Shown here: positions 1-64,000 of the stretch, in pieces
How the letters are laid out: each line of letters opens with the position of its first letter
How positions within the stretch are numbered: the first letter of the stretch is position 1
Assembly: GCA_030390025.1 (NCBI GenBank)
Contig: CM059432.1
Coordinates: 71,178,001 to 71,242,000 of the forward strand
Reading direction: 5' to 3'
Origin: Squalus acanthias
Taxonomy: Eukaryota
Length of the DNA stretch: 64,000 nucleotides
Position numbers and translations under genes: made by a program
The notes under the pieces: model-generated
Seen by the model: only the letters and a program-made list of their open reading frames with translations
Told to the model about the DNA's origin: nothing
Database searches by the model: none

Positions 1-2640
1 CGTCTAGCCTATCCAAACCTGTCATAATCTTGTACACCTCTATCAAATCACCCCTCAATCTCCTTTGCTCTAATGAAAACAAATCCAGCTTCTCCCACCT
101 GTCCTTGTAGCTAAGATCCCCCATCCCCAGAACCATTCTGGTAAATCTCCTCTGCACCCTCTCAAGGGCCTTCACATCCTTCCTAAAGCGTGGTGACCAG
201 AACTGGACGCAATACTCCAGTTGTGGCCTAACCAGCGCTTTATAAAGATTCAGCATAACTTCTCTACTTTTGTACTCAATAACTCTATTTATGAAGTCCA
301 AGATCCCATATGCTTTGCTAACCACTCTCTCAATATGTCCTGCCACCTTCAGGGACCTATGCACATTAACTCCCAGGTACCTCTGTCCCTGCACACTCTT
401 TAAAACTGTGCCATTAAGTGTATATTGCCTCTCCCTGTTCCTTCTGCCAAAATGCATCACCTCACACTTCTCTGTATTAAATTCCATCTGCCACTTGTCT
501 GCCCATTTTGCTAGCCTTTCTATGTCCTGTTGCAGTTGATTGCTATCATCCTCACTGTTTGCCACACCTGCAAGTTTGGTGTCATCGGCAAATTTAGAAA
601 TTCTACTCTGTATTCCAATATCCAGGTCATTTATATATATATCAAAAAAAGCAGTGGCTCCAGCACTGACCCTTGAGGAACACCACTGTCTACCATCCTC
701 CAGTCTGAAAAACAGCTATTTACCACAACTCGCTGTTTTCTGTCCTTAAGCCAATTCCTTATCCAAGCTGCCAATGACCCACCTATTCCATGAGCCTCAA
801 TTTTGTTAACCAGCCTTCTATGTGGTACTTTGTCAAACGCCTTCCTAAAATCCATGTAGACAACATCCATTGCATTCCCTTCATCAATCCTCTCTGTTAC
901 TTCATCAAAAAATTAAATTAAATTAGTCAAACACGATCTGCCTTTTACAAATCCGTGTTGGCTCTCCTTAATTAGCTTAAACCTTTCCAAGTGCCCGTTA
1001 ATTTTTTCCTTGATTAATGTTTCTAAAATTTTACCCATCACTGATGTTAAATTGACCGGCCTGTAGTTACTAGGATTGTCCTTATACCCTTTCTTGAACA
1101 ATGGTGTCACATTTGCCACTTTCCAATCCTTAGGCACCTCCCCTGCATCTAGGGAAGATTGGAAAATTATGGCAAGCCCTTCCGCTATCTCCTCCCCCAA
1201 TTCCCTTAGCAACCTGGGATGCAAGCCATCTGGACCAGGCGACTTGTCCATTCTAAGCATACTCAGCCTTTCTAGTACACCCTGTCTATCAATTTTCACC
1301 CCTTCCATTGCTTCTACCTTTTCCACTTCTACCAATTTTTTGTCAGCATCCACCTCCTTAGTAAACACCGATGCAAAGTACTCATTGAGTATTCTAGCCT
1401 TGCCCTGCGCCTCTAAACATATATCACCTTCTTTGTCTCTCATAAGCCCCACGCCGCCTCTTACTACCCGCTTACTGTTTACATGCCGGTAGAAGATTTT
1501 TGGGTTCCCTTTTATGTTAACCGCCATTCTACTCTCATATTCTCTCTTTGCCAATCTTATTTTCATCTTCACTTCCCCTCTCAACTTATTGTATTTGGTC
1601 TGGTTCTCCCTTGAAGAATTCACCTGACATGCATCATACACCCTCTTTCTTTGTTTCATCATCTTCTCTATCTCCCTTGTCAACCAAGGAGGGCTTGCTT
1701 TGGTTCCCTTACCTTTCCCTCTTGTTGGAATGTACCTAGCCTGTACTTGGAACATCTCCTCCTTAAAGATCACCCATTGTTCCGTTACAGTTTTTCCTGT
1801 CAGTCTTTGGTTCCATTTTACCCTGGCTAGATCCTTTCACATCCCATTGAAGTTACCCCTATTCCAGTTTAGAAGTTCCATTCTAGATTGTTCCTTGCTC
1901 CTCTCCATTGCTAATCTAAATCTTATGATACGATGATCACTCATACCCAAATGTTCTCCCACAGACACTTGGTCGACCTGGCCCACCTCATTCCCCAGCA
2001 CCAGATCCAGCAATGCCTCCTTCCTAGTTGGGCCAAGAACATACTGGTCAAGGAAATTCCCCTGAACACATTTCAGAAATTCCTCCCTCTCCCTTTCCTT
2101 TACCCTAGCATTATCCCAATTGATATTTGGGTAATTAAAGTCCCCCAATATCACTACTCTACAGCTCTTGCATATCTCTGCGATTTCCCTACAGATTTGC
2201 TCCTCTACCTCCCTCTCACTATTTGGAGGCCTATAGAATACCCCCAAAGTGTGATCATACCCTATTTGCTCCTCAACTCTAACCAAATGGACTCTGTCCT
2301 TGCCCCCTCAAGAACATCCTCACTTTCCAACACTACAATGTCTTCCTTAATCATCCCTGCCACCCCTCCTCCCTTCTCAGTGTCCTACCATTTATAGTGT
2401 ATTCCCATGCCTTTTTAGCCCTCCCCAAATGCATTACCTCACACTTCTCCAGATCCCACCCCACCTCCCTTTTTTCCTTCCCTATCTTTTCTGGACTTCT
2501 TGTACTCTTGAATATTAAGTGCCCAGTCCTCACCGTTTTTAAACCATGTTTCTGTTATTGTCACAACATCATATTGCCACACGGCTAATTGAGCTCGTAG
2601 CTCACCAACCTTATTCACCACACTTTGTGTGTTTATTTAC
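1..2640 (-). pseudogene. CR1 ORF2 (APE endonuclease + reverse transcriptase), disrupted
   Basis: ORFs 2439-2621 (ITETW), 1837-2286, 913-1773 and 631-870 are consecutive ORF2 segments broken by frameshifts and stops. Confidence 0.93.
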
Positions 2641-2821
2641 ATGCATTCTAAACCCATTTTTGAATTTTTCGTAGTCTTTCTTAGTCTGCTCCTAACTAAT
2701 ATGGTACTACTTCCGCCTCTAGTACTACTTTCTTCTCTAGTACTATCCAACACACTCACTCTTTTATGCACCTTATTCCTCTTTTCTACTCCTATATGCT
2801 GGTTCCCATCCCCCTGCCAAG

Positions 2822-3770
2822 CTAGTTTAAACCCTCCCCAACAGCACGAGCAAACCTACCCGCGAGAATATTGGTCCCGGCTCTGTTGAGGTGTAACCCG
2901 TCCAGCTTGTACAGGTCCCACCTTCCACAGAAACGGTCCCAATGCCTCAGGAATCTAAAGCCCTCCCTCCTACACCATCTCTCCAGCCACGCATTCATCT
3001 GTTCTATCCTCCTATTCCTGTACTCACTAGCACGTGGCACCGGGAGTAATCCGGAGATTACTACCTTTGAGGTCTTGCTTTTTAATCGCTTTCCTAGCTC
3101 CCTATAGTCTGCCTGCAGAACCTCATCCCTCTTTCTGCCTATGTCGCTGGTACCGATATGGACAACAACCTCTGGCTGTTCACCCTCCCCTCTCAGAGTG
3201 TCCTACAGGTGCTCAGTGACATCCTTGACCCTGGCACCAGGGAGGCAACATACCATCCTGGAGTCACGTCTGCGGCCGCAGAAACACCTGTCTGCTCCCC
3301 TAACTATCGAATCCCCTACCACTATTAATCTTCACTCTTTTTCCTCCCTCCCTCTGCGGCTGAGCCACCCGTGGTGCCTTGGACTTGTCTCTGGCTGCAC
3401 TCCCCAGAGGAACCATCACCCTCACCAGTACTCAGAACAGAATACTGGTTGGAGAGCGAGATGCACTCCGGGGTCTCCTGCACTACCAGCCTGGTCCTCC
3501 TCTTCTGTTGGCAGTCACCCATTCCCTCTCTGCCTGCATACTCTTCAGCTGCGGGGTGGCCACCTCCTGAAACGTGCTATCCACGTAACTCTCAGCCTCA
3601 CAGCTGCACCGCAGTGACTCCAGCCGCCGCTCAAGCTCTGAAACACGGACCTTGAGCTGCTGTAGATGGTGACACTTCCTGCACATGTGGTCGTCCAGGC
3701 TACGCAAAGTGTCCAGGACCTCCCACATGGCACAGGATGTGCACTCCATGGGATTGAGCTGCCCTGCCAT
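2822..3770 (-). pseudogene. CR1 ORF1 (CxxC..CxxC zinc finger, coiled coil, SGNH/GDSL esterase), disrupted
   Basis: ATG at 3770: MAGQLNPMECTSCAMW...CRKC. GDSIVRG and HIGTSD motifs near 3310-3140; DGLHLN near 2890. Split over several frames. Confidence 0.9.
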
Positions 3771-4354
3771 GCCTCTAGTTCATAGACTGAGAACTAACCC
3801 AGCAGAAATAAACTTAAAACTTAACAAAAAACACTCCCCAGCTACTCACCAATCAGCTCCTTCCCTTGTGCCGACATCACTTTTTCTACTCTGATGTCGC
3901 TCTTTCGGATTCTGCCTCTGTTGAGTTGCTGCCTCTCTCGCTCTGCTCCCGCTCTGGTGACGCCCAGGTCCACTGCCTCCTCCCAAATAAGTCTAGACTT
4001 ATTTTATTTATTTAATTAGTTAAAGTCTTTAAACAACTATTATTTATAGTTATATTCATTGGTTTAACTAGTTAAGCTATTAATTTAAGATGGTATGTTA
4101 TAGTTTCCTGATCCTAGTTTAAACCACTGTCCTAGAGAGAAAATAAAAACCTTAATACTCACCAACCAATCACCTATCTGCTGTCCTGTGACGTCACACC
4201 TTGTTTTTTTTGGACTCCTGGATTTTTTTCCTCTCTGCTCCGGTTCCCGGTTAGGTCCGCTCCTCCTCGGCTGCTCGCAATGAGTTCAGGCCTAATTCAG
4301 TAACATAACAACTATGCTACCGTACCGTTCTGCTACTGATAATCTCGAGTCTAT

Positions 4355-6212
4355 GGCTGGAATTTTACCGGCGCTGAGAGGATGGGATTGGAGGCGGGTC
4401 AGCTGTGAAATTTGAAATGATTGACAGTGAGTCGGGACCCTGCCTCCACGTTATTCTCCCAGTTGTCGGGTCTGTCAGCGCTGAACAGCGGGGGAGGTAA
4501 TTTAGAACATTAGCTGGATTGTTAAGAGGCAATTAAGTCTTATTTTAAGCTCACCTTTAGATTTTTTAGAATTTGCCAACGGCTTCCCCGCTGCTCGGGG
4601 ATCACGTCAGGTAAGGAGGTCGGGTGTTGTGTCAGTATGGGATAATTTACTAACTTGCCAGCTGCAAATGATCTATAAAAGCTTCCATTTCATAGGTCTT
4701 CACTTTCCAAGGTTAGAAGCTGTTACTTACTGCATTTGGAAGACAGATTGAGCTTTATGCAGCTAGCAAGTGTTTGGAGCAAACTCTCTATCCAGTGTCA
4801 CCTCATTGGAACAACCTTTCTCACCATTGACAGATCGCTTCCGTCATCTCAACCTCACCTGCCATCTATTACATCAGCATCGGTGTCCTTGAAAAAATCT
4901 CACCTTGGTCCTCAGAATCCCACCACAATCAGCCCCAACACCAGCATCACCGGGCACACCAGCAGCACTAACATCAACACCAACCTTCTCCGTAATCAAC
5001 TGATGCTGCACAGGACATCAGCACCCGACCACATTGTTGCCCTGGATGCCAGGGATGGCCTCACCATGGCCACATTTACTAAACTTGACGTTGTACACCC
5101 TGGCTGCCACATGATGCACCAGGTTGGCACCACTCCACACCAACACCGTAAAACATCCCTACAGCGCCCAAGCCATTCCTTTCACACTCATTGCCATTGT
5201 GGGGGGTATCGTTATGTCTCACCATTCACTGCAACTCACTAAGCCACTTCCAAATGTGCACATAAATCTGTCCAAGAATGCAAAGTGTGGAAAATAAAGA
5301 TTTCAATGTTTGACAGCACATTACCAGAAACTTCACATGAACATTGGCTAAAACACTCAAGTGCCTACCCTCATGTGTTGTTAGTTGGTAACATAGAAAC
5401 ATAGAAGATAGGAGCAGGAGTAGGCCATTCAGCCCCTCGAGCCTGCTCCGCCATTTAATGAGATCATGGCTGATCATCCAAATTCAGTACCCTGTCCCTG
5501 CTTTCTCCCCATGTGCTTGCACTAGGATGAGGGTGAGTGTGAGGGGTGGCTAGTGAGATGGGGATGTGATAATGTAGATAGAGAGGGATAGGTGGAGGTG
5601 CAAGGTAAGTTGGTGTGAGTAAGGATGTGCAGGGGTAGGGTAGGGAAGGCAGAGTGATGGGGATGTGATGAGTGGCACAGCAGGATGAGGTTGAGCGTGG
5701 CTTTGCAGTAACTTTTCGTGATCTACTGAGATCATTGAAAGGTTGGTGCCACTGCAGCCTGGTCCTCCTGACGACATCTCTGCTTGTGCCCTCCCGTGCA
5801 ATGTGCAACCAGGCTGCGTTATCTCCTGGGGAGGTCTCTTCCGCCCATTGGAAGGGAAGAGAACCTCCCTGCATGCTGTGACTCCCTCCATGGAGAGCCT
5901 GGGTGCAGCCATGCTCATTTGTGCAGTGCTTGTCAGTGTTTGCAGCACCTCAATGCTGTAGAATACTGACAGCACAACTGTCAAACTAAATTTGGACATG
6001 GCCCCTTTAAGTAAACCGGCTGATGACACGTCATCAAATGATGTCATCAGACCCGCTTCCTTTTAATTGGCTGGGAACCTCGCTGGGCGGGCTTAACAAG
6101 GCTAATCAACGTAAAATCACTTCAACTGAGCGGTGTGGAGCAGGCAGCGGGCTGGGACTGCGCTTCCGACCCCAGCCGCCCCGGACCCGCCTCGGTAGGC
6201 GAAATCACGGCC
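4355..6212. mobile_element. Degenerate non-autonomous Harbinger element (vestigial transposase 5' part, Myb exon 1 remnant on - at ~5680-5915), with a CR1 tail at ~5390-5510
   Basis: Ends ggctggaatttt... / ...gaaatcacggcc flanked by TAT/TAT. Minus-strand remnant 'REVLFPSNGRKRPPQE' and 'FNDLSRSRK' resembles the Myb exon 1 of other copies. Confidence 0.7.
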
Positions 6213-6573
6213 TATGTTACCTAGTTACCAATTCACAGCCTGTGAAAAGTCTTTACCTTCTCAAAATCTTCATAATTTTGAAGACCTCTATTAGATCCAA
6301 TGGAAGATTTTGGGCCGGAATTTCCTCGAAGTTTCTCCTGCTCTGCTGCCGCTCCTGTAATATATGGTGGTGCTGTGGGAGAAGCGCTGAGGAAAGTCTG
6401 AGCCAAAACTTTCTGCCTCAGGCAACATGTTGCAATCAATGTGATACGCTTGCACAGAACGCTTTACATGAAGACAAAACCAACTGAATTAGGCATGGCA
6501 GAATCTAGGACATTGTTTAATGAATCTACTGAGATTATTTGTATTATTTCCAAAAACACTCTTATGACTTACA

Positions 6574-7082
6574 TTGGAGGCAGTTCAGAGACGATTCACT
6601 TGGTTCATTCCAGAGATGAGGGGATTGACTTATGAGGAAAGGTTGAGCAAGCTGGGCCTATACTCACTGGAATTTAGAAGAATGAGAGGTGATCTTATTG
6701 AAACATATAAGATACTGAGGGGGCTCAACAAGGTAGATGCAGAGAGGATGTTTCCCCTCGTGGGGAAATCTAGAACTCGGGGGCATAGTTTCAGAATAAA
6801 GGGTCGCCCTTTTAGAACTGAGATGAGGAGGAATTTCTTCTCTCAGAGGGTCGTAAATCTGTGGAATTCTCTGCCCCAGAGAGCCGTGGAGGCTGGGTCA
6901 TTAAATACATTTAAGGTGGAGATAGACAGATTTTTGCAAGATGAGGGAGTGAAGGGTTATGGGGAGCGGGTGGGGAAGTGGCTTTGAGCCCAAGATCAGC
7001 CATGATCTTATTGAATGGCGGAGCAGGCTCGAGGGGCCAAGTGGCCTATTCCTGCTCCTATTTCTTATGTTCTTATGTTCTG
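6574..7082 (+). mobile_element. 5'-truncated CR1 LINE 3' end
   Basis: ORF EAVQRRFT...YEERL..LGLYSLEFRRMRGDLIE...FFSQRVVNLWNSLP, then CR1 3'UTR and TTCTTATG tail repeats. Confidence 0.95.
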
Positions 7083-7545
7083 ATGATGGTATTCATTCCA
7101 TTGTAGATTTTCTCTCATTGTATGTACATTTGTTCTACTTATAGTTCTAGTGATTTTATTGCTATTTAATTTTGAATAAATGCATTTGTTGCACTAGTCT
7201 GCAAAACACTGGTCCACATATTAGTATCAATTCTTGGAAGAGAGTTTGATTTCCTAGCTCAGACTATGTAAAATCCAGTAAGATGATTATTAATTTCAGC
7301 TAACTGTTAATGGCTTAGGCATGCATTTTTCTGAATATACAGAAGGTACAACTTCTGGATTGTGAAGGCAAGGTTCACTTGCAGGTACTGCTGTCAAACT
7401 ATTGAGAGAGAAGGTGCTTTTGTACAAACAAAAAATGGAACACCAACGTAGAAATATCAGGATCAAATCAATTTCTGGTTTAGCTGCAAGAAATAAATTT
7501 GTTTTGTTGCCACAAAATAACAATTGTGTTGTCTTTTGGATTTGT

Positions 7546-9180
7546 GGCCATGAAATTCACCTCAGTAGCGCCGGTTCTTTTGGCTGTTTTAAAAAAAAAA
7601 TTGCATCCGCCTCGCTTCCACTCACTTCTGGCGCTTGCAGCATGTGCTGTTCGCCATCTTGGTGAGAGTGATAGTGCGGGCGGTATGTGCGTGCACCAGC
7701 AGTATGCAGAGTAGGCAGATTGTGACGTTTGTCAGCTGCGTTCAGCTGCACGAGGGACCCCCCCCACCCCCCACCATGCTACTTAAAGGGATACATCCAA
7801 CTTGCAGGTTAGTTGCTTATTGCTTTTGTACTGGCTCTTGCAGAGTTTGTAGGAGTACTGGGTTGCTGTAAGGGATTTCAAAAGTTGTTAAGTTGTGCAG
7901 GATGTTGGGAAGGTGTTGGTTGCTACTGGAAAGTCTCTGAGTACACCACTTGCTCCCAGTCATGGGCGCTCTAGTTGCAGTCTCACTTGCGCTGCAGCAT
8001 GGCAGGGAGATGGAGCAGAGGCAGCAAAGAAGACAAGCTGCTCGCAGAGGGAGGAGGAGGAGGAGGGCTCTCAGCAGGAAGCCTTACCCAGCTAGGGTCT
8101 TGAGGGAGAACTTCTCCTACCCGCACCTAAGCCAGGAGCAGTGTGTTCGGTGGCTCTGCTTTACCAAGGAGGTGGTCACAGAATTGTGCCATCTCTTTGA
8201 ACCAGACCTGCAGCTGTAGAGCAGGATGACAACAGTGCTATCAGTGGCCCTTAAGGTGACCGTGGCCCTGAATATTTTTGCCAGCGGATCCTTCCAGGCT
8301 TGAACAGGCGATATAGCAAACATCCCACAGTTCGCCGTCCATTGCTGCATCCAGGAGGTCACAGAGGCTCTGTACTCTAGGAGAAGGGGCTTCATTGTCT
8401 TCTCTCTAAACAGAGAGAAGCAGGAGCAGCGCGCACATAGCTTTGCCAGGATATCGGGTTTCCTCATGGTGCAGGGAGCCATCGACTGCACACACGTGGC
8501 TTTGCAGACACCGCATCTCAATGGTGAGATGTACTGTAACCGCAAAGGCTACCACTCACTTAATGTGCAGTTAGTGCGCAAACACGCCCAGCACATCATG
8601 TTGGTGAATGCCCGGTGTCCTGGCAGCAGTCATGATGCCTTCATCCTGCACCAATCCGCTGTACCAGCAATCTTCCACCCACCACATCGAAGCCGAGGGT
8701 GCTGCTCAGTGACAAGGGCTATCCGTTCCACACCTGGCTGATGACTCCCCTCTGTAACCCCACCACTTGTGGCCGGCACTCATATAATGAGAGCCATACT
8801 GCCACAAGGAACGTCGAGCAGACCATCGGGGTGCTGAAGCAATGGTGCCGCTGTCTTGAACGCTCAGGAGGAGTCCTTCAGTACTCGCCGGAGCGAATGT
8901 CCCAATTCGTGGGGAGTGGGGAAGCAAGATGTGCATGCTTACATCATCAGCAGCTTGTAAGTGAGAAGAGATTGTGGGATATGGGGAAGTGGGATGTGAG
9001 AAAGAAGATTAGGTATGAGCATACTGCAATCTTCAGTGGTTTCAACCTTGCTGCTTGCCATGGCCTCAGTGGCGGCCCCTCCAATGATGTTGAGCACCAT
9101 CTCCTTCAGCTGGGTCAGGATATCCAGGCTTGCCCATCCCCCGCCGGTTAGCTGCTGCTGTCTGCGGTTATGAGCCACCT
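7546..9180 (+). mobile_element. Degenerate Harbinger: left end, transposase pseudogene (~7962-8910) fused by deletion to Myb intron 2/exon 2 remnant (-)
   Basis: Left end ggccatgaaattc. MVQGAIDCTHVAL..NRKGYHSLNVQ, SDKGY, ATRNVEQTIGVLK. Minus-strand AHNRRQQQLTGGG at 8939-9178. Confidence 0.9.
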
Positions 9181-9322
9181 AAGAACATAAGAACATAAGA
9201 AATAGGAGCAGGAGTAGGCCATTCGGCCCTTCAAGTCTGCTCCGCCATTCAATGAGATCATGGCTGATCTTCTGCCTCAACTCCATTCACCGGCCCTATC
9301 GCCATATCCCTTGATGCCCTTA
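9180..9322 (-). mobile_element. CR1 3' tail fragment
   Basis: aagaacataagaacataagaaataggagcaggagtaggcc... matches the other CR1 tails. Confidence 0.85.
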
Positions 9323-10002
9323 CTAGTCAGGGAATTACTTTGTCTGCTATTTGTAGGAAAATCATTTAAGATGTTTTATATTCATGCTTGTAATATTGTC
9401 ATAAATACCTCAGTGAAAACCCTCCCAACCCTTTATGCGTACTAATTGTCATGTTTTGATAGTATCTCTATGGTTGTGACAAGTAAACATGATCCTCTGT
9501 TATAAAATAGCTACTACAATTAAAATCTGACTATGTTTCGTGGTATTAATTGAGCTCCTTATTGTACTTGCATTATCAAAGAAATCATCATTAGTACAGC
9601 CAGTAGAAAATTCATTAATTGCAGTAAAGCAAGTACATCTGTATTTCCAAATCCCTGCAGAACCTTTATTTCCATTTTATATCCAAGCTCTTAAATATTC
9701 TGCTTCTGAATCATTTGCAGATTTTTCAACAAATTTATTTTCTGAAAATTGCTAAATGGTAATGTTAGAGACCTGAATGTTACTCATCTTGTTAAGTTAT
9801 AAACTGAAAGAAAAAGAATGTTGTAAATGGCTATTGCATAATAAATTAGTAGTGTTTAAATGCTTCAGTATATAGACTTTGTGCTGTACATAATGATGAA
9901 TTGTTACATCAGTCAGGAACTATTGAGCATGTTTAATGCTCAGGACAGATTAGCTTGGAAAAAGGATCATAAATTGCAAGTGACGTTCTGTTGGTAATTA
10001 GT

Positions 10003-10369
10003 CTACTCGGAGCAAGAGAGCCCCAGGTGGGCAGAGGAAGCGCTTCAAGGACACCTTCAAAGCCTCCTTGACAAAGTGCAACATCCCCACCGACACCTGG
10101 GAATCCCTGGTCCAAGACCACACAAAGTGGAGGAGAAGCATCCGGGAAGGCGCCGAACACCTCGAGTCTCTTCGCCGGGAGCAAGCGCAAACAGCGCAAG
10201 GAGTGCACGTCAACCCGAGCACCCCACCCACCCGCCCCTTCAACCACCGTCTGCCCCACCTGTGACAGAGACTGTAGGCCCCGCATTGGACTCATCAGTC
10301 ACCTGAGAACTCATTTTTAGGGTGGAAGCAAGTCATCCTCGGTTCCGAGGGACTGCCTAAGAAGAAGAA
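10003..10369 (+). mobile_element. RTE-clade LINE 3' fragment with (AAG)n tail and 9-bp TSD
   Basis: GGQRKRFKDTFKASLTKCNIPTDTWESL and C-terminal CPTC..C....GLISH motif typical of RTE. TSD gtaattagt at 9994-10002 and 10370-10378. Confidence 0.88.
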
Positions 10370-10989
10370 GTAATTAGTTAACAATTGTGTTAGATATTTT
10401 CTAATGTTTTCTTTTATACAAGGCGAATGGTAATATAATCATGCATCATTAGAATGGAGTATATTTAACATCTGTCCACAACATGGCAGAGCTGCTAAAG
10501 AGAGAAGGCTGCTGCTTGAAGCAAAGCACCTGCAACAATCAATGCTGTGACCATCCCCATGCTTTATTTCTCCGCCAATCCTTTATGTGCTGATATAATA
10601 GATATTATTTTCTACCACTGTCAAGTGGCTTTTTTCAGAGACTGACATATCCAAGCCTTTTGAAGAGGTTTTGAAAAGCTCCAAAGTGCATTTTTAAAAG
10701 TTTTTTGTTGGTAAATTAATTCACCACTACTGATAGAGTTCTGTTAAACCCAGACAAAGTCTCCCCTTTGCTGTTCTTCAACATATGAGGGGAAAGAACA
10801 TTGTGTTGTGACATTATAAGTTTTGCACTCAGTCTCAAATCAATGATGCCATAAAAGTTTCAAGCAAAACAGTCTTTAGCTTTTAAATTTTCCTGCAAAA
10901 CAACATGGCTTACTGTCACTATCAAAGTGGGCTTTTTCTTTGCAAATAAATTTGAAAGGACATTACTGTGGAGGTACAGGGAGGTACTC

Positions 10990-11030
<41 letters not shown>

Positions 11031-11040
11031 CACACACACA
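10990..11040. repeat. Compound microsatellite (CT)n(AT)n(AC)n
   Basis: Direct observation. Confidence 0.95.
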
Positions 11041-11477
11041 AAAAAGCTATTGCTTTTATCTATCTATCCAAAAGGAGAAATTCTAATTTCTTCTAGTGTG
11101 AAAGTAGCCTGCAAGAAATCTGTCATGTTGAATTCCCCAGCCAATAAAGGCTTACCCAGGTGAGATATGTGATGGGTGCATTTCAGGCAGTTTTCATCAC
11201 ATTGCTATTTTCTCACTACTGGATGGTGATTCTGATGGTTTGACAAAATATAAAGTACAATATCAACCTGGACGTAAGCTTCAGGTAGCAACAAGCATTT
11301 AAATTATGTTTCACAGGAAATGCAGGTTAATAATGCTGCTTAAGAAAATACTGTAAACACAAGTTTGATAGATTCTGTACATTGCAGCATGAATATTAAT
11401 GAAAAATACAGAGTGAACATCTGGCAAATAAGAAAATTACTGAAGCAGCAAATTATAACTAATGTGATACAGTAGTA

Positions 11478-12005
11478 AGTAAGGAGTGTGATGGAATACT
11501 CTCCACTTGCCTGGATGAGAGCAGCTCCAACAACACTCAAGAAGCTCGACACCATCCAGGACAAAGCAGCCCGCTTGATTGGCACCCCATCCACCACCTT
11601 AAACATTCACTCCCTCCACCACCGGCGTACCGTGGCTGCAGTGTGTACCATCTACAAGATGCACTGCAGCAACTCGCCAAGGCTTCTTCGGCAGCACCTC
11701 CCAAACCCGCGACCTCTTCCACCTAGAAGGACAAGGTCAGCAGACGCATGGGAACACCATCACCTCCAAGTTCCCCTCCAAGTCACACACCATCCTGACT
11801 TAGAAGTATATCGCTGTTCCTTCATCGTCGCTGGGTCAAAATCCTGGAACTCCCTACCTAACAGCACTGTGGGAGTACCTTCACCACACGGACTGCAGCG
11901 GTTCAAGAAGGCGGCTCACCACCACCTTCTCAAGGGCAATTAGGAATGGGCAATAAATTCTGGCCTTGCCAGCGATGCCCACATCCCAGGAATGAATAAA
12001 AAAAA
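11478..12005 (+). mobile_element. 3' fragment of a second CR1/L2-group LINE family ('family B')
   Basis: MEYSPLAW..AAPTTLKKLDTIQDKAARLIG...SLHHRR..WNSLP; ends in aatgaataaa followed by poly-A. Confidence 0.88.
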
Positions 12006-12011
12006 CATTTT

Positions 12012-12670
12012 CATAGGAGCAGGAGTAGGCCATTCAGCCCCTTGAGCCTGCACCGCCATTCAATTAGATCATGGCTGATCTGAACCTCAATCTATTTACG
12101 CATCTTTACTCCATATCACTTGATATCCTTACCCAACATAATTCTATTGATCTCAGTCTTGAAAATTTCAATTGATATAGCATTCACAGCCTTTTGGAGG
12201 AGAGAGTTCCAGATTTCCACGACCCTTTGTGTGAAAAAGTGCTTCCTGATTTCACTTCTAAATGTTCTAGCTTTAATTTTAAACTCATGCCCTTTTGTTC
12301 TGGATCCCCCCACCAGAGGAAATAGTTTCTTTATCCTATCAAATACCTTTATCATTTTAAATATCTCAATTAGATCAGTCCTGAAATTTCAAAACTCCAG
12401 GGAATACAAGCCAACTTATCAATTCCAACCCCCTTGAGATAAAGGTTAACATTCCATTAGCCTTTTTAATTCCTTTTTGTACATGTACACTAGCTTTTAG
12501 TGATTTCTGTACATGGACACCCAAATCCCTTTGCTCCTCCACAGCTCCTAATCTCTCGCCATTCAGAAAATATTCCGATTTGCCATTCTTCGATCCAAGG
12601 TGGATGACCTCACACTTCCTCTCGCGCTTCATCCTCTCACTTAATCAGTCCATATCCTTTTATAATTTCC
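12012..12670 (-). mobile_element. Decayed CR1 3' fragment
   Basis: CEVIHLG..RDLGVHV..KANGML and FFTQRVVEIWNSL, plus CR1 tail. Confidence 0.9.
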
Positions 12671-12689
12671 TGCTCATATCTGGATACAG

Positions 12690-13781
12690 CAAAAGTTCTG
12701 GGCCCTGACAACATCCTGGCTATCGTGCTGAAGACTTGTGCTCCAGAAATAGCTGCGCCTCGAGCCAAGCTGGTCCAGTACAGCTACAACACTGGCATTT
12801 ATCAGACAATGTGGATACTGCCCAGGTATGTCCTGTCAACAAAAAGCAGGACAAATCCAATCCGGCCAATTACCGCCCTATCAGTCTACTCTCAATTATC
12901 AGCAAAGTGATGGAAGGTGTCATCGACAGTGCTATCAAGCGGCACTTACTCACCAATAACCTGCTCATTGATGCCCAGTTTGGGTTCCGCCAAGACCACT
13001 CAGCTCCCGACCTCATTCCAGCCTTGGTCCAAACATGGACAAAAGAGCTGAATTCCAGAGGTGAGGTGAGAGTGACTGCCTTAGACATCAAGGCAGCATT
13101 TGACCGAGTGTGGCATCAAGGAGCCCTAGTAAAACTGAAGTCAATGGGAATCGGGGGGAAAACTCTCCACTGGCTGGAGTCACACCTAGCACAAAGGAAA
13201 ATGGCTGTGGTGGTTGAAGGTCAATCATCACAGCCCCAGGACATCGCTGCAGGAGTTCCTCAGGGCAGTGTCCTTGGCCCAACCATCTTCAGCTGCTTCA
13301 TCAATGACCTTCCCTACAACATAAGGTCAGAAATGGAGATGTTCGCTGATGACTGCACAGTGTTCAGTGCCATTCACAACTCCTCAGATAATGAAGCAGT
13401 CTATTCCCGCATGCAACAAGACCTGAACGACGTTCAGACTTGAGCTGATAAGTGGTAGGTAACATTCACGCCACACAAGTGCCAGGCAATGACTATCTCC
13501 AACAAGCGAGAGTCTAACCACTGCCCCTTGACATTCAATGGCATTACCATCGCCAAATCCCCCACCATCAACATCCTGGGGGTCACCATTGACCAGAAAC
13601 TTAACTGGACCAGCCACAGAAATACGGTGGCAACAAGAATAGGTCAGAGGCTGGGTATTCTGCGGCGAGTGTCTCACCTCCTGACTCCCCAAAGCCTTTC
13701 CACCATCTACAAGGCACAAGTCAGGAGTGTGATGGAAATCTCTCCACTTGCCTGGATGAGTGCAGCTCCAACAACACTCAA
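12690..13781 (+). mobile_element. LINE family B reverse transcriptase fragment, truncated by a Harbinger end at 13782
   Basis: NPANYRPISLLS, QFGFR, LDIKAAFDRVWH, GVPQGSVLGP, FADD. Confidence 0.93.
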
Positions 13782-15820
13782 GGGCCTAAAAATTCGGTTG
13801 CTTTGCTAACGGGGCACAAAGCAACTAGCTCCTGGGCGCGGCGCCGCCAACGCCTCCAGCGAAATTCAGCGGGAGGTTAGCGGCAGCGGTAACCGTTAGC
13901 GCCCCGCGGCACTGTGCCGCTGGTGATGATGTCATTGCCATGCGCAGCGCTCTGCTTGTGCTCCGGCCGCGAACTTCGGTAGCGCCCCCTGACTTACTGC
14001 TGGACGCTATGTCCAACAGGGTCAGGGGGACCTACCTGCGGCCGGGGCGGCACTATTTAAAGGCGAGGTGCTGGCCAGCCATTTTTGTTTCCGGCCGCCT
14101 GCCAGCACCTGCCTCCGCTCCCGTCCCCGGCCTCCTGAACGCCCCCCCCCCCCGCCCCGCGGAGTGCCGGCTGCGCTCCGTGAGCCCGGCACTTCTCTTG
14201 AGTGCCGGGCTCTTTTGCTTGCACTCCAATCCCTGGTGTCCCAGCTGGGCCCTGAGTCGTGCTGTGCAAGGCCCCTCCCCTTTAAGAAGGGGAGGAAGGC
14301 CTGCAGTGCCGCGGCATGTAGCGCCTTGTTTGTGTGAGCAACCAATTCTACCTCCTTTCCTATGGACTTTGCACATCAATGTGAAAGAACTGGCCATTTT
14401 TACAGAGTGATAGGATTTCCCCAGGAACAAGGTGCCATCGAAGAGACCCAAATTACCATACAGTTCCCTTTCAAGAACGCTATTAACTTTCTCAACATGA
14501 AAGGGTTTAATTCCATCAATGTGCAGCTGGTGTGTGGTGCAAAACACCTCATTCATCATGAATGTATACTATCCGTGGAACTACCACGATAACCTTTGTT
14601 TTAAGACAATTCCACTGCTATTGACAGGTCAAAGGAAAATATTTAGATGAATGATCAGTGATGAAAGCTACTTTATGTAACAGTGGCTGATGACATTGAT
14701 TTGGATCTCGAACAATACCAATACAATGAGGCTTATGATGCTAACAGGATTGCCATTGAGCGGGCTATAGGGATTCTGAAGGCACACCTCAGGTGCTTGC
14801 ATAGATCTGGGGAACTCTCCAGTACAGAGGGTCTCTCGCATCATTGTCATCTGCAATATGCTGCCCGAGTTTGCCATCTGGAAAGGATTGCTGATTAATA
14901 TCCCAAAGGATTAAAATGAAGGTGACCAAGGCCAGCAGGGTCATCAGGCAGCCATGGTCTTGATTGAAGAAGGGCATGTGTAGGAAGATCTTTTTGCCAG
15001 CTGCTAACCAGCTGCAGGCAGAGCTTGAAAGGGATACCTTTAGTTAAGTCAGATCTGATCCCCACTGCAAAATCAGTTCTAACATCATGGCACCCTATTT
15101 GCCATCTTATGAAATGCAATCTAGGCATCAGTAAGTATTACTTAATGATGGTGAGAATAGGTGCAGGAAATGAACAAATATATGTGCGAGTCTTTCACTG
15201 TCTCCCTAAATGAGACTGTGAGTGAAGGAATATTTACAGGAGAAGGATGGAGGTGTGAAGGGTTACGTGCTACTTTGTAGACATCATAGACATTGCATTG
15301 GTTCAAGTTGTACCTGCCTCCTCCTACCTTAGCTACACTGGCAAGATCATTAAGCTTCTTATGGCATTGACTAATTGAATGGGGGTCCTGGGAGGTGGTA
15401 CTCACTGCCAAGACCATCTCTTTCCACTGGGCTTGGACTATTCTCTTTATGGACCTCTTTCCCTCAGAGCTAAAAAATCTGCACCCTCCTTTGGCCGATT
15501 TCAGACAATAGCACATTAACTGAAGAATCAGAAAATTTGTGGGCTTCATATCCTGCAGAATCATCAGCCTGAGACATTGTAGAGGCAACAATTGTTCCAG
15601 TCAGTAAATGACATCTAGACCTTTTAAGCTGCTGCAACCATTTAAATACTGCTGCAGCACTAAATTTCACTCTCCACCCCTGAAGGAACCTACCCATAAT
15701 ATTGAAAAAAGGTTGACCAAGGAAAATTCAACAGAGTCACGGTGTGGCCACATGCGTGGTTGGAAGTGCAGTCGGAGTACATTTCCAGCAGTTAACCCAC
15801 CCTGAGGAAAATCTGACCTA
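13782..15820. mobile_element. Composite or decayed Harbinger sequence (GC-rich left end, old transposase remnant ~14330-14900 +, Myb exon 1 remnant ~15330-15560 -)
   Basis: gggcctaaaaatt terminus with TTAGCG motifs and tatttaaagg. GFPQEQGAIEETQI..NMKGFNSINVQLVC and IERAIGILK. Minus-strand QCHKKLNDLASVAK. Confidence 0.75.
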
Positions 15821-16444
15821 AAATGCTTTAAAAATATTTTAAGTTATGTTTTAAGTATTTCTGTTTGTAATTTATGATCAATATTACAATAATAAAACTA
15901 CTTCTAACATTTGAGTAGCTTTATTACTGTGATATTAATGGTTGTTTCAGCACTACGGTGTGAGAGCTAAAGGCTTCATATTTGACAAGCCTAGGGAATC
16001 AGTCATTATCCTTGACCTGCCAGCAATCTAAGGGTTCATATTTTCAGCACACTAAATGCATAGTAGTTGATTCCACATGAACATATTAAATTAGCGTAAA
16101 TGTGCAAATTGCTTTGCACTTACCTTTTTGTTGAAAAAAGCATGAAGAGCCTCCATAAAATACACATCAAAACAAATAACAGAACACTCTTGGTTGTTCA
16201 TGTGCTTTCACCAAGTTGTCCAGTAATACGCATCTCTGTTGTGTTAAGAGATCCCCAAATTTCTTAACTTAAACTGGAAATTTAAAAAAATTGCAATGCT
16301 GCAGAATTTATACCTTGTATCATTCTACTATGCCTCCAATTCCCCCTCCCAAAAACAGGATTCTACCTCCACCCAAGCCACCTGACGACCCCCAGTGAGA
16401 ATATTCAGACTGTTATTAGGATCAAGTAAATGCCTGAATAAATT

Positions 16445-16952
16445 TGTGCCTGAAATTTCTGAGGGGGTTCTTCCAGTCTCTCACCATAACTTCGGCGGAG
16501 GATCAGTATAAAGCCCAGAGAAATTGTTGATACCATTTACCATAGTATGATACAGCACAGAAGGAGGCCATTTGGCCCATCGTGCCTGTGCCAGCTCTTT
16601 GGTAGAGCTATCCAGTTAGTCCCACTCCCCTGCTCTTTCACCATAGTCCTGTAAATTATTTCTCTTCAAGTATTTATCCAATTCCCTTTTGAAAGTTACT
16701 ATTGAATCTGCTTCCACCATCCTTTCAGGCAGTGCATTCTAGATCATGACAACTCGATGCATAATTTTTTTTTCTCTTATCGCCTCTGGTTCTTTTGGCA
16801 ATCATCTTAAATCTGTGTCTTCTGGTTTCCGACCCTCCTGTCAGTGGAAATAGTTTTTCCTTATTTACTCTATCAAAACTTTTTCTGGGCTTTCCGCTGA
16901 TCTTCCACCGAAGTTATGGCAGGAGATTGGGAAACTCCTGTGAAAATTCCAG
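16445..16952. mobile_element. Fold-back (palindromic) MITE interrupted at its centre by a CR1 3' fragment (~16540-16875, -)
   Basis: ccataacttcggcggaggatcagtataaagcccagagaa (~16483-16521) is the imperfect reverse complement of ttttctgggctttccgctgatcttccaccgaagttatgg (~16881-16919). CR1 tail lies between. Confidence 0.7.
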
Positions 16953-17007
16953 TGCTTGATGCTTCCCAGTAATTGTTGCTTAACAAACATTTAACATGCA
17001 AAAGCAT

Positions 17008-17562
17008 GGGCTCAGATTTTTAACCGAGCCAGTTTTGGGCGGGTGGGCAACGGTTTGAGTTAGAAACCGCCAGGCGGGAAGTCAGCGGGAAGCAGCAGAA
17101 TATCGCGCAGGCCACCAAGACTAGGTAAGTGGCAGAATTGGCTGCCGGGGCTATCCCGCGGGGGTCGCCAAATCGGGAAGGGGGCCTCAAGTCCACGGCT
17201 GGGGAGCCCTAAACACTCCTTGTGGGGCTTGGAGGAGCGCTCCTAATCCTGGCCTCACAATTAAAGCAAATAAAAGTTTAATAACTTACCTTTTTAGGCT
17301 TCTTCTCACTCCAATCCTCTTCCTCGCTGAGTTAACCTGGCGGGAAGCTGACTGCAGTTTCCCGTTCAGGCCGCTGAGTTACAATTGCAGTCGGGCCATC
17401 GGGACCCGAAATGCACATGTCAAAATGAACCTTGTCCGAATTTGGGTGGACGTCCCAGCCTCCTGCTCAGGTAAAAATCCGTCCGGCAGCTCCAGGGCAG
17501 GTACATAATCCGGGCGATTTTAACTGCCCATCCGTCTGCTTCTGCCGGGTTAAAATCACCCC
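17008..17562. mobile_element. Harbinger-type MITE
   Basis: gggctcagatttttaacc ... ggttaaaatcacccc, flanked by CAT/CAT; no coding capacity. Confidence 0.7.
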
Positions 17563-18274
17563 CATTGTTAAATCTGATCAGTGTGTTCCATCTGCTTACT
17601 CCCAATAGGAAAAGCAGTGCCCACTCTTACTAGCTTTAATGCTCAGTGCAATTAAACTGCTTAGAGTTAACACTACCTTAGTAGTGGAAGTGGAATCAGA
17701 GGTAGAAGCTTGAGAGGAATATTTAACAAAGCACACTTAAAATATTTTGGCCGGAATGTTAACAGAAAAGTGTGATTGGGTTTGGGAGCAGGTGGAAGGT
17801 TAACTGCGCTGAAATTGACAGCGCGTCGGGAAGCCAGCTTCAACCCGCCGTCTTCCACACTTAACTCGAGCGCATTCAACGGCAAACGAGAAACCACTCG
17901 GGAGAGGCGGATTAGCAACTTAAAGCAATTTAGAGCGAGTTAAGAGGCTATTAAGAGCCTTTTTTACCGAGGGTTTCAGGTTTTACTGTGTGTGCACGGG
18001 ATTCCTGGGCTTCCTGGACCTTGCCAGTGAAAGCAAGGTGAGAGCACCGCAGCAATCGAGGGGGCTGAATAAATGACAGGCAAAAAATCCGATAAGTACT
18101 GAGACCTCACACCTGCTTCCTTGCCTATGGGAAAGGCTTTTGTAACACCACTTGTTCTGACAGTTTGCTTTCAGTACTTTACAGGTGATTTCTACAACTT
18201 TGGAGGTCACTCTCACTACATTGGAGGATTGTGCGTCTGATCTCCACTTTACATCTGCCATATATCAGATCAGC

Positions 18275-20323
18275 ATGGGTGCCGCTTATGCTGTTTCACC
18301 TTGGATCTCAGATGAGGACCTAGATGAACCCCAGCAGTAACACCACCAGCAGGAGCAGCAGGAGCAACAGCAGCCTTCTCACCGACTTGCCGCTCCACAG
18401 GAAAGAGGGGATGAGCACAGGGGTGCACCTCGCAGGAGGCAATACCCCCAACACAGTGTATATAGGCAGAGGATCAGCTTCCTGGATGTGACTGAACAGC
18501 AGTGCCTCAGGAGGCTCAGGCTATCGCATAAGGTCATGGCAGACATTTGTAGCCTGCTGGAAGAAGACCTACTGCCAAATGGACCTGGTGGATACGCATT
18601 ACCAGTGGTTGTCAAAGTGACCACCGCCCTCAACTTCTTCGCCTCATACTCTTTCCAGGGATCTGTAGGAGATATTTGCACAATTTCGCAGTCGGCTCAG
18701 GTGACCAATGCCATGTTTGCCAAGGCAGGCAGTTTTGTACACTTTGCCACCGATGAAGCTAATCAGAATGAGCAGGCACCAAGGTTTGTGGCTCTGGCTG
18801 ACTTCCCACAGGTGCAGGGCATCATCAACTGCACACATGTGGCAATCAAGGCACCCCCCAATCACTCAAGTGTGTTTGTGAACAGTAAGGACTTCCAATT
18901 CATCAACGTGCAGCTCGTCTGCAACCACAAAAGATCATCATGCAGGTGTGTGCCAGATTCCCAGGGAGCTGTCATGATTCATTCGTCCTGTGCCAGTCCA
19001 CCCTCCCTCAGCTCTCTGCACCTTCGACCAGACTTACCAAAAGAACATAAGAACATAAGAAATAGGAGCAGGAGTAGGCCATTCAGCCCCTCGAGCCTGC
19101 TCTACCATTCAATAAGATCATGGCTGATCTGATCTTGGCCTCAACTCCACTTTCCTGCCTATTCCCCATAACCCTTGACTCCCCTGTTGCTCAAATATCT
19201 GTCTATCTCAGCCTTGAATATATTCACTGACTCAGCCTCCACAGCTCTCTGGGGTAGAAAATTCCAAAGATTCACGACTCTCTGAGAGAAGAAATTCCTC
19301 CGCATCTCCGTCTTAAATGGGCGACCCCTTATTCTGAAACTATGCCCTCTAGTTCTAGATTCCCCCACGAGGGGAAACATCCTCTCTGCATCTACCCTGT
19401 CAAGTCCCCTCAGAATCTTACACGTTTCAATAAAATCACCTCTCATTCTTCTAAACTCCAATGAGTATAGGCTCAACCTGCTCAACCTTTCTTCATAAGA
19501 CAACCCTTTCATCTCAGAAATCAACCTTGTGAACCTTCGCTGAACACCCTCCAAGGCAAGTATATCCCTCTTTAAATAAGGAGACCAAAACTCTACGCAG
19601 TACTCCAGGTGCGGTCTCACCAACGCCCTGTACAGTTGTAGCAAGACTTCCCTACTTTTATACTCCATCCTCCTTGCAATAAAGGCCAACATTCCATTTG
19701 CCTTCCTAATTACTTGCTGTACCTGCATGCTAACTTTTTGTGTTTCATGTACGAGGACACCAGATCCTTCTGTACCGCAGCATTTTGTAGTCTCTCTCCA
19801 TTTAAATAATATTTTGCTTTTCTATTCTTCCTACCAAAGTGAATAACCTCACATTTTCCCACATTATACTCCATCTGCCAAATTTTTGCCCACTCACTTA
19901 ACGTATCTATATTCCAGCTGGCTGCTTGGAGACAAGGGGTATCTACTGAAGAGATGGCTGATGGCACCCTTGAGGAGGCCAAGCAATGAGGTCGAAGAGC
20001 TCTACAATCAAAGCCAAATGACAACGAGATGTGTAATAGAGCAAGCAACCGGGATGCTGAAGATGCGCTTCAGTTGCCTGGACAGATATGGAAGAGCCCC
20101 TCAAAACGCACCAGCCAGGGTCTCCAGAATGATCGTAGTATGTTGTGCTCTGCACAACTTAGCGCAACAGTGAGGGTTGGAGCTGCTGGAAGAACAAGGC
20201 GCAGAGGAGGAGGAGGAACAGGAGGAGGAAGAGGAGGAACTTGATGTGGACATGGCACCAGCAGCAGTGCACATTGCTGCCTGGGATGCCCGGGGTGGCC
20301 TCATAATGGCACGATTTAGTTAG
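18275..20323 (+). pseudogene. Harbinger DDE transposase pseudogene split by a CR1 insertion
   Basis: [50 protein letters not shown]; in-frame stops and frameshifts. Confidence 0.9.
19040..19912 (-). mobile_element. 5'-truncated CR1 inserted into the Harbinger transposase
   Basis: ORF 19159-19728 is the CR1 RT C-terminus, followed by the AAGAACAT tail. Transposase resumes at ...cca|gctggctgcttggagac. Confidence 0.95.
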
Positions 20324-23039
20324 GTTGCACCACTGCACCCATCTGGCACTCAGATGCTGAACCCACTTCCCCCCCTCAAACACAAAGCAGTCCTACAATG
20401 ACCAAACTATTCCTTTCACAGACACCCATTGCTTGCAGTTAAGTCATGTCTTACCATTCATTACAAGTGACAAGTGACATTCATGTGGAAATGACTTATG
20501 AAATAATACTGGGCGGCCTGCTGGTGGCACTGTCCAGGGAGAGTATAAATACTCAGGCATGGGCCCAGCTTGCTCAAGACATTCTTTGACAGGAACTAGT
20601 GAAGGGCACAACTAGATCTCCATGTTGAAAAACAGTTGATTAAAGCTTTGTTTAATGCTTAGACCAAGTGCCTAGTAGTTTTCTTACGTCAAGGCCACTT
20701 GCCAGGCAGCAGGAAAAATGGGCAAGACGGGAAAGTGGTGCAAAGAAATAATGTTATTTGCCTCCCAATTTCGACATAACCTTCACAGTGTAACATTGCC
20801 TAACACAACTATGTGCATACTCTTGTGCATCTAGAATTCTTTCATCTTCCTCTTCCTACCACTTCTACGTCGTGCACCCCCTGTGGCTTCAGCAGAGGTA
20901 GAGGCAGGCTGCTCACTGCCCTGCTCTGACTGTTGAGATGCTCTTGGCCGATGTCCTCTGAGTTTTGGAGCCTGCGAGGGCCTCACAAAGACTGCTCCTC
21001 CTGCACCTGTGCAGGGTCAGACTCGGCCATCGGGAGACAAGGCAGCATGTGGGGTACTGACTGGAGGGGAGGGGCAGTTGAAGAAAAGTGGAAGTGCTTT
21101 GAGCAGAGTCCCCACTTCTATGACCCCTTTCACCATCATCCCTCTCACAGCCCACCCGCACTTCCCTGCTAGCAATGAGTTGGAGAGCACACTGCTGTAC
21201 ATCAGTGGGACGATGAACGTCTAAGTCTAGTTTTTTATCCATCCTTGTTAAGGTGGCATTCAGAGTGTGCAAGCTGTTGGTGAGGGCAAGCACGCACTCG
21301 TTTGAATGCCGCGTTTGATGCGCCATGCAGGTGGCCATCCTTTCCATGGATTAATACATCATAGCCATGGCCTGTGACATCATGCCAGTCATGCTTGAGA
21401 TGGACTCCTCCATTCTTGCTGCAAGTGAGCACATCGCGGCTGGAAATCCTGCCAGAGCCTCACGCATTTTTTGTTGCTCCTCCAGAATCATCCCCTTATC
21501 AATGGCCCCCGAGGTTCAGCATCTGCGTCCAGCTGAGCAGAGCTTGGAGCGTCTTGCACTTTCCAACAAGGACTCTCCACTGCTGTCCCTGTCTGCACCA
21601 TCTTCTCTTGTGCACATTTGATCTGTGAGACACCAGGTGCCAACAATAGTATCTGACTTAATGGTCCCACCGACGTGTGCGTATTTGTGCTGGTGCTTGG
21701 TGTGCACCCGTCCTGTGATGGTGCACCCTCAGAGTTAGCGATCTCCTCTGAGGAGTCCCCTTCCTTCTGTGGCTCCACTGGCTGTTGGACACTTGAGGGG
21801 CCTGTGGGAGAGTAAAGACATGAATTAGAACTGTCATGGTAAGAATATTTTAAGTGAACATTATGCACATGATCATATTTCACAGGCTGCTGACATCAAG
21901 TCAACATGAGTGACTGCTGTATGCCATGTGGCTGTGTGATATTTAACTATGTCACCAGGTAGCTGGGAGCTCCCCGTCTCTCCATCTCCCACCGCCATCA
22001 ATGCTGATACTCCTGTTATCTTCAGTGCCTCCTCCTCTGCAGCAGCCAGTGTTGCTATGAGTGGAGGGCCACCCCCAGTTCTCTGCCTCTCCCGGGTGTT
22101 CTATGCTGTCTTCTCCTGCAAGGAGGGAAACAAGAGACCTTTGAGTGACAGTCATGGAATGAGAGCATTGGATGGATGGGCAACATCTGTAGATGGTGAC
22201 TATGAGGGAGAGGCTTTACATTGCATTAAGATGAGGGTGAGTGTCAGTGGTGGATGGTCAGATGGGGATGTGAGGAAGTGCATAGACAGAGAGGGATGGG
22301 TGCTCTTGCAAGGTACGTTGGTGTGAGGAGTGATGTGCAGGAGCAGGCTAGGAAGGGCAGAGTGAGGGGGGTTGAAGTGACACGCACATCAGGATGTAGT
22401 TGAATGTGGCATTGTTCTCACTTTTCCTGACCTCATGAGGTCATTAAATCTCTTCCTGCATTGAATTCAGGACCTCACCAACACACTCCTGCTGCTCACC
22501 TCCACTGCAATCTCCAGCCATGCCTTCTTGGCCTCTGAGGCTGGCTTCTTCCTCCTGTCAGCAGGGAATACCACCTCCCTGCGGGCCCTAACTCCATGCA
22601 GCAGGAGTTCCAGGCAGGCGTCACTGAATTGAGAGGCAGCTTTCGTAAGTTGAAACTGTATTTTTTGTTCAGCAACCAAAGCAAGGTCTCTCCACCTCCA
22701 CCAACCTTCAACTGTCATCTTTGCAGTGCTCCTTTAAATACCTGAGCTGAATTGGACCGATGTGTGATGTCACCAAGCCCGCTCGTGTTAATTGGTCGAG
22801 AAACTCGGAAGTCAGATGTAAATGCTGTGGCTTTGTTAAAAAGCTGCTGCCAAACGCGCCGTTGGAACTTGCGGGTTCCCCCCGCCATCCAGGTATCCCC
22901 TGTCGGCAGGTAAAATTTACGGCCTTTATTTTTATTATGTATACACTTGCTATAAAAATTCTAAAATCATTGTGACATTTTTGTGACAAAAATTCTATAA
23001 AACTATCTTATATTATTTTTATCATGGTGTGATGACATT

Positions 23040-23295
23040 TCCCCAGGGATCTGTATTGGGGCCTCAGCATTTCACCATATATTTTCACCATGGATGAAGG
23101 ATGAAGTTGTATATCCAAGTTTGCAGATGACACTAAGTTAGGAGGCATCATAAGTTGTGTGGATGAGAGTAGGAAATTTCAAAAGGACATGGACAGTCTA
23201 AGTGAGTGGGCAAAACTATGGCAGATGGAGTTCAATATGGGGAAATATGAGATCATCCATTTTGGATCTGACAAAGACAAATTGGAATATTTTCT
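23040..23295 (+). mobile_element. Decayed internal CR1 RT fragment
   Basis: PQGSVLGP..., SKFADDTKLGG, LSEWAKLWQMEFN. Confidence 0.8.
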
Positions 23296-23848
23296 CAGGA
23301 ACAATTCTGAACAGCTTAGAAAGGTTAAGGTATAATAAAAAATGCATCAGAGCATCTATTGAGCATTTTAACACTCCAAAAGACTTCAGAATCCTCTACT
23401 ACTATTTCCACCTGCTGTCAAGCTTCTTCTATAGAGGCGCTGATTTTTGAGCCAGGCCACATGCATTGAGAGAAAGAAATCTAATGTGACCACCATTACC
23501 TAATTTAAATCCAATGCCAAGTGGCGGGTGAGCCTGCAGCAGGCATTGTGGGCTATTCACAATCTGGGCAGAGGAACATTGCAATTAGTAATACGATTTT
23601 ACAGGGAGGGAATTCGTGCCAGGCCTTCTCATCCATTTTCCTCCACCATCCACATTGAATCTGCTGCAAAATAGGCAGCACACAGGCAGAAAATCTCGGT
23701 CAATGTTACAGTTCACCTGTCTTCCTCCTTTTCACCAGTTCAGGTTAATTGAATTTGTGCCTTTCCTCCATTTTGCCTCCTTTAGCACCACATGCATGTC
23801 ATGTCATGCATTAGCGTTATAAAAAAAAACTAATTTTGATTCTTTGAG

Positions 23849-24057
23849 AAGTCGCACAACACCAGGTTATAGTCCAACAGTTTAATTTGAAATCACAAGC
23901 TTTCAGAGCGCTGCTCCTTCGTCAGGTGAAGTTCACCTGACGAAGGAGCAGCGCTCGGAAAGCTTGTGATTTCAAATAAAACTGTTGGACTATAACCTGG
24001 TGTTGTGCGACTTCCCACATTTGTCCACCCCAGTCAAACACCGGCATCTCCACATCA
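23849..24057. mobile_element. Penelope-like element terminal fragment arranged as an inverted repeat, with 13-bp TSD
   Basis: 83-bp arms 23848-23930 and 23932-24014. TSD ttgattctttgag at 23836-23848 and 24058-24070. Confidence 0.88.
23933..23969 (+). ncRNA. Minimal type I hammerhead ribozyme motif (PLE-associated); mirror copy on - at ~23893-23929
   Basis: tcac-CTGACGA-aggagcagcgctcg-GAAA-gc-TT-gtga: core boxes, stem I tcac/gtga, stem II gagc/gctc, palindromic vestigial stem III. Confidence 0.7.
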
Positions 24058-24108
24058 TTGATTCTTTGAGGCAGCAGATTTTAATCATTTGAATTGATTT
24101 CAGATTAA

Positions 24109-27100
24109 GGCCGTGAAATTCAGCAACTTAGCGCCAGCAGTTAAGGCCGGTTTCAGGAAAAAATGGCGACCGCCTTGTTTCCGCCACTCCCAGCACAGCA
24201 CGCGCTGGTCGCCATCTTGGTGAGGGCGCTAGCGCGGGCGGCCATACAGCTTAGAGGAAACATTGGTCACAGAACTCTGCCACCTCTTGTAACCAGACCT
24301 GCAGCCTCGGAGCAGAGCGACAACAGCTCTCCCAGTGACCCTCAAGCTGACCGTGGCCCTGAATTTTTTGCCAGTGGATCCTTCCAGGCTGGAACAGGTG
24401 ATATAGCTAACATCTCGCAGTTCGCTGTCCATTGCTGCATCCAGGCGGTCACAGAGGCTCTGTACTCCAGGAGAAGAAACTTCATTGTCTTCTCTCTAAA
24501 CGGAGAGAAGCAGGAGCAGTGCGCATGTGGCTTTGCCAGGATATCAGGTTTCCTCATGGTGCAGGGAGCCATCGACTGCACACACGTGGCTTTGCGGGCA
24601 CCACATATTAGTGCTGAGATGTACCGTAACCGCAAAGGGTACCACTCACTTAATGTGCAGTTAGTGCGCAAACACGCCCAGCACATCATGTTGGTGAATG
24701 CTCGGTATCCTGGCAGCAGTCATGATGCCTTCATCCTGCACCAGTCCGCTGTGCCAGCAATCTTCCACCCACCACATCGAACCCGAGGGTGCTGCACAGC
24801 GACAAGGGCTATCCGTTCCACACCTGGCTGATGACTCCACCCCCGTAACCCCACCACTCGTGGCCAGCACTCATATAATGAGAGCCATGCTGCCACAAGG
24901 AACCTCACTGAGCAGACCATCGGGGTGCTGAAGCAACAGTTCCGCTGCCTTGACCGCTCGGGAGGAGCTCTCCAGTACTTGCTGGAGCAGGTGTCCAAAT
25001 TCGTAGTTGTCTGCTGCATCCTCCATCATGAGGGCGCAGCCCTTGGAACCACAGGTTCTGTGACCACCTCAGGAGGAGGAAGAGGAGGAAGAGGTAGAGG
25101 AAAAGGAAGAAGAGGAAGAGGAGGAGGAGGAGGAGGAGGAATGGAGGAGGAAGCCTGCAAATCCCCATTCTGGACGGTCTGTCCGTGAGCGCATCAGCAG
25201 AATCTGGTTCCTCTGAATGTAACCCCCAGATCCCCATTGCTCACCACTTTCCCACCTTACCATCTCTCTGTCACAGAACATCACAGCATTCTCTTGGGCA
25301 CAAAGCTGAAATGAACGCCACCACAAAACAAAGATTCCAAACATAATTTATAAACGATTAATTCCAATATTACATTACAAAGTCAATTCATCACCCTCGT
25401 GCATTCCCTTAGTGTCTGTCTGTCGTGTGCCTTTGGTGATTCTAGTGCTCCTATGAAGTGCTCCCCCAGTGGCTGCAGCACAGCTGGTGGAAGGCTGCTG
25501 ACTTTCTGCGGGGGAGACTGCAGATGGCCTTGCAGGATGTTGAGCAATTCTGAGCCGAGAAGGCCCAGCTGTAGACTGCATCACCTTGGCATGGTGGCAG
25601 CAGTCTGAGCTGGCTGTCTGACAGGCAACTGCAATGGCACTGGCGGAGTGGCAGTAGTGGAAGTACGAGTGTTATCATCCTGAGAGGGGACAACATGTTC
25701 TTAGTTCATGGAGCCACTGCCACTCCCCCTGGGCGGTGCCTCAGCATTCCTAGCCATCTGTTGGAGGACAGATTGCTGGACTGCTGTGAGACCCTGCAAG
25801 CCCCTTTCCATACTTGTAAAACCAGCCACTATGGCAACAGTCTGATCTTGCGTGACAGCAAGCTGAGCCTGCATGACAGAAGTCTGAGCTTCCACTGCAG
25901 CCCTCAGATGTTGGGTCACTTCCGCTTGTGCTGCAATGGAATCTGCGACATCGCCCATCACACCCAACATTATGGCTGGTTCCACAAGTGCTTTAATGGA
26001 GTTGCCTATCATGTCCATCCTGGAAATCATGGGCTCCAAGCTCTGCACAAAGCCCCACGCAGTGTTAGAGCCGAACCCCTCCATTCTTCTTGACAGTGGC
26101 AAGAGGCTCTCTGGCAGGCCTGCCATTGCACCAAGCATTTCTGTGTGCATGCCTATCACCCTTCTTCTGAAGGCCACCCCATTGATGTCCTCATCTGAGG
26201 CCTGTGCAGCAGAACTTGAATGCAACCTCACCCACTGGGGAGCTGGCACCTGCGCTAACCTTTCCCCCTGGCCTGGCTGCAGCCCACTCGCGCCGGTGAC
26301 TCACCACATGCAGATCCCGCCTCTATACTACCCTCTAAAGTTCACGCAGTGCCATTTTCTGAGCTGGTGCCTGGGAGTGTCAGATCGAATGACGGTGCCT
26401 CTTCTTCACCATCACTCTCATCCTCTACTTCTTCCTGCACAGGCTGGGCTGGTGACAGTTCTTGGGTATCTGAAAGGAGAAAGGCACAAAGGTCGGATTG
26501 TTGTGAGGGGAGGGGTGTAAAGCAAGATGTCCATGCTTACACCATCAGCAGCTTGTAAATGAGAAGAAATTGCGGGATGAGGGAGAAGTGGGATGTGAGA
26601 AGAGGGTTAGGTATAAACATACCATCATCATCAATGCTTTCAGCCTCACCGATCGCCACGGCCTCAGTGATGGCCCCTCCAATTATCTCCAGAACTGTCT
26701 CCTCCAGCTGGGTCAGGTTCTGCAGTTGTGCTTGCCCCCTGCCTGTTTGTTCCTGCTCGCGCTGGTTGTGAGCGACCTTGGCCTGCAAGAGAAAGGGAAG
26801 TTTGTCAGTGAGTGTAGTGCAATGTGTTTGGGTGATGTGCCTGTCATGGAAGATTAGCTGGCATTGTGTGCAAGGTGTGAGATGTGGGTGTGAGGATTGC
26901 AGCAGTGGTAAGTATGTACGGGTGAGGTCAAGCTATGAACGTGAGGTGTGAGTCATGCTTGGTAGAGATTGTTGGTAGGTGAGTGATGGGGTGTGGTGCA
27001 TTGAGCAGTGTGTGAGGCTAATGGTGCAGTTGGTGGGATATGGCATTTGATGATGCATTCACTCACCCTGATCACTCATGTGAGGCCATTAAACTTCCTC

Positions 27101-27570
27101 CGGCACTGGCTCCATGTCCTGGGGAAAGACTGGTTGTACCAATGGCTTCAGCGATCTCCTCTCACTGCCTTCGAACAGTGTGCCTGGAAGGCCTCCTCAC
27201 CCCCTATGGGTAGAGTACCTGTCTCCTCCTATAGACCTCCTGCACCAAGGCCCCCAGTGCTGCATCGGAGAACCAAGGTGCGCTTTCTCTGCCCTGTTGA
27301 AACATTGCTAACTTCCAGCTCCAGTCAGAATGAGTTACTTCTCTCACAAAGCACCTCCCCTTTTAGAAGTGCAGACTGCCTTTCACTCAGCAACCTTTAA
27401 ATACAGAACAGATTTCCCACGATATTGGGCCCCCCATTGAGCGCTGAGCCAACCAATAGCGTGTTTAGCGCTGGGCTCAATGCTGCAAACAAGTTACTTT
27501 CAACGGGCACGGCCAGATCACGCATCACGATCCCTGCGCCCGTTTTTGTGCCTTATCCAATTTAGCCCCC
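24109..27570. mobile_element. Inactivated Harbinger (5'-deleted transposase ~24250-25200 +, Myb exons ~25400-27300 -)
   Basis: Ends ggccgtgaaattc and aatttagccccc. FFASGSFQAGTGDIANISQFAVH, MVQGAIDCTHVALRAP, LKQQFRCLDRSGGALQY. Myb exon 2 QAKVAHNQREQEQTG and exon 3 ORF 25701-26249. Flanking triplets differ, so possibly composite. Confidence 0.88.
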
Positions 27571-28463
27571 TGTGTGTTTTAACTTCCCCTCAGCAGCAAA
27601 TTAAACTGCTATGATTTAGACATTGAAGCATTGTCTTGAGTGGTAAGTGAAGGAATCCACTATTATAAGTCAAACTATCATCCCCTAAAATATGGAGTGT
27701 TCTGTGTATTAAATGTAAATTGTTTGGAGCCTGATGTTTCATTGCTTTCCTATTCCCGCTGTTTTTGTAAACCATGGTAGATTTGAAAAGCATTCAAAAT
27801 CTTTCTTGCTGTCTTCAACTGATGAATAATGCACAGGTGGAGCAGAGATTAGACAAGAGATCTAAGGCTCCCACTGACTGTAGAGAAAAGTAACCTTAAT
27901 GAGCCTGAAGGCATCATTATGCAAATGTAAGAGAGAGTGACTATTATCTCAAAATGCACCTCGTAAAGTCTCAAACTAAAGTAGAACATGACAAGTAGTT
28001 TCACAGCTGTCTAAAACCAATTTTCAAATACACAGGGGATCTTCACTTATTTCTTCCCTTGCACTTAGCAATAGATGTCAGTAATATTGTAAAGGACCGT
28101 TAAAGGGGCACCAGCTTATTGAAGAAATGTTTTGCAAACCTGTTTTGTTTTTGTACAAACAGTGTAGTGTTGTAGTGAACCACTTCAGTGTGATGTACAT
28201 TGTTTATGATTGTATATACCCAAGTAGAAACTGAGTTGCTCAGGCTTTGAGGGCCAGGTTGCCAGGGTTGCAGCTGCATATTGTCCACAGGCCTTAATTT
28301 GGACATCGAGGTTTAAAGTTAACACTTTAACACTGGAGAGAAGGCTACTTATTCTCCCTACATTTTAGGTCAGTTAATGGAAGTATTTTGGATAAAGAGG
28401 TGAGTTTTGATACAATGAAGGATAGCTCCAAGAAGTAGATTCTACAATGCATAGAAAAAGCCT

Positions 28464-29570
28464 GGGGGTCTAAATTCAATAGCCCCCAAATATGGATGTG
28501 GGATCACGATGCATAATTAACCCACTCCCATTCAATGTGATGCAGGCAGCATGCCAATTTCGTGCTGTCTGCTCATTTCAACGATTTCAGCGTGCAGCCA
28601 GCACTAACTGCGCTGCTCATTGGCTGTGAGCATCAGCAGGGGGCCCAAAATCATGGGAGGCTAGTACTAGTTAAAGCTAGCCTGCACTACTTAAAGCCAG
28701 CCTGCAACTCCTACAGGGGAGGTACATTGTGGCTGGACCAGGAGGTGGAATTTGTTCTACAACTGATTCTGATCTGGAAAACACACAATGATGGCACAAC
28801 ATGAGAGAGAGCGGGCTCCAAGGTTTTCTGACGCTGCACTGGAGGCCTTGGTGGAGGATAAGGAAAGGAGAGATGTACTGTATCCACAGGGTGCCAGGAG
28901 TCCCTCCAGACACACGCTCAAAAGGCAGTAAGAGCAGATAGCCATGGTGATCAATGCTAGGAGTCAAGCCCCGAGGACCTGGATGCAGGGCTGCAAGAAG
29001 TTCAATGACCTCACACGAGTGGTCAAGGTCAGTGAATGCATTTTCAAATGCCATATCCTACCAACTGCACCACTAGCCGCAGCCACTGCTCAAATACCAC
29101 ACTCCCATCACTCACCTACCAACAATCTCCATCAATCAGGACTCATACCTAACATTCACAGCTTCACCTCACCTTCATACACATAGCACAGGTGCAAGCC
29201 TCACACCCTCACACACTGCCAGCTATTGAACCATGACAGCCACATCACCCAAACAGATTGCACCACATTCACTGACACACTTCCCTCTCTCTTACAGAAC
29301 AAGGTGGCACACAACCTTGCATGTCCTTACCCTCATGGAGGAGATGGTGTTGGCCATTATTGGAATGGCCATTGCTGAGGCTGTGGCCAGCAGCGGGGCT
29401 GAAACCATAGAAAATGATCATATCCTCATACCTAATCCTCCTTCTCACATTCTACTTACCCCTCATCCCACAATCTCTTCTGAATTACAAGCTGCTGATG
29501 GTGTAAGAATGCACCTCTTCCTTTCCCTCCTCCCCTCACCACAACCTTACATCTCTACTCCATTTATTTT
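28464..29570 (+). mobile_element. Harbinger end carrying decayed Myb exons 1-2
   Basis: gggggtctaaatt terminus. RAPRFSDAALEALVE, PRTWMQGCKKFNDLTRVVK|gtcagt, LTLMEEMVLAIIG. Confidence 0.85.
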
Positions 29571-30134
29571 CCAAGAAGTAGGTCGCCTCCTTATTCCTCC
29601 TACCAAAATGCACCACCTCACACTTATCTATATTAAAATTCATTTGTCATTTACATGCCCATTCTGCAAGTTTGCTTACGGTAGAATTAATTAAAAGCTT
29701 TTAGTTTGTCGTGTACAAACTCCATTTAAAAAAATACTTGTCATAAATTGCTGGGATATAAAAGAACTGCATAATAATGCATTAATACTTCAGAAACATC
29801 ACTCAGTTACACGGTTATGCATCGACAAACAATCGAAAAGCCCAAGGTGAGCTGAAAGAGGCACATCTATTCGTGCAATTTGTATTAATTTTAAAGTTTT
29901 CAACGTATTAGTCCATCCCTCATGTCACTATAGCAGTGGCAGCACAAGCTTTCCTATGGCACTGACATGCTGTACGTCCACATAAGTAATTAGAATATTA
30001 ATCACAATGCAACCAACTGTAGAATTCGCAATATATCGCGATTTTATTAATAAGGAGAAGAACACAGAGTTTCGTTCAAACAGCTTTTATTTCAGCAGAA
30101 TGCTGTCAGGTTTTCAAAGTGGACACAAGCAGCC

Positions 30135-31705
30135 TGTAAAATGGCCGCCGCACCTCATGACAGAACATTCTAGACTTTTCGACAGGCAGACAAGATGGCG
30201 TTCCAATAAACATTTGTGCAAGATCGATTAAGACTCAGCACATTTAAGATAATACACGAGACATCATGGGTTTACAGTATACACATAACTACTGAAATCG
30301 GTCTCCCAGGTGCGAATAAGGGCTATTGTACCAAGTAATCAAGAACCCATCCAAAGACATTAATATGTAAAATCCCAACGACTCTACGATGAGAGAGCCG
30401 TTAGCGGGTAGTTACAGAAAACATTTGGAAGCCCCAAAACCCCTCCAGGGAGAACACCGACCGATTAAACAATGGGAAAAGTATTAACAGGTACTCAGCC
30501 AGTTACGAGTATCCCCGAAACCCATTAAAAACGGAGATCACCCTATACAAGAAATTTGAGCGCCAAACCCTAACAAAAGAAAAGACATTAAGGTTGGGCG
30601 GGAAAAGGAAGATTTTGCACTATAACTACAAGCTCCAAACCGTCCATCTTCGCTTATTCACTCGACTCTTGCCGCTTGACTCTTATTCGGTTGACTCTTA
30701 TCCTCGTGGCTGCTCCTGACTCTTATCCTCTGATCCTGCTGGCGTTTATCCTCGTGGCTGCTCTTGACTCGCCGTCTTGTTCCTGTTTGACGAACTGGGC
30801 TCTGAAGCCTTGAAGCGGGCGCACCATCCTGATAAGTCGGTAAACGGTGTTGGAGCCGAAGGCCCGAGATGAGATGAGATGAGATGAGATGAGATGAGAA
30901 GAGAAGAAGACCATACTTATCGCCACGGTCAGTAAGCTCCGACCGCGCCTGTAGGTCGAATAGACACTTTCCTTGCCAGGAAGACTTCTTCGAGTTTTAC
31001 AGAACTGCCAGGAAGATTATTCTTTGAATTTTATTGCATCAGTGCGAGGGCACAGGAAGACTCTTTTTTGAGTAGTGTCGGAACTCCGAGGACAACACAG
31101 ATCTTCATGACAGCAGACGTTCCAGCCTGCTAGCCGGAGCAGAAATGAGTAAACAAGTGGGGCCAGGAGACCCCCTGATCGACACGTGGGTGCTGCGGTG
31201 AAAAAAACATCCGATCAGAGTTTTCGGAATTCTCCGAGTTATCACGAGTGGTGAGCATGAGTCTCGAATCCTACGAATCTAGCTTAGGACAGATATTGAT
31301 AGGGGAGGGTTTTAAGTATTAAGGATAATTGTAATGTGTGCCCCCATTTATGATGTGTCGTTCGTTCCTCGTTTCCCTGAAATTAGTTACATAACTGTGT
31401 GTAAGATTGTACTGTCATTAATCTGTGCTTATGACATGTATTTCGTAATCTTGATTAATATGCAATAAAGATTTTCCATTTCGTACCATTCAACCGGGTC
31501 TACCTGAGTTTTATCTCCATTACTGCTCTCGCATCTAAGTCCAGTGTCAGAACCGTAAGGGCGAGTGGGTCGAACCACTCACAGGTGTCTAGTGCTCCCA
31601 GACTGGCTGGAGACCAGAACAGGCAATAAGGCCTAAACCCGCACTAGCATCCAGGCTGCACAGAGCCACACGAATCTCACAGGCTGAGAGACGAAAACCC
31701 TTACA
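30135..31705 (+). mobile_element. Solo LTR (1571 bp) of an unassigned LTR retroelement/ERV
   Basis: TGTAA...TTACA termini; 5-bp flanks cagcc (30130-30134) / caacc (31706-31710). TATAA ~30621, AATAAA 31464-31469. CpG-rich relative to flanks. Confidence 0.75.
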
Positions 31706-32499
31706 CAACCAACAAATATAAAGTGCTGCAGTTCTTTAGTTCACAGTATTAAAAAGAATTGAACAAAAACAGGTATCCGTATTTTCAACTTCAATCACTT
31801 CCATCTTGAACCAGGACACTCCCATGTAACATGTCAGAAATGCAGCACTTATTCACAAGTGCAGAAAAACAGATACACAATTTGCGCCACCGAATTAAAA
31901 ACAAAAAGCAGGAAAAGCTATGATTTAACAGAAATAAACATTCATCTTTCTTCCTGGACAGGAGAACCAATCAGACTGACTCGGAAATGTTTACTAATAT
32001 GTTGACGTAAAGATGTTAATTTACGAAATTTCGCTTCTAATGTTTTTCTCTCAAACATTCTCCACAATATTAATCCCTGCTCTTATCACAAAAAGTGTTG
32101 AATTATTTTAGGTACTTTGCAATTAAATAGCGGGTAACAAACTTCATTATACTCTCAATTTTTAATCTCCTCTTTCAAACATTTATACCAAATCGAAATT
32201 GTATATTATCAGTTTAATCAAAGTATTTTCTGTGTCTTTCTCAATAAACAAATCATGGTTTCTTCTGAAGTAACTTCTTGCAATTTTTATACATCATTAC
32301 ATAAATCTTGTTTCTATTAACACTCCACTAAACTTTTAAGAGGAAATCTATATTTACATTATTCCTGGGACCTGTTCGGACTATAGCACGACAGGCAAAA
32401 TAACATGGTTTGTGTTTTTACCCGTATTTGGTTCTCTTCCTAAACGTCTTAATGATATATTTTTTAAAAGTGAATAAAAAATAATATGTAACTCCTACA

Positions 32500-32960
32500 G
32501 ACTCTCACTCTCAACTCGTCACTCTCTTTCTCTCTCTCTCTCCCCAAGTCTCTCTCTTTCACCCCGTCACTCTCTTTCTCCCCAGTCTCTCTCTCTCCCC
32601 CGTCTCTTTCTCCCCAGTTGCTCTCTCTCTCTCTCTCCCCAGTCTCCCTCTCTCCCTCTAGTCGCTCTCTCTCAACCCGTCTCTCTTTCTCCCCTGTCTC
32701 TCTTTCTCTCCCCAGTCTCCCTCTCTCACTCCATCTCTCTCTCCCTCTCCCCAGTCTCTCTCTCTCTCTCTCCCCAGTCTCCCTCTCTCCCTCCAGTCGT
32801 TCTCTCTCTCACCCAGCCTCACTTTTCTCTCCCCTCAGTCTCTTTCTCTCTCCCCAGTCTCCCATTCTCCCTCCAGTCTCTCTCTCTCTCCCAGTCTCTC
32901 TCTCTCACCCTGTCACTCTCTCTCTCTCTCTCTCTCCCCCAGTGTCTCTCTCTCACCCCA
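32500..32960. repeat. CT-rich low-complexity satellite ((CT)n with CCCCAGT units)
   Basis: Direct observation; same unit as 38750-42930. Confidence 0.95.
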
Positions 32961-35674
32961 TAAGAACATAGGAACATAAGAATTAGGAGCAGGAGTAGGC
33001 CATACGGCCCCTCGAGCCTGCTCCACTATTCAGTAAGATCATGGCTGATCATCGACCTCAACTCCACTTTCCTGCCTGATCTCCATATCCCTTGATTCCT
33101 CTGGAGTCCAAAAATCTATCTATTTCAGCCTTGAATATACTCAAAGACTGAGCATTCACAGCCCTCTGGGGCAGAGAATTCCAAAGATTCACAACCCTGA
33201 GTGAAGAAATTCCTGCTCATCTCGGTCTTAAAGGCCTACCCCTTATTCTGAGTCTATGCCCCCTAGTTCTAGACACTCCAGCCAGGGGAAACAACCTCTC
33301 AGCATCTACCCTGTCAATCCCCTTCAGAATCTTGTATGTTTCAATGCGATCACTTCTCATTCTTCTAAACTCCAGAGAGTATAGGCCCATTCTACACAAT
33401 CTCTCATCATAGGACAGCCCTCTCATCCCAGGAATCAATCTCGTGAACCTTTGTTGCACCGCCTCCAAGGCAAGTATATCCTTCCTTAGATAAGGAGACC
33501 AAAACTGTGCACAGTACTCCAGGTGTGGTCTCACCAAGGCCCTGTACAATTGTAGTAAGACTTCTTTAATCTTATACTCCAACCCCCTTGCAATAAAGGC
33601 CAACATGCCATTTGCCTTCCTTATTGCTTGCTGTACCTGTATGCTAGCTTTCTGTGTTTCTTGCACGAGGACACCCAAATCTCTCTGAACACCAACATTT
33701 GAAATTTTCTCACCATTTAAAAAATATTCTGTTTTTCTATTCTTCCTACCAAAGTGAAAAACCTCACATTTCCCTACATTATACTCCATCTGCCACCTTA
33801 CTGCCCACTCACTTAGTCTATCTATATCCCTTTGCAGATTCTTTGTGTTCTCCTCACAGCTTACTGTCCCACCTAGCTTTGTATCATCAGCAAACTTGGA
33901 TACATTACACTCGGTCCCTTCATCTAGGTCATTAATATAGATTGTAAATAGCTGAGGCCCCAACACTAATCCTTGCGGCACCCCACCTGCCAACCTGAAA
34001 AAGATCCGTTTAAGTTTAAGACTCTAGTTTTGGACTTAGGCAAGTCACTCTCAAAATTAAGGTGAAATTCTATCATATTATGATCACTCTGCCCCAGAGG
34101 ATCCTTTACTATGAGATTGCTAATTAACCCTGTCTCATTATACAATACAAGATCTAAAATAGCCTGTTCCCTGGTTGGTTCCATGACGTATTGTTCTAGG
34201 AAACTGTCCCGAATGCATTCATGAACTCGTCCTCCAGACTACCTTTGCCAATTTGATGTGTCCAGTCTATATGAAGATTAAAGTCCCCCAAGATTATTGC
34301 ATTACCTTTGTTGCAAGTTCCTACTATTTCTTGATTAATATTCTGTCCAATGGTATAGCTACTGTTAGGGGGTCTTTATACCACTGCTACCAATGTTTTC
34401 TGTCCCTTGTTATTCCTTATCTCCACCCATACTGATTCTATTTCCTTATCTTCCAAGCCGAGCTCCTTTCTTGCTACTGTCCTTATGTCATCCTTTATTA
34501 TCAGGGCTACTCCCCCTCCTTTTCCATTCTGCCTGTCTTTTCAAAATGTCAAGTACCCTGGAACATTTAATTCCCAACCTTGGCCACCTTGCAACCACAT
34601 CTCTGTAATGGCTATTAGGTCAAACCCATTTATCTCTATTTGTGCCATTAGTTCACCTATCTTGTTACAAATGCTTCGTGCATTCAGATAAAGAGCCTTT
34701 AATTTAAATGTTTTACCATTATTCCCTGCCTTGACCTTATTCTCTGCTGCACTGCTACAGTTAAACTCTCTGTCCCTTCCTGTCACACTCTGCTTATTTT
34801 TACTCAAATTGCTACACTGCTCCATTGCCTTTACCTTTCTCTTTAGATTTCTAAGTTTCCCCTCACCTGACCCCTACACCACCCCCCCCCCCCCCCGCTT
34901 TTTTAGTTTAAAGCCCTATCTACAGCCCTGGTTATTCAATTCACCTGGACGCTGGTCCCAGCCCGGTTTAAGTGAAGCCCGTCCCAACGGAACAGCTCCC
35001 TCTTTCCCCAGTACTGGTGCCAGTGTCCCATGAATTGTAACCCCTTTTTCCCACACCACTCTTTGAGTCACGCATTTAACTCTCTGATCTGCTTGACCCT
35101 ATGCCAATTTGCGCGTGGCTCAGGTAGTAATCCAGAGATTATTACCCTTGTGGTTCTGCTTATTAATTTAGGCCCTAGCTTCTCAATCTCCCTCAGCAGA
35201 ACCTCATTCTTAGTTCTACCTATGTCGTTGGTTCCTACATGGACCATGACAACTGGATCCTTCCCCTCCCACAGAGGTTCTTCTCCAGCCGTGAGGAGAT
35301 ATCCTTAACCCTGGCACCAGGCAGGCAACACAGCCTTCGGGACTCTCTTTTACGGCTGCAGAGAACAGTATCTATCCCCCTGACCAAACTGTCCCCTACT
35401 ACTAGCACATTCCTTCCTTCTCCCCCCACTTAGATGGCCTCCTGTACCACGGTGCCGTGGTCAGTTTGCCCATCCTCCCTGCAGTCCTTTTCCTCATCCA
35501 TACAGGTAGAAAGTACCTCCACCTGTTGGACAAGGTCCAGGGCTGAGCTCCTCCATCACTACATCCTGTATCCCCATACCTTCCTGACTCGCAGTCACAC
35601 CCTCCTGTCCCTGACCAGTGACAAACTCTAAAGTGCTACTTAACCTAAAGGGTGTGACTGCCTCCTGGAACAAA

Positions 35675-38381
35675 GGGCTCGATTTTGCCATTGGGGTCGG
35701 GCTGAGGCGTGTTAGGTGGTTTTCGTGTCAGGACCCCGACTCCGATGTGAAGTGGGAAAAAAGTGCGATTTTCCCCTAATTGGGCACTTGATTTCCAGCG
35801 TGTGGGAACCCCTGGCCCAATTAGTCTTTCCATCCTGAAAGTCGCCTCCGATGACATCATCAGTGCTGCTGGATTTAAGGCCTGCAAGCAGCCTTGCTTC
35901 TTCTGGAGACTGAAAACGCTTTGGACATTGTATGAAGGACTTCATTTACCGACCATGTCCACCAGCAAGCAAAAGTGTGCACCTCGCTTTTATGAGCCCT
36001 CCCTCCAAGCTCTGGTGCAGGGAGCAAGATCTAATAAGGAGGTGCTCTTCCCTTCCTCAGGGAGAAAAAAGCCACCACAACAGACTAAAGCTGTATGGCT
36101 GAAAGTGGCCCAGGAGGTCAACTCCATCTCGATGAGCCGCAGAACCTGGCTGCAGTGCAGGAAGAGGTTTCATGACCTTCTCCACACAGGAAAAGTGAGT
36201 ATGACTTTCTCATCACCCTCAATCTCAGCCCCATCGCCTCTCCTCACCAGCACTCTGCTTTGCCAACCTCTTCCTCCACATCCCACTTGACACTGACATC
36301 CCTGCACCCTTACCCATTCCCTCTCTCTCTAAGATCACATTCACTTAACTATTCGACCATGCAGCCCTCACACTCCCTATCACTGTGATGCAATGACAAC
36401 AACTTACAACACACAGGGAGGGCCCTTTGTCTCCTTCTAAGCATCAATGCTCTGGATTCTCTACACTCACTCCTTCATTCTCACTCAAACTCCACTTGTG
36501 TCCCTCATTGCAGGAAAAGAGAGCCCACAATAAGAGGGAAAGATCGAGGACAGGAGGAGGGCCACCCTCAGTAGCCCAGCTCACCACCTCGGAGGAGGCG
36601 GCCCTGGAAATTGCCGGGATCGAGGAGGATTCCCAAGTGGGGGACGGACAGGCGGGCGCATCACAGCAAGCTGGTGACAGAATAGTTTGGCATCTCTCTC
36701 ACTGACATTGCATGAGTGACTGATAATGATTCTGATGCTCTAACAGATTGACTTATGATCATCTGCACAATTCAATGTGCATGCAACCTTTACCTCACAT
36801 CTCTAACTCTTTCCTTTACCCCCCCACAGGACCATCGAGAGCCTCCGTCCCCACTGTCCAGGAGGAAGAGCCTGAGCTTCCAGACTCCTCAGAGGAAGCT
36901 GCAACCTCTGAGGGCGCTCCGTCAGCAGAATTAAGTGCACCCAGCACCACCGCAGACACTCACACCTCAGTGGGACCTTCGTGGCATAGAGTAGAGTTGT
37001 CACCTGGTGTATCACAGCTCACAAGTGAGCATCAGCAGATGGTGGAGACAGGGACAGCAGTGGAGAGTCCTTGTCGCAGTGGAGAGGACGCTTCCAGCTC
37101 GGCTCCGCTGTATGTCGACCCTGTGCCTCCGGGTCCATCCAGAAGGAGAGCGGTGCTGGAACTCCAGGAACAGGTGCAGGAGTTTCTGGCAGGTTTTGTC
37201 TCCAGGGTCGCTGCGAGTGTGGAGCGAATGGAGGAGTCCATCGCTAACATGAACAGAGCCTTTATGGAGGCGTTGGTGCATGAACGCATCACCACGGAAA
37301 GGATGGCAACCTCCTTGGAAAGGATGGCTACCTCCATGGTAAGGCTCGCTACCTCCATGGTAAGGCTGGCTACCGTAGTCACTTGGGTGTAATGTTGTGT
37401 TTAATTTTGAAAAGCCATCAGTTGCTTATTGTCATAAAAAATTCTGATGGCAAACTGTTGCAGTTGTGGCGTGTGTCATTTTGCTGATGGGACTTCCACA
37501 TTGAGGGATTAGGGCGACTTGCAATTGTCAGTATGGTGATCAGAGTGATAGGAATCCGCAGGTTCTTGGCCATTGTCGATGGTCTGATAAGAAGGTGCGA
37601 GGCAAAATTGTTTGATTGTGCAGGCTAAGCAAATCTGGCCAAGATGAGTGCGTCCCTTGCATCCCGGGCAGCAATGTGGTCGCGCGCTGGCGCCTTCTGG
37701 CCTGTGCAGATTCAGGTGGGTGAGCAGCAGCTTGGTGCTCCTGTTGTTGCTGCTGCTGCTGGTGGTGCTGTTGTTCATGGTTCTGCTGCTGCCACGGCTG
37801 GTCTTCGTCCGAATCTGATGTCCAGGAGGAAAGGAAATAAATGGTTCCCATGCTTCTGGTATATCCCTCAGTTGAGGAAGCGCTCAGTCAAGGTGGCGAG
37901 AGGGGTTTCCCAGGAGGTCACACTGGAGATGGGTGTCAGGCTCCAAACTTCCACAACAATGAGGAGGCCTGCTAAACGTTCCCCCGGACCTGAGACAACA
38001 AAGTTCAGCCACCTGCAAATGATGATTGCTGAAAACTCCTTTTTAATGGTGGAGCTGCAGCTGTTAGTAAGCAATCCACTTGTGAGGCCGCCAGGATTCA
38101 CTGGCGTGTTCCAGAGGAGACGTGCAGGACGTGGGAAAAGTGGTAAAATCAGAAAGGCCTCTCAAAATGGGATTATAGAGGCACTTAACTGGTTGTTAAG
38201 GGCCTTAAGGGCCTATCCCGCCTCCAAGAGGCGGGATGGAAACGTGGTCAGAAAACATGCATTTGGGAAAATTGCTCAGAGACGGGATGGAGGCGGGATC
38301 GGGCCTGCCCGCCATTTTTTGCGATTTTACTACCTCACACGCCTCCAATCCCGCCTCCTCGGGCCTGGCAAAATCGAGCCC
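35675..38381. mobile_element. Non-autonomous Harbinger with perfect 16-bp TIRs, retaining a Myb-like gene but only vestigial transposase
   Basis: GGGCTCGATTTTGCCA (35675-35690) / TGGCAAAATCGAGCCC (38366-38381). AAA TSD at 35672-35674 and 38382-38384; CR1 ORF1 is continuous across the empty site. Confidence 0.95.
35955..37392 (+). CDS. Harbinger Myb/SANT-like DNA-binding protein, 3 predicted exons (35955-36194, 36514-36673, 36830-37392), 320 aa, probably C-terminally truncated
   Basis: GT-AG introns in phases 0 and 1 give an open frame: MSTSKQKCAPRF...WLKVAQEV...WLQCRKRFHDL|EKRAHNKRERSRTGGG|GPSRAS... Confidence 0.72.
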
Positions 38382-38749
38382 AAAGTGTCCAGGTAACTCT
38401 CTCCCTCCCTGATGCATCGCAATGGCTGCAGCTCGGACTCCAGCTCAACAATTCTGAGCCGAACTTCCTCGAGTTGCAGTCACTTACTGCAGATGTGGTT
38501 GCTCGGGATCGCGATGCTCTCCACAAACTCCCACATGCTGCAGTTACAACACACCACCTGCCCTGCCATCTCTAACCTTGTTTTATTAATTAATTAATGA
38601 GTTAAAGATTTTATTCAATCAATATTTTAGATTCATTGTTTGATTATCTTATTTAGTTTAAGTTATTAATTTAATAATTACTAGCAGGTTACAGTTTCTC
38701 AGCTTTTAATTTAACCCCCTTCCCTAACTTAGAGAGCAAAAAAGAGCTC

Positions 38750-40574
38750 GCTCTCTCTCTCCAGTCTCTCTCTCTTTCTCCCCAGTCTCTCTCTCTCTCC
38801 CCAGTCTCTTTCTCTCTCTCCCTCCAGTCTCTCTCTCTCTCCCCAGTCTCTTTCTCTGTCCCTCCCCCAGTTTCTCTCACCCCGTCTCTCTCTCTCTCAC
38901 CCCGTCTCTCTCTCTCTCTTTCTCTCTCTCCCTCCAGTCGCTCTCTCTCTCACCCAGCCTCGTTTCTCTCTCCCCTCAGTCTCTCTCTCTCTCCCCAGTC
39001 TCACTCTTTCCCCCCCAGTCTCTCTCTCACCCCGTCTCTCTTTCTCTCCCCAAGTCTCTCTCTCTCTCTCCCCCGTTGCCCTCTCTCTCTCTCTCTACCC
39101 AGTCTCCCTCTCACCCACCAGTCGCTCTCTCTCAACCCCTCTCTCTCTCGCCAGTCTCCCTCTCTCACCCCATCTCTCTCTCTCTCCCCAGTCTCTCTCT
39201 CTCTCTCGCCAGTCTCCCTCTCTCACCCCATCTCTCTCTCTCTCTCGCAGTCTCTCTCTCTCGCAGTCTCTCTCTCTCTCGCAGTCTCTCTCTCTCTCTC
39301 TCCCTCCAGTCTCTCTCTCTCTCTCTCTCTCTCCCCCAGTCTCTCTCTCTCCCAGTCTCTCTCTATCTCTCTCTCTCCCAGTCTCTCTCTATCTCTCTCT
39401 CCCCAGTCTCTCTCTCTCTCCCCAGTCTCTCTCTCTCTCCCTCCAGTCTCTCTCTCTCTCTCTCTCCCCCAGTCTCTCTCGCTCCCAGTCTCTCTCCATC
39501 TCTCTCTCCCCAGTCTCTCTCACTCTCCCTCCAGTCGCTCTCTCTCTCACCCAGCCTCGCTTTTCTCTCCCTTCAGTCCCTTTCTCTCTCCCCAGTCTCC
39601 CTCTCTCCCCAATCTCCCATTCTCCCTCCAGTCTCTCTCTGTCACCCCATCACTCTCTCTCTCTCCCAGTCTCTTTCTCACCCCGTCACTCTCTCTCTCT
39701 CTCTCTCTCTCCCCCAGTCTCTCTCTCTCTCCCCGTCTCTCTCTCTCCCAGTCTCTCTCTCTCTCACCCCGTCTCTCTCTCTCTCCCTTCCCCACTCTCT
39801 TTCTCTCCCAGTCTCTCTCTCTCACCCCGTCTCTCTCTCTCTCTCTCTCTCTCCCCCGGTCTCTCACTCTCTCTCTCCCCCCGTCTCTCTCTCTCTCCCA
39901 GTCTCTCTCTCTCACCCCATCTCTCTCTCTCTCTCTCTCTCTCCCCCGGTCTCTCACTCTCTCTCTCCCCCAGTCTCTCCCTCTCTCCCAATCTCTCTCT
40001 CTCTCTCCCCCAATCTCTCTCTCTCTCAGTCTCTCTCTCTCTCTCTCTACCCCAGTCTCTCTCTCTCTCTCCCCCAGGCTCTCTCTCTCTCTCTCTCTTT
40101 CCCCCAGTCTCTCTCTCTCTCTCTCCCGCAGTCTCTCTCTCTCTCCCCAGTCTCTCTCTCTCTCTCTCCCCAGTCTCTCTCTCTCTCTCCCCAGTCTCTC
40201 TCTCTCCCACAGTCTCTCTCTCTCCCCCGTCTCTCTCTCTCTCCAGTTTCTCTCTCTCTCTCTCTCCCCCGTCTCTCTCTCTCTTTCACTCCCCCATCTC
40301 TCTCTCTCTCTTTCTCTCTCGCCCCCCAGTCTCTCTCTCTCTCCCCCAGTCTCTGTCTCTCTCTCCCCCAGGCTCTCTCTCCCCCCCAGGCTCCCTCTCT
40401 CTCTCGCCCCCAGTCTCTCTCTCTCTCACTCCCCCAGTCTCCCTCTCTCTCTCTCCCAGTCTCTCTCTCTCTCTCCCACAGTCTCTCTCTCTGTCCCTCC
40501 CCGAGTCTCTCTCTCTCATCCCCAGTCTCTCTCTCTCTCTCTCTCTCTCCGCAGTCTCTCTCTGTCTCTCCCCC

Positions 40575-40619
<45 letters not shown>

Positions 40620-40780
40620 TCTCCCCCGGTCTCTCTCTCTCTCTCCCCCAGTCTCTTTCTCTCTCCCAATCTCTCTCTCTCTCTCCCCCAATCTCTCTCT
40701 CTCTCTCCCAGTCTCTCTCTCTCTCCCCCAGTCTCTCTCTCTGTCCCTCCCCCAGTCTCTCTTTCTCTCTCTCTCTCCCC

Positions 40781-40829
<49 letters not shown>

Positions 40830-40984
40830 CCGGTCTCTCTCTCTCTCTCCCCCAGTCTCTTTCTCTCTCCCAGTCTCTCTCTCTCTCCCCCAGTCTCTCT
40901 CTCTGTCCCTCCCCCAGTCTCTCTCTCTGTCCCTCCCCCAGTCTCTCTCTCTCTCTCTCCCCCAGTCTCTCTCTCTCTCTCCCC

Positions 40985-41019
<35 letters not shown>

Positions 41020-41812
41020 AGTCTCTCTCTCTCTCTCTCCCGCAGTCTCTCTCTCTCTCCCCCAGTCTCTGTCTCTCTCTCCCCCAGTCGCTCTATCTCT
41101 TACCCCCAGTCTCTCTCTCACTCCCCCAGTCTCCCTCTCTCTCTCTCTCCCAGTCTCTCTCTCTCTCCCCCCCAGGCTCTCTCTCTCTCTCCCCAGGCTC
41201 CCTCTCTCTCTCCCCAGTCTCTCTCTCTCTCTCCCCCAGTCTCTCTCTCTCCCCCAGACTCTCTCTCTCTCTCTCCCTCCCCAATCTCTCTCTCTCCCCA
41301 GTCTCTCTCTCCTCCCCACCAGTCTCTCTCTCTCTCTCTCTCCCCCAGTCTCTCTCTCTCTCTCCCTCCCCGTCTCTCTCTCTCTCCCCCAGTCTCTGTC
41401 TCTCTCTCCCCCAGTATCTCTCTCTCTCTCCCCAGTCTCTCTCTCTCTCTCTTCTCCCCACCAGTCTCTCTCTCTCTCTCTCTCTCTCTCCCCCAGTCTC
41501 TCTCTCTCTCTCTCCCCCCTGGTCTCTCTCTCTCTCCCTCCCCCGTCTCTCTCTCTCTCTCTCTCTCGCTCCCCCGATCTCACTCTCTCTCTCTCCCCCA
41601 GTCTCTCTCTCTCTCCCAATCTATCTCTCTCTCTTCCCCAATCTCTCTCTCTCCCAGTCTCTCTCTCTCTCTCTCTCCCCCAGTCTCTCTCTCTGTCCCT
41701 CCCCAGTCTCTCTCTCTCTCTCTCTCTCCCCCAATCTCTCTCTCTCTCCCCCAGTCTCTCTCTCTCTCCCAATCTCTCTCTCTCTCTCCCCAACCTTTCT
41801 CTCTCTCTCTCC

Positions 41813-41851
<39 letters not shown>

Positions 41852-42930
41852 CCAGTCTCTCTCTCTGTCCCTCCCCCAGTCTCTCTCTCTCTCTCCCCCA
41901 GTCTCTCTCTCTCTCTCCCTCAGGCTCTCTCTCTCTCTCTCTCCCCCACTCTCTCTCTCTGTCCCTCACCCAGTTTCTCTCACCCCCAGTTTCTCTCTCT
42001 CTCTCCCCAGGCTCTCTCTCTCTCTCTCCCGCAGTCTCTCTCTCTCTCTCTCCCCCAGTCTCTCTCTCTCTCTCCCCAGTATCTCTCTCTCCCCAGTCTC
42101 TCTCTCTCTCCCACAGTCTCTCTCTCTCCCACCCGTCTCTCTCTCTCTCCCCTAGTCTCTCTCTCCCCAGTCTCTCTCTCTCTCTCCCCAGTCTCTCTCT
42201 CTATCTCTCTCCAGTCTCTCTCTCTCTCTCTCTCTCCCCCAGTCTCTCTCTCTCTCTCTCTCCCCCCCGTCTCTCTCTCTCTCCCCTAGTCTCTCTCTCC
42301 CCAGTCTCTCTCTCTCTCTCCCCAGTCTCTCTCTCTCTCTCTCCAGTCTCTCTCTCTATCTCTCTCCAGTCTCTCTCTCTCTCTCTCTCTCTCCCCCAGT
42401 CTCTCTCTCTCTCCCCCCCCGTCTCTCTCTCTCTCTCGCCCCCAGTCTCTCTCTCTCTCCCCCAGTCTCTGTCTCTCTCTCCCCCAGTCACTCTCTCTCT
42501 TACCCCCATTCTCTCTCTCACTCTCCCAGTCTCCCTCTCTCTCTCTCCCAGGCTCTCTCTCTCTCTCCCCCAGGCTCCCTCTCTCTCTCTCTCGTCCCCA
42601 GTCTCTCTCTCTCTCACTCCCCCAGTCTCCCTCTCTCTCTCTCTCTCTTCCCCAGTCTCTCTCTCTCTCCCCAGTCTCTCTCTCTCTCTCTCCCCCAGTC
42701 TCTCTCTCCCAGTCTCTCTCTCTCTCTTCCCCAGTCTCTCTCTCTCTCTCTCCCCCATCTCTCTCTCTCCCCCCAGACTCTCTCTCTCTCTCTCCCCCAT
42801 CTCTCTCTCTCCCCCCAGACTCTCTCTCTCTCTCTCTCTCTCTCCCCCAGTCTCTCTCTCTCCCCCAGTCTCTCTCTCTCTCCCCAGACTCCATCTCACC
42901 CCCAGTCTCTCTCTCTCTCCCCCAGTCTCT
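38750..42930. repeat. ~4.2-kb CT-rich polypyrimidine/polypurine satellite
   Basis: (CT)n tracts punctuated by CCCCAGT/CCCCGT/CCCAAT. Confidence 0.98.
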
Positions 42931-43019
42931 GGCAAAACCATAGAAGAGGATCGGGTATGCATGTGCACGAGACCGCACATGTGAAGAGGGCTGCAAAGCT
43001 GTTGGGGATAATCAGAGTG

Positions 43020-45414
43020 TGTTTATCGGGCTGCTCCCCCGCTCCAGCTGCTGTCCAGCTCTCTGTGCGGCCTTTCAATTCAACTGCGTGGCAGCTCGAG
43101 GATTAGTGTGCAGCCATGCACCTTAGAGGGAACAGTGGCTGGGACCCATCCTTTCTAGCATGGAAGCAGTGACCAACTCCATTAACGCACTTGTGGACCG
43201 AGCCATGATGCAGGGTCTGATGGCCGATGTCTCAGATTCTACTGCAGCACAAGCAGCAGCCACCCAATGTCTGAGTGCTGCAGTGGAAGCACAGACTGCT
43301 GTCACCATGGCTCTGGATTCCAGTGTTCAAAGGAGCTTGCAGGGTGTCACAGCAGTCCAGCAATCTGTCCTCTAACAGATTACTAGGATTGCTGAGGCGC
43401 CATCTGGGGAAGTGGCAGTGGCTTCCTAGAGAATGAACCTAGAGCTGCTTGAGGTCGCTCTCCAAGGCCGTCTGCAATCTCCGCCACTGAAAATCAGCAG
43501 CCTTTCACCAGCCATGCTGCAGGCACTGGGGTAGCACAGCATAGGAACACTAGGAAGACAGGCACTAAGGGAATGCACAGGGTGATTAGTTTATGTTTGT
43601 ATGCAATATGGCATGATTTCATTTATAAATTTGGTTTGGAATGTTTATTTCATGGTGGTTTTTATTTTTGCATTCTGGTCAAGTGGGCAATGTGATGGTC
43701 AGTGACAGAGGGAAGATAAGGTGTGGGACTGTTGGTGAATGTGGAATTGGGGTTGTGTTTACTGGTGTCGCAGTCGTATGAGTTCTTCACAGACAGCCAG
43801 GCCAGAAAGGAGCTGTCTAGGTTGCCTCCTCCCTTCCTCTTTTCCTGTTCCTCCTCCTCCTCCTCCTCCTCCTCCTGCTCCTGCTCCTCAGCTGCTCGCC
43901 GTATAGCTGGTGGCAAGGGCTCTGCCCTCATGATGGCGAGGTTGTGCAGCATGCAGCAGACCACCAGGAATCTTGACACCCGCTCTGCCGAGTACTGCAG
44001 GACTCCTCCAGTGCGGTCCAGGCATCAGAAGCATGCCAATGGTCTGCTCTATCACATTTTGTGCGGCAGCATGGCTTTCATTGTGTGCATGCTGCCCCTG
44101 TGTGTGTGGGTTGCGCACTGCATCATGAGCCATGTCATCAGTGGATAGCCCTTGTCGCCCAGTAGCCACCCCTTGGTTTGCTGTGACGGCACAGCGGACT
44201 GCCGCACGATACCGGGCAGTGACCTGCATGATTCGCTGCCTCTGGTCACACACCAGCTGGACATTGAGGGAGTGGAATCTCTTTCGGTTCCGGTACATGT
44301 CAGAGTTGATATGCGGTGCCCGCGATACGGTGTGCGTGCAGTCAATGGCACCTTGCACCATGGGATTGCCTGCAATCTTAGCAAAGATGCATGCTCGCTC
44401 TGCCTGCTGCTCTCTGGCAAGAGAGAATGAAATGTAGTCAGCTTTCTTTGAATAGAAAGTCTCAGTGACCTCCCTTAAACAACAGTGGATGGCAAACTGC
44501 GAGATGTGGCAAATATCTCCAGCTCCAGCCTGGACGGAGCCCAATGCATAAAAGTTCATGGCCATGGTCACCTCACAGTCACTGACAATGTGGTCCCTGC
44601 CCTACTCTGATGTTGCAGTTGTGGCTGCAGCAGGTGGCAGATTTCAGTGAGGATGTCCTTATTGATGGGCAGACGTCTCACATGTTCCTTGCTGAGGTTC
44701 AGATCGGATAATTACTCCTTGAACACCCTGGCGGCTATGGCCTCCTGCGGAAAGACATTCTCCCCCTCCCCCTCCTCCCTCTTCTAGGAGCTTGTCCTGC
44801 TCTGCGCAGCCTCTGTTCATTCTCCAAGTCATGCTGTATTCCAAGGGAAACTCTGACTAGTGCACCCATGTCTGTCAGCAAGTGGTTTGTGCAGAAGCCT
44901 TGAAGTTAGGAAAAAGCCCTTCAGCATGTGCCGCACCACTCTCTGTAGACTTTCACCACTTGAAAGAACTATAGAAAGCACCAAACACTTGTAGAATCAT
45001 ACCAACAGCCAGAAGAAATCAACCAGCAACTAACCTGTGCGTAGTTGATGATCCCTTTAAATAGCGCTGGTGGGGGGTCCTTCAATAAGGATATCCTCAC
45101 TGAGGCATCCCCATGGTGCAGGATTCACGTGTTCAGCTGTGCAAGCTTAAGAGAAGGTATTAGCTGGAGAGTTGAGCTCCAAAATGGCTGCGCTGGTGCC
45201 AAATCTGCGTTGCACACTGATTGACATCACAATCTGCCTACTCTGCATACTTCTGGCAGGCACTCACTGCGTGTGCGCTAGCACCTCACCAATATGGCGC
45301 CCAGCGCGATTCGCCCCACAAGTGTGCGCATGAGCATCGGACGCCATTTTGGCACCCAACTGGCACCCATAGCGCCCAAACAACGAGCGCTACCAATCCG
45401 AATTTTGCACCCCC
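43020..45414 (-). mobile_element. Inactivated Harbinger in reverse orientation (transposase pseudogene ~43760-44870 -, Myb exon 3 remnant ~43100-43590 +)
   Basis: [45 protein letters not shown]. Terminus aattttgcaccccc followed by TTA; other end lost. Confidence 0.9.
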
Positions 45415-46126
45415 TTACTTCTACTGATAGCCCATTGTCATTAGAGGGATTATAGCTTGAAATTATATCATTAATTATGCTGTTCGAATGCCTGTGCAGA
45501 GTGTGGATTCCAATTATTCTACTTTAGCTGACTTTTTCCAATTTGTCAACAGCTCTAATATAATTCAGATATTATGGATTAAGTATCTTCACTGATAGTT
45601 ATATGGAAATTACTGACAATGACTGTTTTCAATCTTCATGGTACACTGAGCTAAGGGCCTTGGCAGTAGAAAAATAGTTTGTAGCTACTAATTGCTAACA
45701 GACATACCGTAGAAATTTCCCATGTTTGCCTTTGATGTATTGTTAATTTTTTCTTTCTTTCTCTGTCTTGGTAATTGCTAGAAAACAGCCCCTGTCCTAT
45801 ATAATTGACTTGCAACCAGATGGGTACATTGACAGAATTATTAACTTATGTTATAAAGTGCAGGTAACAACTGATTCAAACCTATCTAGCTGAACGGAAG
45901 ACAGGGGAAACTTGAAGCAAAGTGCTATTCCACTTTCCTTTGATTTGACAGCAGGCCCTTGAGTGGGATTTCTTATTAAATTTTCTAGCTGACATCTAAA
46001 ATCTCGCTGAGACACTGCAAGTAACTGACTTCTGCATCAATAATTATATAATTTCAAGCTTACTCATATGGCAGCTTAAAAAAAGCAAGACATTTAGATA
46101 TAAGTCAGGTGCCACCAAGTCCTATG

Positions 46127-46774
46127 GGGGCGAAATTCCCCTCGTTTGTGACTCCGGTGGGAGGCGCTAACGGGATGCAAATGGCTTTTCGCCCCCCCCC
46201 CCCCGAGGCGATAACCGTGCCTCCCGTGAAATCCCGCGGGAGGTTAGCGGCGGCGCTACCGGGTCTCGCCCCGATCTTCTGCGCCCGGAGATCATGATGT
46301 CCTCTCCGGGCGCAGCGCCCCGGTAGCGCCTCGAGAGAAAAATTCCCCCTCGCGCCCCGCAGCAGCGCCGGGCGATGTTACCGACTGCTGCAGGGGTCGC
46401 AAACAGTGAGGCCGGCCGCTCGCGAGGCGCCATTTAAAGGCGCGGTGGGCTTGAGTACCGGGGCTGATCGCGCTGCACTCCCGCTCCCCGGTGGCCCAGA
46501 AATCTACGATGAAACCTGCAGAGCTCACAGCGTGGGGCCCTGCCCTTTAATGCAGGGAAGAGCCCCTGCAGAGTGGCACTGCTGAACACAGCGCCCTGGA
46601 TCGGGACATTCCCCGACTCTTGCACTCCAAGAGGCAAGTGGAGCGCTTGATTTATTGCTCCATTTCCTTCTTGGAGCAAAAAGAGGGAATTTAACAAATG
46701 TTTGAAAAGGTTAGCGCCTGGCGCTAACTTTCCAAACATTTTTCACCTAGCGCCCCAAATGGGGAATTTCTCCC
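46127..46774. mobile_element. Harbinger-type MITE, GC-rich, right end related to the intact element at 57910-61952
   Basis: ggggcgaaattcccc / ggggaatttctccc, ATG/ATG flanks. TTAGCGCCTGGCGCTAA at 46711-46727 and gcgccccaaatgggg near the end. Confidence 0.8.
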
Positions 46775-47519
46775 ATGAGTCTTATTATATTGTATTGACA
46801 GATAAGATGGACTCAATGGATATTTTCCACACAGATTTGCAGATACGTGTACAAATGCTGAATTTTGTAGCTGTTATCTGGCTGAAAATATTCGAGAAGC
46901 TCAGCCAATTTCCCAGCTCTATATCACTATAAGCTTTTAAATAGTGAACGGCCCCAATGTAGGTATTAAATGCCCGAGTGCCCTGCATGGTGTGTAAACC
47001 TGTTTTTTCCTGGAGATGGATGAATAGAATATGAACCTGAACCCAAAAATCTGATATCATCTAAATCTGGGGGGTGGAGAGGAGGTGAGGGGAAGCGGAG
47101 GTGGGGGAGGGGGATGGCATGAGGCTCAAACAAACAGACTGATCCAATCTGACTTTTTGCTGGTTCCACTCAGATTTGGGGACATGGTTTTTTTTCAAAG
47201 TCTAATATTAACACAATTGCGCAGTCACAGTGTACACACTTGGAAATAACTCAATATTGTAATTTTTTGCTCCAGCACTTTCCAAAGCAAGAAGTGACAG
47301 GCTCAGTTTGGGTTTCAGTTCAAGTGAACAAAAGGAGACAAAGAAAACAAAAGCTGAGTAGAAATTGGGCCTTGTGGCACCTGTTTTACAAGCGTAAAAT
47401 AAGCATATTGAGGGCCAATTTCATAGACTAACATGCTGCGTTCCAACAACATGTGAAAGATATCCGAGCCAAAATTGGGCTAGACAATTTTTCAGGTGCC
47501 CCGGCAGCTGCCTTAAACA

Positions 47520-47905
47520 GACAGTAATATTTTCATCCTTATTTTCAAATTCCTCCATGGCCTCCCCTCTCCCTATCTCTGTAACCTGCTCCAGCTCTAC
47601 AAACCTCCAAGATCTCTGCGCTCCTCTAATTCTGGTCTCTTGTGCATCCCCCATTTCATCTCTCCACCATTGGCAGCCATGCCTTCAGCTGCCTAGGCCC
47701 TAAGCTCTTGAATGCCCTCCTTAAACCTCTCTGCCTTTGTACATCTCCCTCCTCCTTTAAGATGCTCCTTAAAACCTAACTCTTTGACCACCTGTCCTAA
47801 TATCTCCTTATGTGGCTCAGTGTCAAATATTGTTTTATAACGCTTCTGTGAAGTGCCTTGGGATGTTTTAATACATTAAAGGCATTATATAAAGTTGTTG
47901 TAGTT
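47520..47905 (+). mobile_element. L2 LINE 3' end
   Basis: L2-like C-terminal coding remnant, gccttcagctgcctaggccctaagctc, and tail tgtgaagtgccttgggatg...aaaggcattatataaa. Confidence 0.75.
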
Positions 47906-47959
47906 AGGCCCATTACATATGTAAATGAGGGGCCTAACGCCCATTTTAGGACCAATTTG

Positions 47960-49108
47960 CCAATTTGAGAGTAGACTGATGGGGCGGTAATTGGCCGGAT
48001 TGGATTTGTCCTTTTTGTGGACAGGACACACCTAGGCAGTTTTCCACATTGTCGGATAGATGCCAGTGTTGTAGCTGTACTGGAACAGCTTGGCTAGAGG
48101 CGCAGCTAGTTCTGGAGCACAAGCCTTCAGCGTGATAGCCGGGATGTTGTCGTGGCCCATAGCCTTTGCTGTATCCAGTGCGCTCAGCCGTTTCTTGATA
48201 TCACATGGAGTGAATCGAATTGGCTGTAGAATGGCTTCTGTGATGGTGGGGACCTCAGAAATAGGCCGATATGGATCATCCACTCGGCACTTCTGGCTGA
48301 AGTTGGTTGCAAACGCTTCAGCCTTGTCTTTTGCACTCACGTGCTGGGCTCCACCATCATTGAGGATGGGGATATTCTTGAAGCCTCCTCCTCCCGTTAG
48401 TTGTTTAATGGTCCACCACCATTCACGACTGGATGTGACAGGACTGCAGAGCTTTGATCTCATCTGTTGATTGTGGGATCGCTTAGCCCTGTTTATAGCA
48501 TGCTGCATCCGCTTTTTAGCATGCATGTAGTCCTGTGTTGCAGTTTACCCAGGTTGGCACCTCATTTTTAGGTACGCCTGGTGCTGCTCCTGGCATGCTC
48601 TTCTACACTTGTTGTTGAACCAGGGTTGGTCCCCTGGCTTGGTGGTAATGGTAGGGTGAGGGATATGCCGGGCCATGAGGTTACAGATTGTGGTGGAATA
48701 CAATTCTGCTGCTGTTGATGGCCCACAGCGCCTCATGGATGCCCAGTTTTGAGCTGCTAGATCTGTTCTGAATCTATCCCATTTAGCACGGTGGTAGTGC
48801 CACACAACACAATGGAGTGTGTTCTCAGTGTGAAGACGGGACTTCGTCTCCACAATGACTGTGCGGTAGTCACTGCTGCCAATGCTGCCATGGACAGATG
48901 CATCTGCAACAGGTAGATTGGTGAGGTCGAGGTCAAGTAGGTTTTTCCCTCTTGTTGGTTCACTCACCACCTGTCGCAGGCCCAGACTGGCAGTTATTTC
49001 CTTCAGGACTCGGCCAGCTCGATCAGTAGTGATGCTACCGAGCCACTCTTGGTGATGGACATTGAAGTCCCCCACCCAGAGTACATTCTGTGCCCTTGCT
49101 ACTCTCAG
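47960..49108 (-). mobile_element. LINE family B internal fragment (APE and linker to RT)
   Basis: GDFNVHHQEWLGS, EPTRGKNLLDL, PWFN, KAMGHDNIP, NPANYRPISLLS. Confidence 0.92.
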
Positions 49109-49119
49109 TTAAAAATGCA

Positions 49120-49762
49120 TAAGGAATGCTTTCCTTTATTAGCTGAGGCATAGAATATAAGAGAAGGGAAGTTATGTTAAAACTGTATACAACACTGGGT
49201 AGGCCACAGCTAGAGTACTGCGTACAGTTCTGGTCACCACATTACAGGAAAGATGTGATTGCACTGGAGAGGGTGCAGAGGAGATTTACGAGGATGTTTC
49301 CAGGACTGGAAAATTTTAGCTATGAGGAAAGATTGGATAGGCTGGGGTTGTTTTTCTTGGAACAGAGGAGGCTGAGGGGAGATCTAATTGAGATGTATAA
49401 AATTATGAGGGGCCTAGATAGAGTGGATAGGAAGGACCTATTTCCCTTAGCAGAGGGGTCAATAACCAGAGGGCATAGATTTAAAGTAATTGATAGAAGG
49501 ATTAGAGGGAAGATGAGGAGACATTTTTTCACCCAGAGGGTGGTGGGGGTCTGGAACTCACTGCCCGAAAGGGTGGTAGAGGCAGAAACCCTCATCACAT
49601 TTAAAAAGTACCTGGATGTGCACTTGAAGAGCTGTAACCTACAGGGCTACGGACCTAGTGCTGGAAAGTGGGATTAGGCTGGATAGCTCTTTTTTGACCG
49701 GCACGGACAAGATGGGCCGAATGGCCTCCTTCTTTGTCATAATTTTTCTATGATTCTATGAT
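49120..49762 (+). mobile_element. 5'-truncated CR1 3' end
   Basis: ORF 49174-49677 LEYCVQFWSPH...FFTQRVVGVWNSLP; TTCTATGA tail. Confidence 0.95.
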
Positions 49763-50099
49763 TCCAACAGATGTAATCAAATCTCACCTTGATTTAACTA
49801 ACTACAGAACTCTCCTCAAGAGCAAGAAAAATAAAAATATATATGTAATAGGCCTAATGCCTATTTCAGACAGGCGCCACAGGTGGCTGGGTAGTCGCCT
49901 ATGCCTATAAGCCAGCACCCATACTCCTGGTGCTGATCAGGTACAGGGCGTTTCTCCCTGAAATTGTCCCTTGTTGCACCTGTTTTACGCCCATTAGGCC
50001 TGTCCCTACTCTTGGCCTTCATATGAGTGTTCCTAGTGATCAGTGACTGTAAATATCTCATGGCAGCAGTGATATTGCAGATGCCAGTAACATTCTCTC

Positions 50100-50200
50100 T
50101 CCTCATTTACAACAGTGACTCCACTTCAAAAGTACTTCATTGGCTGTAAAGCGCTTAGAGACGTCCGGGTCGTAAAAGGCGCTATATAAATGCAAGTATT
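50100..50200 (+). repeat. SINE/L2-type 3' tail fragment (second copy ~51780-51910)
   Basis: acaacagtgactccacttcaaaagtacttcattggctgtaaagcgc...aaaggcgctatataaatgcaagt, repeated imperfectly at 51810-51910. Confidence 0.6.
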
Positions 50201-50714
50201 GCTTTCTTTTTCATTTGGCTCTGTTCCACACAGGTGGCCAGTGGTCCCCTTCACATTTTACACCATGTTTTGGATGCTCCTAGGCAGATCCTCAAAGAAT
50301 CTAACAGTCACTCATGATCTGAAAGCATTCTTCTTTTAAAAGCTGGGCCCCAATGATGTAGATCTCTGGTCAAGCAGCTGGGGACATTTGTAACCTAACT
50401 CTCTGGACAGGTGCTTCCTGCTCCTCTGAAATCATCTCCTCCGCCTCCTGCTCACTTGTGCTCTGTGCATCACCTAGGCTTCTCTCCTCAAATTGAAGAT
50501 CTGGGTCCAACACGGAGGATGCCTATGTGCTGGTACTTGCCTGAATCAGATGCAGCAACAAGGTGTTTGGTGAGGTGCTGGCTGGGTGGTCATGGGTGGC
50601 CTTGCTGCAGTTTCTAGTTCGTGTCGAAGAAAGATAAAAAGTGAAGTACTAGGGACATTTCCTCAGAGGTACTATGACTAGAATAACAGCAACAACAGCA
50701 ACAAAAACCCACAA

Positions 50715-51270
50715 TCACAATAACAGCAAATTGCATTTGTGTAGTGCCTTTAATATAGAAAAACATCCTAAAGTGCTTCACAGAGGCATAATCGAAAACT
50801 GAACGCCTAGCCAAAAAAGGAACTATTAGGAGGAGTAAACAAAAGCTTAGTCAAAGAGGTGGGTTTTAAGGAGGGTCTTAAAAGAGGAGAGGGAGTTGGA
50901 GAGGAAAAGGTTTAAGGGATAACATTTCAGAGCATGGGGCCTGATGGCATGGCTGCTAATAGTGGGGCAAAGGGAGAGTTTGGGGTTTGTAGGGCTGGAG
51001 GAAATAGAAACATAGGGAGAGGTAAAGACATGATGGAATTTAAACATGAGGAGAAGAATTTTAAATTTGAGGTGTTTGTGGACCTGGAACCAGTGTAGGT
51101 CAGTGAGGATAGGGGTGGTGGGCAAGTAGAACTTGATGTGGGATTGGATATTGGCAGCAGAGTTTTGTTTGAACTGAAGTTTACGGAGGATGGAGGATGA
51201 GAGGCTGTCCTGGAGAGCATTGCAATAGTCAAGTCTGGGTGTGACAAAGGCATGGATGAGGCATTTGCGA
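50715..51270 (-). mobile_element. L2 LINE 3' end
   Basis: TPILTDLHW..V...LKFKILLLMFK and SFKTLLKTHLF, typical L2 C-terminus, plus tail. Confidence 0.85.
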
Positions 51271-52738
51271 CAGATGGCCTGAGGTAGATTCAGAAGTGGG
51301 TAATGTTATACAGCTAACTGCATGAAGAGCTGCCTTAGCCAAGCAGCTGGCATGCTTGGCTTGATGTACAGAAACCGAGGTATCAGTGCTTGTGGGAGTA
51401 TATATGATGGAATGTACATGAGGGACCAGTGCCTCTTGCTTCATTATCCCTAGCCTCCTCCTTAATATACTGGCCCTGGATCTCATGTGCACACTCCTCA
51501 AATTATGTCAGATCTGTTCCTCTGACTCTGTTCTCTTGTGCATCTCCACCCCCATTGCCCGGGTCTACCTGTCTGCTGGCCAGCTCGCCAGTCAATATTG
51601 CGCTGACCTAGAGTCAACAACTAGTAGTGGGACACCCATTCTGGGCATGCAGATCACTGGCGGCATGATAATGAGGCCTCCTGCCAGCAGCAATGGGCAA
51701 ACATTCCACCCGCTGCCCACCGGTGCCATGCCTGGAGTAAACATCTACCCATTTTCTGGTCATGCTTTGGCCGAAATTGCTGTGCAGAACTTGGCTGCCA
51801 TGTTTCCCTACATTACAACAGTGACTACGCTTCAAAAAGTAATTCAATGCCTGTGATACACTTTAAGGCGTTCTGAAGTCATGAAAGGTGCTATATAAAG
51901 GCAAGTTCTTTCTTGTATCAGGAGTTGTGGTTCTCAGCATTGTAAGTTTAAGTACTCTTTCAGTACGATATTATGATGTTGTGCTGATGTTTTAATCTTA
52001 CAAGATATTTTGGAAGGACAGGGGGATTTTATGCATGAAAATACTGTAGGATATTGATTTGGTTTTTAATTAATTTTAAAAATGTAGTTTCATAAGACAT
52101 TGAAATGTGGTGTACAGTTCTTACATAGAGGAGATACCCCAACCTTTGAACTCTTTTGGGTTGCAATGACACCTTTTGCTAAAATAGGAAAAGGAATTAC
52201 TAAGATTTTCATACATTAATATCACATAGTGCAATTTGACTTTATTTATCAAAACAGATACCAGGTTTTGACTGAAAGTAGGATTGTGAATATCACTGTA
52301 CAGTTCAGATCTTGGCAGGTAATAGGATAAATCATCTCAGCCAATCAATGTTGTGTGTCATCTTCAGCAAACATCCCATGACGATTTCAATTACTGTTGC
52401 CATTGATTGGGTTTGATAAGCATATGACTTCTTTTACAGTCAGCAGACAGAGAACACTTGTATCCAGCATTCTAGGCTGGATTTGAAACAAGGTCCATGA
52501 ATTTAAAGATTTGCAACTACTCCACTATATTATCCAATCCCTTTAGATAAGAATGGTACCGTAAAAAAAAACAGGGGAGGGGGTTGGGAGGAGAATTTTC
52601 TGAAATTGGTGAATTTGATTGGTGTTTGCCTTTTGCTTGCATGGGATTAAAAGGACAGTTGTGAATTCTGTCAATGGCGGAAAAAAGCAATGGACATTAT
52701 TAATTGAAACCATGCTGCATTTTCCATAGAATTATTTA

Positions 52739-53274
52739 AGTCCCGATTTTAACTCGGGGCGGGAGTTGGGTAGGTGGAGGTCGAGTAGGTGACAAACCAT
52801 CCTGACCTTGGCAGCGTGAGGCCCGGGAGATTTTAACACCCAGGCCTCACCTACATGTCCCCGATCAGTCCTCGCTCGAAATCTGCGGCAAACTGCAGCT
52901 GGCAGGCAATAGCGGAATGTCAGGCAGCAGGAGACTGCTGTTGCAGACCGAAGGAATGGTCCAGGAAGGGATTTGTGAGAGCCTCATGATTGGGGAGGGG
53001 GGGAAACCTGGGGCTGGGAGGCCTAAACTTTCCTGCTCCTTCTGGCTCCACAAGGAAAGTTAAAAGAAGTAAATCAACTTAAATTTTTGGGCCTCTTCTA
53101 GCCCGACTCCTCTTCCAACTAGGTTGGCCTGGCTGGAAAGCCACACTGGCTTCTGTGCTTAGGCCTCTGGTTAAAATAGCAGTCGGACCCTGGCTCTGCA
53201 TATTTAAAGAAAGACCCTGCCAGTTTCCGGCAGGTGCCCTTCATGACCGCTCAGAAGAGGTTAAAATCGGAACC
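52739..53274. mobile_element. Harbinger-type MITE related to 17008-17562
   Basis: agtcccgattttaac / gttaaaatcggaacc termini; internal similarity to the 17-kb MITE. Confidence 0.65.
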
Positions 53275-53684
53275 TTTGGGAAGCGATCAAGACCTCTGTG
53301 GGTAAGTCCCGCAGGCAATTTAACTGCTTGCCCACCCGATTTGTGAGATGGTAGCAAACAACTTAATAATGTCTTTGTTGACTTAAATTGCTCTGCATGT
53401 GGTTGTTATAGTTGCTGCAGTCTTGAATTTTTTCTAGTACTGAGTCACTAGGATGGGAGGATTTTCTTGGGCACTATGTCGACCTGCATCCAAGGGGTGT
53501 CTATTCAGAAGGGTCGCTAGCTCATCCATTTCCACAAATAAGAAGACAAACAATTGGAGGGGTAAGAACAATTTTATGTAATTGCTGGCTTCCTCAGTTT
53601 CTGGGTATGATCAACTACGCTCACATGAAACCAACAACCGTCCATCAAATGCAGCAGAGGAGTATTCTGGACACAGTGAAAACA

Positions 53685-55140
53685 ATGACCATGACAACAT
53701 CCTGGCTGTAGTGCTGAAGGCCTGCGCGCCTGAACTAGCTGCCCCCACCCCCCGACAAGCTGAGCAATCCAGTGCAGCTATGACACTGGCATTTACCTGA
53801 CAATGTGGAAAATGGCCTGGGTGTGTCCTATCCATAAAAGTCAAATCAGGCCAATGACTGTGCTATCAACCTCCTCCCTATTATCAGCAATGTGATATAA
53901 AAGTAAACAATAGTGCTATCAAGCGATATCTGCTCACCATAACCTGCCCGCTGATGTTCAGTTCAGGTTCTGCCAGAACCACTCAGCTCCAGACCTCATC
54001 GTAACCTTGACACAGACATTGATGCAAAAGCTGAATGCCAAAAGAGAGGTAAAAGTAATTGCCCTGGACATCAAGGAAGCATTCAACTTGGGTATGACAC
54101 CAAAGAGCCTTAGTAAAATTGACGGCATTAGGACAAACCCTCCAGTGGCTGGAGTCATATCTGACATACAAGAATTGGTTGTGGTTTGTCAGAATTTTAT
54201 ACACTTCTATGAGGTCCCCTCTCAATCTTCTAAACTCCAGTGTGTACATCCCTAAACTACATAGTCTCTCCTCATAGGTCAATCCCGCCATTCCTGGTAT
54301 CAGCCTGGTGAATCGCCGCTGCACCCCCTCCATGGCAAGAACATCTTTCCTCAGATGAGGCGACCAAAACTGTACACAGTACTCGAGGTGTGGTCTCACC
54401 AGTGCCCTGTACAGCTGCAGCAAGGTATCCCTGTTCCTGTATTCCAACCCTTTTGCTATGAAGGCCAGCATACCGTTTGCCTTCTTGACCGCCTGTTGCA
54501 CCTGCATGCTCGCCTTCAGTGACTGGTGTACAAGAACACCCAGGTCTCTCTGTACTTCCCCCTCTCCCAATTTATTGCCATTTAAATAATAATTTGCCCT
54601 CCCGTTCCTGCACCCAAGGTGGATAACTTCGCACTTGTCCACATTATAGTGCATCTGCCATTTATCCGCCCAATCACCCAGTCTGTCCAAATCGCTCTGG
54701 AGCTTCCTGGTCTCCTCCTCTGGTTGTCAGAGGTCAATTATCACAGCCCCAGGACATTGCTGGAGGAATTCCTCAGGGTAGCATTCTTGACCCAATCATC
54801 TTTAGCTGCTTTATAGTTGACACTCCCACCCTCATAAATTCAGTAGCAGGGATGGTCACTGATGATTTGAGTGTTTGGCTTCATTCGCAACCCCTCCAAT
54901 AATGGAGGAGGTTTGTCGATCCATAGCAGAACCTGGATAACGCCCAGTCATGGGCTGACAGGTGACCAGTAAAATCGTGCCACAAGAGTGCCATGCAATG
55001 ATCATCTCTAACAAGAAAAGGCTCAACTACTTTCCCATAACTTTCAACAGCACCACCATTGCTGCATCCCCACCATCAACATTCTGTGGGTCACCAAAGA
55101 CCAGAAGCTTAACTGGACCAACCATATCAACACAGTGGCT
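53685..55140 (+). mobile_element. Decayed LINE family B RT fragment interrupted by a CR1 piece
   Basis: Collinear with 12690-13640 on both sides of the 54189-54720 insert. Confidence 0.85.
54189..54720 (-). mobile_element. Internal CR1 fragment lacking its 3' tail, flanked by an ~11-bp TSD
   Basis: Open frame DRLGDWADKWQM...RGDLIEVYKIL. tggtttgtcaga (54182-54193) / tggttgtcaga (54721-54731). Confidence 0.9.
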
Positions 55141-56050
55141 ATCCCAGTACCAAAGCAACTACACTGCCATATCCATTAACCATTAGTATATTTCACATTT
55201 TAATTTTAACATTACATTTTAATTTTAATCTAATCACTGATTGGTCTAGCTCAGGTTGACAATTTATTCATCTGATTGTTCATAAAAATTAAAATATCAG
55301 CTTATGAAAAGTTCATTATTGCCATTATTCGCCATGGGGTTAATTCTCATGCAATTATCACCAGCACCTCCCCCTCCACTATAGCTCTCCTTGTATCTCA
55401 CACAAATACTCTGCATGAAATTATTTCTTTGCTAAAGCTCCTAAGGCACCGTGTGAGTCATATTCATAGACTACTCACATTATTGGCTTTTTAACTATCT
55501 CAATAGAATTACAAATGTGGTAGTGTGAAAAGAAACAATAGGAAGGGCTTATGGAAAGGTTCTGTCTCTTCTCATACTCTGGCGTTGCAGTACTCTGTCT
55601 TACTTCTTCTCTTGTGACAAGACAAATGTCAATGTATTTGCAATAAGATCCTACATTTTCAGCTTCAAACACCTTTACAGTGTTAAAGCCTGGTCTAAGT
55701 GTTGCATCACAAGTGGCATAAAAGCACAGTAACATCAGAGTATAAGGTTGGAAATTCCTGCTAACAAAGATGGTTTCACTGGTTAGACGGTGTGAGCAGT
55801 GGTTAGAAAATTGCAAATTCGTCAGCTCGATTACTTTACCTCTGCTCTGAACTGGTTGTCTGTCAGTGGTTTGACAACTTCATTCTATTTGCAAGTCAAA
55901 ATAATTGTTAATGGTTAGCATATGATTTTCCTGGTTTCTTACACTGTACATGCATTGTGCTAATCTCACTCACTTCGATGGGCATTAAAGGTTGACCAGG
56001 TTCTTGCCTTAAAGCTGCATTCTTCACTTATATTTCCTACCATGTCATTT

Positions 56051-56561
56051 CATAAGAACATAAGAACATAAGAAATAGGAGCAGGAGTAGGCCAATCGGC
56101 CCCTCGAGCCTGCTCCGCCATTCAATAAGATCATGGCTGATCTGATCCTAACCGCCAATCTACTATCTATCACAGAACCATCTCCTGCATCTAACAGAAT
56201 TGCACACACGAAATAGGAGCAGAATCAGGCTACATGGTCCCTGGGCCCGCTCCACTACCCACAGGGCCATGACCGATCCGAACCTAGACTCATGTCCAAA
56301 TTCCTGCCCGCTCCCCGTAACCCTTAATGCCCTTTACTTCTAGGAAACTGTCTATTTCTGTTTTAAATTTATTTAATGATGTAGCTTCTACAGCTTTTTG
56401 TGGCAGCATATTCCATGGACCTACCACCCTCTGAGTGAAGTAGTTCCTCCTCATCTCAGTTTTGAAAGAGCAGCCCCTTATTCTAAGACTATGTCCCCTA
56501 GTTCTAGTCTCACCCGTCATCGGGAACATCCTCCCCGCATCCACCCGATCCAACCCCTTCA
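56051..56561 (-). mobile_element. CR1 3' end with extended 3'UTR
   Basis: KGLDRVDAGRMFP...YFTQRVVGPWNMLP; AAGAACAT tail; a second tail-like motif at ~56210. Confidence 0.92.
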
Positions 56562-56564
56562 AGT

Positions 56565-57720
56565 TATGGGGATAGCTTTCAGAGCTCCATTTTCATTGGA
56601 TTTAGTTGAAGAGGATGAAGAACAAAGAGGGGATTCCAGCAATGTTATATGGCACCTGATGCAGACTGGCAGTATTACCAGTATGTCATCAACTATATTT
56701 ACAGCCCCAGGAATAGGTATCTGGCAATGAATGAGAGAGAGCTGTCTCTGCAATTTCGGGTTCAGCAAGAGGGCAGCTGCCAAGCTGTGCTATTAATTTC
56801 AGTGAAATCTGTAGCCAAACTGACAGTCAAAGTGACTACAATTTTATGCCTTTGGCATCTGAAGAGGGTGACATAATGGAAATGCTAGACAAATGAATTC
56901 AGAGGTCATTGCACACTCATTTTCTCAAACAGCCACGTGTGCAACTTTTCCCCCATAAACCTGGCACTACTGCTTCCTAGGCTGCTAGACTCTGATAAGT
57001 GCTGAAACTTTGGAAAATTGCTGTCTAATTCATTTTTTTTTACTTGTTCATGTGATCTGGGCGTTGCTAGCAAGGCCAGCATCTATTGTCCATCCCTAAT
57101 TGGTACTAAGAAGGTACTCCCACAGTGCTGTTAGGGAGGGAGTTCCAGGATTTTGACCCAGCGACGATGAAGGAACGACGATATACTTCCAGGTCAGGAT
57201 GGTGTGTGACTTGGAAGGGAACTTGGAGGTGGTGGTGTTCCCATGCGCCTGCTGCCCTTGTCCTTCTAGGTGGTAGAGGTCGCGGGTTTGGGAGGTGCTG
57301 TCGAAGAAGCCTTGGCGAGTTGCTGCAGTGCATCTTGTAGATGGTACACACTGCAGCCATGGTACGCCGGTGGTGGAGGGAGTGAATGTTTAAGGTGGTG
57401 GATGGGGTGTCAATCAAGTGGGCTGCTTTGTCTTGGATGGTGTCGAGCTTCTTGAGTGTTGTTGGAGCTGCACTCGTCCAGGCAAGTGGAGAGTATTCCA
57501 TCACACTCCTTACTTTTATTGCATCTGAAAGTATCTGTAAAGGCTGCAGTACTACTCCTAGTACTAAGGGAAGCTGTTTAATTAATTCTGCAACCACCCA
57601 GTCAATAAAATGGGTGTACCAATTTGAATACCCTTATATTTAGCATACGTGGAGGAGGAGGAAGAAGATGCAGAAACTGAGGTGGATGACAAGGAGAGAA
57701 GGCACTACAGAAATGACTTC
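56565..57720 (+). pseudogene. Very old Harbinger transposase remnant, interrupted by a LINE family B fragment
   Basis: IYSPRNRYLAMNE..FR.SK..LTVKVT resemblance and an acidic tail at ~57650; weak. Confidence 0.4.
57033..57514 (-). mobile_element. LINE family B 3' fragment
   Basis: Near-identical to 11478-12005, with an internal deletion near 57105. Confidence 0.9.
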
Positions 57721-57973
57721 TAAGTGATTCCCCAGTGAAATGAGTTATTGTGTTGGCTAGCTTCAAAGTTTCAGTGGAGCTGTTTACGATTCAGGGGCCC
57801 TGGTGGCTCCTTGTGTTGTTTTTCTCAGAAGGCTCTGTAACTGGCTCAGCCATGTCCACTGCTGTGGTGGTTGGCTCATCGTGCCTACTTTCTGGCATAC
57901 AGAATCATAAATTTTATAGCACATAGCCGGAAGACTGGAACGTTATCAATCGGTGTGGGGCTGGGGGGGGCGC

Positions 57974-57981
57974 TATTTAAA
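57974..57981 (+). promoter_or_regulatory. TATA-like box upstream of the transposase
   Basis: TATTTAAA ~200 bp before the ATG; (c)tatttaaagg recurs at the equivalent place in other copies (~14054; ~45060 on -). Confidence 0.5.
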
Positions 57982-58176
57982 GGGGGCCTCTTCCTGTCTT
58001 TTTCTGTGGTCGACATTTATGCACCACTCGTTCTGAGAGAGAGAGAGAGATTCGGAGAGAGAGAGAGAGAGACTTCTACATTGACTCAACGCTTTGTGAG
58101 GTAGTTTGGCCTAGTTCATCCTAACTTTGCTGCTACTTTCGTTGCTGTACCTCATTACTTTTCTGGCAAAGAGAAT

Positions 58177-59337
58177 ATGGGGGCTGCAATGATTGGGGGC
58201 GTCGTCCTGCTCCAGCTCAATCGGAGGAGAGTGAGACGCAGACAGAGAGTGGCAATGATGGCCAGACGGAGGAGGGCCATCAAGCGCATGTACAGGAGAG
58301 CTTACCCTCCCAGGGTATATCGTGAACAGCTCTCCTACATCCACATGTCCGAGGAGCTGTGTTTGCGAAGGCTGCGATTCAGCAAGGAGGTGGTCACTGA
58401 GCTCTGCCACCTGCTGCAGCCAGATCTGCAGCCTCAGCTGAGGTCCAGGACGTCTCTGTCGGTGGCAGTGAAGGTCACAGTGGCTTTGAACTTCTACGCC
58501 ACTGGCTCATTCCAAGCTGCTGTTGGGGACCTCGCCAATATCTCCCAGTTTGCGGTGCATCGCTGCATCCGGCAGGTCACCAATGCCCTCTTCACAAGGA
58601 GACGAGACTTCATCTCCTTCCCTATGACCCCAGACAAGCAGCATGACCGTGCTATGGGCTTTGCGAGGGTAGCGGGCTTCCCCATGGTGCAGGGCGCCAT
58701 TGACTGCACGCATGTGGCTTTGCGTGCTCCGCGAGAGAATGCAGAGGAGTTCCGGAACAGAAAGGGGTTCCATTCCTTGAATGTGCAGTTGGTCTGTGAC
58801 CACAGACAGGTGATTCTCGCTGTCAATGCCCACTATCCGGGCAGCTGCCACGATGCTTTCATCCTGCGCCAGAGTACTGTGGCAGAAATTTTCGAGGCAC
58901 CGCATCAGCCAGTTGGTTGGCTTCTGGGGGACAAGGGGTACGCATTGAGCACCTGGCTGATGACACCGCTCCGTGCGCCAAACACCCCTGCTGAGCTGCG
59001 GTACCAGGAAAGCCAACAAGCAACGAGGAACATTATTGAGCGCACAATCGGCGTGCTCAAACAACGATTCCGCTGTCTGGACCATTCCGGAGGAGCCCTG
59101 CAGTACTCGCCTGAGCAAGTTTCCAAATTCGTAGTGGTGTGCTGCATGTTGCACAACATGGCAATCCTCAGGACGCAGCCAATGCCACCAGGCCTTGCAG
59201 CACCACAAGAGGAGGAGGAGGAAGAGGAGGAACAGGCCGAGGACGATGATCAGCAGCAGCACCAAGGCAGGAGGGCGGCCCACAATGGTCAAACTGCAAG
59301 GGCCGTCCGTCAACGACTAATAGCAAGCCGCTTCTAG
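58177..59337 (+). CDS. Harbinger DDE transposase (HARBI1-like), 386 aa, intact
   Basis: Single ORF with HTH region, GAIDCTHV (D), NRKGFHSLNVQLVCD, YPGSCHD, LLGDKGY (D), RNIIERTIGVLKQRF (E), CCMLHN, acidic tail. Confidence 0.96.
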   Translation: MGAAMIGGVVLLQLNRRRVRRRQRVAMMARRRRAIKRMYRRAYPPRVYREQLSYIHMSEELCLRRLRFSKEVVTELCHLLQPDLQPQLRSRTSLSVAVKVTVALNFYATGSFQAAVGDLANISQFAVHRCIRQVTNALFTRRRDFISFPMTPDKQHDRAMGFARVAGFPMVQGAIDCTHVALRAPRENAEEFRNRKGFHSLNVQLVCDHRQVILAVNAHYPGSCHDAFILRQSTVAEIFEAPHQPVGWLLGDKGYALSTWLMTPLRAPNTPAELRYQESQQATRNIIERTIGVLKQRFRCLDHSGGALQYSPEQVSKFVVVCCMLHNMAILRTQPMPPGLAAPQEEEEEEEEQAEDDDQQQHQGRRAAHNGQTARAVRQRLIASRF

Positions 59338-59631
59338 GGCCCCTGCCAGTGCTACAAACACGAATCAACCCAGCACGCAACCCCTAAGCCGGCCAAGGCA
59401 CCAATAATTCCAACCACCAGCCATGTATATTTTGAATACAGAAACTTATTTATTGTACAAACTCTGTGTGTGTCAATTCCTCATGACAAACTCATAGAAA
59501 TAAACACAAAAAAACAGTCAATAACATAACTGGTTCTCACAACCTGGAGATAATGTCCAAAACACTAAACAAAAGTTGGGCCATGAACCTCGGCCTTTAA
59601 TAAAAAAATGACCAGCATTTTGGCACACCTC

Positions 59632-61595
59632 CTACTTTTTGCCCTTCGAGGGTGATCTCCTTCCCTTGCGCACTTCCCCCCTTCTAACCCTACTGCTCCT
59701 CCGTAATGGGACCTCAGTGGCTGCAGCAAGGCTGGTGGAAGGCTGCTGCTTGTCAGACCCTGACACTGCAGATGCCCCTGAAGGACGGCCTCGACCACTT
59801 CTGGGCCTGGAGGGCCCGGCTGCAGACTGCACCAACTCTGCATGGGCGGCAGCAGTCTGTCCTACAGGCGGTGGCAAGTGCAGTGGAGAAGTGACAGTGT
59901 TGGCAGCAGGAATGCTGTCATCGTGAGAGAGGACAGCAACTCCCTGCTCGCCCGACACACTGGCACTCCCACGGGGCAGCACTTCAGCATCCGGAGCAAT
60001 TTGCCGGAGAACAGATTGCTGGCCTGCTGCGGCGCGGTGACAGCCCCGGGGACATGTGCACGAACCATCGAGGATGGCAGCAGTCAGTGCTCGCGTGGCC
60101 TCAATCTGAGTCTGCATGAGAGCAGTCTCAGATGGGTTCCTGGCAGCCAGTGACTGAATTGCAGCAGTAAGCTTTAGTGTGGCATCCGCCTGTGCTACAG
60201 CGAAGTGCTCCACACTCCTTGCCAGTGCCTCAATGCATTCGGGCACCCTTCCCACTGCACCCATGAGCTCAGTGTGCATGCCCACCGCCTGGCTGTTCAT
60301 TTCTGCAATCAGCCGCTCCTCCTCTGCGTCCATCGCAGTAGGAGTGTCTGGCATACTCTCCCTCTGGGGAGAAGGCTCCCGTTCTTCCCTCCCCCCCCCC
60401 ATGGCGTTGCTGCAGCCCGCTGGGTCCTGGAACTTCACCATCATCAGCCCCTTCCCCCCTGCTCCCCCGTTCTTCCCTCCCCCCCCAATGGCGTTGCTGC
60501 AGCCCGCTGGGTCCTGGAACTTCACCATCATCAGCCCCTTCCCCCAGCTCCCCTCCGGGGAAGGCGTGTTCCCAGTGTGGCCATGGGCTTCCTCGGGAGA
60601 GGGTGGCACTGATGCTCCGGCTTCCTCTTCCTCCTCAGCTGCAGCATCACTCCCAGTGGCAGCTTCAGGGACCATCTCCTCAGCTGGTGAATCACCATCT
60701 GAAAGCAGGGAGGTACAAGAGTGGCTTTAGCGTGAGGACAGGGTGGCAGTAAGGGAGGAATAAGTGCAGCGAGTTAGCAAGTTGGATTGAAAGTGTCAAA
60801 GGCTGGTATTGTGAGGGACAAGTGGAAGGACAGAGGACAAAAAGGTGATGACCTTACCATTGCTGTCCACAACGGGGTCGGCGTCTCCAGTGGCGACGGG
60901 ACCGATCACCCGGCTTGCCACAATCCTGTGGACGCGCTCCTCCAGATCGCTGAGGGGTTGCAGCTGAAGCCGCCCTCCACCCGTCCGTTGCTGCTGTCTC
61001 CGATTATGAGCCAGCTTAGCCTGCAAGAAAAAGGACAGCATCTGAGTCAATATACAGCCATGGTCTTGCCTGATGTGCCTCCCATAGGTGAATAGCCCTT
61101 ACAATATGCAGCCATGGTCTTGCCTGATGTGCCTCCCATAGGTGAATAGCCCTTACAATATGCAGCCATGGTCTTGCCTGATGTGCCTCCCATAGGTGAA
61201 TAGCCCTTACTGTATGCAAAGTGTGGAATGTGTGTGTGTGTTTGATGAAAGGGCCATAGGTGTTGCATGAGTGTTGTGCATTGGGGTTTTAAGACCCTCT
61301 GGCCATAGAGTGAGGTTGAGATGGAGGGATGGAGAGGTATTGAGAAAAAGCCACTCACCCTGACGACCCGAGTGAGGTCGTTGAACTTTTTGCGGCACTG
61401 GACATGGGTCCTGGGCACCATGCTCCTGGAGGAGACGCTCTGAGCCACCTCCCTCCACACTCTTCTGAACTCGCGTGGCAAAGGCCTCCTGCCACTCTCC
61501 GGGAACAGCATGCATCGTCTGCGCTCCACTGCGTCAACCAGAGCATCCAAGGCCCGCTCGGTGAAGCGATGAGCGCGTTCTCTCACCCTCTCCAT
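59632..61595 (-). CDS. Harbinger Myb/SANT-like DNA-binding protein, 3 exons (61595-61359, 61020-60858, 60698-59632), 488 aa, intact
   Basis: Donors AGG|GTGAGT and ATG|GTAAGG; acceptors TTCTTGCAG and CTTTCAG. 237+163+1067 = 1467 nt with no internal stop. RFTERALDALV..VWREVA..QCRKKFNDL, RTGGG, basic C-terminus. Confidence 0.9.
61049..61210. repeat. 3 x 54-bp tandem repeat in Myb intron 1
   Basis: aatat(a/g)cagccatggtcttgcctgatgtgcctcccataggtgaatagcccttac at 61049, 61103, 61157. Confidence 0.97.
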
Positions 61596-62199
61596 GCTTG
61601 GCAGCAAAATGGATTACAGGTCTCTCCAGGCTGAGATTCAAGGCTGCAATGAGCAGGGTGTGGCTGGGGAGCAAGTGGCCCCCCCCGCTTTAAGAAGTGT
61701 CCGGCGCCAGTGTGTCTGTGTTCCCTCGCTAACTGGCAGCAGCTGCGCTGCGCTCGTGCGCTGAGGTAGCGCCTCACTCCTAGGCCTTTGCGCCTTAAGA
61801 GAGGTGTGCAGCGCCTAATTTAGCGCTCCACTCACCTCCCGGGGCGGTAAAAGTGAAGTTTCCTGTCAGTGCCGATAATTAGCGCCAGGCGCTAATATTT
61901 GCGCTCGGACGATATTTGCGCCCCAAATGGGGCGCGACCTAATTTCTACCCCATAGTCTTATACCACAAAAAGAGGCCATTTGGTCCATTGCAGCTGCGC
62001 CGGCTGTCTGAAGGAGCTATTCCCTTGGACCCATTCCCCTGTCCTTTCCCCACACCTACTGCTTTGACAGACAGCAGTCTCATCCATGCTTCTCCAATTA
62101 TGTCCCTGCAGTTGGCTACTCCCAGTTTGAAGCATTTTATTACCAAGATAGGTTGGGACTGTAATCTTTAAAGAAGCGTAGACTTGGTGGTGATGTATT

Positions 62200-62700
62200 A
62201 AGGTTTACAAGATGATGAAGGGAATAGATTGTGTTTATGTAGACAATTTGTTTCTATTCAATAGGTTAGGAAGGACCAAGGGGGTCACAATCTCAAGTTA
62301 TGTAAGGCCTGAACTAGGTTAAATGTTGTGAGGTGGTTCTTTTCCCAGAGAATAGTGGACCTGTGGAACAGGCTGCCAGCTCATACGGTGGATGCTGATT
62401 CACGGAATTATTTCAAACGTGAGCTGGACCTGTTTCTGGCTCAGGCAGAGATCACCTCGCACAAGAGGTAGGTACTGCATGACATAAATCAGGGTCAGAG
62501 TCTCCTGGACTAGTTCGATTTCCTAAGGGGCTCAGAGAGGAATTTTCCAGATTTTTCTCCCATAATTGGCCTGGGTTTTTATCTGGTTCTTCACCTCTCC
62601 CAGGAGATTGCAGGGCTTTCGGGTGCGCTGGGGGGTGTATAGATTGTGATGCACAAAGCATCACTGTAGTGTGGGACAGGCTGGATGCACCAGTGGCTGT
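62200..62700 (+). mobile_element. Decayed CR1 3' fragment
   Basis: KVYKMMKGID...FFSQRIVDLWNRLP...FKRELDLFL. Confidence 0.75.
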
Positions 62701-62837
62701 TTTCCTGTCCATCATTGTTTGTATGATCACAGGTATAGAAGCAGATCCAAGGGCAGCACTGAGACTCGTGAAGCCTTGACTCGTGGCTCTCTCCATCCGA
62801 TCTCCCAGCATGTTGAAGCAGGACAAGAAAGTCTCTA

Positions 62838-62935
62838 ACAGAATCAAAACATGCTGAAAACACTCATCCAGTTAATCAGCATCTGTGGAGAGAACAGACA
62901 ACTTAACGTTCAGATGCAGAACCTCCGTCAGAACC
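62838..62935 (-). mobile_element. Decayed Penelope-like terminal fragment
   Basis: Minus strand ttctgacggaggttctgcatctgaacgttaa resembles a degenerate CTGANGA..GAAACG hammerhead-bearing PLE end. Confidence 0.4.
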
Positions 62936-63539
62936 CAATATACAAGAGGATCGGATGGAACCCAAGCTATAGTAGCAGTGTGGGCACTCACAAGTGATAC
63001 TCTCAGGAATGGACCTGTGCTACTGGGGCTCCACTACAGACGCCCCTGAAGTTGCCACATACTTCATGGTAGACAGCTGTCCAGAGAACTATACCTACTT
63101 GACTCAGCAGATGCACCTACTCAACTCCTCCACAATTATAACCTGACCTTGCAGGGAATTTTGCTCATGTAGACTTTTTAGTTCTTTCTTGGGATGAAGA
63201 AATCAGCAAAACCAACACAAAACATCACGCATTTTAAGTGCAAATTACATCCAGCGCAAATTGAGTTTCTGCAATCTTTTGCGTTGGTTTAGAAAACATC
63301 GCGCTAGAAGCCAGCCCCTCCCATGGAACTGGCCACGAGTACAGATCGAATTAATCACCATTGCGAGTTTCTGCTAATTGCACTTATTTGCAGGCCTTCG
63401 AGGAGGCTCTTAAAATTAAGCTTTTTTTTTTAGGCGTTAGGACACTAATAGGCAAGTTTTGAAAGCTTTTGTATATAATTTTCTTTTAATTTACTAAGAA
63501 ACTGAGTACTGTACACCAATATAACTAACAAATTACAAA

Positions 63540-64000
63540 GTATTTACAGCGTGAAATAGGCCATTCGGCATAACAAGTCTATGCTGGTGTTTATGCTCCA
63601 CACGAGTCTCCTCCCACCCCTTTTCATCTAACCTCATCAACATATCCTTCAATTCCTTTCTCCTTCTAGCTTCTTCACCTCATTATTCACCTCAACTACC
63701 CCTTGTGGTAGCGCGTTCCACATTCTAACCACTGTCTGGGTAAAGACGTTTCTCCTTTTGGATTTATTAATGACTATCTTATATTTATGGCCCTAGTTCT
63801 GGTCTCGCCCACAAGTGGAAATATCTGCTCAACGTCTACCCTATCAAACCCTTTCATAATTTTGAAGACTTCTATCAGGTCACACCTCAGTCTTCTCTTT
63901 TTCAGGGAAAAGAGCCGCAGTCTGTTCAATCTTTCCTGATAGGTAAAACCTCTCAGTTCTGGTATCATTCTAGTAAATCTTTTTTGCACCTTCTCCAGTG
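63540..64000 (-). mobile_element. CR1 3' fragment continuing off the right edge
   Basis: QKRFTRMIPELRGFTYQERL..DLIEVFKIMKG, plus tail. Confidence 0.9.

Follow-up and report, generated by a model that had tools for sequence, protein, structure and literature searches.

The element at positions 57926-61952 of the window (the 64,000-nt stretch of the Squalus acanthias assembly analysed here) is, with a probability of about 0.86, not a host gene but a recently inserted and likely immobile copy, now lacking its left terminal inverted repeat (TIR), of a high-copy Harbinger DNA transposon with two proteins. We classify it as a damaged member of a young, high-copy family of a known superfamily, PIF/Harbinger (PHIS), whose features are present: a Harbinger-type DDE transposase, a second Myb/SANT gene, a 3-bp duplication of the target site (TSD) in a palindromic target, and dispersed copies. 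The parts of the element and its flanks are listed in Table 1.

Table 1. Parts of the Harbinger copy and its host flanks, in window coordinates.
Feature	Positions	Strand	Remarks
Left host flank	57600-57922	.	Low copy; last ~30 bp are CR1-tail-like landing sequence
Left TSD copy, ATA	57923-57925	+	Single copy in empty allele; register fits Harbinger3_DR target halves
Single G, likely the sole remaining base of the left TIR	57926-57926	+	X6 and X10 loose ends agree mutually and differ from the window
Residual left subterminal region, TATA-like box (57973), (GA)n tract	57927-58176	+	Box TATTTAAAG shared with related left ends
Harbinger DDE transposase, 386 aa, open	58177-59337	+	D176/D252/E288, Q277, K36
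Myb-like gene, exon 3 (predicted)	59632-60698	-	Contains 87-bp tandem duplication 60378-60553
Myb-like gene, exon 2 (predicted)	60858-61020	-	Acceptor and phase-1 donor kept in window paralogue
Myb-like gene, exon 1, coding for the 79-aa Myb/SANT DNA-binding domain	61359-61595	-	Pfam PF13873; conserved GT donor
Right subterminal region with palindromic TAGCGC/GCGCTA motifs	61596-61940	-	4 motifs vs. 0.11 expected
Right TIR, GGGGTAGAAATT	61941-61952	-	X6 has 3 different flanks past it
Right TSD copy, ATA	61953-61955	+	Matches left ATA at 57923
Right host flank, presumed 3' tail of CR1-like LINE	61956-62060	-	Aligns with two other window tails

The site without the element was found in a public DNA run (X1), in which a 502-nt contig (record 2) joins positions 57700-57921 directly to 61952-62200; over 472 letters it differs from the window flanks by 2 substitutions and 1 gap (99.4% identity). 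The depth of this contig (18.8) and of a neighbouring flank contig (22.7) is single-copy depth, and the skipped length of 4030 equals 4027 + 3. Over the left flank (57600-57922) X1 depth is 18.8-35 vs. ~99,000 or more within the element. X1 looks like a proximity-ligation library, as 9 of its 15 joints shown touch restriction sites vs. 7% of positions; its internal 'deletion' joints were thus mostly set aside as library ligation products. The joint of record 2 lies at no GATC, GANTC, CTNAG or TTAA site. Judging from the letters, X1 may come not from the species of the window but from a sister species, so the empty site need not reflect polymorphism within a species. The window letters at 58874 and 59127 have a depth of 15 and 35 in X1, yet match another run, X6 (organism B).

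The empty allele also sets the borders. The initial annotation had given a span of 57910-61952; its right edge stands, but the element starts at 57926, as 57910-57921 is host DNA in the empty allele. Likewise, of the ATA repeats proposed at 57907/57923 and 61953, those at 57923 and 61953 were borne out (the empty allele carries one copy of the repeat and the filled site two), while 57907 is host DNA and the CR1-tail junction rebuilt from it was wrong. The right TIR and its subterminal motifs are present as described: GGGGTAGAAATT occurs exactly once in the window, on the reverse strand and ending at 61952, and TAGCGC/GCGCTA occurs four times within 61690-61951. These motifs are likely Myb binding sites, and the region is likely also the Myb promoter, as far as sequence can suggest. 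No long TIR pair was detected in 56000-64000. The right flank, which we take to be a CR1-like LINE tail, aligns to two other tails in the window with a mean column identity of 69%.

Comparison of the junction with the published Harbinger3_DR target halves gave 9/12 matches for the ATA register (P ~0.0004 at 0.25 a base) and 4/12 and 3/12 for the neighbouring registers. The CAT register, prompted by two window MITEs with CAT or ATG, ranked lower (4/12), and the 57907 site gives 8/12 matches but is excluded by the empty allele. All three right flanks of X6 copies have a purine at +1 and a T at +4 after the triplet, one of them perhaps from alignment run-on. The target triplets of the family, known from four sites only, are ATA (the window and one X6 flank), TTG and AAG. 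By analogy with the work on Harbinger3_DR and mPing, the Myb protein would bind the element ends and recruit the DDE transposase, which would place the element in a palindromic target of the 15-bp type and duplicate 3 bp; at this locus the target would have been a CR1 tail. Taken alone, the site is also compatible with a 5-letter reading of the repeat.

The proposal that the left end is missing was upheld. The TATA-like box at 57973 lies only 46 bp from the first family-matching base, and sister copies extend further left; in related left ends with the same TATTTAAAG box the distance from box to end is 271, ~304 and 349 bp. A search of the + strand of 47355-58879 for the 12-mer GGGGTAGAAATT, allowing 2 mismatches at most, returned no match. 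The loose left ends of sister copies run 157 nt before 57930 in X6 and 8 nt before 57927 in X10, and match each other, not the window (30 letters of the 157 compared for X6, none of them showing the left TIR itself). The missing part would measure 157 bp or more by X6, and about 230 bp by analogy with the related ends. An autonomous, mobile Harbinger copy carries TIRs at both ends; here only the right TIR is present. The suggestion that the copy is immobilised is thus supported: with the left terminal repeat lost and the family left end longer, it is likely immobile.

As to how the end was lost, we somewhat favour a cut by the transposase at the left end, after which the DNA was resected and joined or the gap was repaired incompletely, because the deletion begins no more than one base from the element edge and left every host base in place, an outcome rarely expected of a random deletion. 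A break flush with the duplication and intact host bases would equally be left if the copy never had a left end, that is, if a donor already broken ~230 bp inside its left end went in through its right end alone, host repair completing the other side and making the 5-letter repeat CATAG. The repeat can indeed be read as 5 letters instead of 3. Yet a 3-bp duplication of ATA and the initial G of the TIR account for the same letters with nothing extra needed, and three paired elements of the window have 3-bp duplications, so that we regard one-ended integration as unlikely. It would alter the mechanism only, with the element identity unchanged. That the real copy is complete and the truncation an assembly error is very improbable, since the left junction coincides with the target duplication set independently by the empty allele.

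The uninterrupted 386-aa transposase noticed in the initial annotation was confirmed. The reading frame has no stop, and the catalytic residues D176, D252 and E288 lie in the motifs IDCTH, GDKGY and IERTIG of a Pfam DDE_Tnp_4 domain (PF13359, E 5e-38). Their alignment columns are shared with 98/117, 93/115 and 76/116 relatives, respectively. Position 277 is Q in the window protein and N in 105 of 115 relatives, and K36 is private to this copy. The other transposase copies in the window are broken, as claimed: all five relics are split across at least two ORFs. The upstream region 57927-58176 is likely the transposase promoter and leader.

The nearest proteins to the transposase are many elasmobranch paralogues, several of which (P0001, P0014 and others) are auto-named 'putative nuclease HARBI1'; the best is 65% identical. 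In the tree, which has no identified true HARBI1, the window protein falls in a 98/96-supported set of 14 of the 26 rows, the other 13 being sawshark or sevengill paralogues. No close relative appears among the 120 listed proteins, which suggests that the family is not among the annotated ones. Only 53 of these 120 keep all three catalytic residues, as is expected for decaying transposon copies. A HARBI1 motif matched 0 of 121 proteins, and a sequence search gave no solved structure.

For the second gene, the three-exon model (61595-61359 / 61020-60858 / 60698-59632, minus strand) predicts an open 488-aa product with two GT..AG introns, in agreement with the initial annotation; the same annotation's 'fully intact' is an overstatement, as ~50 codons are frame-shifted relative to sister copies. 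Exon 1 encodes a Pfam Myb_DNA-bind_5 domain (PF13873, E 1.3e-9), and its GT donor is found at the same residue in all five window paralogues examined. The exon 2 acceptor and phase-1 donor are conserved in the paralogue at 26560-26870, and an annotated homologue, P0121, spans the same exon 1-2 junction. The search with exon 1 among longer proteins gave 1 of 158, and exon 3 had no homologue among 8,000 candidates. None of the runs that contain the element is recorded as RNA. No splice joint was seen among 15 of the 32 joints, none of those 15 being from X17, and record 23 of X17 (a run only guessed to be RNA) runs unspliced over the exon 1-intron 1 border; as contigs show presence only, the joint and border results neither support nor oppose Myb splicing.

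The frame shift arises from compensating 1-bp differences in two C-runs (60541-60545 and 60391-60400) of the 87-bp tandem duplication, which place codons ~186-235 in another frame than in the X6, X10 and X17 copies. The two slips may be real or may be assembly errors. C-runs in tandem repeats are a common site of long-read errors, and both slips sit in such runs within a 95% identical tandem repeat. The state of the sister copies makes up only 24% and 5% of X1 depth, although short contigs hide indels, and with the evidence even we consider it possible that these two indels alone are errors, leaning slightly against it.

The view that the family is very young was supported by many near-identical copies and the empty orthologous site. 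In X1, 23,806 contigs match the element, 5,896 of them at 99% or more. At position 58130 the depth is 238,525 in 13 contigs, so that one contig reaches at least 18,348, or 520-980 times the flank depth; summed contig depth does not equal copy number, the X1 figures cover ~55% of the run, and this bound may be off several-fold because depth is uneven in a proximity-ligation-like library. The element was detected in 20 of 24 listed runs, 16 of which (11 studies) hold at least half of its 31-mers, as do six organisms. Over 3,823 letters in its 8 listed pieces, the X6 sister copy shows 22 substitutions relative to the window (99.4% identity); it lies elsewhere, with a longer left end and three other right flanks. 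The listed X17 pieces are 96.8% identical to the window copy and hence come from other copies. The window differs from all four runs compared (X1, X6, X10, X17) at 58283, 60334 and 61817; the comparison has ~190 variant rows in all. No filled orthologue of the locus was found in these four runs.

With two open frames, one TIR gone and two Myb indels that happen to compensate, the locus resembles what would be expected of incipient co-domestication, in which selection would maintain an immobilised, fixed pair of genes, as with HARBI1 and NAIF1. This reading, suggested in the initial annotation, is refuted by the many near-identical copies and the empty orthologous site, both named beforehand as observations that would speak against it, and we consider it extremely improbable. 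The empty allele has 99.4% identical flanks, element depth is hundreds-fold that of the flank, and a 99.4% identical sister copy lies elsewhere; a divergence of ~0.6% predicts open frames anyway. Domesticated Harbinger genes, as described in PMC9392472, are single-copy at a conserved position, whereas this family is multi-copy and the present site is empty in X1.

The copy, which keeps its TATA-like box, may supply proteins in trans to complete copies or MITEs; such supply would be nothing special, because hundreds of copies exist. It is quite improbable that this copy is a chief supplier of the two proteins to the family in this genome. The frames are open, the TATA-like box is kept and the catalytic triad is present, but ~50 Myb codons follow a frame that is not the family's, three positions are unlike all four runs, and the pieces in X17 (guessed RNA) derive from other copies. 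With no left end, a shifted Myb linker and private changes, the copy is a poor choice as the 'ready-made template' for a transposon system that it was held to be.

Several known systems resemble the element. The reconstructed zebrafish Harbinger3_DR (PMC2836001, PMC3016246) likewise has two genes (DDE and Myb-like), short TIRs and a 3-bp TSD; its triplet is CWG vs. ATA in the window, where the copy is natural and the left TIR lost; the two were compared by description and by their targets. NuwaI and NuwaII of the PHIS superfamily (PMC4482050) share DDE and Myb/SANT ORFs, GGG-starting TIRs and a length of ~4.3 kb with the window element. The window site C|ATA|G shares the C..G frame of NuwaII C|TNA|G, yet the family triplets ATA, TTG and AAG, from four sites only, fit neither NuwaI CWG nor NuwaII TNA fully. 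Harbinger-Snek of sea kraits (PMC8437027), compared by description only, is also a two-gene Harbinger with recent mass expansion in a marine vertebrate and with intact and defective copies, for which horizontal transfer was argued. Its 269 intact copies in Laticauda colubrina mean that natural intact vertebrate Harbingers are already published. HARBI1, NAIF1 and MSANTD1-4 represent the same two ancestral protein types, domesticated ~430-500 million years ago and at conserved positions, the MSANTD genes being stated to be single-copy (PMC9392472); the window element, in contrast, occurs in many copies, bears a TIR and is missing from its site in a near-identical genome.

Among cartilaginous fishes, a 2022 survey detected no Harbinger in elephant shark and calls for further species (PMC9179366), and a paper on the genome of a reef shark puts DNA transposons at 1.58% of that genome, with Harbinger among the commonest and LINEs most recently active (PMC12498223). 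We found no description of a young autonomous shark Harbinger family in the open-access literature (Repbase and Dfam lay outside this search); PMC4255032 gave 0 matches to 'Harbinger', as did the main text of bioRxiv 10.1101/2025.06.08.657570.

The 57926-61952 copy itself matters little, being a truncated representative of a superfamily already known; greater interest attaches to the family, which has likely been active in sharks recently. Being 97-99% identical across six organisms, with filled and empty sites, it would provide markers, based on its insertions, for sharks that are closely related, as well as natural protein pairs as candidates for a transposon tool with target selectivity. 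We put it at close to, though a little short of, an even chance that transposition of the family continues in sharks alive today: this insertion would then be segregating within one species, one lineage would just have seen the amplification of a subfamily marked by diagnostic letters of its own, and natural copies that are complete would function in cells without reconstruction. If true, the family would represent a live DNA transposon with two proteins, in animals for which recent activity has been called LINE-dominated, and its long target preference would direct it to CR1 tails.

Translation of the transposase reading frame of the focal Harbinger element gave a 386-AA product free of stops, with the catalytic residues D176, D252 and E288 all present, as the initial annotation had described, and with a match to the Pfam family DDE_Tnp_4 (E 5e-38). 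Among the 60 alignment columns that are at least 85% conserved (120 homologues listed), the protein deviates at Q277 only, a position occupied by N in 105 of 115 homologues. A sister copy in X6, a public sequencing run of organism B, is identical over this stretch (record 25), and Q277 is therefore likely a trait of the family, not private to the focal copy. Because the best of the 120 protein matches listed, paralogues from sawshark, ray and shark, reach at most 65% identity, the family is likely not represented among them and its host is probably an elasmobranch. All five other transposase copies in the window were found in pieces, consistent with the earlier claim that each is broken; piecewise, they are 34-63% identical to the focal protein.

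The Myb-like gene is predicted to be spliced through GT-AG introns into 488 open codons. The donor of intron 1 lies at the same residue in all five window paralogues examined, the annotated homologue P0121 reads through the same exon junction, and both borders of exon 2 are kept in the paralogue at 26560-26870. To this extent the gene is intact, as claimed, but part of its frame may not be. X6 and X10 (a further run) carry one extra C in the C-run at 60541-60545, and in that at 60391-60400 one C fewer is seen in X6 and part of X10 and four fewer in run X17; window codons ~186-235 are therefore in a frame shifted with respect to these runs. Here the window reads KGLMMVKFQDPAGCSNA twice and the alternative frame GEGADDGEVPGPSGLQQRH twice; in a paralogue near 26000, SGLQ is in the frame running on into the conserved C-terminal block. 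On the other side, the sister-copy states make up only 24% and 5% of the depth in X1, a run of organism A, although short contigs hide indels. The indel pair is either real slippage or an assembly error, and neither reading puts the Myb domain or the C-terminal part out of frame.

The focal stretch was found in 20 of the 24 runs listed, with at least half of its words in 16 (11 studies, six organism codes), and contigs over 57600-62200 were compared for four of the 24 (X1, X6, X10, X17). In X1 the depth was 19-35 in the flanks and ~99,000-1,230,000 inside the element, with sharp edges in the bins containing 57926 and 61952. As summed contig depth is not copy number, a single-contig lower bound was taken: at 58130 a depth of 238,525 is shared by 13 contigs, so that one has at least 18,348, or 520-980 times the flank depth. 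This figure is rough because X1 resembles a proximity-ligation library: GATC, GANTC, CTNAG or TTAA is touched by 9 of the 15 joints shown, vs. 7% of positions. Hundreds of copies can safely be assumed. Substitution identity to the window, for the longest pieces only and with gaps uncounted, was 99.4% in X6, 97.9% in X10 and 96.8% in X17. The family is dispersed and many-copy, and the focal element has the defining features of the PIF/Harbinger superfamily.

An X1 contig (record 2; 502 nt, depth 18.8) runs from 57700-57921 directly into 61952-62200; over 472 letters it differs by 2 substitutions and 1 gap. No restriction site lies at the joint, which drops one copy of the direct repeat. This contig is either a pre-insertion allele or a product of precise excision, which is frequent in the superfamily (PMC2836001); under both readings the insertion is not fixed. 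Incipient domestication, raised as a possibility in the initial annotation, would call for a single copy at a fixed position, and neither was found.

The empty allele has 57910-57921 as host DNA, which overturns the start earlier placed at 57910 together with its rebuilt junction. The direct repeat CATAG occupies 57922-57926 and 61952-61956. With ATA as the duplication, 9 of 12 positions match the flanking halves of the target of Harbinger3_DR, the reconstructed zebrafish element (PMC3016246), vs. 4 and 3 in the neighboring registers. All three X6 right flanks have C at 61952 in common and T at +4. In this register, the lost left TIR probably began with G57926. The right TIR is present as annotated, and no other exact copy of GGGGTAGAAATT occurs in the window. 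The sequence flanking the element on the right, which we take to be a CR1 tail, can be aligned to two further LINE tails from the window.

The left terminus is indeed missing. Left of the point where the focal copy breaks off, X6 continues for another 157 letters ahead of 57930 and X10 for 8 ahead of 57927; these extensions match each other and differ from the window. The TIR-to-TATA distance is 271, ~304 and 349 bp in related ends vs. 46 bp here, from which the focal copy would be short by about 225-300 bp. The copy inserted into a good match to the long Harbinger target. As the missing stretch starts no more than one base from the element's edge and no host sequence went with it, we favor, at a probability of roughly 60%, a break triggered by the transposase, after which the left end would have been lost by resection and end joining or by incomplete gap repair. 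One-ended integration, which would also leave the left end absent, is a distinctly less probable explanation, and chance deletion or assembly error ranks below it. For mPing and the zebrafish reconstruction, PMC2836001 and PMC9392472 describe a Myb protein that attaches to the element ends and recruits the transposase to them; we infer that the same scheme may hold for this family. The focal copy does not have the two TIRs of a mobile copy and, its left TIR being absent, is likely unable to excise, in line with the earlier suggestion of an immobilized copy. It may still be transcribed.

Harbinger families are dense within these 64 kb, where five or more relics of Myb exon 1 accompany the transposase relics. 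At 13782 a Harbinger left end seems, by eye, to interrupt a LINE reverse-transcriptase relic. An X1 joint from 58002 to 61818 (depth 62.8, skipping 3815 bp, at no restriction site) is possibly a MITE derivative of the focal family, and 58002 is also where a loose end lies in X10. Depth rises several-fold at 61604-61911, the right subterminal region, in X17, X10 and X6, which suggests that short non-autonomous relatives have this end in common with the focal element.

Features of the focal element and of other repeats in the window
Feature	Coordinates	Details
Focal Harbinger element	57926-61952	4027 bp, ATA register
Transposase ORF	58177-59337	forward strand
Myb gene exons	61595-61359, 61020-60858, 60698-59632	reverse strand
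Tandem repeat	61048-61218	54 bp x 3.2; Myb intron 1
Tandem repeat	60378-60553	87 bp x 2; Myb exon 3
Transposase relic	7941-9148	
Transposase relic	14338-14895	
Transposase relic	18341-20170	
Transposase relic	24145-25185	
Transposase relic	43665-44711	
MITE-like element	17008-17562	duplication CAT (3 bp); TIRs related to those of 46127-46774
MITE-like element	46127-46774	duplication ATG (3 bp); TIRs related to those of 17008-17562
Harbinger-type element	35675-38381	2.7 kb; perfect 15-bp TIRs; AAA duplication (3 bp); near-palindromic flanks; Myb exon ~35979-36179; no transposase match
CT-rich array	38747-42930	4.2 kb; ~22-bp period, 192 copies
Shorter array	32502-32954	unit similar to that of 38747-42930

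In the open-access literature searched, we found no description of a young abundant Harbinger family in sharks. Harbinger-Snek (PMC8437027) and LatiHarb1, which makes up 9.3% of the coelacanth genome (PMC3787270), are young, abundant vertebrate Harbingers that have natural intact copies. Of the 38 internal variant rows shown, 15 have the window letter in X6 and a different one in most of the X1 depth; at 58874 and 59127 the window letter has a depth of only 15 and 35 in X1. The X6 contigs may represent one or a few copies, as this run totals only 0.14 million letters. The letters common to the window and X6 at these two and 13 other listed sites possibly mark a lineage-specific subfamily burst. 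Since they are common to X6 and in the minority in X1, the window may belong to the organism B lineage, with a subfamily amplified there.
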